DNA of 64,000 nucleotides from Anaeramoeba ignava BMAN (GCA_028826165.1 JAPDFW010000033.1:248001-312000), one strand, 5' to 3'; counted from the stretch's first letter, positions 1 to 64,000 are shown. Numbers and translations are program-made. The notes: generated by a model not told the origin, from the sequence alone.

Positions 1-1313
1 CTTCTGGTCTTATTTCTCGTGAAGAACTCCAAGAACTTCGTGAAAATCCAAATTATGATTCTCAATTTAGATATTGCAAAAAATGTAATCTTTGGAAATT
101 CTTTATTAAAAAATCCAAATTCTATATTCTTTTTTAAAAATTCACTATTTGAAAAAAATTCAGTTCAAAATCAATTCAAAATCAATTCAAAATTCAAATT
201 CATTTCAAAATTAAAATTAAAATTTAAATTAAAATTTAAATTAAAATTAAAATTAAAATTTAAAATTCATTTATAAAATTAAAATTAAAATTAAAATTAA
301 AATTAAAATTAAAATTAAAATTAAAATTAAAATTAATATTAAAATTAAAATTTAAAATTAAAATTAAAATTAAAATTAAAATTAAAATTAAAATTAAAAT
401 TCAAATTAAAATTAAAATTAAAATAAAAATTAAAATTAAAATCAAAATTAAAATTTAAATTATAATTAATATTCAAATTAAAATTCATTTTAAAATTCAT
501 TTTAAAATTCATTTTGAAATTAAAAAATTGGAAAAAAAATAGGTCATTATGCTAAACCAGAAAGAACACATCATGATGCTATAACAAACACTTGCATTTT
601 AAAAATGGATCATTATTGGTAAAAAAAAAAATTTAGAAACAAAAAACAGAATAAAAAATTGAAAACAAAAAAAAATCAAATAAAAATTAAAAGCCCATGG
701 ATTAACAATTGTGTTGGATATTACAATCATAAATTCTTCCTTCAATTCCTTTTTTACTTATGCGTTGGATGTTTATATGCATGTATTTTAACTTATCCTG
801 CATATCATGCTGAGTCTGGTTATTCAGCAACTTCATCATCAAATGAAACTTTAGAATTTATATTTATTTTATGTGTTACAATCTTTATTGCAGTTGGATT
901 CCTTGTTTCTTGGCATTTTTACTTAGTTTTCACTAATCAAACATCAATTGAATTTTATGAGAATAGATATTATAAGAAAGTTGCTCAAGAAAGAGGAGAA
1001 GTATTTATTTTATTTTATTTTATTTTATTTATCAAAAAATTTTTCCCTAATTCCACTTTTTTTTTTTTTATTTTTATTCTTATTTTTATTCTTTTTATTT
1101 TTATTCTTTTTATTTTTATTTTTAATTTTATTTTTAATTTAGGTTTATTATAATGTTTATGATCTTGGTTATAAAAAAAATTTCGAACAGTTTTTTGGAA
1201 CTGAAGGTCATCATTGGATTAGTTTCTTATGGAATTTTGATATACCTAAAGGAGATGGAGTTCACTTTCCAAAAATTGATAATTATTTCAAAAATCAAAT
1301 TAATTTGGTATAA
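1..1313 (+). CDS. DHHC-family protein S-acyltransferase (DHYC variant, ZDHHC16-like), 5'-truncated by the window; exons <1-84, 543-618, 694-1000, 1143-1313
   Basis: Manual GT-AG splicing gives RYCKKCHYAKPERTHHDAITNTCILKMDHYCPWINNCVGYYNHKFFLQFL, then two TM helices, NQTSIE (TTxE-like) and VYDLGYKKNFEQFFG...PKGDG; TAA at 1311-1313. Confidence 0.9.
205..505. repeat. Intronic (TTAAAA)n hexamer tract
   Basis: Visible tandem hexamers within intron 85-542; similar tracts at ~3075-3620, ~20340-20585, ~24032-24125, ~50290-50645. Confidence 0.9.
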
Positions 1314-1419
1314 AAAAAAAATAATAGAATCAAAAAACAAAATCAAAAAACAATTAAAACAATAAAAATTAAAAATAAAAATCTCTTTCTTTATAAAAAT
1401 TTTATTTGGTTTTTTTTTT

Positions 1420-2056
1420 TTATAAAATTAAACATTTCTTTTTTTGAATTGAATCAACATCTCTTTTTTTAAGAATTTGAGAAACACAAGCTAAAATTGC
1501 TTCATGAACAAAATTACCAGTTTTTGCACTTTTTTTTTTTAAATTTAAATTGAAAAAATAATTTTAAATAAAAATCGGAAAAAAATTTTTTTTAAAAGAA
1601 ATGAAAAAAACCTTGTTTCAAAAAATGAAACTTTCCATTCTTCTGCTTTTGATTTTCCAGAATCATTTTCAACTTGACGATCAGGTAAATCTGATTTATT
1701 TCCAATTAAAACAATTGGAATTTCTTGACATTTTTTATCTTGAAATTTTTCTATTCTATTAAAAATTTCATCAACAGTTTCAAAAGAAGGAGAATCAACA
1801 AGAGAATAAATCACTAAGAAACCATCTCCTTGAGCTAAATGGCTGTCTTGAAGAGTACGAAATTGCTCTTAATATTATCAAAAAAAAAAGTGATTATTTT
1901 TTTTGGATAAATTTGGGAAAAATTTTTTTTGCTTTTTTTTTTTGCTTTTTTTTTTGAATAATATTATTATTATTTACCTTGACCAGAAGTATCAATAATA
2001 ACTAAAGTATGCTTTTTATGATCTAATTCAATTTCAGAATTATAACTTTGTTCTAA

Positions 2057-2087
<31 letters not shown>

Positions 2088-2580
2088 AAAAAATTGATTT
2101 AAGATTAAAAAAAATTTTTTTTTTTTTTTCGTTTTTCATTCTTTCATTTTTTGGATCATTTTTAATTTTGAATTATAAATTTTGAATTTTAAATTATATT
2201 ACCGATTGTTGGATCATAATAAGAAATAAATTGCTTAAAGTTTTTTTTTTTTTTTTTTTGGATTAAAAAAAGAAAAATTTTTAAAGGTGAATTTTTTTTT
2301 GTTCATTAAATTGAAAAAAATCAAAAATGAAATCAAATAATTATTTTATTTACTCCTTTTACAAAACGAAGAGTTATACTACTTTTACCAACTCCTCCAT
2401 CACCAAGAACCTAATTTTATTATTATTTTTTTTTTGAATATTTTGTTTTAAAAAAAAATTGATGATTCAAAATGTTTTTATTTTTGTTTAAATTTTCAAT
2501 TTTGAAATTAAAAATAAAATTTTATTTTTAATTCGTTTTTCTTTTAAAAAGAGATTTACAACAATTTTTAAAGAATTCAT
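1420..2580 (-). CDS. Ras-family small GTPase, 6 exons, CAAX CLIL
   Basis: Spliced product [40 protein letters not shown]...DTSGQEQF...GNKSDL...FETSAKTG...KKKCLIL*; G1-G5 boxes present, introns GT-AG. Confidence 0.92.
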
Positions 2581-2937
2581 TATTTTATTTAATTATAAAA
2601 AAAATAAAAAAAAAAGAAAGAAAGAAAAAATGAAAAAAAATGAAAAACTTTTTTATTTTTTTTTTAAAAGATCAAAAACTGAAAAAAAAAAGTTAAGAAT
2701 AATTAAAACAAAATTTAATGAAGAATTAGACTCAAAATCTAAAATAAAAATGAAAAATGAATAATCAAAAAAATTAAAAAAAAAAATAAAAAGGAGAAGA
2801 AAAAAAATTCTTTTAAAGAAAAATTTTGAAGAAAGAATTTTATAGAATTAACAAAAAAAAAAAGATTTAAAAAATTGGATTTTGTTTTTTAAAGAAAAAA
2901 AGAAAAAAGAAAAAAAAAATTTTTATTTTTTAATGAA

Positions 2938-5900
2938 TTAAATTTTTCCAAATTGATTATGAATTCTTAAAGCTTCTTGAAAAAGTAAATCAACACTAAT
3001 TGGAGGATAATTTTGTAAAATTGAAATTGAAGAAGAATAATTTGATTCAAGTAAAGAATCTCTAATACAACTAATTAAAATTAAAATTAAAATTAAAATT
3101 AAAATTAAATTTAAAATTAAAAATTAAAATTAAAATTAAAATTAAAACTAAAATTAAAACTAAAATTTAAATTTAAAATTAAAAATAAAATTAAAATCAA
3201 AATCAAAATTAAAATTAAAATTAAAAATAAAAATAAAATCGGATAAAAAATTAAAATTAAAATTAAAATTAAAATTAAAATTAAAATTAAAATTAAAATT
3301 AAAATTAAAATTAAAATTAAAATTAAAATTAAAATTAAAATTAAAATTAAAATTAAAATTAAAATTAAAATTAAAATTAAAATTAAAATCGGATAAAAAA
3401 TTAAAAATAAATTTAAATTTAAAATTAAATTTAAAATTAAAATTAAAATTAAAAATAAATTTAAAATTAAAATTAAAATCAAAATTAAAATCAAAATTAA
3501 AATCAAAAATAAAATTAAAATTAAAATTAAAAATAAAATTCAAAATTAAAAATAAAATCGGATAAAAAATTAAAATTAAAAATAAAATTGGATAAAAAAT
3601 TAAAATTAAAAATAAAATCGGATAAAAAATTTTATATTTAAATTTACATTGGCATTGCAGCACAAAAAAATGTTAAAAATTCAAATCGATTTGTATCTGA
3701 AAATAAACTATCCCAAACTCTAACTAAATCAGGCATTGTAAATTCTTGAGATAATAATAAGGAAACCCATCTAAAAATATAAAAATAAGGATAAACTTGC
3801 ATTTTTTGCTAAAAATAATAAATTTAAAATTAAAAAATAAATTTTAATTTGAATTTTTTTAGATTAAAAAAAAAATACTAAATGATTCCAAAGTTGGAAA
3901 TCTGCTTTTTTAATAAGAAAATCAATTTTTGAAACAGTTGCATTAATTCCAAGTGAAGTCGAATCTAAAGATTGACAAAAATAATTATTAATTTCCCCCA
4001 TTAAATTTGTAAAACAATAAAATGCGTCTTCTTCTGCATATTCTATAAAACAAATTAAATATAAATTAAATATATAAATTAAATATATAATTAAATATAT
4101 AAATAAAATATATAAATAAATATATAATTAAATATATAAATAAATATATAAATAAATATATAATTCAATATATAATTAAATATATAATTAAATATAAATA
4201 AATATATAAATTAAATATATAAATTAAATATAAATTAAATATATAATTAAATATATAATTAAATATATAATTAAATATATAATTAAATATATAATTAAAT
4301 ATATAAAATAAATATATATATAAATTAAATATAAAATAAATATATAAATAAATATATAATTAAATATAATTAAATTTAATTAAATATATAAATTAAATAT
4401 ATAATTAAATATATAAATAAATATAATTTAAATATATAATTAAATATATAATTAAATATATAAATTAAATATATAAATTAAATATATAAATAAATATATA
4501 AATAAATATATAAATAAATATATAATTAAATATATAATTAAATATATAAATAAATATATAAATAAATATATAATTAAATATAATTCAATATATAATTAAA
4601 TATATAATTAAATATATAATTAAATATATAAATAAAAATATAATTAAAAATATAATTAAAAATATAATTAAATATATAATTAAAAATATAATTAAATATA
4701 TAATTAAAAATATAATTAAATATATAATTAAAAATATAATTAAATATATAATTAAAAATATAATTAAATATATAATTAAATATATAATTAAATATATAAT
4801 TAAATATATAATTAAATATACTGTAAACGTCGGACATATCGGCGAAAACGAAATCCAATTTTTTTTAATCGATGAAATTTCATTAAATAAAGAAAATATT
4901 TGAAGAGGCTTGTCTCTTTAATAATCAAATTTATGTTAATTTTTTTTTTTACAGAAAAAAAAATTTTTTTTTTTTGGGGATTTTTTGGATTTTCATTTTT
5001 TCTTATTGTTCTGAAAAACGTCAATCATAACGTCAAATGGCTCGAGTTCGGAAATCTAAAAAGAGTGGTAATTCAAATGAAATTAAAATTATCAAGCCAA
5101 GAAGAGCATATTCGGGTATCAATTGGCTGGAATTATTCCAAACTATAGAAGGTGGGAAAAGAGGAATTATCAGCAAATTAGCGAAAGATTTAAACATACC
5201 ACGAACTACTCTCTCATCTCGTTATCATCGTTGGCTGGAAGGGGGATTGGGAATTGAGGACACAAATACAGGAAAAAGGAATTCAAATAGGAAGTATAAG
5301 AGTCGACTATCCGAAAATCAACAGCTCCAGCTCTATGAGTGGATAATTGATAATCGAAGAGCAGGCATTCCAATCAGCTCAAAAGATCTCGCTAGAGAAG
5401 CTTGGCAAAGATTTTTACCATCACGAGCTCCTCGAATCTCAGAAAGTTGGGTTCGAAGATTTAGGAAAAAATTTCACCTGGTTTTAAGAAAAAGTTGTCT
5501 TCACCAAACATTGCCCAAAGATTTCGACGCAAGAAAAGAAACTGAAATATTTCATAAAAGGTGTGAAGAGATTATGTCAGTATATACTTATCAATCTATT
5601 TATAACATGGATGAAACAAATTTTCGATTTTCTTATCCCCCTGAGAAAACGATTAGTCCACAAGGTGCAAAGGAAGTGTATGTGAATCATTATGGATCAC
5701 CCAAGGAAGGTTGTACAGTAGTTGGATGTATCGGCGGAGATGGGTATAAGCTTCCCTTAACTTTTATTTTCAAAGGTGGACCAAGAGTAGAAAAACAAAT
5801 GAGATCTGCAATTAAAAAAGGTTATTTTTACGCTAATAAAGCAGCATGGATGACTAAAGTACTTATGAAAAAATGGTTCGAAGAAGTCTTTTTAAAAAAT

Positions 5901-8900
5901 GTTGCAACTCCTTGTGCCCTTTTTATGGATAATTTTAAGGCTCATTTTGATCCAGATTTTTTGACACTTGCCGAAAAACATCATGTTTTGATCCAAATGA
6001 TTCCGGCAAATCTAACAGGACAACTCCAACCCTTAGATAAAATGATATTCCGTCAACTGAAAGTAAAGTATCAACGTTATTTCGAAGGGGGGATTAAAAG
6101 AGGGGATACGGCACAAATCAAGCGAGAAAAAGTGTCAAAAGCTTGCATGAAAATGTGGGATCAAGTGGAAGGAAATTCAGTAGCAAGATCTTTTCGAAAA
6201 ACTGGAATAATTAGAGATAATATCGACAGCTTTGATCGTGAATGTCTAGAACTATTTATCGAAGCTTCTAATTCCAATTCTAAATATGAGAGAAAAAAAA
6301 GGAAACAATATAAAAAGAAGAAGAAAACAAATTCCTTGGAAAGCAAAAAAGAAAAGCATCCAAAAAAAAGAGAAACCAAAAAAAGAAAAAATTCTTCTAA
6401 AACACATTTAACACGACAAAAAAGAAAAGAAGCTCATGCAGAAAAGTTTATCAGTTCTTCTCAAAATTCAGTCATCAAAAGAGAGAAAACAAATGGGGAA
6501 GTTCAAAAGAAAAAATCCAAAAATGACATGATTCCAAATTCAATTATTTTATCAAGTCAAAAAAAGAGTGGGATGAAATTTGAAATTATTTCCAACCAGA
6601 ATGAAAAAACTCTTGATAAATCCAATTCCCAAATTCCTCAAAAGAAGTCTTCTCCTTCCATAATTTCTCCTCGTAATACAAAAACCAAAATGACACGCTT
6701 AAAAAGTGCTCGAAAACTCTTTTTAAAAGCTGATATTAAATAAATCAAATCAACAATTCTTTTTAAATCAAATCTCTTCCAAATTAAAGACAAAAATAAT
6801 TCTCAAAAGAAATTTTTTCTGTCTTCAATTAATTAAAAAACGACGGTATGAATGATTTTTTTTTTTTTCTTTTAAACAAACAAAAAAAATCTCATCAAGT
6901 CTTCTTTTTCAACAAGGAAAACTTCGATTGACGTTACCATTGACGAATAAAAAACAACAAGAAAAATTTTTTTTTTTTTTTTCATTTATTTTTTATTTAT
7001 TTTCGCCGATATGACTGATTCGCCGATATGATCGACGTTTACAGTATAATTAAATATATAATTAAATATATAAATAAATATATAATTTAATTATATAATT
7101 AAATATATAATTAAATATATAATTAAATATATAATTAAATATATAATTAAATATATAATTAAATATAAATTAAATATATAATTAAATATATAAATAAATA
7201 TATAAATAAATATATAATTAAATATATAATTAAATATATAAATAAATATATAAATAAATATATAATTAAATATATAAATTAAATATATAATTAAATATAT
7301 AAATAAATATATAAATAAATATAAATTAAATATATAAATAAAAATATAAATTAAATATATAATTAAATATATAATTAAATATATAATTAAATATATAAAA
7401 TAAATATATAAATTATATATATAATTAAATATATAAAAATAAATATATAAATTAAATATAAATTAAATATATAAATAAATATATAAATTAAATATATAAA
7501 TTAAATATATAATTAAATATATAAATTAAATATATAATTAAATATATAATTAAATATATAATTAAATATATAATTAAATATATAAATTAAATATATAAAT
7601 AAATATATAAATAAATATATAATTCAATATATAATTCAATATAATTAAATATAATTCAATATCGTTCAAAATATACTTTGAGATTCAGGATCTGAATCAG
7701 TTGCAAATATATATAAAATAGGAGCTAAAATTTCATTCATTCCTAAATTTTACATAAATCAAAAAATAGGAAAAAAATATTAAAAATGAATAAAAACAAT
7801 AAGAATAATTTTAAAAATTTAATCAGTATTAACCTTGAACATAACCAATTCCAGGACTCAATTTTGCAAAAACAAATAAAATATTACAAAGAGAAAGAAC
7901 CCAATTTGGTTTTTTTGGTTTAATTTGAGATTCAGTATTTGATTGAAGATTAATATTATTTTCATTTAAATTTTGATTTTCATTTTGATTTAAATTTTGA
8001 TTTTCATTTTGATTTTCATTTTGATTTTGATTTTGATTTTGATTTTCATTTTCATTTTCATTTTGATTTTCATTCTGATTTTCATTCTGATTTTGATTTT
8101 GATTTTGATTTTCATTTTCATTTTCATTAATCTTTTTTTCTTCTTCAGAATTTGTTTTTAATTTTTGAAGAACTTTTTCATCAACTTCAGGTTCTTCATG
8201 TAAATGAAAGAAACTCATTGATGTACGAGTTCTTGAAACATCTTTTAAAATCTCTAATTGAAGTTGTTTTTCTGCTATCATTTTTTTTTTCTTTTCATTT
8301 TCTTCTTGATTTAACTTTATTTTTTTTTCATAATTTTTTTGGTTCATTTTTTAATTGGGAAAAAATTATTTATAAAAAAAATTATACCTTTGAATCTTTA
8401 ACTTCTTCCATTGCATCTTCTATTTCAGAGATTAAATTCTTTTATTTATTTTTAAAATTTAATTTGAATTTTGATTTGAATTTTGATTTGAATTTGATTT
8501 GAATTTTGATTTGAATTTGATTTGAATTTAAATTTGAATTTAAATTTGAATTTTGATTTGAATTTGAATTTTAATTTGAAATTTAATTTGAATTTTAATT
8601 TGAATTTTGATTTGAATTTTGATTTGAATTTTGAATTTTGAATTTTGAATTTTGAATTTGAATTTTAAATTTAATTTGAATTTAAAATTTAATTTGAATT
8701 TGAATTTTAATCGTAATAATAAATACAACAATATTAAAACTTAAATCAAAGGGAAATATCATCACTTCTTTTTTTAAAATATGAAAATTTTCTCTATTTT
8801 CTTTTAAAGTATCTTCCCATTCTTTAGGATTTAAAGGTAAATAATTTAAAAGAATCTAAACAAAAAAAAATTAAAATGATTAAAAGGAACATTTTCTTCA

Positions 8901-9151
8901 TAAAATAAATAGTATAAATTTAAAAACCTTCCAAAATATTGGTCTTAAATTTGAAGAATCAGGAATTCCTATATTTTTTATGTTTATTTTTTGTTATTTA
9001 AAAAATAAAATTAAAATTAAAATTAATTAAAATTAATGATCAAAAATCTACCTGTAAATGCAAGTGCTTTAATTAAAGACATATCAATTGGAATTTGTTT
9101 TATTGCACTTGAAAATTGTTCATTTCTTCTTGCTAGTCGTGATTTTTGCAT
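2938..9151 (-). CDS. TBC-domain Rab GTPase-activating protein, TBC1D13-like, multi-exon
   Basis: Exons encode GIPDSSNLRPIFWKILLNYLP, ILKDVSRT (Arg finger), YVQGMNEILAPI (Gln finger), EEDAFYCFTNLMGEI and FRWVSLLLSQEFTMPDLVRVWDSLFSD; ATG 9149-9151, TAA 2938-2940. Confidence 0.88.
4821..7044 (+). mobile_element. Full-length pogo-superfamily (Tc1/mariner-related) DNA transposon, 26-bp TIRs, TA target-site duplication, inside a TBC gene intron
   Basis: Left TA|CTGTAAACGTCGGACATATCGGCGAA (4821-4846); right end reverse-complements to CTGTAAACGTCGATCATATCGGCGAA (7019-7044), 24/26 identical, followed by TA; the same AT satellite lies on both sides. Confidence 0.95.
5037..6743 (+). CDS. pogo/Tigger-type transposase (HTH + CENP-B-type HTH + DDE_1 domain, DD35D)
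   Basis: 568-aa intact ORF; LAKDLNIPRTTL HTH; SESWVRRFRKK; YNMDET, LFMDNFKAH, LQPLD with 35 residues between the 2nd and 3rd Asp. Confidence 0.95.
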   Translation: MARVRKSKKSGNSNEIKIIKPRRAYSGINWLELFQTIEGGKRGIISKLAKDLNIPRTTLSSRYHRWLEGGLGIEDTNTGKRNSNRKYKSRLSENQQLQLYEWIIDNRRAGIPISSKDLAREAWQRFLPSRAPRISESWVRRFRKKFHLVLRKSCLHQTLPKDFDARKETEIFHKRCEEIMSVYTYQSIYNMDETNFRFSYPPEKTISPQGAKEVYVNHYGSPKEGCTVVGCIGGDGYKLPLTFIFKGGPRVEKQMRSAIKKGYFYANKAAWMTKVLMKKWFEEVFLKNVATPCALFMDNFKAHFDPDFLTLAEKHHVLIQMIPANLTGQLQPLDKMIFRQLKVKYQRYFEGGIKRGDTAQIKREKVSKACMKMWDQVEGNSVARSFRKTGIIRDNIDSFDRECLELFIEASNSNSKYERKKRKQYKKKKKTNSLESKKEKHPKKRETKKRKNSSKTHLTRQKRKEAHAEKFISSSQNSVIKREKTNGEVQKKKSKNDMIPNSIILSSQKKSGMKFEIISNQNEKTLDKSNSQIPQKKSSPSIISPRNTKTKMTRLKSARKLFLKADIK

Positions 9152-9469
9152 TTAAAAATAATTAAAGAAAAAATAAAACAATAATTGAAATTTTGTTTTT
9201 ATATAAAAAAAAAAAAAGAAGAAGAAGAAAAAAAAAATGAAATTAAAAAAATTTAATTAAAAATAAAAAATGAAATTAATTACTAAAAATTTTAAAAAAT
9301 TATTTAAAAAAAATAAAAAAAAAATTAAAATTAAAATTAAAAATAAAAATTCATTTTTTTTTGTTTTAATAAATAATCTATTAATTGATATAAAAAAAAA
9401 ACCAGAAAGAAAATTTAAAAAAAAAACAAAAACAATTTTTAAAGATTAAAATAAAAAAAATTAATTAAA

Positions 9470-12400
9470 ATGTCTCAAAAAATTGAATGGAAAACTTATT
9501 ATTTCTCAATTATTGAAAAATGTTCAAAAGGTTTGATTGATTTATCTTTTTTTTTAAAAGATAATAAATTCTAATTCTAATTCTTTTTTCTTTTATAAAA
9601 AAAAAAAATAAAATATTATTAATTTAGAACCTGATCCAACAACAAAACTAGATGAAATTGAAGAACAAATAAAGAAAATAATTGATGGAACTTTTCCGAA
9701 AGAACAAGAAGAATATTTTATCAAAGAAGCTTTTTATTCAATTATTAATTCATTATGGAAAAGAAATGATTTCGATCAAAAATACTGTCAAAGAGTAAAT
9801 GATTTTTTTAAAAGAAGTCTTGATTTGATTTGTTATAAAATTTCAGAAGAAGATCCAAATATTTTATCTGTTTTGGGTCGTATTTTTGCGAGACCTTATC
9901 ATGGTTTTTATGAAGATTATCAAACAACAACTTGGGAATGCAATTTAGAAGTAAAAAAAAATAATTTTTTTAAAATGATTAAAAATTTGAATTAAAAATT
10001 TGAATTAAAAATTTGAATTAAAAATTTGAATTAAAAATTTGAATTAAAAATTTGAATTAAAAATTTGAATTAAAAATTTAGGATGATTATTATTCTTATT
10101 GGATAAAAGATTTTGTTAAGGAATCTGAAAAAATTGAAGATGAAATGAAATTCCATTTTGCAAAAGTAAAAAAAAAGCAAAAAAAAAGGAAAAATTTTAA
10201 TTTTAATTTTAATTTTAATTTTATAAATGAATTTAAATTTAAATTTTAATTTAGGAATCAATGAAAAAAATTTCTGGATTATTTTTAGAAAATATTGAAT
10301 ATTTTGGACAAATTCATGGTTTTGAAAAAATAATATCTCATATCCTTTCAGAAAATTATGAAATTTCACTTAAAACTTTTGATTTATTAAAACCAATTGA
10401 AAAAGTAATTGAAAAAGAAAAACAAAAAGAAAAAGGAAAAAAATTGTTAATCATTTTATTGCTTTTTTTTTTAAATAAATTCTTTTCTTTTTCTTTTTAG
10501 ATTTCGAATCAATATACTGAAGAATTTTTACAATATTTAGTTCCTTATTTACAAAAAATTTTGGATAAAATTCTTCAATTAGAATTTGGTAAAATAAGAA
10601 AATTAGAGAAAAAATCAATTATGAAAATTGCAGATTTAATTTTTGAAACAATCAGAAGTTATGATAATGATCTTCAATCACAAATTCAAGAAGAATTCAA
10701 ACTTGATTTAGCTGAAAAATTTATTCATTCAACATATTTAGAAATGAGAGTTGCTGGATTAACAGAAATTAGAGGATTTATATTAAATTTGAATCCTTCA
10801 CCAAATAAAAAAAACATTAAACAAATATGGATAACAAAGGAGTAAATTTAAATTTAAAAATGAAAAAATTTAAAAATGAAAAAATTTAAAAATGAAAAAA
10901 TTTAAAAATGAAAAAATTTAAAAATGAAAAAATTTAAAAATGAAAAAATTAGAAAACTTCTTCATTGGATTAAAGAAAAGAAAATTGTTGAATTAATTTT
11001 TGGTAATCACCTTCATCGTGAAACAATTAATCGAACAGATTTTATTCTTGAATTTCTTGCACAAAATGGAGAATTTACAGAAGAGATTTTCTATTTAATT
11101 TGGAATGCATCAAATGTGAAAAATAAATAATAAATAAATAATAAATAATTAATAAATAATTAATAAATAATTAATAAATAAATAATTAATAAATAATAAA
11201 TAATAAATAATTAATAATTAATAATTAATAAATAAATAATTAATAAATAATTAATAAATAATTAATAAATAATTAATAAATAATTAATAAATAATTAATA
11301 AATAATTAATAAATAATTAATAATTTAAATTCATTTATAAATAGGGACAACATCAAACAACTATCGAAGCTATTTATAATCTTGTATCACGATTATCTCA
11401 ATATTTCCCTGAAAAGATGTATAATTTTGTTTTTAACAAGTTTATTAATATTGAAAAATGGGATGTTGTTTCAATTTCTTTACTTCAAAACTTTGCAAGA
11501 GGAGCTTTGGAAAAATATAATCTTGAGGAATCTGAAAATAAACAAATTTGGATTGAACCAATTAAAAAATTTTGGGGATTAATTACAGATTTAAAAATTG
11601 AATATCAAACAAAGGAAGAATTATTTGAAGATTTTAAAGAACTTTTTGTTCAGAAAATTTGTGCAAATGAAATCAAACATTCATTTCTCAATCAATGTAT
11701 TAGTAATTTGAAAGAAGGAAAAAGCATTCCTTTCACATTAAAAGCTTTTGACACATATTTTTTCAACATTCCCAAAGCAAGCTATTATTACATATCCAGC
11801 TAATACTTCAAGTGATAACATAACAATTTCAGCATTAATAAGATCTATTCAAGAAGAAAATAATCTTATACAATTAGTTATTGAAGAAATGGAAAATTTT
11901 AAGAATAAAGTATCAAAAATTAAGAATGAAACAGAAGATTTAGATAATTTTATAGTTGAAGAAGGACTTATATATATTGAAGAAGTAGGAAATCAAAAAA
12001 CAAATTTAAAATTTAAAATTTAAAAATGAAAAAATTAAAAATGAAAAATTAAAAATGAAAAAATTTAAAAATGAAAAAATTAAAAATTTTAAATTAGGTC
12101 TCGGTTAGATTGGAATTCCTTAAATTTATTATAGAAAATACTTTCCAACTCTTCTTTTCAGAAAAACAAACAAATATACTTTGGGATCTATTTTTCAAAA
12201 ACTCACTTAGTAATAAAGAAAAGGATTATTTCTTGGATTGGACAACTAGAATTTTTTGCAATGATGAAATGAGACAAGCTTTTTTCCAAAAATCAGAACT
12301 TTTTTCTCCTGAAAATCTGACAAACAAAGAATTTGATTTCTTCAAATACTTCTCAAAACAATACAATTACCAAAAACAAACAATAAAAGGAATTAATGTG

Positions 12401-15400
12401 ATTAAAGTAAAAACAACTGAAATTGATGGAGTTTATGGAATTAAAACAATATGGAATATTATTTTAAAAACAACAAATGAAGACGTTGCAACATCAGCAA
12501 TTTATTATTTGGTTGAATATCAAAACTTAACAAAGAAATTAGCAGCAACTTATGGAGCAAATCACCGAGAAAATTTCATTTCTCATTGCATGAAAACATT
12601 ACAAGAAGATGAAGTGAAGAATAACTCAACAAAGATTTTAAGAGTTTTGAAAGTATTAGTGCAGTTAATCCATTTAACAGAAAGCGATATAATCCCAGAA
12701 TTTCTTCCCTTCACTCGTCACATGTTTGGAATTCATTCCTCAGCAACAACACTTAATATAAGTATTAAAAACGATGAGAAGACAAAATATCAAGTTCAAG
12801 TTTCATCGAATGAATCGATATTTTCTTTGCGCAAAAAAATTTCCAAATTACTGAATAAGAAATTTGCTGATTTTTCAATTGTATCTCATCCAGCAATTAA
12901 TAAACTCAACAATGCAAAAACATTATTGGAAATGGGCGTGCTTACAAATACAAATCTTGAGATTGTTTTGAGAGAAGCACCCAAACCAAAAGATAATGTC
13001 CAAAACGACGGTCAAAAATTTGAAGATGATGAATTTGTTGATGTCAATTTACCAGACATGTCAGATTCAAAAGAGGCAAAAAAACAGCTTGAGCATTTTG
13101 ATCAACAAGACCAATACGGATATGAGGATGAGGATCAAGAAGAAGCGATGAAAATACGGAAAGAATTCATTCCAACATATATATTATCCCAATATTTCGA
13201 AGATCTCTTTAAATTGCTTGAGCACGGAAATCAAATTGCACAAAAAGTTTGGTATATCATTCTCAGAATGCCAACAAATAAGAAATACTTGGAGTCCTTT
13301 TTGCAGATGCTTGATTCTCAAAACAAGGAAATGAAGTGGAACCAAATTTTCCACATTTCATCGGTATACAAGTTGATTTATCAGCTCCAAATTGTGGATC
13401 GTCTTATGAACCCAATGAGCTTTGAAAATAAGGAAGGAAATCGAGATGGAAAACAAACCCAGGAAGCGCAGAAAATCCAAAACTGGTCTGAAAACTTTAT
13501 ACAGACTGGCGGATTAAAATATCTTATTGAATCGATACCGGATGTTAGCTTGAACAAAAACGCAACAGATAAATCCTCAATTTCACAAGCAACATCCCTG
13601 ATTCTGAAAGTCATCTTTGAGTTTATTGTGGATCCTCAGAACATCACAATCAAATTTGAAAAGGATCTCGAGAATATTGATGTTGAGAAGTTTTTGAATG
13701 TTCTCTTTGATTTGGCACTGAACTTTTCAGTGTCGCCAGAAACAAACCACTTTGACTCGAGTCACATTGTGTTCTATGCAATAAATATCATTTGTTCAGG
13801 ATGTTCAAGTCAAAAACGAGACGAGTGGGTTGCGGCAATTCGGAACAGAAAAAATATGTTGGATTGGATTAGAGCCACATTGCTTCGAACTTATAACGAT
13901 AACATCAGAGGAAATATTTCTTTTGGAATTTATCACATCTGCAAACTTGATTGTGATAAAATTAAAAAGGAGCAAAAAGAAATCCAAACAGAACCAATTG
14001 TCAAATTCTTTATTGATTTGCTGCTAAAACTTCTCGATCAAAAACCATCAGAAGATCAACAGGAAAAAACAGAATCTTCTACTTCTCAAAAAGTTGTGCT
14101 TACAAACTCATATTTCCAACTTTTATCCAATTTGATTGAGATGAATTATTCAATTCGACAAGAGGAAAACTACGACGAACTTATTGAAAAAGTTGTACAT
14201 CTTCTTCAAAATTATATCTCATCAGAGCAATCACCAGAAACATCGTCACAACCCGATGAAATTTTGATTGGATATCTGAATCTTGCTCGTGTGCTTCTTA
14301 ACAAGGAAAAATATCGCGTTCAAATGGAAGAAAAACACAACTTGATCAAAGAAATTTTCGAGAAGTTTTTATTCGATGTTCCAAAACCGTCAATAACCAA
14401 GAAAAAAACTCGTTTATCATCAAAATGCCAAACTGATTACAGTCGCAAAGCTTCGTTTGATCTTCTGAACCAGATTGTCAAAGACTCTCCCGATAACTTC
14501 ATTAGATTGTTCCATTATTTGAAGGATCTCCACAAAAACGTGAGCTCTGTTTCGACTTGGAGCTATGAAACAATATCAAGTCCGAAATCACCTACAGGAT
14601 ATCTCGGACTCACAAATTTGGGAGCAACATGTTATATGAATTCTTTACTGCAGCAACTTTATATGGTTCCAGAATTCCGCAAGACAATGTTATCTTTGAA
14701 TTTGGAGGAGTATATTGAGAATGAAGAAATGAAAAAAAGGAATAAAGATGAAGATAAAGAAAATAAAGATGGAAATGAAAATGAAAATGAAAATGAAAAT
14801 GAAAACAAAAATAAAAATAAAGAAAACAAAGATGAAGATAATAAAGAAAATAAAGATATCGAGGATATCAAAAAAATAGTCAAGAAAACACTCGAGGAAA
14901 ATCCATTCTATCATTTGCAGCTTATTTTCGCAAGACTTTCAGAAAGCGACAGACAATACGTTAATACAAGACCATTCACAAAAGTGTTCAAACAATGGGA
15001 TGGATCCCCTCTTAATCCATATGTGCAAATGGATGTCTACGAATTCTACAATATGCTCTTTGACGTGATGGAAAACAATCTAAGAAGCGTTGGGAAAGGA
15101 ACTCTTCTTCAGCAACTTTTTGGAGGGAAATTTGTCAACCAAATAATTGCGATCGAGTCCGGAAATGTTTCCGAAAGACTCGAGAATTTCTACACAATTA
15201 GTTTGGATGTTTTAAACCAACGAAATTTGGAAGAATCACTTGATTTATATATAAAAGGAGAAATGCTTGTTGGAGACAACCAATATTACAGCGAAGCGCT
15301 CCAAAAGAAAGTGGATGCATTGAAAAGAGTATGTGTTAAAGAGCTTCCGAAAGTAATGGTTGTAAATTTGAAGCGGTTTGAATACGATCTCGAAACCATG

Positions 15401-18400
15401 CAAAGATATAAAATTAACACGAGATTTGAGTTTCCAATGACTCTGAATATGAGAAAATACACAAGAGAAGGAATTGCAGATGATGAACTCGCAGAATTAT
15501 TGAAGAAGAAGGAAACGGAAGAAGATAATGAAGCAGAATTGAAGGAGAAAATTGAGACCCTCCAAAAAATCATTGAAGAAGCTGCAAACAAAGTGTATGG
15601 ATATCATCTTTCGGGAATTATTGTCCATTTAGGATCCTCAGAATCAGGACATTACTATTCGTTTATCAAAGAAAAAGAATCCTTGAGTGAAGATAACTCT
15701 CTTCGTTGGCTCAAATTCGAGGACAGAAACGTTAGTTCTTTTGATATCGATAAAATTGATGAGGAATGTTTTGGAGGTGACTATGTTTATCATACAAAAG
15801 ACTCATTTGGAAACCAAATTGAGAGACTTTACGAGAAGAGACACTCTGCATATATGCTATTTTATGAACGAGATGATTTCGCTCACCAAAACCCTCTTGA
15901 AAATGAACAAATGTTGTTCCAAAAAAGCAATATTTATGATCTAGTTTGGAAGGAAAACGTCAATCATTTTTATCAGAAAAGTTTACTTGATCCAAATTAT
16001 TTCCATTTCTTGTCAAATCTGATCCAAAACCAATCTGCATATTCCAACAAACAAGTCACACTCGAATTTACACAGTTTGTTCTTCAGTTCATCTTTCAGA
16101 TTCTTCTCTACTCGAAATCCCAGCACGACACAACAGAGTGGCTTTCTTTCCTCAATAAACAATTTACAGAAAACGAGGAGATCAGTGGATATTTACTCAC
16201 AGAATTATCAAAGAAATCCAATTCGTGGCTGAAAGAAATGATATGGAATGCATATAACGACGCCTTTGTGAAGGGATTGGTGTCGATTATTTTGACTTCA
16301 ATCCGCAAAATACTTCCTCGTGAAAAATCCGAGATTGAATCTGTTATAAAAATCCAAGAAAAATTCGCGATCCAATTTGAAGAAACAGCAGATTCGGAAG
16401 CTGTCGCGAAAATTTGGAACGAGAAAAAGAACCAGAAAAATTACAAAAAATGTCCAGTAATCATTTCATTTGTGGATCGTTTTGTTTCTTTACTCCCGTT
16501 ATTCAATCATAAAATCATGAACATCACAGAATATCTAGTGATTCTCAAAGACATTATTGATCTCGATCCCTGCATCAGCAAATATCTTCTCAGCGCAAAT
16601 TTGATAACGCGTTTGATCGACTTCTATTTGGGACCAGAATCGCCATTATCAACAAAATCTTCCAAATCAAAGTTCAAAACATATTCTTTATCCGCTCAAA
16701 TGACCCGCTTGATTGAGTTGATTTCCGCTTTGCTTCTTTCTTCAGGATCGCCAGAAAATGTGTCTTTTATGGATAAATTCATGCTTAAAAAAAGCAGTTT
16801 CTTCTCCATTTCAATCAACAATGATTCAAATCCTGTAGCACTTGGCGATATTGTGAATTTCTTATATTCAACAGAAAATCAGAAGAACGAAATTTGCGAA
16901 ATTTTCGATATTATCACAAAAGGAATTGATTCAAGTGAGTTTAATTTGATCAGTAAATACTTTGTGTTATTAGGAAAAATTTTCGAGAAAGATGATGAAT
17001 TTTTGCAATTCAAACTCGACTATTTGATGCCAAATTTATTTAGTGTTATCGAAAACAATTTCAAGTTCAAAAAGGCAACTGCAGCATCCATTCGTTTACT
17101 TCATGAGATTTCATCGAAAAATACAAAAATGATTGATTGGTTGTTCATCCACAAGGATGAATGGATGTATATGTGGCTTGTTAATCATTCGAGTGAGCTT
17201 GTTCGGAATGAGACAGGGAAATTTATTGAATCATTTATTCCTAAAGAAGATTTAAAAGATTTAAAAGATTTAAAAGAAGATTTAAAAAGAAGATTTAAAA
17301 GATTTAAAAGATTTAAAAGAAGTTGATTCAAAACTTCATGAACTTTTTGAATTTCTTTTAAGCAAAATCCCCGACATAATTCAAACAACATATTCCACAA
17401 TTCAACCTTCAGCAAAACCAAAACAAAACTCAATCGAACCGTTCGACAACGACTTTTTCAATTTAACAGGATACTTTAATCTTATGAGTATTTGTTATCG
17501 AAATACACCTTTAATGAACAAATCATTCCAGACACATTTCCAAGAATTATGGAACCTATTTTCGCACATTGAGAGCTACAAACTCTTCTGCGATCTGAAC
17601 AAGGCGCAATTCTTGAAATTTCTTGAAAAATGTGTGATCGGAAACAAAGACAGCATTGCGCTCATCGTAAACAGCGCAGAATACTCCCAGCAAATCATAG
17701 AGTCTTCAATCACATTAAACGACGACCCAATATATGTTGAATACAACCAAATGATGCTTCCTTCGCTGTTCAATATCATTCTTTATTCCTGCAAAAGCGA
17801 CCCAGAATTTCTTGCAAATTTCAAGAAAAGTTTCCAATTCAAATGGGCAATGAAATTCCTTGTTTTCCAGACAGATCTTTATAGCAAAGCATCAGATTTC
17901 ATCCTTCAAATATTTGCTCTTTTTGCTGATGATTCTCATGTTCGCAAGACTTATTTGAATTTTGTCACACAGAATCCTGTTTGTTTCATAAAATCCCCAA
18001 AAAACGTGATCATGCTTGTGAAAATTATTCTGAACAAAGAGTCTGGAATTCTTCATATTCTTGAATCATTCCAAAACAAGAAAAATTTAATCAATATTTT
18101 ATCCAAATTTATAATCGAAAAAATCGAGCTTATTTCCGAATACGAGCTTGATTACGCGGATCTTCAAGACCCACTACAAATGATTCAGACTTCTGTCGAG
18201 ATTATCCGCGATTTCCTCGAGGAAATTTATAATCAGCAAGAGCGCCGCGAAGAATTAGTTGCTCATTTAAGTGAAATTTGGACAAAAAAATCAAAACTTA
18301 TGAAATCATTAATCCCTGCAATAAGATTTTCCGAGTCTTTGGAAGACAAAAAGATCACACGTACTTGCTTGAAGTTGATGACACGAGTCTTCCAAATGGA

Positions 18401-19088
18401 TTCTGATGAGCCTTCTGAAGTGATTAGTTTGGTTGATGGCGATCTCGAGAAAAACGAGATGCCAAATTTTGTTACTTTTGCAGAATACGATGAGTTTATT
18501 CAAGCACTGATCACCAGCGGAATCAAAAATGGCATTGGTCTAGCAGTCATAGACACCTTTAAGATCATCCTCTCTTTGATCAAACAGACAATTTCTAAAG
18601 ATCCTAATTTACACTTGAAATTTGTTAGTATTTTATTTGACGTTGTTTCAAATCCTAAATTGTTTGAACAAGAAAATGTCCAAAAAGTAGGTGATATTTT
18701 GCTCAATAAAATGGAAGACTATTTGGCGCTTGTTTTCCAAAACGTTGAATTGTTTCAATACGAACAAGTTTTTAATCTTGCAAACATCCTGTTCCATTTA
18801 TTGTTCCGAATTTATGAAGAATCTGATTTGAAAACGTTCTTTAATAAATTGGTTGTTCAAATTCAAGACCAAATTGAAACTGGAATTGAAGAGAAGAATG
18901 ATTTGAGAGTTTCTTGTTCTTTGAAAATATTTCAAATTGATGCTCTTGTTTCTAATAAGGATAATTTTGATCTTGGTTATTTCTTTGAATTGTTAACAAG
19001 TTTAATTTCAAAATTAAAAGAAGAAGAAGAATTCAAAAAAGAAATTATTCAACAGATTGAAAGTATTCAAAAAGAATTTCAAAAATAA
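9470..19088 (+). CDS. Giant ubiquitin-specific protease (peptidase C19), USP24/USP9/USP34-like; several 5' introns and two apparent single-base frameshifts (~11742, ~17286)
   Basis: Cys box GLTNLGATCYMNSLLQQL, QMDVYEF, NLKRFEYD, His box HLGSSESGHYYSFIK, WLKFED; helical N-terminus with LEMRVAGL and IFGNHLHRETINR; ATG 9470 with spliceable exons 9470-9530, 9628-9950, 10082-10165; removing one A joins the 12110 and 17484 ORFs. Confidence 0.88.
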
Positions 19089-19620
19089 TTTCAATAATTC
19101 AAAATTAAAAGAATTTCAAAATTAAAAGAATTTAAAATTATTCAAAAGATTGAAAGTATTCAAAAATAATTTCAAAATAATGAAAGTATTCAAAAAGAAT
19201 TTCAAAAATAATTTCAAAATTAAAAGAATTTAAATTTAAAAGAATTCAAAAGAATTTCAAAAATAATTTCAATAATTCAAAATTAAAAGATTCAAAAATA
19301 ATTTAAAAAATAATTCAAAAAGAATTTAAAATAAAAAAATTAAAAGAATTTAAAAGAAAAACTTGTTTTAAAAAACTCAATTATTCTTCTATTCTTTATT
19401 CTTTACTAATTCACATTCATATTTTCATTATCTTTCCTATTTTTTTCTTTTCTCTTTTTTTTCTTTTCTTTCCTTTTCAAAAAAAAAAATAATTCAAATT
19501 AAATTTAAAAAAAGAACAATTTAATTTTATTTTAGATTTTCTTTTTAAAAAATTTTTCTTTTTCTTTAACAAAAAAAAAAACAAAATTCTATTCACATTT
19601 CTTAAATTAAAATTCAATTC

Positions 19621-22600
19621 TTAATTCTTATTATTATTATTATTATTTTTTAATTTTTCTTTTTGAAGATATTCTTCCATTTTGATAATTTTTCTTCTCA
19701 TTTTAATAATTTTAATTTGATTTAATAAATGATTATATTTTTTAATTCTAATTTGTTTGTTTAAAAGTTCCATTTTTGAAGAATGATTTTGAATTTGGGA
19801 AAAAATTTGAAATTTTAAATTTGTAATTTTAAATAAATCAGATTCAACTTTATGTTGTTTTTCAAAGCATTGCTGACTTGAATCAAGCAATAATTTTGAG
19901 TCTTTTTCTACATTTTGAGTTCTTTCTTCAAATTCTTTTTTTTCAAAACTATTGCTTCTAAATATTTTATGTTGGAAAGTTGGTTTTCTTTTGATTAAAT
20001 TGAAAAATGATTGATCAAAATAAAGTTCGATATTTTTTTGGAAAATTTCAGAGAATGAAAGATATTCATTAAGAAGTTGTTGTTTTAATTTTTGTAAATC
20101 AAGTGATATTGGAAATAGATCTAAATAAAATTTTTCGAATTCATTCAAATCTTTTATCATTTCTTGAATTTTCATTTTGCTTGGAATTGAAATTTGGTGT
20201 AAATGAGAAGAATGTTTATGTGATTTTCTTTTTGATTTTCTTGTTTCTTGAATTTCAAAACGTTTTTGGAATTCTTTAAGGAGTTCTAAAAAGAATTAAT
20301 ATTAATTTTCAAAATGAATTTTAATTTTCAAAATGAATTTTAATTTTAATTTGAATTTTAATTTTAATATTAATATCAATTTTAATTTTAATTTTAATTT
20401 TAATTTTAATTTTAATTTTAATTTTCAAAATGAATTTTAATATTAATATTAATTTTAATTATAATATTAAATTTAATTTTAATTTTCAAAATGAATTTTA
20501 ATATTAATTATAATTTTAATTTTAATTTTAATTTTAATTTTAATTTTCAAAATTTTAATTTTAATTTTAATTTTAATTTTAATTTTCAAAATGAATTTTA
20601 ATTATTCACCAGAAACTTTGGTTTCTAAATATATATTGTTCACAGAAATATGATCTATTAATTGTTTTTTATCTTCAATTTCATCTCTAATATTATCATT
20701 TTCATTTTGCAAATAACCAATTTCATCAATTTCTTCTTCCATAATTAAAAGAGGATCAGTTAAATTTTCCATTCCATTATCAGTTCGTAATTTTTTAAGA
20801 TTAAATTTGGAATTTCCAATAGGAGATTTTGGAGAATTTGGTTTGAAATTCTTAAATAATTCTGGAAGATTAAAATCAGTGAAAATTTTTTTATTTGATA
20901 TATTGGCATTTTCTCCAAAAATACTTTTGTTTTTTGAGTTATTAAACATGTCTAACATTGTTGTATCTTGATTATCTTGTTCTTCTTTATTACTTGAAAC
21001 AACTACCAATGAATCATCACTTTGTTCTGGTTCACCAAATTCAAATCCCCAATCTGAATCATCTGTTGATTCTTTTTGATTTGATGATAAAAATGATTGA
21101 TTTTGTGATTTCAAAGAATTTGAATTTGAATTTGAATTTGGATTTGAGATTGAATTTGTTTTTTCTTGATTTTCTTTTTGAGATGTTAATATTGAATTTG
21201 CTTTTTCTTGATTTTCTTTTTGAGATGTTAATATTGAATTTATTTTTTCTTGATTTTCTTTTTGAGATATTATGATTGAATTGAGTTGATTTTTTAAGTC
21301 TTTAAGAAATGGTAAATTGTTATCTAAATCTGGAGACAAATCTTTTTCATTTTGATTTTGATTTTCATTTTCATTTTCATTTTCATTTTCATTTTCATTT
21401 TCATTTTCGTTTTCATTTTCATATTCATTTTCATTATTTTCATTTTCAATTTTATTTTCATTTTCATTTTCATTTTCATTTTCATTTTCGTTTTCATTTT
21501 CATTTTCATTTTCATTTTCAATTTTATTTGAATAAACTGGATTCTTTTGAAAAAATCCTCTTGATAAATTTTTAGATTGTATTTTTTTTGAAAGTCCTGG
21601 ATAGAGTTTCTTTGCTTTTTGTTTATCAAAAGTTGTTGGATTTTCTTTTTTAACGAGAGATTTTTTATGTTTTTGAAGATGGGAATCTGATTTACAATTA
21701 CGAAGTTGTTCAGTTTTAGTTTCTTCCAAATTTTCTGATTTAGTTTCTTCCAAATTTTCAGATTGACTTTCTTGTTTTTGAAGATCTAAAAAGACTTCAT
21801 AGATTGATTCATGAGAATTTGCATGTCCATTTCCAAAACTTTCTTTTTTAATTGTTGATTCTTGCGCTGAAAATGAATCACTTGAATCTTGATTAATTGA
21901 AACTGTTTTTTTAGATATTTCTTGTGATATTTTATCCAATATTATTGTAATTTTATCTCTCAATTTGTTTCTAAGTGATTTTTTATGGCAGAATATATAA
22001 AAATGATTTTCTGGTGTTTTAATTTCAAATCCAGAAAAATGATCCACAAAAAAATTGAATTGAATATTTTGGTCGATAAATGGAAGTAATTTAATGTTGA
22101 TTTTTTCATCAATAAAATGGAATATACGAAGTTCTGATTTAGTTACTTTTAAGAAAGCTGCTTGAGATGTGAATTTGTTATCCTAATTTTGAATTTTAAA
22201 TTTTATTATTAAATTTTTAATATTAAATTTTTAATTTTAAATTTTTAATATTAAATTTTTATTTTTAAATTTTTATTATTAAATTTTTATTATTAAATTT
22301 TTACTTTTTCTTCAATTGTCAATAATGCTAATCCAGAAAATAATATTTGTGTATCATCTTTAATTTTTAATTTTCTAAATTTTGGACGAAATTTAACAAT
22401 TTGACTTTTAATTGAATTGTATTGATAATGATATAAAAGTTTTGAAAATTGTTTCATTTCTTCTCTTGTTGGAAATCCAACTTCTAAAGAATCTTTTTTG
22501 GAAATATCTGATAAAACAATAGAGAAATCAATTCCATCATCTTTTGTTCGAACAAAAGTTGTTTCCAAAATTCGAAAAGGATGTATTTCAGTTTGATTAT

Positions 22601-23901
22601 TAATCATTATTGTATTGTTTTCAATACTAAAAATAAATAAATATAAATATATATAAATATAAATAAAAATATAAAAACAAAAATAAACCTTATTGGTTTT
22701 GAAACCCATTTGTCTTTATCTTTTATCCTTGCATTAAAGTTTAAAGTTTGGGATTGTGGACTAAATTTAAATTTATTATTAAAATTATTAAATTTTATTA
22801 TTAAAATTATTAATTTTATTATTAAATTTATTATTAAAATTATTATTAAAATTTTATTATTAAATTTATTATTAAATTTATTATTAAATTTATTATTAAA
22901 ATTATTATTAAAATTTATTATTAAAATTATTAAATTTATTATTAAAATTATTATTAAAATTATTATTAAAATTATTATTAAAATTATTATTAAAATTATT
23001 ATTAAAATTATTATTAAAATTATTATTAAATTTATTATTAAATTTATTATTTAAATTTATTATTAAAATTATTATTAAAATTTATTATTATTAAAAATTA
23101 TTATTAAATTTATTATTAAAATTTATTATTAAAATTATTATTAAAATTTATTATTAAAATTATTAAAATTATTATTAAAATTATTATTAAAATTTATTAT
23201 TAAAATTATTATTAAAATTTATTATTAAAATTTATTATTAAAATTATTATTAAAATTATTATTAAAATTATTATTAAAATTATTATTAAATTTATTATTA
23301 AATTTATTATTAAAATTATTATTAAAATTATTATTAAAATTATTATTAAAATTATTATTAAAATTATTAAATTTATTAAAATTATTTTTATTATTTAAAA
23401 TTAATTTGAAATGGTTGAATGATCTAATAAATACCGTTTTTTGGAAGTTTTAATCTTAAGAGAAGAATATTTATAAGAATTTTTAGATTTAGTAGGTTTA
23501 GAAATAGAAGAAAAGGAAGAATTAAGATCAGGATTTGGACTTGAAAGAATAGAAATTAAATAAAGAAAATCAACAACACGTGTCATATTTTTATTATATA
23601 AAAGATCTTGTGGTTCAAATAAATTTTGACGCTTCATTTGAAATGTTGATTTACAAGCATCAAGAAAATTTTGAATATTTTCTTTGAAAATTAAATCAGT
23701 ACTTGTTGTAACGCTTTTTAATTCTGTTGCGTTAGGTTGTATTTTATTTATTAAAGTACATAAAATTGCTCCAGTTTTTAATTCTTCTTGTAAATTGTTT
23801 TTGTTTAATTTGATTCCAAGTAATTCTTCAACCCATAATATAAACTGTGTTTGTTTTTCTTCCTGTGTTTTATTCCTTAAATTTGGTGGAAGAAAATTCA
23901 T
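19621..23901 (-). CDS. Calponin-homology (CH) domain protein with possible PH-like domain(s), EN-repeat linker and C-terminal coiled coil; multi-exon
   Basis: N-terminal WVEELLG...LQEELKTGAILCTLINKIQP...ENIQNFLDACKSTFQMKRQNLFEPQDLLYNKNMTRVVDFL is a CH signature; downstream ORFs 22293-22709, 20602-22047 and 19621-20175 are linkable by GT-AG introns. Confidence 0.75.
22765..23390. repeat. Intronic (ATTATTAAA-type) minisatellite
   Basis: Visible tandem units; produces the spurious IIIK ORF. Confidence 0.85.
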
Positions 23902-24657
23902 TGAGAATTTGATATAATTAAATTTTTAAAAAAAATAACAAAAGAGAAAAAAAAAATGAATTTTTAATTTTTAAAAATAATTAAAAAATTTTGTTTTTTT
24001 TTTTTAGTTTTTAATTTTAAATTGCCGGTAAATTAAAATTAAAATTAAAATTAAAATTAAAATTAAAATTAAAATTAAAATTAATATTAAAATTAAAATT
24101 AAAATTAAAATTAAAATTAAAATTAATAAAATTAATAAAAGGGGATTAAATTCTATAAAAAGATTTTTTTTTTTTGGTTAATTTTTGAATATAGATCTTT
24201 TTTAAAGAAGAATAAAATTAAATTTAATTTTTTTCAATTTTTTTTGAATGGAATTTTAAATTTAAATTTAATTTTTAGTTTTGTTTCTTCTATTATAAAA
24301 AAAGAAGAAATTTTTTAAAAAAAGTAAACTAAAAAAAAAAAAGAAAGAAAATTAACTTAAATGAGGTTATAAAATCAAAATTAAAGAAGAAGAAAAAGTT
24401 GAAAAAAAAAAGTTGGAAAAAAGTTGGAAAAAAAAAATGGAATGAAAAAAAAAATTTTTAAAAAAAAAGTGAAAGGTTGGTTTTTTGAACACAACCAAAT
24501 CTCAAATTGTTTAAAACCTAACAGAATAAAAAACTGAAAGGTATAGAAAAGGAGTTGAAAAGAAGGAAGAAATTGAATAAACAGAATAAAAGAGAAATGA
24601 GAATGAAATGTAATTTTCATTTATGAATAGGAATTAGAAAAAAGAAGGAAAGAAAGA

Positions 24658-27600
24658 TTAATCAGAATCTGAATTTAAGTTTTGGTCACTATCACTGTCA
24701 TTATCATTATCATTATCATTATCATTATCGTTGTCATTATCGTTGTCAATGTCATTTTCGTTATCATTTTTATCTTCTGAATTATCTTCATTATCATTTT
24801 TATCTTCTTGATCTTCATTATCATTTTTATCTTCATCATCTTTTTCATCATTTTCATCTTTTTCATCATTTTTATCTTTTTCATCTTTTTCATCTTTTTC
24901 ATCTTCATTATCTTTTTCATCATTATCATCTTCATCATCTTGTTCATCTTGTTCATATTGTTCATCTTCAAGTTTTTGATAAGCGAAATTTGCAGATTTT
25001 TCTTTATCATCATCAACAACATAAGTTTCTTTATCATCAGGGTTTCCAGATTCCCAAAGAGGAGTTTTTTCAGAAGGCACATCAGAATCAGTTTTAGGGG
25101 GTTTAGGGGTATGTTTAGCAGGCCACCAATTCAATTTTCCAAAGAGAGCCATGATAGCAGGAACCATAAGAGTACGCACAACAAAAGTGTCGACAAGAAC
25201 ACAGAAACAGAACATGAAACCGAACTCAGTAAGAGTAGTGATTCGTGAGAAGAAAAGACCTGCGAAGGCAATAGCCATGATGATCCCAGCAGCAGTGATG
25301 ATCCCACCAGTCATGAATACACCATCAATAATGCACTCACGATCTGTCATCAAACCGGTTTTCTTGTTTTCATAAATTCGTGAGAAAAGAAAGATGTCGT
25401 AATCCATACCGAATCCAACAAGAACACTGAAACTGAGAACAGGAACAAGCCAGTACATGGAATGAACATCTTTGAGATAATGAACAAGCCAGCCGAAAGA
25501 ATCGTGCTGATAGACAATAACACCAAACCCGTAGATCCAGAGAAGACTGAAGCTGATTGTGAAGATAAGACGGACAGGGACAATGAGAGAACGGAATGCA
25601 GAGGAAGAAATAATGAAAACAATTGCTGCGGTAATGGATATAATGTAAGGGAAGAGCTGGTAAACGCGAGAAACAGCATCGATTTGATCTGTTGTCCCGC
25701 GGAAGAAATAATAGTTGTATTTCAGATTCTTGTTGGATACCAAGTTTCGGATCTTGTGAGTAAAGTCCTGCGTTCTGTATCCGAAGGGATCGAAATTGGG
25801 AATGATATCGAAGTATGCGCCTGTGCCGTTGTCGCAATACATCGAGAAGAGATAACGATATGCATTTCCAGTCTGAGTGAAATACAACGGAAAGGAAGGA
25901 TCAAACTCCATTCCGTAGGCCATTGTGTAATCAAGAGGTGATCCCTCGAGAAAACTGACGCCAATAATATCTGTGGCATCAATTCCTGTTATCGACACAA
26001 TATCATTCAGAACAGTTGCTGTCTCAGTGAAAAACTCTTGTGTGAAAATGTAACTGTTGTCCTTCGTTGTTGCAAGGAGTGAAAAAGGTGCGGCAATTCC
26101 TGGAGTGAAAACAGATGCCATTGTGTTGTATCTTTTCAATGATTCTGTATTTCGCGGGAAAATTTGCATATTGTCGATTGTCCATGTGAGTTTGGGAACT
26201 TGAATAATAAAAGGGATTGTGAGAGCAAAAATAATAATCAAGATGACAATCGCCCATTTTTTGTTTGTTGAGATTGTTGCAGAGCGTTTCCAGAAGGGTT
26301 GTTTGAGTTTAGGAGCCTCAGCATCTGGGTTTGTGCTTGGAATTGGAGGACGTGCACCGAGAAGAACAACATCAGGATTATTTGTATGGTGACCGGTTGT
26401 TGGGGTGTATTGTTGTTCATCAGGTGCGCGTTTATGTTTGCGGATATGCCCATTGACCATTGTATCAAGCTCCCAGATCTCGTCTTGGTCAAGATTCGCC
26501 TCGAGAAGTTGCTGTTGCCGCTCGATAGAACGCGCGTTTGGATTAACACCTGTTTGGCTCATTGTGTCGTTGAAAACGCTCATTGTGTCGTTGTACTGGC
26601 TCAGTGTGTCATTGTACTGACTCACTGTGTCGTTCATTTGACTTACTGTGTCATTCATCTGACTGAAATTATCGTTCATCTGGCTCATTGTGTCGTTCAT
26701 TGGAGTGAAATTTTCGTTCACACTCGTATTCTCTCCATCGATCTCCTTCCCAATAACTTCGGGCAATGCCGTGTATTTGGCTTTTTTTTCGTGAATTTTT
26801 TGGTATCTTCTCAGCTTCGCTTTGTCTTTTTTGCGCATGAGTTCAAAAGTGGAAAAAAATTTCTTGAACACGAAAAGTAGCGCAGGTGTCAGGGTCATGT
26901 TAACGATAATAACAGAAACAACAGAGAGCGAAGCAGCGACACCAAGGGAACGGATCATATCAAGAGGGAAAAACGCAAGGCCGATGAACGAGATGACGAG
27001 AATAAACCCACTGAGAGTGATAATGCGGCCCGAGTAGTGGCACATCTCGTAAATTGCGTAGAAATGGCGGTGGCCTGTAAGAAGACTTTCCTTAAAACGA
27101 GCGAGAAGAAACAGGGAGTAATCAATACTTGTTGCGATGATAAGGGACATCATGACGCTTGGGGTAAAAGTTGCGACGTTCCAGACATTTTTCGCAAGGG
27201 GTTCCATAATCATAAAACTAGTCGCAATAGAAACACCAACGGACAATAAGGGGAGAACAACGAACTTGAAACTTCTTAAGATAATACAAAGAACAATGAC
27301 AGCTAGAGGGATTGATATGCCATCCATAACCATCATGTCCTTGGCCGTCTGCGCGATGATATCCTGGAGAAGCACGGAGAAACCAACAAGACCGACCTTC
27401 ATTCCGCCGTTCCCGTTATCGTGAATATAGCTATTGACATGATCCTGGATGTGGTCGTTGAAATCGAATATGTTTGAGAAACTGGTGTCGATGCTCGTCA
27501 TCCTGAAGAACATATTTTTTCCATCGGGAGTTATAAATTCCTGCTGAAGATCGGTTAAGTTATCTTTCTCTTCTGAAAATGTCCAGTAGCCTTGAAAATC

Positions 27601-27930
27601 CGCCAAATACAATTTACCGCCATCAACAGTGTATTTCGTTGCGAAATCGGAAATCGAAAATTCAAGCCCTTTTGTCCAGTTTGTGATTGTTGTTTCGTCC
27701 GATTGAATGAATACTATTGTGTCTTGTCCATCATCAGGTGGAAATCTTTTGTTAAATTGCTTCTTTGCTTCATATCCTGGTGTTCCTTTTGGTGCTAATA
27801 ACGTTAAATTTGTTTCGCCGATTAGTTTGAATCCAATAAATACTCCTAATCCTGCTATTATTAACCATGCACCTAATATAAAATACCTTGTTTTTTTTAT
27901 AAATTTAGCATATTTTATTCCAAAATACAT
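24658..27930 (-). CDS. MMPL-family (RND superfamily) membrane transporter, intronless, with acidic C-terminal tail
   Basis: 1090 aa; two repeats of TM1 + soluble loop + 5 TMs; ATSIDYSLFLLARFKE and GFGMDYDIFLFSRIYE motifs; TGGIITAAGIIMAIAF; DTFVVRTLMVPAIMALFGKLNWWP C-terminal MMPL signature. Confidence 0.92.
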   Translation of the reverse strand: MYFGIKYAKFIKKTRYFILGAWLIIAGLGVFIGFKLIGETNLTLLAPKGTPGYEAKKQFNKRFPPDDGQDTIVFIQSDETTITNWTKGLEFSISDFATKYTVDGGKLYLADFQGYWTFSEEKDNLTDLQQEFITPDGKNMFFRMTSIDTSFSNIFDFNDHIQDHVNSYIHDNGNGGMKVGLVGFSVLLQDIIAQTAKDMMVMDGISIPLAVIVLCIILRSFKFVVLPLLSVGVSIATSFMIMEPLAKNVWNVATFTPSVMMSLIIATSIDYSLFLLARFKESLLTGHRHFYAIYEMCHYSGRIITLSGFILVISFIGLAFFPLDMIRSLGVAASLSVVSVIIVNMTLTPALLFVFKKFFSTFELMRKKDKAKLRRYQKIHEKKAKYTALPEVIGKEIDGENTSVNENFTPMNDTMSQMNDNFSQMNDTVSQMNDTVSQYNDTLSQYNDTMSVFNDTMSQTGVNPNARSIERQQQLLEANLDQDEIWELDTMVNGHIRKHKRAPDEQQYTPTTGHHTNNPDVVLLGARPPIPSTNPDAEAPKLKQPFWKRSATISTNKKWAIVILIIIFALTIPFIIQVPKLTWTIDNMQIFPRNTESLKRYNTMASVFTPGIAAPFSLLATTKDNSYIFTQEFFTETATVLNDIVSITGIDATDIIGVSFLEGSPLDYTMAYGMEFDPSFPLYFTQTGNAYRYLFSMYCDNGTGAYFDIIPNFDPFGYRTQDFTHKIRNLVSNKNLKYNYYFFRGTTDQIDAVSRVYQLFPYIISITAAIVFIISSSAFRSLIVPVRLIFTISFSLLWIYGFGVIVYQHDSFGWLVHYLKDVHSMYWLVPVLSFSVLVGFGMDYDIFLFSRIYENKKTGLMTDRECIIDGVFMTGGIITAAGIIMAIAFAGLFFSRITTLTEFGFMFCFCVLVDTFVVRTLMVPAIMALFGKLNWWPAKHTPKPPKTDSDVPSEKTPLWESGNPDDKETYVVDDDKEKSANFAYQKLEDEQYEQDEQDDEDDNDEKDNEDEKDEKDEKDKNDEKDENDEKDDEDKNDNEDQEDKNDNEDNSEDKNDNENDIDNDNDNDNDNDNDNDNDSDSDQNLNSDSD

Positions 27931-28340
27931 TTTTCTCTTTTGATTTGAAAAAAAAAAATAATTTTAATTTTTTTTTTGATTTTTTTTTGCTTTTTCAATA
28001 ATTTTTTTTTTTAATTTTTCTTTTAAATTTATGTTGAAAAACTAAAACTAAAACTAAAACTAAAACTATAAAAAATAATAAAATAAAAAGTTTTTCTAAT
28101 GCTTATTTGTTACTTTTTCATTTTTATTTTTATTTTAATTTTAATAAAAAAAAAAAAACTAATAATGTAAAAATTAGTTTAAATTTTATTTTAATTTAAT
28201 CTCTCCTTTCTCTTTTTTAATTTTATTTTTTAATTTTAATTTTGATCTTCTTTTTTTTTTTATATATAAAAAAAAATTAAAAAACTAAAAAATACGAATT
28301 TTTTTTTTAATCAATAATCTTAATTAAAATCTAAAATAAG

Positions 28341-31300
28341 AATAGATTTGATTTAATATTTAATTTAAATTCTTTTTTAAAATGTATTTTATATTAAATA
28401 TTTATTATTAAAATTGATTAAAATAGATTTATTTATTTTTAAAAATTTGATTGAAAAATTGAATTAAAAATAATTAAATTTTTAATAGATTTGATTTAAT
28501 ATTTAATTTAAATTCTTTTTAAAATATATATTATATTAAATATTTATTATTAAAATTTATTAAAATAGATTTATTTCCTTTTTAAAAATAAATTAAAAAA
28601 TTGAATTAAAAATAATTAAATTTTTAATAGTTTTGATTTAATATTTAATTTAAATTCTTTTTAAAATGTATTTTATATTAAATATCTATTATTAATATTT
28701 ATTAAAATAGATTTATTTCTTTTTAAAAATAAATTAAAAATTGAATTAAAAATAATTAAATTTTTAATAGATTTAATTTAATATTTAATTTAAATTCTTT
28801 TTAAAATGTATATTATATTAAATATTTATTATTAAAATTGATTAAAATAGATTTATTTATTTTTAAAAATAAATTAAAAATTGAATTAAAAATAATTAAA
28901 TTTTTAATAGATTTGATTTAATATTTAATTTAAATTCTTTTTAAAATATATATTATATTAATTTTATTATTAAAATTGATTTAAATAGATTTATTTATTT
29001 TTAAAAATTAGATTAAAAATTGAATTAAAAATAATTAAATTTCTTAATAGATTTAATTTAATATTTAATTTAAATTCTTTTTAAAATGTATTTTATATTA
29101 AATATTTATTATTAAAATTGATTAAAATAGATTTATTTATTTTTAAAAATTTGATTAAAAATTGAATTAAAAATAATTAACTTTCTTAATAGTTTTGATT
29201 TAATATTTAATTTAAATTCTTTTTTAAAATGTATTTTATATTAAATTTATTATTAAAATTGATTAAAATAGATTTATTTCTTTTAAAAAATAAATTAAAA
29301 ATTGAATTAAAAATAATTAACTTTTTAATAGTTTTGATTTAATATTTAATTTAAATTCTTTTTAAAATGTATTTTATATTAAATATTTATTATTAATATT
29401 GATTAAAATATATTTATTTATTTTTAAAAATAGATTAAAAATTGAATTAAAAATAATTAAATTTTTTTAATAGATTTGATTTAATATTTAATTTATATTC
29501 TTTTTAAAATATATTTTATATTAAATATTTATTATTAAAATTTATTAAAATAGATTTATTTATTTTTAAAAATTGATTAAAAATTGAATTAAAAATAATT
29601 AAATTTTTAATAGATTTGATTTAATATTTAATTTAAATTCTTTTTAAAATATATATTATATTAAATATTTATTATTAATATTGATTAAAATTGATTTATT
29701 TCTTTTTAAAAATAAATTAAAAATTGAATTAAAAATAATTAACTTTTTAATAGTTTTGATTTAATATTTAATTTAAATTCTTTTTAAAATATATATTATA
29801 TTAAATATTTATTATTAAAATTTATTAAAATAGATTTATTTATTTTAAAAATTTGATTAAAAATTGAATTAAAAATAATTAAATTTCTTAATAGATTTGA
29901 TTTAATATCTAATTTAAATTCTTTTTAAAATATATATTATATTAATTTTATTATTAAAATTTATTAAAATAGATTTATTTCTTTTTAAAAATTTGATTAA
30001 AAATTGAATTAAAAATAATTAAATTTTTAATAGATTTGATTTAATATTTAATTTAAATTCTTTTTAAAATGTATTTTATATTAAATTTATTATTAATATT
30101 TATTAAAATAGATTTATTTCTTTTTAAAAATTAGATTAAAAATTAAATTAAAAATAATTAAATTTTTTAATAGTTTTGATTTAATATTTAATTTAAATTC
30201 TTTTTAAAATGTATTTTATATTAAATATTTATTATTAAAATTGATTAAAATTGATTTATTTCTTTTTAAAAATAAATTGAAAAATTAAATTAAATAATAA
30301 TTAAATTTCTTAATAGTTTTGATTTAATATTTAATTTAAATTCTTTTTAAAATGTATTTTATATTAAATATTTATTATTAATATTTATTAAAATTGATTT
30401 ATTTCTTTTTAAAAATAAATTAAAAATTGAATTAAAAATAATTAACTTTTTAATAGTTTTGATTTAATATTTAATTTAAATTCTTTTTAAAATATATATT
30501 ATATTAAATATCTATTATTAAAATTTATTAAAATAGATTTATTTATTTTTAAAAATTTGATTAAAAATTGAATTAAAAATAATTAAATTTCTTTTAATAG
30601 ATTTGATTTAGTATTTAATTTAAATTCTTTTTAAAATATATTTTATATTAAATATTTATTATTAATATTGATTAAAATAGATTTATTTATTTTTAAAAAT
30701 TAGATTAAAAATTGAATTAAAAATAATTAAATTTTTAATAGATTTGATTTAATATTTAATTTAAATTCTTTTTAAAATGTATATTATATTAAATATTTAT
30801 TATTAAAATTGATTAAAATAGATTAATTTCTTTTAAAAATTTGATTAAAAATTGAAATAAAAAATAATTAAATTTCTTAATAATTTTGATTTAGTATTTA
30901 ATTTAAATTCTTTTTAAAATATATTTTATATTAAATATTTATTATTAATATTTATTAAAATAGATTTATTTCATTTTAAAAATAAATTAAAAATTGAATT
31001 AAAAATAATTAAATTTTTAATAATTTTTGATTTAATATTTAATTTAAATTCTTTTTAAAATATATATTATATTAATTTTATTATTAAAATTTATTAAAAT
31101 AGATTTATTTCTTTTTAAAAATTAGATTAAAAATTGAATTAAAAATAATTAAATTTTTAATAGATTTGATTTAATATTTAATTTAAATTCTTTTTAAAAT
31201 GTATTTTATATTAAATATTTATTATTAAAATTTATTAAAATAGATTTATTCCTTTTTAAAAATTTGATTAAAAATTAAATTAAAAATAATTAAATTTTTA

Positions 31301-31780
31301 ATAGATTTGATTTAAATATTTAATTTAAATCCTTTTTAAAATATATATTATATTAAATATTTATTATTAAAATTTATTAAAATAGATTTATTTCTTTTAA
31401 AAAATAAATTGAAAAATTGAATTAAAAATAATTAAATTTTTAATAGATTTTGATTTAATATTTAATTTAAATTCTTTTTTAAAATATATTTATATTAAAT
31501 ATTTATTATTAATATTTATTAAAATAGATTTATTTATTTTTAAAAAATAAATTAAAAAATTGAATTAAAAAATAATTAAATTTCTTAATAGATTTGATTT
31601 AATATTTAATTTATATTCTTTTTTAAAATATATTTTATATTAAATATTTATTATTAAAATTTATTAAAATAGATTTATTTATTTTTAAAAATTTGATTAA
31701 AAAATTGAATTAAAAAATAATTAAATTTCTTAATAGTTTTGATTTAGTATTTATTATTAAAATTGATTAAAATAGATTTA
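28341..31780. repeat. Intergenic AT-rich satellite, ~140-bp unit, ~24 copies
   Basis: Anchor AATAG(A/T)TTTGATTTAATATTTAATTTAAATTC recurs at 28341, 28484, 28626, 28766, 28906 and onward. Confidence 0.92.
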
Positions 31781-31896
31781 TTAGAAAAAAGAAACAAATA
31801 CATCATCAATTAAGAAAAATATTTAAAAAGAATTTTTTTTCCTTTTTTTTCTTTTTTTCATTTTTTTTTTCCTTTTTTCTTTTTTTATAAAAAAAA

Positions 31897-34800
31897 ATGC
31901 TTTCAATCGAACAAATTTCAACAACACTTTTTGATAGCCAAAGATTTATTCCTTACATTTCACTTGATAAACAATTATATCAACCAGGAGAAAACATTTT
32001 CATTCGAGCAGTAGTTTTAAATTCTTTTACAAACGAACCATTAATTGATCCAAATGTATTAAATCAACTCAAAAATGCAAAAATCAAAATCAAAGATGCA
32101 AGAGATCAAACAGTTTTAGATGAAGATTTAAAATTGGATAATATCAAAGAAAGTAGTGTTTATTCATATTGTTGGAAAACAAATGATTCAACAAAAGGAG
32201 GAGAATATAAAGTGGTTATTTCTCATTTTATTTCTGATCAATTATTTTCATCTGAAAGAAAATTTGTTATTAGACCTTTTAGAATTCCAAGATTGAATAA
32301 GAACATTGAATTTCTTAAGCAAAGTTATTCAGCAAAAGATGAAGTTGAAGCTATTTTATCAGTTCAAAGAGTAGAAGGCGAAAATAATAAATTGGAGGAA
32401 ATTTCTGTTACTTATAAAGTCAAAAATGGATCTGATATTTTTAAATCTGGAACAAAAAATCTTGATTCAAAAGGAAAATTATTGATTAAATTTACTTTGC
32501 CTTCTAGAATCACTTCTGATGTTGTTTTGAATTGTATTATTAAGGATGGAGATGTTCAAGAAAATGCAGTTAAAAATGTTCCTGTTGTGAATTCAAAAAT
32601 TGATGTTAGTTTCTTTCCTGAAGGAGGAAATTTGGTTTATGGAATCAAATCAAGAGTTTATTTTGAAGCAACAAATGATATCAATGAACCAATTGATTTG
32701 GAAGCAGAATTAGTTTCTTCAAACAACGAAACAGTTAATCAAAATATCATTTTAAAGACCCAACATGAAGGAAGAGGATTTTTTGAATTTATTCCCCAAA
32801 ATGATAACAAATACTCTTTGAAAGTTATCAATCCAAAAAAAGATCCTGAATCAAAAATCGAATTACCTTATATCCTAAAAGAAGGAGTTTCAATGAAAGT
32901 TTTAAAACCCTCGTTTTCATTTGGAGAAGAAATTGAGATTGAAATGATTTCTTCTTATTCAGGAAATTTCAAAGTGGGATTATTTAAAAAGGAAATTGAG
33001 ATTGGACAAGAATTAGTATCAATTTCAGAGGATCAAAAATACAAACCAATTATTGTTAAAATTTCACCAAAAAATGAAAAATACCAACAAGGAATAATAA
33101 GAATAACAATTTACAAAATTGAACAACAAGAAAATCAAAAAATACTAATTATTCCAACAACAGAAAGATTAATATTTATTAAACAAAAAAGAGAGCTTAA
33201 TTTCAATATTAAACTTAATAAAGAATCTTACATTCCAGGCGAAAAAGTTGAAATGATTATTGAGACAAAAGATCAAAGCAATGAACCAATTAATTCAATT
33301 TGTGGAATAACAGTTACAGATAATTCAGTTTATGAAATGACTGAAAAAGCTGACCGAAATCCAAATTTGTTTTCTATGGTTCATTTAGAAAATGAAGTAT
33401 TAAAATTTCATGATTCTGAATCCTATCTTGATTTTAATGATGAAATTAGTCAAAGTATTTTTTATTATTTTATTATTTTTATATTTTTATTTAAAAATTA
33501 ATTTATTTTATTATTATTTTTATTAGAAAAACTTGATCTTTTACTTGGTATTCAAGGATGGAGAAATTTTGTTTTTTCAAGAACAATTCCAGATTATTTC
33601 AAAAATCAAGAGAAAATTATGAAAGCTTTTGTAATTCCTGAAAATATTATGAATTTCAAAATTAAATATGATCAAGAAACAATCTCTCTTTCTTGTGTTT
33701 CACAAACACCTTTAATCAAAATCAAAGAACTTATTGAAAAAGGATTTGATATTCCAATTTCATCCCAATATATTTTCAAACATAAGGAATATCTTTCAGG
33801 AAATGATAAATCGGTAAACGAATTTAAAATTGAACAAGATCAAGAACTCGAAGTTTTTGACTCAAGAAAATATGGAGAGAAAATATTCGTTAATGTTCTT
33901 GATATTGATTTGCTTTCGTTAGAATATGATCCAAATATCACAATTTCTTCTCTTAAAAAATATTTTGAAGAAAAGGAAGGAATGAAACAACAAAATCAAA
34001 CAATATTTTTCGAAAATGAAAAATTAGAAGATGATAAAGCATTAAATGATTATGGGATAAAACATGGAGATGTACTTAAAATGGATTTAAGTGAAATTAT
34101 GATTGAAATTTATGGTTCTAAATTTGAAACAATGAAAATTTTTATTGATCCCAAAGAAACTGTTGGAAAAGTGAAGCAAATTATTGAGGAAAAAGTAGGA
34201 TTCTTTCAAATTCAACAAAGATTCATTTTAGAACATGAAGATTTGGGAGATGATAAAACTCTTCAAGAAGTTAATATCAAGCATAAATCAAGAATATTGT
34301 TTATCCTTAACACAACAAAAAATTTAAAGATGAATGTGAAAATTCAATATTTTGAGAAAATTGTTGAATATGAGGTTTTTAATTATCAAAAAGTTGATGA
34401 TCTGAAAAAAAAGACTGTGGAAAGTTTCAAAATTCCTGAGAAAAAGCAACGCTTCTTTTTCCGTGAGAGAGAACTTGATAACTATTACGATTTCAAAACT
34501 GAAATGATTCCAAACAATTCACTTCTTCATTTAATTATGGATGAAGATTTTAATAAAAATTTGAAATTAACTATAAAAAACAAATCCAAAAATGAAGAAT
34601 ATCAAGTTAAAACAAAATTTGGAACAACACTTGAAGAATTAAAAGAAATTATTGAAAAAAAAGTGGGAATTAGAGAAAACAAACAAATGATTTTCTTCAA
34701 TGAAAAAATTCTTGATGATTTAGACAAAAAATTGATTTTCTATTTTATCAACAATGGAGATGCTATTCATGTTTTAGAAAATACAAATCAGAAGCCCTAT

Positions 34801-37800
34801 TTTGATATCAATATTCAACCAGTTTCAGGAAAAGTTTTTTCAGTAAATGTGAAAGAATCAGACAGAATTAGATATTTAAAAAAACAAATCCAAAAACAGT
34901 CAAAAATTCCTTTGGAAAAACAAATCCTTTTTTATCAAGGAAAATACTTGAATGATTTATCAACTTTGTCTTCTCTTTCAATTTCCAAGAAAGATTCAAA
35001 TGATGTTTTAATTAAAATGATTGATCCTAAAATTAAAGCTATTATTAATATTTGTATGCCTGACAAAGAAGAAACAATACACCAATTTAAATGCGAAATT
35101 GGAAAAACAATTTCTGACTTGAAAAAATTGATTGAAAAAAAAGAAATCGTTGAAGAAACCTTTGAGTTATATCAACCTTCAAACCGTTTTCTTCCAGAGA
35201 ATTCATTAATAGGTTCTTTAAGTTATCCATCAGAAAATTGGGAAACATTTGTGGATTTAGATTACTCATTCGGAGGTGAAATATTTATTAAAACATTAAC
35301 AGGAAAAGTTTTTACGATTGAAGTTAATCCAGATGATACAATTACAAAAGTGAAAGAAAAAATTCAAGATCAAGAAGGAATCTTAGCAAATCAACAAAGA
35401 TTAATATTTTCAGGGAAGCCATTAAATGATGATAAAACTTTGAGTGATTATCAGATCAAAAAGGGTTCAAGTCTTCATTTGGTTTGGCGACTAAAGGGAG
35501 GAGGCGGATATTTCAAAAAATCTGAAGATAAAACTGGACCAGAGGAATTAGCCTCATTAGAACAGCAAATCATGCAAGCTCGATTGAAATCAGCCAACAA
35601 TGATGAAAAACCTCTTGATGTTGTGGTTGAACCATTTGCAAGGGTTTATTCTCATAAATTGATCAAAATCGAGGAAGAAAGTCAAGATAAAGAAAGAAAA
35701 GATTTTACAAACACAATTTATTGGAATCCATCAATAAAAAGTGAAATGGATGAAACAATGGATAATGATAACCAAAATCAAATTGAAAATCAATTCAAGC
35801 ATAGTTCAGGCTTTAAAATTGAATTTGAAACTAATGATTCAATTACTTCATTCAGAGTTTTAATTGATGGATTTACTAATGATGGAGTGATTGGAAGCTC
35901 AAATTCTTTTGTTTTTGCTTCAAAAAAACCTTTTTATATTGAACCTAAATTACCACTTGAAATAACTTATAGTGATGAAATTAACTTTCCTGTTTATTTT
36001 GTGAATAATTTCCATGATACTTCATTGAAAATTGAAATGAATATTGAAGCAGAAAATTTGAAATTAAGTGAAAACAAAAAAGAAATTGAATTAAAACCAA
36101 ATGAAAGATTTGCAGAATTTATCAAGGCAACAATTTTAGAAAGCGAATCAAATTTAATTTCCAAAAACATTCCAATCAAAATTACAGCAAAATGCATTGA
36201 TAAACCATTTATTCAAGATTCAATTACAAAGGAATTTAAAGTTGTCCCAAATGGATTTCCAAATTATTTCAATTATTCAGGAATTCTTTCAAACAAAATC
36301 AAAAAAATTCAAAATCAATTTACGCTTTCTTCAATTATTCCAAAAAGTTTAACTTTCTCAATCCAATTTTATCCATCAATTCTTGCTAATTTTACAGAAT
36401 CAATCAAGAGTTTAATTCAAGAACCTCATGGATGTTTTGAACAAACATCAAGTGTTCTTTATCCCATGATAATGGCACAAAAATACTTTAAAAAAACAGG
36501 ATATGATGATTTAGAATTAGTTCAAAAAGCAAACGCTTTTATTCAAAAGGGATACAAGAAATTAATATCATATGAATGTAAAAATGGAGGATTTGAATGG
36601 TTTGGAGATGATCCAGCACATGAAGCATTAACATCAATGGGAGTTCTTGAATTTCTTGATTTATCAACAATATTTTCAGTTAATCAAGAAATGATGCAAA
36701 GAACAACAAGTTGGTTAATTTCTAGGAAAGATGAAGAATTGAAATCATTCAAAAAAAACAAAATAAAATTAGATTCATTTGGATATGCACCTCAACACAC
36801 AACAGATGCTTATATTGTTTGGTCTTTATCAGAAGGAAAAGTTGAAACTGAGAAAATTGGAGATATTATCCAAAGGCTTTACAAAGAAACTCATAAAGAA
36901 CATAAAAATGATCCATATTATATTGCACTAGTTTCAGCAACAATGTTCAATACAAATCAAAATGAAAAATCCTTGGAATTGAGTAAAAAATTAGTTAAAT
37001 TTCAAGATAAAAAAGAAGGATTTATTTCCGATTCAAAAACATCAATTACATCATCAAAAGGATCAAATTTAATCATTGAAACAACATCTTTAGCAATTCT
37101 TTGTTGGATAAAACATGGAAAAGAATTCAGTAAGAACATTTCCCAGGCAAGTGAATGGATTTTTTCAAAATGTTCATCAGGAAAATTTGGATCAACTCAA
37201 TCAACTGTTTTAGCATTAAAAGCTTTATCTGCTTTTGATGATTTTTCTGCTAAAGAACAAAAAGAACAGAGTTTGATTAATTTATCATTTGGAAAAACAC
37301 AAAAACAAATTGGAATAGGAGAAAAACAAGAAGATTCTGTTGAATTCAAATTTGGAAATGAAATTTTTGAGAATGAAAAGGAAATTGATTTTGGAATTGA
37401 AATGGAAAAAGGAAAAATGATGAGATTTTCAACAAGATTTGATTATTACACAGAAAAACCAAAAGATTCAACAAAATGTCCATTATCAATTTCCACAAAA
37501 TTAAAAGAAGAAAAGATGAAATTAGGAGAAACATCAGAAATTCATGTTTCTGTTGAGAATTTGGAAAATCAAGAATCAGGAATGGTTGTAGCCATTATTG
37601 GAATTCCAGGAGGAATTGAAACAAGATTTGAACAATTACAAAATCTTGTTAAGAAAGGAATTGTTTCTTCATTTGAATTGTTTGGAGCAAGACAAGTTGT
37701 TTTTTATTGGAGAGGAATGAATCCAAATCAAAAAATTGAATTTGATATTGAAGTACTTGCAACAATTCCAGGAAAATTCAAATCATCTCCTTCAAGAGTT

Positions 37801-37869
37801 TATTTGTATTATGGAGATGAAGAAGATAAGAAATGGATTGAACCTTCTTCTATTGAGATTTTCAATTAA
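31897..37869 (+). CDS. Alpha-2-macroglobulin/thioester-containing protein with a poly-ubiquitin-like bait region; exons 31897-33454 and 33527-37869 (~1966 aa)
   Basis: MG2 motif [33 protein letters not shown]; splice yields [15 protein letters not shown]; 8 UBL domains; [12 protein letters not shown]; NDSITSFR; [13 protein letters not shown]; thioester EPHGCFEQ (36430-36444); GGFEWFG; [12 protein letters not shown]; C-terminal [12 protein letters not shown]...SRVYLYY. Confidence 0.93.
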
Positions 37870-37934
37870 TTTTTCAAAAACAATTTTCAAAAATTTTTTT
37901 TCATTTTTTTCTTTTCAATAAAAAAAAAAGCAAA

Positions 37935-39380
37935 ATGGAAAATTATTCAAATTTAGAAAAACTTTCATTTAATTTAAAAAAATTATTTCAAAATCAAAAT
38001 CAAAATCAAAATCAAAATCAAAATCAAAATCAAAATCAAAATGAAAGTTATTTTGATTTTGAAATAATTTGTGAACAAAATCAAATTTCATTTAAAACTC
38101 ATAAATCAATTCTTTCTTCAAGGAGTCATTATTTTAAATCTCTTTTAAAATCAAAAATGAAAGAATATCAAGAAAATAAATTAATTTTAAAAGATGTTTC
38201 AAGTTCAATTCTATTTCCAATTTTGAATTATTTTTATTCAGGAAAAATTGAAATTAATTTAGAAAATGCAATTCAAATTTTAATTTTTTCATCAAAATAT
38301 TTAATTGATGAATTAATTGAAATTTCTTCAAATTTTATCAAAAATAATTTACAAATTGAAACTATTGTTGATGTTCTCAAATTATCTGAATCAATGAACT
38401 TTAATCAATTATTAGATTCTTCTTATCAATTTATTTCTAAAAATTTTGAAGAATTTATTAAAACTCCATTTTTTCTTGAACTTGAAGAAAATCATTTAAA
38501 TTCAATTTTATCAAATGATGGAATTTTAATAAATGAATTTGAAATTTTCCAATCAATAATAAAATGGGGAAAACATAAATTAAATATTAAACAAGAACTT
38601 GAAAAAGAAGAAAAAGAAAAATTACAAAATCAAATTTCAAATATTATTGATAAAATCAGATTTATTGATTTCACAAAAAAAGAACTTGCAGATATTTTAA
38701 AAGAAGAATTAATTCCAAAACAAATTTCAGAAAAATTAATTCAATTCCAAAAACTTGAAAAACAAAAAAATGAAAAAGAATTAAATGAATTTATTGAAAA
38801 CGAAAGTTCATTCATTTTCAAAACAAGATTTACATTTGATTCAGAAATTATTCAAGAAAAAGAGCATTTCAAAAAATTAAAAGAATGGACAAATGATAAT
38901 TATTTCTTTTCTAAAATGAAAAAAGGATTTTCAGCAAAAAAAGATGGATTTGATTGTAAAATTTGGCACAAAGCAGTTGATGATAAAGGAAAAACATTAA
39001 TTATTATCAAAACAAAAGATAATTTTATTTTTGGAGGATTTACTCAAATTGGTTTTAAATCAGGAACACCCGTAACTATTAATGATTCAAATGCATTTAT
39101 TTTTTCATTAAGAAATGATAAGAATGATAGAAAACCTGAGAAATTTCCATATAACAATGATGGTTATGCAATTTATTCTGATTTTTCAACTTATGGTCCA
39201 GTTTTTGGTTCAGGAAGTGATCTTGTAATAGAATCAGATTTAAAAAAAGGTTGGTTAAATTTTGGTAAGAGTTACAATCTACCTAAAGGAATTAAATATG
39301 GAACAAATGAAGCTAAAAGTTATTTAGGTGGTTCTTATAATAAATGGGTTGTTGATGAACTTGAAACTTATTTCATTTAA
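37935..39380 (+). CDS. BTB-BACK-TLDc protein (putative Cullin-3 adaptor), copy 1
   Basis: BTB: DFEIIC...FKTHKSILSSRSHYFKSLL...ILNYFYSGKI; BACK: EFEIFQSIIKWG...IRF; TLDc: KDGFDCKIWHKAVDDKGKTLIIIKT...IFGGFT...AFIFSL...YGPVFG...VDELETY. Confidence 0.92.
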   Translation: MENYSNLEKLSFNLKKLFQNQNQNQNQNQNQNQNQNESYFDFEIICEQNQISFKTHKSILSSRSHYFKSLLKSKMKEYQENKLILKDVSSSILFPILNYFYSGKIEINLENAIQILIFSSKYLIDELIEISSNFIKNNLQIETIVDVLKLSESMNFNQLLDSSYQFISKNFEEFIKTPFFLELEENHLNSILSNDGILINEFEIFQSIIKWGKHKLNIKQELEKEEKEKLQNQISNIIDKIRFIDFTKKELADILKEELIPKQISEKLIQFQKLEKQKNEKELNEFIENESSFIFKTRFTFDSEIIQEKEHFKKLKEWTNDNYFFSKMKKGFSAKKDGFDCKIWHKAVDDKGKTLIIIKTKDNFIFGGFTQIGFKSGTPVTINDSNAFIFSLRNDKNDRKPEKFPYNNDGYAIYSDFSTYGPVFGSGSDLVIESDLKKGWLNFGKSYNLPKGIKYGTNEAKSYLGGSYNKWVVDELETYFI

Positions 39381-39456
39381 AAAATATTTTTTTCAAAATT
39401 CAATTTTCAAAAATTTTAATTTCATTTTTTTTCTTTTCAATAAAAAAAAAAGCAAA

Positions 39457-40908
39457 ATGGAAAATTATTCAAATTTAGAAAAACTTTCATTTGATTTAAA
39501 AAATTTATTTCAAAATCAAAATCAAAATCAAAATGAAAGTTATTTTGATTTTGAAATAATTTGTGAACAAAAACAAAACTTCATTTAAAACTCATAAATC
39601 AATTCTTTCTTCAAGAAGTCATTATTTTAAATCTCTTTTAAAATCAAAAATGAAAGAATATCAAGAAAATAAATTAATTTTAAAAGATGTTTCAAGTTCA
39701 ATTCTATTTCCAATTTTGAATTATTTTTATTCAGGAAAAATTGAAATTAATTTAGAAAATGCAATTCAAATTTTAATTTTTTCATCAAAATATTTAATTG
39801 ATGAATTAATTGAAATTTCTTCAAAATTTATCAAAAATAATTTACAAATTGAAACTATTGTTGATGTTCTCAAATTATCTGAATCAATGAACTTTAATCA
39901 ATTATTAGATTCTTCTTATCAATTTATTTCTAAAAATTTTAAAGAATTTATCAAAACTCCATTTTTTCTTGAACTTGAAGAAAATCATTTAAATTCAATT
40001 TTATCAAATGATGGAATTTTAATAAATGAATTTGAAATTTTCCAATCAATAATAAAATGGGGAAAACATAAATTAAATATTAAACAAGAACTTGAAAAAG
40101 AAGAAAAAGAAAAATTACAAAATCAAATTTCAAATATTATTGATAAAATCAGATTTATTGATTTCACAAAAAAAGAACTTGCAGATACTTTGAAAGAAGA
40201 ATTAATTCCAAAACAAATTTCAGAAAAATTAATTCAATTCCAAAAACTTGAAAAACAAAAAAATGAAAAAGAATTAAATGAATTTATTGAAAACGAAAGT
40301 TCATTCATTTTCAAAACAAGATTTACATTTGATTCAGAAATTATTCAAGAAAAAGAGCATTTCAATAAATTAAAAGAATGGATAAATGATAATTATTTCT
40401 TTTCTAAAATGAAAAAAGGATTTTCAGCAAAAAAAGATGGATTTGATTGTAAAATTTGGCACAAAGCAGTTGATAATAAAGGAAAAACATTAATTATTAT
40501 CAAAACAAAAGATAATTTTATTTTTGGAAGTTTTACAAAAGTTGGATTTACGACTGATAGATCAAAATGGAATCATGAGGATAGAAAATTTGATTTTGGA
40601 TTTATTGTAGATTCAAATGCATTTATTTTTTCATTGAGAAATGATAAAAATGATAGAAACCTGAGAAATTTCCAATTAAGAAAGATCAAATAAAATATGC
40701 AATTTATTATGATTTACATGCTGGTCCAAGTTTTGGAATTTTTGGAGATATTCTTTTCAAATCTAAGTTACAACCTGGTGATTCAAATTTCGGTTCTAGT
40801 TACAATCTACCTAAAGGAATTAAATATGGAACAAATGAAGCTAAAAGTTATTTAGGTGGTTCTTATAATAAATGGGTTGTTGATGAACTTGAAACTTATT
40901 TCATTTAA
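39457..40908 (+). pseudogene. BTB-BACK-TLDc tandem copy 2 with two A-run frameshifts (pseudogene or consensus errors)
   Basis: Near-identical to copy 1; extra A at ~39570 and missing A at ~40658; same C-terminus YLGGSYNKWVVDELETYFI*. Confidence 0.75.
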
Positions 40909-41024
40909 AAAATTTTATTTCAAAATTCAATTTTCAATCAAATTTAAATTTCATTTTTTTTCTTTTCAATAAATAAGCAACAAATTTAGTTTTAATTTAA
41001 AATTTAATTTATATATTAATTTAA

Positions 41025-41485
41025 AAATATAAATTAGAATTAAATTTTATGTTTAATTATTTAATATTCTTTATTTTATTTTTAAAATTAATTAATTAAA
41101 ATATTTTATTAATATTATTTAATTATTTTAAATAATTTTATATTATTTTAAATAAAGAAAAGTTAATAAAAAATATAAATTAGAATTAAATTTATGTTTA
41201 ATTATTTAATATTCTTTATTTTATTTTTGAAATAAATTAATTAAAATATTTTATTAATTTTATTTAATTATTGAGAATAGTTTTATATTATTTTAAATAA
41301 AGAAAAGTTAATAAAATTTATAATTTAGAATTAATTTATGTTTAATTATTTAATATTCTTTATTTTATTTTTAAAATTAATTAATTAAAATATTTTATTA
41401 ATCTTATTTAATTATTTTAAATAATTTTATATTATTTTTAAATAAAGAAAAGTTAATAAAATATATGAATTAGAATTAAATTTAA
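41025..41485. repeat. Short AT-rich tandem array, ~146-bp unit, ~3 copies
   Basis: TTAGAATTAA...TATGTTTAATTATTTAATATTCTTT...AATAAAGAAAAGTTAATAAA recurs near 41031, 41178, 41322, 41468. Confidence 0.85.
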
Positions 41486-41559
41486 ATCTCCTTTTTAATA
41501 TCCATTTTTCTTTATTTTTATTTTTAAATTAATTAAAATATTTTATTAATTTTTTTTAA

Positions 41560-43126
41560 TAAACAAGCTAAGAATAGTTTGCAAAATATTATTTCTCACA
41601 AAGAAAAAGAAAAATTCAAAAAAAAATATAATTTAGAATTAAATTTAAATCTCCTTTTAAAATTTTTCATTTTATTTTTTTATTTTTCATTTTTCATTTT
41701 TCATTTTTTCTTTTTAAAACTTTAGATTTTAATGTTTATATTTTATCACTTGTATTGTAATAAACAAGTTATTCATTATGTAGAATGTTTGGATAGATAT
41801 TTTGGAAATGTATTTTTCAATTTTAATTCAATTTTAAAAGAAAAAGAAAAATTCAAAAAGAGGTTCAATTTTAAATCAATTATATCAATTTGGAAGAAAT
41901 TAACGTTTATATCAATTTTAATTGAATTTAAAAGATTTTAAAATCAATTTTACAGAAGGTTATTTCAATTTTTTCAATTTTTATCAATTTTTATATCAAT
42001 TTTATAATTTTTGAAAAATATTTTCTTTTTAAAATTTTAGATATTTAAGTTTAAATATTTTAAATCACTTTTAAATTGATACAACAGACAATGAATTCAA
42101 TTTTAAATCCTTGAAGTTATTCATCATATTTCAATTTTAAGAATTTAATTCAATTTAGATCATTTTGGAAATCAATTTTTTTCAATTTTAATTCAATTTT
42201 AATTCAATTTTAAATCAATTTTAAATCAATTTTAAATCAATTTTAAATCAATTTTAAATCAATTTTAAATCAATTTTAAATCAATTTTAATTCAATTTTA
42301 TATCAATTTTAATTCAATTTTAAATCAATTTTAATTCAATTTTAATTTAATTTTAATTTAATTTTAATTCAATTTTAAATCAATTTTAAATCAATTTTAA
42401 TTCAATTTTAAATCAATTTTAATTTAATTTTAAATCAATTTTAAATCAATTTTAAATCAATTTTAAATCAATTTTAATTCAATTTTAATTCAATTTTAAA
42501 TCAATTTTAAATCAATTTTAAATCAATTTTATATCAATTTTAAATCAATTTTATATCAATTTTAATTTAATTTTAATTCAATTTTAATTCAATTTTAAAT
42601 TTAATTTTAAATCAATTTTAATTTAATTTTAAATCAATTTTAATTTAATTTTAAATCAATTTTAATTCAATTTTAAATCAATTTTAAATCAATTTTAATT
42701 TAATTTTAAATCAATTTTAAATCAATTTTAAATCAATTTTAAATCAATTTTAAATCAATTTTAAATCAATTTTAAATCAATTTTAAATCAATTTTATATC
42801 AATTTTAAATCAATTTTAAATCAATTTTAAATCAATTTTAAATCAATTTTAAATCAATTTTATATCAATTTTAAATCAATTTTAAATCAATTTTAAATCA
42901 ATTTTAAATCAATTTTAAATCAATTTTAAATCAATTTTAAATCAATTTTAATAAGGTTTGTGAACTTGATATAATTTTCAATTTCGATAAAGCTTATTAT
43001 ATTTTGGATGAAATTTTAATAGATGGAAAACTTCAAGAAACAAGTCAAAGAATAATTCTTAAAAGTATTACAACTCAAGATTCTGTTATTGATAATTCAC
43101 CTGATAGTCGAGATTATGCAATTTAA
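41560..43126 (+). pseudogene. Adaptor protein complex sigma subunit (AP-1 sigma-like): clean last exon 42956-43126, upstream exons fragmented or garbled
   Basis: Last exon [38 protein letters not shown]...; fragment VIHYVECLDRYFGNV at ~41768-41812; DTTDNE and LEVIHH fragments at ~42078-42128. Confidence 0.7.
42185..42950. repeat. Intronic 11-bp (TCAATTTTAAA)n minisatellite
   Basis: Directly visible tandem units ending at an AAG acceptor (42953-42955). Confidence 0.9.
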
Positions 43127-43607
43127 TTATAAACAAAAACAATAATCAATATTTTCTTCTTTTCTTTTTTTTTTGATCAATTTTTCGACTTTTTTTTTTT
43201 TAAAAAAGATTTAAGATAAAAATTTTTTCTTCTTTTTTTAATTTTCTCTTTTATTTTTATTTTTTGGATTAATTTGAAAAAAAAAACTTTTTTTTATCTC
43301 TAAATTCAAAAAATTTACCACAAATCATTTTATTTACAATTTGAAAAAAAAAAAAATTTAATTGATTAGTCAAAATTCCAGAAAAGAAAAAACAAATTGC
43401 AAATTAAATTAAAAAATTAAAATTAAAATAAATTTAAAATAAATTAAAAAAAAAGTTTATTTTGAAAATATTTTTTTTTTTTCAATTAATTTCATTTTTT
43501 TTTTTTAATTTTTTTAAAAAAATTTTTTTCCTTTTTAAACAAAACTTGCAAAAAAACAAAAAACAATTATAAAAGCAAAAACAAAAAACAATTATAAAAG
43601 AAAAAAA

Positions 43608-44174
43608 ATGTCAAAATACAAAGTAGTAATAGTTGGAAGTGGAGGAGTAGGCAAATCAGCAATCACAATGCAATTTATACAATCGAAATTTGTAGAAGAT
43701 TATGATCCAACAGTTGAAGATTCTTATCGAAAGCAAATAGTAGTAGAAAATGAAAAATGTTTATTAGACATAGCGGACACAGCCGGCCAAGAAGAATTTG
43801 GGCCGTTGCGAAGCGTTTATTTAAGAGCAGGCGAAGGATTTGTGATGGTTTTTTCGATCGTTGAAAAAAACACATTTGAAGAAATTAAAATGTTAAAGGA
43901 TCAAATTGTCAGAATAAAAGATGTTGAATCAATTCATGATATTCCGCTTATTCTTGTTGGTAACAAGTCGGATCTTGAGGATAAACGCGAGGTTACTCAA
44001 CAGCAAATGAAAGAACTTGCTGATTCTTGGGATTGCCCCTTTTTTGAAACTTCTGCTAAAAATAACTCTAATATTGATGAATGTTTCCAGCAAATTGTTA
44101 AGCAAATTAAAAAGGTTCGTGAAAAACTTGGTTTGAATAAACCCGTTAAGAAAACCCGTTGTACAATCTTGTGA
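43608..44174 (+). CDS. Ras-family small GTPase, intronless, CAAX CTIL
   Basis: GSGGVGKS, YDPTVEDSYRK, DTAGQEEF, GNKSDL, ETSAK, C-terminal KKTRCTIL. Confidence 0.96.
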   Translation: MSKYKVVIVGSGGVGKSAITMQFIQSKFVEDYDPTVEDSYRKQIVVENEKCLLDIADTAGQEEFGPLRSVYLRAGEGFVMVFSIVEKNTFEEIKMLKDQIVRIKDVESIHDIPLILVGNKSDLEDKREVTQQQMKELADSWDCPFFETSAKNNSNIDECFQQIVKQIKKVREKLGLNKPVKKTRCTIL

Positions 44175-44470
44175 GATTCTTCCCTTCTTTTTTTTCTTTT
44201 CTTTTCTATTCTATTCTCTTTTTTTTTTCTTTTTCTTTTTTCTTTTTTCTTTTTTTTTAAATTTCTCTCTTTTTGTTTTTCCTTTAATGAGTGAAACTCA
44301 AAACACAAAACATCAAAAAAAAAAGAAAGAAAAGAAAATAAAGAAGAAAAAAAATTAACTATAAAATTCATTTATAATTTGATTAGATTTCAAAAAAAAA
44401 TTTTCCAACTTCAAAAAAAAAAAAAAATCTATTTTAATAATAATAATAATAATTTGATTGAAAAAATCTT

Positions 44471-47400
44471 TTATTTATTTTGATTTTCTTCTTCAAAATT
44501 TGATACAAATTCTTGTACTGTTTTTAATTGTAAATTATTAAGATATGAAAAAGCAGATTGTGAAATTGTGAACCAATATTCTTGAGTATGATCAAGTAAT
44601 TTATGATCCAAAAATAATTCAATAAATTTCATATTTGAAGGAAAATTTGGAGGATTAGAAATTATGATTAAATAAATCTAATTAAAAATTCATTTAAAAA
44701 TTAAGAAATTAATTTAAAAAAATATTTTATTTTTTTGATTTAGTTTTTACAATAATTGGTAAAACAAGATCTGCTCCTGCATCTTCTCTTCCTCGAAAAA
44801 ATAATATACTCTTGATATATTGTGCAGATTTACAAAATACTTTCGCTTTTGATAAAGGAGGTTTGAATCTTATCACTTTTGATAGTTCTATTTTGTTGTT
44901 AATTTTCAAATCAAATATTTTTTTATTAAATTTTTTTTATTTTCGTTTTTTATTGAAAATGAATTAACCTAATATTGGAAGAACCCAAACACTTTCATCC
45001 CAAAGATCATCAGGAATTTGAAGAAAAGCAGGACTGACTAATCTTCTTATTTGGGTCATTTTGAGTGAAAAATCTGAATCTTTTTTCTCTAATTGAGATT
45101 GAAATTTTGGATAAAAAAACCTTTTTTCAAATTAAATTTTTAAATTTTGATTTTTGAATTGATTTTTTGAATTGAATTTAAATTAAATTTTGATTAATTT
45201 TTTAAATTGATTTTGAATTAAATTTGAATTAATTTTGAATTGATTTTCATTTGATTTTGAATTAATTTTCAATTGATTTTGAATTAATTTTCATTTGATT
45301 TTCAATTAATTTTCATTTGATTTTCAATTAATTTTCATTTGATTTTGAATTAATTTTGATTTGATTTGGTTGATTTTGAATTGAATTTGAATTAATTTTG
45401 AATTAAATTTTGAATTGAATTTGAATTAAATTTGAATTAAATTTGAATTAAATTTGAATTAAATTTTGAAATAATTTTGGATTTAAATTTGAATTGATTT
45501 TGAATTAATTTTGAATTGGTTTTGAATTAATTTTGAATTAATTTTGAATTGATTTTGAATTAAATTTGAATTAAAATTAAATTTGATTTGATTTTGAATT
45601 AATTTTGAATTAAATTTGAATTAATTTTGAATTAATTTTGAATTGATTTTCATTTGATTTTCAATTAATTTTCATTTGATTTTGAATTAATTTTGAATTA
45701 AATTTGAATTAAATTTGAATTAAATTTGAATTAAATTTGAATTGATTTTCATTTGATTTTGAATTAAATTTGAATTGAATTTGAATTAATTTTCAATTAA
45801 ATTTGAATTAAATTTGAATTAAATTTGAATTAATTTTGAATTAAATTTGAATTAAATTTGAATTAATTTTGAATTAATTTTGAATTAATTTTGAATTAAT
45901 TTTGAATTAATTTTGAATTAATTTTGAATTAAATTTTGAATTAAATTTGATTTTTTTAATTTAATTTTGATTTTTTGAATTAATTTTTGAATTAAATTTG
46001 AATTAAATTTGAATTGTTTCATTTAAATTTTGAATTAAATTTTGAATTAATTTTGAATTTAATTTTGAATGATTTTGAATTAATTTTGAATTTTGAATTA
46101 AATTTGAATTAAATTTTGAATTAATTTTGAATTAAATTTGAATTAATTAAATTTGAATTAATTTTCAATTGATTTTGAATTAATTTTCATTTGATTTTCA
46201 ATTAATTTTCATTTGATTTTGAATTAAATTTGAATTAATTTTGAATTAAATTTTGAATTGAATTTTGAATTGAATTTGAATTAAATTTGAATTAATTTTG
46301 AATTAAATTTGGATTAATTTTATTTGATTTTGAATTAATTTTGAATTAAATTTGATTTGAATTTGAATTAATTTTCATTTGAATTTGAATTAAATTTGAA
46401 TTAATTTTCATTTGATTTTCATTTGGTTTGAATTAAATTTAAATTAATTTTATTTGAATTTGATTTTGAATTAATTTTGATTTTTCATTTTCATTGTATT
46501 CTTAAAAAATACTCATCATAAACATGACACAATAAATAATTCTCAACTAAGGATGTAATTTTATAATCTTCTCCTTGAAAAGATGTACACATTTTATCAG
46601 ATAATATTAAATCTTGAATTGATTGAAAAAATTTCACAATTCCTCCATTAAGTTGCTTAAAGGTTGAACAATTATAAAGATGATCTTTAAAACTTTTCAA
46701 TTTAACCCAATTTTTTGTGAAGAAATGTTGAGAAATAACACAACAAACATATTGATTATATAAATTTTGTTTGTAAGACATTTCTTGTATTAATTCTTCA
46801 TATTTAGTCGCTAATTCTGTATAACGATATTTTTTCTCTAAAATTTTTTTTAAATCAAATTCTGAAGTTGCATCCTATTTTCATAACAAATTCGAAAATA
46901 TATATATATATTTTTTCCATTTTCGATAAAAAATTCCTTCTTCTTTTTTTTTTTAATTATAAAAAAATATAAAAACCATTTCAATATTTTTGATAAGTGA
47001 AACGAAATTTTGTTTTCGAACACTTTTGGGAAGTGATTTAAGTAGAGGTAATGTTGTATCAATTAAACAAGATAAATTTAAAAGCTCTGATAATTGAGCA
47101 AGCTTGAAATTAATTCAAAATATAAATAAATAAATTTGGTTTCATTTAATATTTTTTTTCTTTGTAAATTTTACTTGTCGTTTTGCTTTTAAAATTTCAA
47201 TTAAATTATTTCCATCTTCTGGTCGAATATCATCCATTGAAGCCAAAGTAAGTTTAAGTTTCTTTTCAGTTTCTGTAAGATTAACAAAAGGAACGTTTGA
47301 ATTCATTGAGTCTGATTCATTCAATGGATCTAAAACAAACAAACAAACAAACAAAAATTTCCAATTATAATTTTTTTCAATAAATTATTTTCTTTTCTTT

Positions 47401-49766
47401 CTTTTCTTTCTTTCAATTTACATTTGTTGATTGAAAATACATCATGCAAATTTGAAAAAATTCCTGAATCAACCCTTTGCTTAAAAGATGGATATTTGAT
47501 TGGGGTTTTATGTTCAATATCATCAAATAAAATATCATTGGAACTTTCCTCAAGATTGAAAATATTTTTGGATTGTGTTTCATCTTCTTCAAAAAGATTA
47601 TAGTTTTTTCTTGAAATTTCGGGTTTAATATCCGGATTATCAAAAATATTTATGTTTGCATTTTGAAAAATATTTTCACTTCTTTTTTCCAAATTAATTC
47701 TTGGATTTCTTGCTTGTTTTTCGTTTGAGGAAACTTCATTGATACTTTGGGTTTTCTTTTCTTTTCTTGTTAAAAGAATGTATTTTTTGCGGTCTTTTTC
47801 TTGGATCAAAAAATCTGGTTTTCCGATCCTTAAAACATATTTAATGATAGAATTTTCCCTTATTTTAGGGTATTGTGAGAAATTTTTTTGTTTTGTTTTC
47901 ATTGCGAAATTAAATAGAATTTCGTGTATTTTGTAAATTTCTGAAAGAGTAGAAAGTGCAGTTGTTATTCTATATTTCGGATCTATCATTTGTTTTCCTT
48001 TTTTCTTTAATAATAAATAATTAAATAATTAAATATATTTTTTATGCTCCAAATTTGCTTTTGTTTTTACAACTTCTTTCATTCTTGAAGAAAAAGTTGG
48101 ATTCGCTTGTGCAAAAATATCTAAAAAAGAATTGAGTTCATTTTCTCCAAATATTTTACTGGCATTATGCTTACGAAAACCTTTGCTTAACTAAATATTT
48201 CATTTTCAATATTTCATTTTGAAAATTGTTTTTGTTGTTGTTGTTTTTTAAATTACTTCTTGTAAATTTTTTCTTTGGAATTTGGAAATGGGAATATCGT
48301 CTATAATAGAAAATTTTTCTATATTTTTTTCAATAAATAAAAAATCATTAAATTTTTTTTTCACGTTTTCATTTGGAATTAAATGAATTTTGATAAATAA
48401 AAATCAAACTACAAAATAAATATAAAAATTAATCAATCAATTAATTAAAAAAATTTTTTTGAATGATAAGTTTGTTTTGTAAATGTTTTTTTTCAAACCC
48501 TGGAAATAAAATAAAAGGTTTTAAAAAAATATAGAATACAAAACTTCTAATAATTGAATGTGAACGAATTTTAAATTTTTGCGAAATTCTAATAAGAATT
48601 AAAAAATAGAATGAGTATTTTGATTATTTTAAAGAAAGAAAGGTATTTACTTAAGAATTCTTGAAGCTATCCATCGAATTCCTTGAGGAAGTAATTTTAA
48701 TTTCTCTTTCAATTCAACAATAAAAAATTTACAAAACCAAACAATTTTTTTTGTAACTAAAAATTTAAATATAAATATAAATATAAATATTTAAAATTTA
48801 AAATATAAATGTAAATATTACTCATATCATTTTGACTATTATCATCTTTAAGATTAACAAGTGTCTAAAAAAATTAAATTAGAAAATTTTTAATTAGAAA
48901 ATTTTTTTTCCGATTTTGAAAAAAAATTGTTTTTGATAATTTTTTCTTTTTACAAATTTTAAATTTGTTGTTTGAATAACATCAAGAATTGGTTCTTTTA
49001 AAGCAGAAATCAAATATTTATAAGAATGAGAATTTTGACAATACATAAGCAATAATTGAAATAAAAATTGATGAGTAGTTAAAATTTTATGGATTTTTTC
49101 TTCTTTGTAATTAACAAATCTAATTTTTAAGCATTCCTAAATAATAAAATAGATCAAATGAAGAAATTAAATAAGCAAAAAAAAGGAGAACGAAATTAAA
49201 TATTTTTTTTATATTGATATTTTTGTTTTTGTTTTTGTTTACATTAACAAAAATCAAAAATAATTTTTCTTCATATTCATTTGCAAAATGTGAAAAAATT
49301 GAAGGAATAGCTGAATAAACAAGTGTTTGAATATCTTGTTCAGATAAATTGGGAGTTTCCATTATGGCTATTGCTAAAATTTTGGGAGAATCTCTGATAA
49401 GTTTATAAAGTTTTTGATATTCATGCAATTGAATAAATGTTAAAGGTGATTGTAAAAATCCAAATTTTATCACTTTCCATGATTCAATATCTTCAACTTG
49501 ATTTACTATTGTTTCTGGTTTGATTTTGTGCATTAAAGATATTGAATTAAATCCTTCAACAAGAGTACTCATAAAGTTTTCAGATAAATTATTATATTTA
49601 TTTCTAATTTCTTTCATATCTTTTTCTTCTATTAATTTTTATTTTTTATTATTATTTTTATTATTTAATTTTTGTAAATTTTTTTTTTAAAACCTTTTTC
49701 TAAACAAATTTTTTGAGTTTTTAATTGTTGTTGAATTGAAGAAAGTGTTTGATTAATTTTTTCCAT
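44471..49766 (-). CDS. RasGAP-like + VPS9 domain protein (GAPVD1/Gapex-5-like Rab5 GEF), many exons
   Basis: C-terminal exons: PPLSKAKVFCK...DAGADLVLPII|IYLIIISNPPNFPSNMKFIELF...EYWFTISQSA (VPS9); EFFYPKFQ...KDSDF; N-terminal exons IPSIFSHFANEYEEKLFL and LLPQGIRWI are RasGAP-like; internal exon boundaries not all resolved. Confidence 0.75.
45130..46490. repeat. Intronic degenerate ~11-bp (GAATTAAATTT/GAATTAATTTT) minisatellite
   Basis: Visible within a ~1.4-kb intron of the VPS9 gene. Confidence 0.85.
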
Positions 49767-49934
49767 TAAAAGAAAATTAAAAAATAATTTTTTATTTTTA
49801 TTAAAAAAATAACAAAAAAAAATGAAAAATAAAAAATAAAAATAAAAAATTCATTTTTTTTTTCAGTTTAATTTTTCTTTATTTTTCCTTTTTTTTTTGC
49901 TATTTTTTTTTATTATTATTTTATTACTATTTTT

Positions 49935-52900
49935 ATGCAAACCAAATTTTTATCTCAAATTAGTAAAAAAAAAATAAATATAAACCAAAAAAAAAAACAA
50001 CGGAAAATTAAGTCAACAAAATTCTCAAATCTTTTTTTTTTCTTTTTTTTTTCTTTTAGAAAAGCATCTCTCAACAAATGGAGAGCAAACTTTCTTTTCT
50101 GATGTTGTAACCAAAACTTTTGAAAAGGGGAATCAAGAAGCTTCTTGTTTATTACTTCTTACTTTATATAAGGTTTATTTAATTCCAAGTAAGAAGAAAG
50201 GAGTAAAAAAGAAAATTATAAATACTTTTGGGCATCACTTATTCAGTTTGAAGAGCATTTATTCTCTACATCATCTTCATGTAAATTTACATTTTAATTT
50301 TAATTTTAATTTTAATTTTAATTTTAATTTTAATTTTAATTTTAATTTTAATTTTAATTCTTATTTTATTTTAATTTTAATTTAAATTTAATTTACATTT
50401 TAATATTAATTCTAATTTTAATTTTAATTTTAATTTTAATTCTTAATATTAATTTTAATTTTAATTTTAATATTAATTTTAATTTTAATTTTAATTTTAA
50501 TTTTAATTTTAATTTTAATTTTAATTGAAATTTAATTTTAATTTTAATTTTAATTTTAATTTTAATTTTAATTTTAATTCTAATTTTAATTTTAATTTTA
50601 ATTTTAATTTTAATTCTAATTTTAATTCTAATTTTAATTTTAATTTTTAATTTTAAATTTTCTTGAAATTATTATATTTCGCCAAAATGTTGAAATTATT
50701 AATAAACAATTTTCAGGAATTCCAAAAATTTTAATTTTAATTTTAATTTTAGAAAATTTTAAATTTTAATTTTAATTCAAAAAATTTTTTAATTTTAATA
50801 TTTAATTTTAATTTAATTTTAATTTTAATTTAATTCAAAAATATATAAATTTTTTAAGGTTTAATTCTTTAAAAATTTTTAATTTAAAAATATTTAAATG
50901 AAATTGAAATCGCCAAAAATGTGATGAAATTATTCAAAAATTCATAAACAATGGTTGAAAATTGCAAAAATCAGGAATTCCAAAAAATCGATGGTTAAAT
51001 ATTTATATTGCACCTGAAAAAAGAAGAAAGAGATTTGAGCCTCTTATTAAAGAAGCAGAAGATACAGAATTTGGTAGAAAATCAAAAAAATATTTAAATT
51101 TAATTTAAAAAATATTTATATTTAATTCAAAAAATATTTAAATTTAATCCAAAAAATATTTATTAATTTAATTCAAAAATATTTAAATTTAATTTCAAAA
51201 ATATTTAAATTTAAATCAAAAATATTTATATATTTTTAAAAAAAAAAATATTTAATTCAAAAAATTTAATTCAAAAATATTTTTATTTTAATTTTAAAAA
51301 TATTTAAATTTAATCAAAAAAATATTTAATCTAAATTCAAAAATATATAAATTTAATTTAAAAATATTTAAATTTAATTCAAAAATATTTAAATTTAATT
51401 CAAAAATATTTAATCTAAATTTAAAAAATCCAAAAATTTATATTTAATTTAAAAAATTTAATTCAAAAAATATTTAAATTTATATTTAATCCAAAAATAT
51501 TTAAATTTAATTCAAAAATATTTAAATTTAAATTTAAAAAATATTTAAATTAAATCCAAAAATATTTAAATTTAATTCAAAAATATTTAAATTTAATTCA
51601 AAAATATTTAATTCAAAATATTTAAATTTAATTCAAAAAATATTAAATTTAATTTAAAAAATATTTAAATTTAATTCAAAAAATATTTAAATTTAATTCA
51701 AAAAATATTTAAATTTAATTCAAAAAATATTTAAATTTAATTCAAAAAATATTTAATTTAAATTCAAAAATATTTAAATTTAATTCAAAAAATATTTAAT
51801 TTAATCCAAAAAATATTTAAATTTAATTCAAAAAATATTTAAATTTAAATCAAAAAATATTTAAATTTAATTCAAAAATATTTAAATTTAATCCAAAAAA
51901 TATTTAATTTAATTCAAAAAATATTTAAATTTAATTCAAAAAATATTAAGACAATATAAACTCCGAACAAGGATTTCTTGAAAGCTACTACGCACATTGC
52001 AACAGAATGGAAATCAAATCAAATACACAAATTGTTGAATACTCAAGATACATATTCCGAAAGGCACAAAAAACAAACAAATTAAATTTAACAAAAATGT
52101 TATGGAATAACTCATCCGAAGACGAGCGCAACCAATTAGACGCAGGACCACTCTTCGGAATAGTAGAGCGTAATATAACCTTTCAGGAAATAAACGTATC
52201 AAAATTTCCAGGAAAAGGAACACTGGGATATCTTGCTGATGTATTGAAAAAAAACAAAGAAATTCGGAAGATAATAGCGCAAAGTGTGAAGGATGATGAA
52301 GGAATGCAACGTTTATGGAAGGCAATATCTCACCACAACTGCGCAAATTTGCAAAGTTTGGATCTCTCGAAAGTAAACTTGAACGACAAGAACACAACAC
52401 AGCTCATTGTGGAAGCACTTAGCCAAAAGAACATCGGAATCTGCAAATTGAAATTGAACAAATGCGGATTTAACACAAAATCACTGACTTGGATTTTCAC
52501 GGAGATGAAAAAGGCAGAAAAGTTCAATAAGATCATCAAGCGAATTGAGATCAACGGAAATAAGCTAGCGAGAACAGGATCAAAGGCATTTATTGAATGG
52601 CTAGAGTGCGTGACAAGCAAGACGTTTTCTCGACTTTCGATTTCAGAAACAGAAGCAGAAATTAACGGAATTTTATCCGTTTTGCTTTCCAAATTCACCG
52701 AAAGTTTAACTCATCTCGATATCTCCAAAAACAATATTCCGCAAAATTCCGCGCAAATAAAAGACAATGAAGAAAAAGAAGATCTTCTTGTTTTATTGGT
52801 TCGCCGAGCAAAATTGCTAAGAAATTTGGATATTTCAAAAACAAATTTGCAGCTCGATGTTTTTGAAGAGGTGGCTACTGCGCTTGGGAACGAGAGTGAG

Positions 52901-55900
52901 TCTTCTCAGCTCTATTTGGCCTGCAACGCAAATTCTCTTGGCGAAAAAGGAGCAGACACAATTACACGTTTGCTAGTTCAAAAAAAAAGATTAAGTGGGC
53001 TCGAGTTTATGGAGAATGAGATTGGTGACGAAGGAATAAGCACTATCGTGAGCACACAGAAGCGTTACCACGACTCGATGAAGACGTTGAAAATTGGACG
53101 GAACATTCTTCCACGCGCACAAGTTGTTCCAAGCTCGGGAATCATCAAATCGCTGTTACTTCAGTCATCTTGTGGTTTGAAATTTTTGGATCTGTCAGGA
53201 AATAGCAAGTTTTTCCACAGAAACTATCTCAATGAGATCTTCCCTGCATTGGCAAAGAACGAGACTGTAATCTCATTGAATATACAAGGAAACCAGATGG
53301 GTGACATCGGGGCTTCGTTGATGTGCCAGTGCTTGCGTGAGAATGAAACCCTCAAAAATCTTAAATGGGACGATAATCGGATCACTCTTTCTGCTGTCCG
53401 ACAATTCGCAGAAACCCTTGATGCGAACCAAACACTTGTTATCGCCCCGTTTCCCGAAAGAGATATCGAGCATGTAACCACAAAGAAGATGCTCGTTGAG
53501 GTTTCGCTTCTGAGAAACAACATCCGCGCAAAGTTGCAACTAAACAGACAGCGCAAATGGGATGAACAGGAAAAAAGTAAGATGAGAGGAAAAGGTCCTA
53601 AGCGTCTGGACTTCTCCAACTTGCAGATTCTTTCCCCACGCCAATCACCTAGTCCGCATTTCGAGAGAACACCAAGAATCGACGACCAATATTTTTCGAT
53701 TGGAAACACGTTCGAAAACAAAATGGAAAAAAAAGACGAATTTTTTCTGCCGGAAGATGAAAAAAAAAGTTCACCTTTTGATCAACTTGATCAAACCTCA
53801 AATTCCGGAAATAAAGAACAAGAAGAAGTAACGATAATGCAGAAGTATTCACTAGGAAGACATCGTTCGCTGTCATCACCATCTCTTCCGAAAAGGGTTC
53901 AGAGAAGATCAAGATCATATGTTGAGAATACGCAATTAAACCGAAACGTGGACAAAACACCGAAAACATTATCTAAAGCGGACACGCCAATGGAGAAATT
54001 TGAAGCACAGGTTTCTTTGCAGCAAGGAGCAAAGGGGTATCGATGCATGGAAGAAGCAACAGAGCTTGTGGACATGACAGAAGATTTCCGAACGGCACTT
54101 CTATCGGGGAACATGCACGAGATCAAGAACTGCATGAAACAGGGGAAGGGGAACATCAACATGGTGTGGCGGAGTGAGGAGAGCACAGCAATTCATTATG
54201 CATGCGATGTGGGAGATGCGGATATACTTGCGATGCTGCTTCTGGAGGGAGGGTACAAGTATACGGAGATGGAAGATGTGAGCGGATTAACGCCATTGCA
54301 GAGACTTGTTGTGAAGGCGTTAAGCGTGGATTGCTTGATCCTTCTTCTTGATTTTGGAGCGGACATCGATGCGCAAGACAATCGCGAATGGACGCCGTTG
54401 CAGAACTGTGTGCACAACTACAGTCCTGAGGATGAAGATGACACTCATAAAAGAGTGCAATTTCTCGAACTTTTACTAAAAAAACAGGCAAATGCGGAAG
54501 TTCGAGATTCGAAAGGATGGACAGCATTCCACCGCGCAGCGTCAATGGGATTTATTGACGCGGTTATGCTTCTTGGAGAAACAGCGGATATTAATTCGGT
54601 TGACAACTACGGATCAACTGCTTTGCATAAATCGGCTAGAAACGGACACACCCTTTGCGCAAGATATCTGATTGAGAAAAATGCCCGCACAGATCTTCTC
54701 GATAAAAATAAACAGACACCCCTCGATCTCGCGCTTATATACGGCCAGGATGACTGCGTTTCTCTTCTCGAACTCTACGACACACAGCATTTCCCCTCGC
54801 TCTTCTCGCGCATTGCGCAAACACAACCCGTCAACGACCCGCAATCCCCAAGACTTGTTGTTGAGATGCCGCAGTTTGCCGAGGAAGATCTGATCAAATC
54901 AGTGCCTCTTTCTCGAATATTTCGCGTCTGTGTTTTCGGAAATGCAAAATGTGGGAAAACTGCGCTTGTTGAACGACTTGTATCAGACCAATTCCGCGAC
55001 ACCGCGCCAACGGTACTTGAGTCTCACCATCGCAAGCTTCTTGTTGTTAACCAGCAGGAGATGCTTCTGCACATCCTCGATGTTTCTGGCGATGATGCCT
55101 ATCTCCCAATGTACCAGAAGTGGATTTCTTCTGCTGATGGATTTATGCTCTGTTTTTCTTCCCGAGAAGATCCTTCTGTTCTCTACGATATCGAGAATAA
55201 GTTCCTTCTTCGCATCACAAAATTCGCAACTCATCTCAAACAGATCCCCATTGTGATCGTTTCTCTTCAAAATGACCCTTCATCAGACACACTTTCCCAG
55301 AAAAGCACAAATTCTCTTGCTGTTTCTCTTGCTGAAAAACTCGCCATCCCTTTTATTCAAACTTCTGCAAAACAAAACTCAAATATCCGCGAAGCCTTCA
55401 TCACTCTTCTCCAGTCAATGTACAACATCCTTGGTCGCGAAGAAATGATCAAGAAAGAAAACGAAAAGCTTCGTCTCGAGCGCGAGCTCAAACAACAAGA
55501 GATGGCAAACCGCAGAGAACAACGAGAAAAGCAAAAACAGGCTCGGCAAGTTGCTGATCCTTTACCACTTACTTCACAAACCCCTTTATTATCAACCACA
55601 AACACAAACACAAACACAAACACAAATACAAATACAAATATAAATGAATCTCAAAATACAAATATAAATGAATCTCAAAATACAAATATAAATGAATCTC
55701 AAAACAAAAATACAAAAGATACCCTAAATAAAAATACAAAAGATACCCCCAAAATTGCTATTCCTGATATGTCTAATTTCAAGGAAATCGACCTCGTTAA
55801 TCTTTCTCCTGTTTCTCCAAGAACTGATGAAATGCTTGCAAAACGAAGAATGGAATTTTTCTCTTTCAAAGTGAAAAATAAACCCAAAAAGGGAAAAAAC

Positions 55901-56350
55901 AAAACCAAAACCAAAAACAAAAGCAAACTCATTGATTCCATTGATGATTTACCAAAGCTTCCTTTCAGTGAAATATTGATCAATCCCAAATTCTGCTTTT
56001 GGTTCCAAAATTATCTTAAACAAGAATTTGCTGATGAAAACCTTTCTTTCTTCTTTGCTGTTCATCAATGGAAAGCTATTAATCCAAATAACGATGCTTT
56101 GATTTCTTTAAGTGCTAAAAAAATATATGATGAGTTCATTTCTCCAAAAGCTGAATTTCAAGTCAATATTGATGGAATAACTCGCACAAAAATTAAAAAG
56201 AAGATTCAAGATTGTGATTTTTCTCCTGTTCTTTTTGATGATGCTTTGGAAGCTGTTTTACATCTTATGAGAACAGCTATTTATCCTGGTTTTGTTAGAA
56301 GTCCTTTATATATTCATTTATGGGAAGATGATTCCACTTCAAAGAAATGA
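49935..56350 (+). CDS. CARMIL-like PH + LRR protein fused to ankyrin repeats, a Ras-like GTPase domain, coiled coil and RGS domain
   Basis: Probable ATG 49935; exon 50060-50280 is PH-like (LLLLTLYKVYLI...HHLFSLKSIYS); terminal exon from 51951 (GFLESYYAHC); RI-type LRRs (LNIQGNQMGDIGA, LKWDDNRIT); ankyrins (GWTAFHRAA, GSTALHKSA, QTPLDLA); GNAKCGKT/DVSG/TSAK; RGS FQNYLKQEFADENLSFF...IYDEFI...QVNID...FDDA...LM...YPGFVRS. Confidence 0.85.
51090..51945. repeat. Intronic ~22-bp (AAAAATATTTAAATTTAATTCA) minisatellite
   Basis: Visible tandem units between the GT at ~51075 and the AAG at 51948-51950. Confidence 0.85.
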
Positions 56351-56545
56351 TTTAATTTAAAAATCAATCCAAAAATCAATTCAAAATTTGTTTTGTTTTC
56401 TTTTTATTTTTTTTTAAATAAAACTAACTTATAAAATTTAAAAAAAATTTTTTTTGTTTAATTTTTTATTTTTGAAAAAGAAAAAATTCAATTCAATTCA
56501 ATTCATAAAAAGAAAAAGAAAAAGAAAAAAATTCAAAAATTAAAT

Positions 56546-57901
56546 TCAAATTTTGTTGTTATTATCAACGTTTTCCAATTCATTTGATTTCTGAAAAATT
56601 AATCTTCCATGTTTATAACCAGTATTGTTAGACATTTTGAAATTAACTTTCAAAAATTTTGAAACTCCTCTTCTTGCATTATAAGCTTTTTTCTTGAAGA
56701 AATGAACATCAGTTTTCTTTGGAAAAGCAACTCTAGCCATTATCCAAAAAACTCTATTATCAATTTTAATCAAATCTGGAATTTTTCCATGATTTATAAA
56801 GTCAGAAAATGTTGTTGATCCCCATCCTTCAACAAAATCAGTATAAATTGATGCAATTTTATCTAATCTTTCCCCAATTCTAGGTTTTGGTTTTTGTGCA
56901 AAAAAGCGAATTAATTCTCTTTCGTTTTTGATAGGATCCATATAAGTTTCTTCAGCTCTTTTTCTTTTTTTAATAATTCTAACTGGTTGTTGTTCATTTT
57001 GAATTTTTTGATTTTGAATTTTTGATTTTTGATTTTGAATTTTTTGATTTTGAATTTTTTGATTTTGAATTTTTTGATTTTGAATTTTTTGATTTTTCTG
57101 ATTTTGGTTTTTTTGATTTTGCTTTTCATTTTGATTTTTTTGATTTTGATTTTTTTGATTTTGATTTGATTTTGTTTGCTTTTCATTTTGTTGTTTGGAT
57201 TTTTGGATCGGTTTTGAATCTTGAAATTTATCTCCATAAAAATCATCTCCAAATAAATTATTCTCGTTTTGAATATCAAACGAATTCATCAAAATATTAT
57301 TCTCAAAATCAACAAATTTATTATCAAAAAAATTATTGGCAAAAGAATTCATTTCAAAACCGTTAACAAAAGAAGAATAATCAGAATCATTAAGTGTAAT
57401 AATATCCATTTCCTTCTTGCGTTTAGTTCTAGAAAGTTTTCGATTTGATTTTGAAGGAGTAACTTTAGAATTGGGATTTTGAACTAAATGATTTGGGATT
57501 AACATAAAAGGACTTTCATTTTTTTCAAAAGATTCAAATTCGTTAAAATAATTCCAATCAATTGGATTGTTTGGTTCTTCTTGGAAATAAAATTCTGCTA
57601 AATCATCAACAGAAAACACCTTTTCTTCTTCTTGTTTCATTTGATTATCTTGATGATGAATTTGTCTTTCTTCTTGTATTGAATTTTCTAACGGTTGAAA
57701 TTGATTGTTTGTAAAAAATGAGTTATTGTTTGTCATTGACATGTTCTTGCTATTGTCTCTAATGTGAAATGGTTGTTGTTTGTCATTGTCATTGTCATTT
57801 GGAAAATCAGGGAAAAAAGGAATGTCAAAGTCATCTGGAAACATTTTGGGATCTTCCCATTCAAAATAAGTTTTTGGTTTTGAATTATTGAATAAATCCA
57901 T
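56546..57901 (-). CDS. Hypothetical protein: acidic/Phe-rich N-terminus, QNQKI repeats, basic globular C-terminal domain (putative transcription factor)
   Basis: 451-aa intronless ORF with genome-typical composition; IIKKRKR NLS-like motif; no family recognised with certainty. Confidence 0.7.
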   Translation of the reverse strand: MDLFNNSKPKTYFEWEDPKMFPDDFDIPFFPDFPNDNDNDKQQPFHIRDNSKNMSMTNNNSFFTNNQFQPLENSIQEERQIHHQDNQMKQEEEKVFSVDDLAEFYFQEEPNNPIDWNYFNEFESFEKNESPFMLIPNHLVQNPNSKVTPSKSNRKLSRTKRKKEMDIITLNDSDYSSFVNGFEMNSFANNFFDNKFVDFENNILMNSFDIQNENNLFGDDFYGDKFQDSKPIQKSKQQNEKQTKSNQNQKNQNQKNQNEKQNQKNQNQKNQKIQNQKIQNQKIQNQKIQNQKSKIQNQKIQNEQQPVRIIKKRKRAEETYMDPIKNERELIRFFAQKPKPRIGERLDKIASIYTDFVEGWGSTTFSDFINHGKIPDLIKIDNRVFWIMARVAFPKKTDVHFFKKKAYNARRGVSKFLKVNFKMSNNTGYKHGRLIFQKSNELENVDNNNKI

Positions 57902-58380
57902 TTTGTTTGTTTGTTTTGAATAAGTGAATAAGTGAATAAAAGTAAAAGCAAAAGTAAAAACAGTAATTGTAAAAGAAAAGAAAATTTTTAAAAAGAAATT
58001 AAAAAGAAATTTTTAAAAAAAAAAAATTTAAAAAAAAATAAAAGATTTTGGCTTGATTGATGAGCAAAGGCCAAAAAAGTAAAAATAGAAATAAAGAAAA
58101 TAGAAAAGAAAAAAATAAAAGCTTTTTTTTTAAAAAAAAAGTAAAAAAAAAATATAAGTAGAAAGTAAAAAAGCAAAAAAAAAAAAATAAAAAATTTTTT
58201 TAAAATAAAAAAATGTAAAAAGAAAAGTGAAAAAAAAATAAATAAAAAAAAATTTTTATTTAAAAATGATCAATAAAAATAAATAAAAAAAAAAACTATA
58301 TTGATGTCAGCATTTAAAATTTTCTCTAAATTTTAACAATAAAAAATCCAAATAAAAAAAATTTTTTTTTTCATCCTTCC

Positions 58381-61300
58381 AATAAAATATATTAATTTCT
58401 AATTAAATAATTAATTAATATTTATTTATAAATTAAATCTAAATATAATTTAAAATATATTTATTAATAAATAATAAATTAAACTTATTTAAAAATATTA
58501 AAATAAAATTAATAAAATAATTTAAATAAAAATATATTAATTTTTAATTAAATAATTAATTAATATTTATTTATAAATTAAATCTAAATATAATTTAAAA
58601 TAAATTTATTAATAATAAAATATTAAATTAAATTTATTAAAAATATTAAAAATAAAATTAATAAAATATTTAAATAAAAATATATCAATTTTTAATTAGA
58701 TAATTAATTAATATTTATTTATAAATTAAATCTAAATCTAATTTAAAATAAATTTATTAATAAATAATAAATTAAATTTATTTAAAAATATTAAAATAAA
58801 ATTAATAAAATAATTAAATAAAAATATATTAATTTCTAATTAAATAATTAATAAATATTTATTTATAAATTAAATATAAATCCTCTTAATTTAAAATAGA
58901 TTTATTAATAAATAATAAATCAAACTTATTTAAAAATATTAAAATAAAATTAATAAAATAATTAAATAAAAATATATTAATTTTTAATTAAATACTTAAT
59001 TAATATTTATTTATAAATTAAATCTAAATCTAATTTAAAAATAAATTTATTAATAAATAATAAATTAAACTTATTTAAAAATAATAAAATAAAATTAATA
59101 AAATATTTAAATAAAAATATATTAATTTCTAATTAAATAATCAATTAATATTTATTTATAAATTAAATCTAAATCTAATTTAAAATGGATTTATTAATAA
59201 ATAATAAATTAAATTTATTTAAAAATATTAAAATAAAATTAATAAAATATTTAAATAAAAATATATTAATTTCTAATTAAATAATTAATTAATATTTATT
59301 AATAAATTAAATCTAAATCTAATTTAAAATATATTTATTAATAAACATTAAATCAAATTTATTTAAAAATATTAAAATAAAATTAATAAAATATTTAAAT
59401 AAAAATATATTAATTTCTAATTAAATAATTAATAAATATTTATTTATAAACTAAATATAAATATAATTTAAAATAGATTTATTAATAAATAATAAATCAA
59501 ACTTATTTAAAAATATTAAAATAAAATTAATAAAATAATTTAAATAAAAATATATTAATTTTTAATTAAATAATTAATTAATATTTATTTATAAATTAAA
59601 TATAAATATAATTTAAAATGGATTTATTAATAAATAATAAATCAAACTTATTCAAAAATATTAAAATAAAATTAATAAAATATTTAAATAAAAATATATT
59701 AATTTCTAATTAAATAATTAATTAATATTTATTTATAAATTAAATATAAATCTAATTTAAAATAGATTTATTAATTAATATTAAATTAAACTTATTTAAA
59801 AATATTAAAATAAAATTAATAAAATAATTAAATAAAAATATATTAATTTCTAATTAAATAATTAATAAATATTTATTTATAAATTAAATATAAATCTAAT
59901 TTAAAATATATTTATTAATAAACATTAAATCAAATTTATTTAAAAATATTAAAATAAAATTAATAAAATATTTAAATAAAAATATATTAATTTCTAATTA
60001 AATAATTAATAAATATTTATTTATAAACTAAATATAAATATAATTTAAAATAGATTTATTAATAAATAATAAATCAAACTTATTTAAAAATATTAAAAAT
60101 AAAATTAATAAAATAATTAAATAAAAATATATTAATTTTTAATTAAATAATCAATTAATATTTATTTATAAATTAAATCTAAATATAATTTAAAATAAAT
60201 TTATTAATAAATAATAAATCAAATTTATTTAAAAATATTAAAATAAAATTAATAAAATAATTAAATAGAAATATATTAATTTCTAATTAAATAATTAATT
60301 AATATTTATTTATAAATTAAATCTAAATATAATTTAAAATGTATTTATTAATAAATAATAAATTAAACTATTTTAAAAATATTAAAATAAAATTAATAAA
60401 ATATTTAAATAAAAATATATTAATTTCTAATTAAATAATTAATAAATATTTATTTATAAATTAAATATAAATCTAATTTAAAATAGATTTATTAATAAAT
60501 AATAAATCAAACTTATTTAAAAATATTAAAATAAAATTAATAAAATATTTAAATAAAAATATATTAATTTATAATTAAATAATTAATAAATATTTATTTA
60601 TAAATTAAATATAAATCTAATTTAAAATAGATTTATTAATAAATAATAAATTAAACTTATTTAAAAATATTAAAATAAAATTAATAAAATAATTAAAATA
60701 AAAATATATTAATTTCTAATTAAATACTTAATTAATATTTATTTATAAATTAAATCTAAAATATAATTTAAAATGTATTTATTAATAATAAATATTAAAT
60801 TAAATTTATTAAAAATTATTAAAATAAAATTAATAAAATATTTAAATAAAAATATATTAATTTTTAATTAAATAATTAATTAATATTTAATTATAAATTA
60901 AATCTAAAATCTAATTTAAAATGGATTTATTAAAAATATTAAAATAAAATTAATAAAATATTTAAATAAAAATATATAAATTTTTAATTAAATAATTAAT
61001 TAATATTTATTTATAAACTAAATCTAAATATAATTTTAAAATGGATTTATTAATAAATATTAAATTAAACTTATTTAAAAATATTAAAATAAAATTAATA
61101 AAAAATATTTAAATAAAAATATATTAATTTCTAATTAAATAATTAATTAATATTTATTTATAAATTAAATATAAATCTAATTTAAAATAAATTTATTAAT
61201 AAATATTAAATTAAATTTATTTAAAAATATTAAAATAAAATTAATAAAATATTTAAATAAAAATATATCAATTTATAATTAAATAGTTAATTAATATTTA

Positions 61301-61940
61301 TTTATAAATTAAATCTAAATATAATTTAAAATAAATTTATTAATAAATAATAAATTAAACTTATTAAAAAATAAAAATAAAATTAATAAAATTATTTAAA
61401 ATAAAATATATTAAATTTATAATTAAATAGTTAATTAATATTTATTTATAAATTAAATCTAAATATAATTTAAAAATGGATTTATTAATAAATATTAAAT
61501 TAAACTAAAAAAAAATATTAAAATAAAATTAATAAAATATTTAAATAAAAATATATTAATTTTAATTTTAATTAATTAATTAATTAATATTTATTAATAA
61601 ATTAAATATAAATATAATTTAAAATAAATTTATTAATAAATATTAAATTAAACTTATTAATTAAAAATTATTAAAAATAAAATTAATAAAATATTTAAAT
61701 AAAAATATATTAATTTATAATTAAATAATTAATAAATATTTATTTATAAATTAAATCTAAATATAATTTAAAATAAATTTATTAATAAATATTAAATTAA
61801 ACTTATTAAAAATTATTAAAATAAAATTAATAAAATAATTAAATAAAAATATATTAATTTCTAATTAAATAATTAATTAATATTTATTTATAAATTAAAT
61901 CTAAATATAATTTAAAATGGATTTATTAATAAATATTAAA
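58381..61940. repeat. Intergenic AT-rich satellite, ~145-bp unit, ~24 copies
   Basis: Anchor AAATAAAAATATATTAATTT(C/T)TAATTAAATAATTAA recurs near 58387, 58532, 58680, 58824, 58972 and onward. Confidence 0.92.
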
Positions 61941-61997
61941 ATAAAAGAGTGTTGGATTAAAATCTTTTATTTTTCCAATGAAAAACCAAATAAAAAT

Positions 61998-62446
61998 TTA
62001 TTTCAATTTTGACAAAAAATGTAAAGTTAAAATCATTTCCATTTCTTCATTTGTAATTTTCTCAATTGATTTTGATCTTTCTTGTGAAGGTTTTTTTGGT
62101 TTATTTTTTTTTTTTGGTTTATTTTGTTCTTTTGGTTTATTTTGTTCTTTTGGTTTATTTTGTTCTTCTGGTTGATTTTGTTCTTCTGGTTGATTTTGTT
62201 CTTCCTAAATTTATTTAAAAAAAAAATGGTTCATTTTTAAAATTCGGAAAAATAAAAAATCAAAAAAATTAATAAAAAAAAAACCTTAATAATATTTAAT
62301 AACTTTTTGCACTTCACACAAAATCTTTGTTCGTTTTCTCGAATAATTTGATCTTTGCATGAAGAACGCATGCATATTTTATGTCCATCTTCACATTGAT
62401 AATATTTTTTACGTAAAGATTTTTTACATAAAACACAAGTTGCCAT
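61998..62446 (-). CDS. Small RING-finger (C3HC4, SINA-like spacing) protein; exons 62446-62285 and 62204-61998
   Basis: MATCVLCKKSLRKKYYQCEDGHKICMRSSCKDQIIRENEQRFCVKCKK; GT-AG intron; exon 2 has (E/K)EQN(Q/K)P repeats and ends ILTLHFLSKLK*. Confidence 0.75.
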
Positions 62447-62663
62447 TTCAATAGAAAAAAAAAAAAGGAAAAAAAAATGAAAAAAAAAAAAAGAAAATTT
62501 TTCAATTCATTCTCTTTCATTTAATTATTTAATTTAATTATTTAATTTAATTAAAGAAGCTTTTTTTTCCTTTTTTCTTTTGATTTGAAATTTCAAATTA
62601 AAATTAATCCAAAAATTTGAATGAAAAAAAAATAAAGAATAAAATTTCAAATTAAATCCCAAA

Positions 62664-64000
62664 TCAATTTGAAAATTTTTGAGAAAAATATAAAATCCAA
62701 AAATTTTTTCGTTCTAATTTCATTTTTTGGATTTGTTCAACTTTTTGAAATTCACCTTTTTGAACTGGGTTCATTTTTTGACTTTGATTGTTTAAATTGT
62801 TTTGATTTAAATTGTTTTTGCTTAAATTGCTTTTGCTTAAATTGCTTTTGCTTAAATTGTTTTGATTTAAATTGTTTTTGCTTAAATTGCTTTTGTTTAA
62901 ATTGTTTTGGTTTAAATTGCTTTTGCTTAAATTGTTTTGATTTAAATTGTTTTTGCTTAAATTGCTTTTGTTTAAATTGTTTTTGCTTAAATTGTTTTGA
63001 TTTAAATTGCTTTGATTTAAATTGCTTTTGTTTAAATTGCTTTTGTTTAAATTGCTTTTGCTTAAATTGTTTTGATTTAAATTGTTTTGATTTAAATTGC
63101 TTTTGTTTAAATTGTTTTTGCTTAAATTGTTTTGATTGAAATTGTTTTGATTTAAATTGTTTTGATTTAAATTGTTTTGATTGAAATTGTTGCTTTTGCT
63201 TAAATTGTTACTTTTGCTTAAATTGTTACTTTTGCTTAAATTGTTACTTTTGCTTAAATTGTTACTTTTCTTATTTTCATCAGAACTTTCACTTTTAGTT
63301 TCATTTGAACTTTCACTTTTAGTTTCATTTGAACTTTTACTTTCACTTTTGCTTAAATTGTTGCTTTTCTTATTTTCATCAGAACTTTTGCTTTCATTTG
63401 AACTTTCATTTGAACTTTCATTTGAACTTTTACTTTCACTTTTCTTTAAATTGTTGCTTTTCTTATTTTCATCAGAATTTTTGCTTTCGTTTGAACTTTT
63501 ACTTTTCATTTGAACTTTTACTTTCATTTGAACTTTTACTTTTACTTTGATTTTTGCTTAAATTGTTGCTTTTCTTATTTTCATCAGAACTTTTGCTTTC
63601 ATTTGAACTTTCATTTGAACTTTTACTTTCACTTTTACTTTCACTTTTCTTTAAATTGTTGCTTTTCTTATTTTCATCAGAATTTTTGCTTTCGTTTGAA
63701 CTTTTCTTTTCATCTGAACTTTTACTTTTGCTTTGATTTTTGCTTAAATTGTTGATTTTCTTATTTCCATCAGAATTTTCACTTTTAGTTTCACTTGGAC
63801 TTGAACTTAAATTGGAACTTAAATTTTGTGAACTTAAACTTGAACTCTCATTTGAATTTTTACTTTTACTTTTACTTTTACTTTTATCTTTAGGTTTATT
63901 TTGTTGTTCATCATTTTGTTCCTTATTTTTATTTTTCTTTTTACTTTTACTTTTCTTTTTATCTTTAGGTTTATTTTGTTGTTCATCATTTTGTTCCTTA
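62664..64000 (-). CDS. Low-complexity S/N/K/E-rich repetitive protein, 5' end outside window or frameshifted
   Basis: ORF 62664-63527 with SSNESK repeats and 15-bp NNLNQ/NNLSK repeats; the same repeat vocabulary continues to 64000 in another frame. Confidence 0.5.

Follow-up and report, generated by a model that had tools for sequence, protein, structure and literature searches.

[quoted passage not shown] The canonical A2M inhibitors (A2M, A2ML1 and ECAM) have a full MG1-MG6 ring, are secreted or periplasmic and present a short, unstructured bait of broad specificity, none of which is found in the protein described here, KAJ5079290.1 of the anaerobic amoeba Anaeramoeba ignava. The bait of human A2M consists of 39 flexible residues, whereas the same place in KAJ5079290.1 is taken by a 618-residue array of folded ubiquitin-like (UBL) domains, the unstructured remainder of the bait region amounting to only 64 residues. 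With human A2M, A2ML1 and CD109 it shares the MG2-to-MG8 domain order, LNK and bait within MG6, the R-x-x-F of alpha'NT, the Cys-Gln motif and a shield of Met and Tyr-Tyr, and it differs from human A2M in lacking a signal peptide and MG1, in carrying GCFEQ instead of GCGEQ and in having Asp rather than Asn at position 1088. Complement C3 and C4 also fill the trigger slot with a folded domain, at whose C-terminal end a specific site lies, and the thioester domain (TED) of the A. flamelloides orthologue model superposes on C3d/C4d at about 2.7 Å (2.6-2.9 Å rmsd over ~220 residues). Unlike C3 and C4, KAJ5079290.1 has UBLs in place of ANA, is predicted to be intracellular and has no furin site, and its bait would stay attached; neither ANA nor C345C gave a Pfam match, the protein ending at MG8, and the catalytic His of C3/C4B is absent, Asp1602 standing there as in C4A.

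The closest sequences form a GCFEQ clade of bacterial proteins (Planctomycetota, Myxococcota, Lentisphaerota, Melainabacteria; YfaS-like annotation; 33-37% identity) and signal-less protist members (Protostelium and other Anaeramoeba paralogues), which share the motifs and likewise miss MG1; in the bacterial members, by contrast, baits are of low complexity and the protein has a signal peptide or is anchored in the membrane. Literature searches found no experimental work on this clade. In E. coli A2M (ECAM/YfhM) and A2Mcap the bait sets the specificity of covalent protease capture, as is proposed here, but this A2M is a sequence-distant periplasmic lipoprotein and the baits engineered into it are short peptides without a ubiquitin fold (PMC9918453). 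Polyubiquitin and ubiquitin-fusion precursors resemble the array in their head-to-tail beta-grasp units, the last of which here ends in RLKGG before an in-frame extension; the units of KAJ5079290.1, however, differ from one another, GG is missing from seven of them, and the array sits inside another protein. The CAGE complex, a hollow tetramer with 15 domains, is like A2M at the level of fold only, and its description mentions neither thioester nor ubiquitin (10.1101/2025.09.22.677704). Targeted literature searches, with subscription journals largely outside their coverage, found no description of a UBL-baited thioester protein.

The gene for KAJ5079290.1 (1966 aa in the deposited NCBI model) lies in a 64,000-nucleotide stretch of A. 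ignava DNA, the window, with all features on the + strand. The original prediction joined two open reading frames, present at 31897-33501 and 33619-37869, into one polypeptide across a 72-bp intron, and both claims held. The intron (33455..33526; 72 nt, GT-AG, phase 1, GC 2.8%) leaves compatible frames, agrees with the deposited model and has an identical position in paralogues C59, C70 and C74, and the protein equals exon 1, one junction residue and exon 2 when compared with the deposited record. Two separate genes are ruled out: the A. flamelloides orthologue has a single exon, the intron is conserved, the deposited model joins both frames, and one contig lacks the intron. This 504-nt contig, from a probable RNA run, carries C70 alleles, and contigs of the same run also cover the KAJ5079290.1 copy; the UBL-bait gene is transcribed, with the proviso that the run is only probably RNA.

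Exon 1 (31897..33454) opens directly with MG2, takes in MG5 and the leading half of MG6 and reaches LNK, as indicated by Pfam MG2 (aa 20-108), a weak A2M_BRD match (aa 429-481), N-terminal hydrophobicity and the A. flamelloides orthologue model, whose residues 7, 100 and 698 align to A2M 452, A2M 564 and C3b ~760. Exon 2 (33527..37869) holds, according to its open reading frame, Pfam and profile alignment, the rest of LNK, the UBL array, alpha'NT/MG6b, MG7, CUB, TED, CUB and MG8. Searched separately, exon 1 matched Pfam MG2 and exon 2 matched ubiquitin (245 bits), A2M, TED_complement and A2M_recep, all above cut-off. The C-terminal half MG7-CUB-TED-CUB-MG8 is present by the last three of these and by a family profile continuous on A2M 725-1457; the profile matches human A2M with E 3e-71, and the orthologue model gives a structure match of Z ~22. 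MG2 is matched by profile and MG5-MG6 by the orthologue model; MG3 and MG4 are putative, the stretch in between being consistent with them in length (464 vs ~475 aa, counted from MG2 up to where MG6a ends). As most UBLs in that model are of low confidence and its whole-chain TM-scores are ~0.17, because MG1-4 and MG8 are absent from it, it was used for domain order and ranges only. NCBIfam returned nothing useful and the ESM Atlas ordinary A2M clusters only.

These data make the A2M-superfamily assignment real and place eight UBL units in the bait/anaphylatoxin slot, as had been anticipated: MG6 is split by LNK and the trigger region and then resumes with the alpha'NT R-x-x-F, as supported by profile alignment and the orthologue model. 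The LNK motif DLLLGxQGWRxF (33535..33567) is invariant or near-invariant in the family alignment, and a 12-residue segment beginning RKDF (35695..35730), at the start of the second MG6 half, aligns to RKYFPETWIW of 6tav_A, which contains the alpha'NT residues R732/F735 described for A2M (PMC9352918). Within the TED (36385..37233; PF07678, 93.6 bits; orthologue model), profile alignment and position look-up locate an intact GCFEQ motif (36430..36444, C1489-Q1492), as the original prediction stated, the thioester itself being predicted; the shielding residues Met1872 and Tyr1947/Tyr1948 of MG8, the receptor-binding domain (37573..37824; PF07677, profile alignment), are kept as well (A2M M1378, Y1452, Y1453). 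An LDSFG motif (36769..36783) puts Asp1602 at the A2M Asn1088 position, counted from the alignment to 6tav_A. This position corresponds to the catalytic His of C3/C4B and the Asp of C4A, and reactivity towards amines (lysine) is therefore predicted.

An iterated UBL HMM recovers the eight tandem units claimed for 33649-35502, seven of them strong (iE 1e-20 to 1e-32). Units 1 to 6 lie at 33649-33873, 33877-34101, 34096-34320, 34330-34548, 34567-34791 and 34801-35025; unit 7 (~35040-35260) is degenerate, with a partial match of 2.8e-4, and has a full-length counterpart in C74. Unit 8 (35275..35502; UBL HMM and comparison with ubiquitin) is 64% identical to A. ignava ubiquitin, is the sole di-Gly unit and ends in WRLKGG, with cleavage predicted after the Gly-Gly (residue 1178). 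It fits the layout of a DUB-cleavable ubiquitin fusion, a conserved LxGG unit followed by an in-frame extension. That extension is a variable segment of 64 residues (35503..35694; residual bait and alpha'NT), judged variable from paralogue identities and predicted, from the mechanism in PMC9352918, to thread the MG2-MG3-LNK channel. A single-sequence AlphaFold model of the array reached a pLDDT of 30.7. The description of the array as a ubiquitin-chain mimic had to be abandoned: units 1-7 share 17-34% identity with A. ignava ubiquitin and are without di-Gly, and the L8/I44/H68/V70 patch is neither conserved in them nor invariant in unit 8. At the sequence level the array therefore reads as a single ubiquitin-like substrate carried by a spacer of degenerate UBLs. 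The architecture is MG2-MG5 (MG3 and MG4 putative), MG6a, LNK, seven degenerate UBLs, the LxGG unit, a 64-residue linker, alpha'NT/MG6b, MG7, CUB, TED (GCFEQ) and MG8.

KAJ5079290.1 has no signal peptide, as foreseen, and is predicted to be cytosolic. In a hydrophobicity scan, on which the signal-peptide call rests, its N-terminus lacks any hydrophobic stretch, the highest KD mean over 12 residues being 0.94; on the same scale, 78 of the 83 homologues from outside the protists reach at least 1.8. A hidden upstream exon encoding a signal peptide is unlikely, given an in-frame stop 6 nt 5' of the ATG, a 140-bp AT satellite further upstream and orthologue N-termini that are hydrophilic too. MG1 is absent throughout the clade, the protein beginning ~17 residues ahead of MG2. 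Of the eight A. ignava paralogues without UBLs, six begin with an MGxxx[ST] myristoylation motif, as do four A. flamelloides paralogues, and the A. ignava genome has two NMT genes.

The design is common to this copy and paralogues C59, C70 and C74 (the fourth label in comparisons being C24), and A. flamelloides has a single-exon, five-UBL version that groups with the A. ignava copies (UFBoot/SH 99/95). In all four A. ignava copies GG is limited to the last unit, and the tails read WRLKGG, LRLRGG, LLLRGG and IRLIGG. Although these units are only 34-63% identical, 12 of 76 positions are invariant, among them L73, G75 and G76, so that the last unit has a conserved LxGG tail. Between C24, C59 and C70 the scaffold is 87-98% identical, unit 8 46-63% and the post-GG linker 45-52%. 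The TED is under purifying selection (dN 0.012-0.035, dS 0.03-0.11 in close copies). Positive selection on unit 8 is not shown (dN/dS 0.47-0.78, with dS raised as well), bait replacement or scaffold homogenisation explaining the pattern equally. No protein among the ~480 retrieved outside Anaeramoeba combines UBL and TED. A viral origin was discarded, as IMG/VR holds no relative, and recent transfer from a named bacterial donor is unsupported, the protists falling on one side of a 100/99 branch in an unrooted tree.

The reading we favour, to which we assign a probability of roughly 45%, is that a deubiquitinase (DUB) cuts after the di-Gly and that the thioester then opens and captures that same DUB. 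The protein would fold with a buried Cys1489-Gln1492 thioester and its linker threaded through the MG2-MG3-LNK channel, the folded UBL array acting as a stopper in the way of the folded anaphylatoxin domain in C3. A DUB or UBL protease would dock on unit 8 and cut after Gly-Gly, the only ubiquitin-type site and C-terminal to the last folded unit; the published plug-in-channel trigger requires a cut at the equivalent of this position (PMC9352918). The freed linker would retract, MG7-CUB-TED-MG8 would rearrange to expose the thioester, and this, with Asp at the catalytic position, would react with lysine, the nearest lysines being those of the DUB still held by cleaved unit 8 on the N-terminal half. 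The outcome would be a single-turnover covalent DUB trap or tag, and fast divergence of unit 8 between paralogues may tune which proteases spring each copy. Bait-swapped E. coli A2M from BirA-expressing E. coli captures chosen proteases covalently via lysines (PMC9918453), which by analogy suggests that thioester formation is possible in the cytoplasm.

Features pointing to the trap are the bait-slot position, the retained equivalents of R732/F735, M1378 and Y1452/Y1453, LxGG invariance on a conserved scaffold with variable unit 8 and linker, the missing signal peptide, and the myristoylation motifs and NMT genes. Against it, the A. flamelloides array has GG tails on units 3 and 4 and a last unit ending RSG-V, so that a folded unit would be left on the retracting side. 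Any protease could cut the 64-residue linker, and native folding of human A2M suffers when its bait is made 10-20 residues longer (PMC9352918). C74 has lost the thioester Cys yet kept eight UBLs and GG, and two cysteines are retained whose co-occurrence in bacterial homologues looks disulfide-like (31 with both, 18 with neither, 7 with one). The unit-8 dN/dS below 1 lends no formal support to an arms race.

Abundant host DUBs would also be expected to cut a near-authentic, flexible-tailed ubiquitin constitutively, and such processing fits a maturation or activation step better than a trap lying in wait. It is conceivable, if unlikely, that a host DUB serves as convertase, constitutively or on a signal, and that the thioester tags nearby proteins or membranes, not mainly the DUB; a damaged phagosome or symbiosome or an intruder might be tagged, with the UBL array of the N-terminal half recruiting ubiquitin-binding machinery. 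C3 and C4 indeed work by one specific C-terminal cut that removes a folded domain, the last unit of C70 (84% ubiquitin, LRLRGG) is an expected host-DUB substrate, and family members bear membrane-targeting myristoylation motifs. The insert of C13, degenerate UBLs then ubiquitin-GG on an unrelated scaffold encoded in the same genome, suggests a general DUB-cleavable switch. On the other hand, C345C, catalytic His and an RRRR site are lacking, an Asp thioester should take the closest lysine, the closest protein being the DUB, and rapid drift of unit 8 from ubiquitin in three of four copies is unexpected for a housekeeping activation site.

We consider it rather improbable that the UBLs are address labels for ubiquitin or UBL receptors (proteasome, p97 cofactors, UBA proteins) instead of a cut site, the trigger being ordinary proteases acting on the variable linker or an AAA unfoldase (p97/proteasome, or Vps4 for the Snf7 paralogue) that unravels the stopper. 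The seven units without GG, the A. flamelloides last unit and the post-GG linker, variable like an ordinary bait, speak for it, as does C116, which has in the same slot Snf7, a substrate of unfoldases and not of DUBs; yet it is the LxGG tail of unit 8, not the receptor patch, that stays invariant. There is little to suggest that the insertion blocks a thioester-bearing fold, leaving non-covalent scaffolds or decaying fusions in a UBL-rich genome (at least 127 UBL matches), even with the folding defect of extended human A2M baits, the Cys loss in C74 and the one-base frameshifts of C59 and C70 in the assembly, since the fusion is kept in two distant species, the TED is under purifying selection with motif and shielding residues intact, the gene is transcribed, and baits in this family are naturally 116-250+ residues long. 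Least credible is a giant ubiquitin-like modifier, whose processed N-terminal half, with free Gly-Gly, would be conjugated by E1-E2-E3 so that two covalent handles cross-link proteins: a C-terminus of canonical type would be freed by processing, three of the four copies retain R72, the unit of C70 comes close to authentic ubiquitin and C74 retains GG without the thioester, but the C59 and C74 units, at 43% ubiquitin, are probably too divergent for ubiquitin E1, and no gene for a dedicated E1, E2 or E3 was seen alongside.

Plant NLRs carry integrated decoys, host-protein copies loaded into a variable slot of a sensor, and the present slot, holding ubiquitin or Snf7, is analogous; the scaffold is unrelated, the Anaeramoeba output would be covalent and effector sensing is hypothetical, the present results giving no pointer to a pathogen or virus. 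Only tentatively may Anaeramoeba be credited with intracellular complement-like thioester sensors that use host-protein copies as trigger (UBL units serve in four genes and ESCRT-III Snf7 in a further one, and the myristoylated members have ordinary baits), a unicellular eukaryote's integrated-decoy immune system on an A2M scaffold by which enzymes attacking those host systems, effectors of intracellular bacteria included, would be covalently captured or tagged. The UBL-bait protein is a direct test case for the plug-in-channel trigger, as with a folded stopper only cuts after the last unit should be effective, and it might serve as a scaffold on which to build DUB-selective capture reagents. 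If the trap reading is true, no earlier genetically encoded covalent DUB trap is known to us from nature; the protein would be the natural parallel to ubiquitin activity-based probes and would speak to the proposal that proteins of the complement type first arose as sensors inside cells (PMC5241319). It would also offer a handle on cell-autonomous immunity in a symbiont-bearing protist, Anaeramoeba being known to house bacterial symbionts (10.1101/2023.03.03.530753) and a relative harbouring a Legionellales symbiont with a Dot/Icm system (10.64898/2026.04.11.717937).

The A2M-type gene at 31897-37869 (forward strand) lies on contig 24 of the AT-rich, 42.8-Mb genome of Anaeramoeba ignava, and the architecture, conservation and expression of its product, C24, are solid. 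A search with exon 2 retrieved the deposited A. ignava protein KAJ5079290.1, which carries only the name 'a-macroglobulin complement' and whose 1966 residues, compared with the translations, are identical to the product of exon 1 (31897-33454), followed by a single residue across the junction and then by the product of exon 2 (33527-37869). The 72-nt GT-AG intron (2.8% GC, phase 1) has a position common to C24 and three paralogues, and the same design is encoded in A. flamelloides by a single 5535-nt exon (KAJ3426080.1, L026); a second assembly contains a version 99% identical to it. Contigs of the sequencing run X1, which behave like RNA, were also compared with the window, 33453-33532 being masked as repeat. 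Record 2 (504 nt) places 384 nt on 33069-33452 and the remainder on exon 2 to about 33645, a total that requires the intron to be missing; since the contig carries the alleles of paralogue C70, splicing is seen directly for C70 and is presumed for C24. Record 5 (34635-35718) differs from C24 at 6 of 1084 positions, against 166 and 208 mismatches with the paralogues, so that transcripts of C24, or of an allele nearly identical to it, cover the stretch from the fifth ubiquitin-like (UBL) unit through the di-Gly into MG6b. The original prediction of one polypeptide across two reading frames is thus borne out by the deposited model, the single-exon version and the intron-less C70 contig.

By architecture, C24 is a member of the A2M superfamily, its exons matching the Pfam families MG2, ubiquitin, A2M, thioester domain (TED) and A2M_recep. 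A family profile built from 68 non-UBL relatives and aligned to human A2M (E 3e-71) places the R-x-D-F-T motif on RKYFPETW, directly after the A2M bait. It matches Asn1088 with the Asp of LDSFG, shows equivalents of Met1378 and Tyr1452/1453 to be kept, and aligns GCFEQ with GCGEQ, in agreement with the intact thioester motif noted at first. For the A. flamelloides orthologue, AlphaFold modelled residues 380-1575 with confidence to either side of the insert, and successive parts of the model align to MG5 (A2M 452), MG6a (A2M 564), the C3b alpha' start and the TED, the last at 2.6-2.9 A to C3d/C4d. This order sets the UBLs between the linker in MG6 (LNK) and alpha'NT, so that, as modelled, their slot is that of the A2M bait and of the C3 anaphylatoxin domain (ANA); profile and model thereby uphold the proposed bait position within MG6. 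Unlike canonical A2M inhibitors, C24 has neither a secretion signal nor a flexible bait nor MG1, which is missing in all members of its clade, and unlike complement C3/C4 it lacks ANA, C345C and the catalytic His, while the defining test of polyubiquitin sets it apart from that class too. Targeted literature searches found no published description of a UBL-baited A2M; macroglobulin goes unmentioned in the Anaeramoeba symbiosome paper.

The bait itself comprises eight UBL units. Units 1-7 are 17-34% identical to A. ignava's own ubiquitin, without di-Gly or the hydrophobic patch (unit 7 being degenerate), whereas unit 8 reaches 64% identity and has the tail WRLKGG, followed by a 64-residue linker. 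A ubiquitin-like array ending in GG was therefore rightly recognized, but 'chain mimic' is wrong in detail: judged from its units, the bait consists of a single substrate-like unit set on a spacer of UBLs. Four of the 12 A2M-type genes of A. ignava carry such an array (C24, C59, C70 and C74), and GG is confined to the last unit in all four; across these copies unit 8 has only 12 invariant positions out of 76, among them L73, G75 and G76. C74, 48% identical, still has its eight UBLs and di-Gly but no longer the thioester Cys (EGFEQ; L017), making it a natural control or decoy. The three close copies are 87-98% identical in the scaffold, against 46-63% in unit 8 and 45-52% in the linker; since dS climbs along with dN, positive selection is not shown. 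The assembled C59 (L015, start of UBL1) and C70 (L016, near the 3' end) contain one-base frameshifts, perhaps introduced in homopolymer runs during assembly. In A. flamelloides there are about five units, the third ending in LRLRGG (76% identical to ubiquitin), the fourth in LKLKGG and the last in RSG.

The predicted absence of a signal peptide is supported by the hydrophilic N-termini of C24 and its A. flamelloides orthologue, whereas a hydrophobic leader is found in 78 of the 83 full-length non-protist homologues. Met-Gly opens seven A. ignava paralogues whose baits are of the ordinary low-complexity kind (L018-L024; contigs C131, C60, C1, C126, C43 twice and C65), six of them fitting MGxxx[ST], and four A. 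flamelloides paralogues with ordinary baits (P0012-P0015); most of the eleven match the N-myristoylation motif. Together with two N-myristoyltransferase genes in A. ignava, these motifs argue positively for a family oriented towards the cytosol, and the Met-Gly paralogues are apparently membrane-anchored cytosolic A2Ms. C24 itself has no MGxxx[ST] motif. It retains two cysteines that, in bacterial homologues, vary together as a disulfide pair would, a loose end for a cytosolic location.

The function of C24 is a matter of inference. In A2M-superfamily proteins the post-bait segment threads a channel, and cleavage leads to its retraction and exposure of the thioester (PMC9352918). A folded UBL array upstream of the threaded segment would act as a stopper, so that a productive cut would have to fall past the last folded unit; the lone di-Gly conserved at that site in all four A. 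ignava genes points to activation by a deubiquitinase (DUB), which would cut after the unit 8 di-Gly and open the thioester. Asp at the catalytic position predicts C4A/A2M-like lysine reactivity, and since the cut unit 8 would remain joined to the N-half, the DUB would be the likeliest captive. We give this reading, in which DUB-triggered opening captures the DUB itself, a probability of roughly 45%. Escherichia coli A2M with a swapped bait likewise captures chosen proteases (PMC9918453); a main doubt is that longer baits hinder the folding of human A2M (PMC9352918). That near-authentic ubiquitin should be cut at once by host DUBs favours a convertase-like activation by a host DUB, which we nevertheless consider unlikely. 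Less likely again are UBLs serving for targeting or unfoldase triggering, which would better suit the A. flamelloides layout and the paralogue C116, where a multi-exon Snf7/CHMP4-like sequence fills the bait slot (L025, about 49300-50100, minus strand; PF03357 over cut-off at 49712-49861). No result here points to a pathogen or viral enzyme as target.

Ubiquitin-related sequence also occurs elsewhere. At L044:1-2136 (contig C13), an unrelated scaffold with ubiquitin-free bacterial and ubiquitin-containing fungal relatives carries an insert of the design seen in the A2M baits, with several degenerate UBLs ahead of a near-authentic ubiquitin whose tail is LRLRGG, and the residues past GG resemble those of C70. 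Variant polyubiquitin-like genes (L047-L056; C65, C74, C147) have units that share about 75% identity with the C70 unit 8 query and are linked by GG and one additional Asn. Within the window, an AT-rich 140-bp satellite (28341-31779; 24 copies, 92% match) ends 118 nt before the A2M start codon, and tandem BTB-BACK-TLDc genes (37935-40693) lie directly downstream. A USP-family deubiquitinase gene (12110-17326, PF00443) about 15 kb upstream shows no sign of a link. Other neighbours are a Tc5/pogo DDE transposase (5037-6743), a bacterial-type MMPL transporter gene of 40% GC (24658-27930) and an LRR-ankyrin-Ras-RGS multidomain ORF (52007-56350).

Relatives abound in Planctomycetota, Myxococcota, Lentisphaerota and Melainabacteria, occur in the amoebozoans Protostelium, Flabellula and Pelomyxa, and were absent from IMG/VR. 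Bacterial members P0027, P0052, P0110, P0120 and many of P0171-P0257 fuse an N-terminal anti-sigma-like zinc finger (PF13490 in P0110 and P0120) and a transmembrane segment to the A2M, which suggests thioester proteins coupled to transmembrane signalling. The Pelomyxa member P0060 has an N-terminal membrane anchor, and the Protostelium nocturnum members P0018, P0025 and P0053 lack a signal peptide, so that signal-less A2Ms extend beyond Anaeramoeba. No UBL-plus-TED protein outside Anaeramoeba was found among the matches listed. In an unrooted IQ-TREE tree of the C-half (near-duplicates C59, C60 and C43b left out), a 100/99 branch separates off the bacteria, support is 99/98 for Anaeramoeba together with one unplaced sequence and 99/95 for a grouping of the two species' UBL-bait genes, for which a single origin of the UBL bait before A. 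ignava and A. flamelloides split is the simplest reading. The paralogues with other baits that had been thought worth seeking do exist, with Snf7 in C116 and low-complexity sequence in seven A. ignava copies; as C116 bears Snf7 where others bear UBLs, the slot has accepted folded host proteins more than once.
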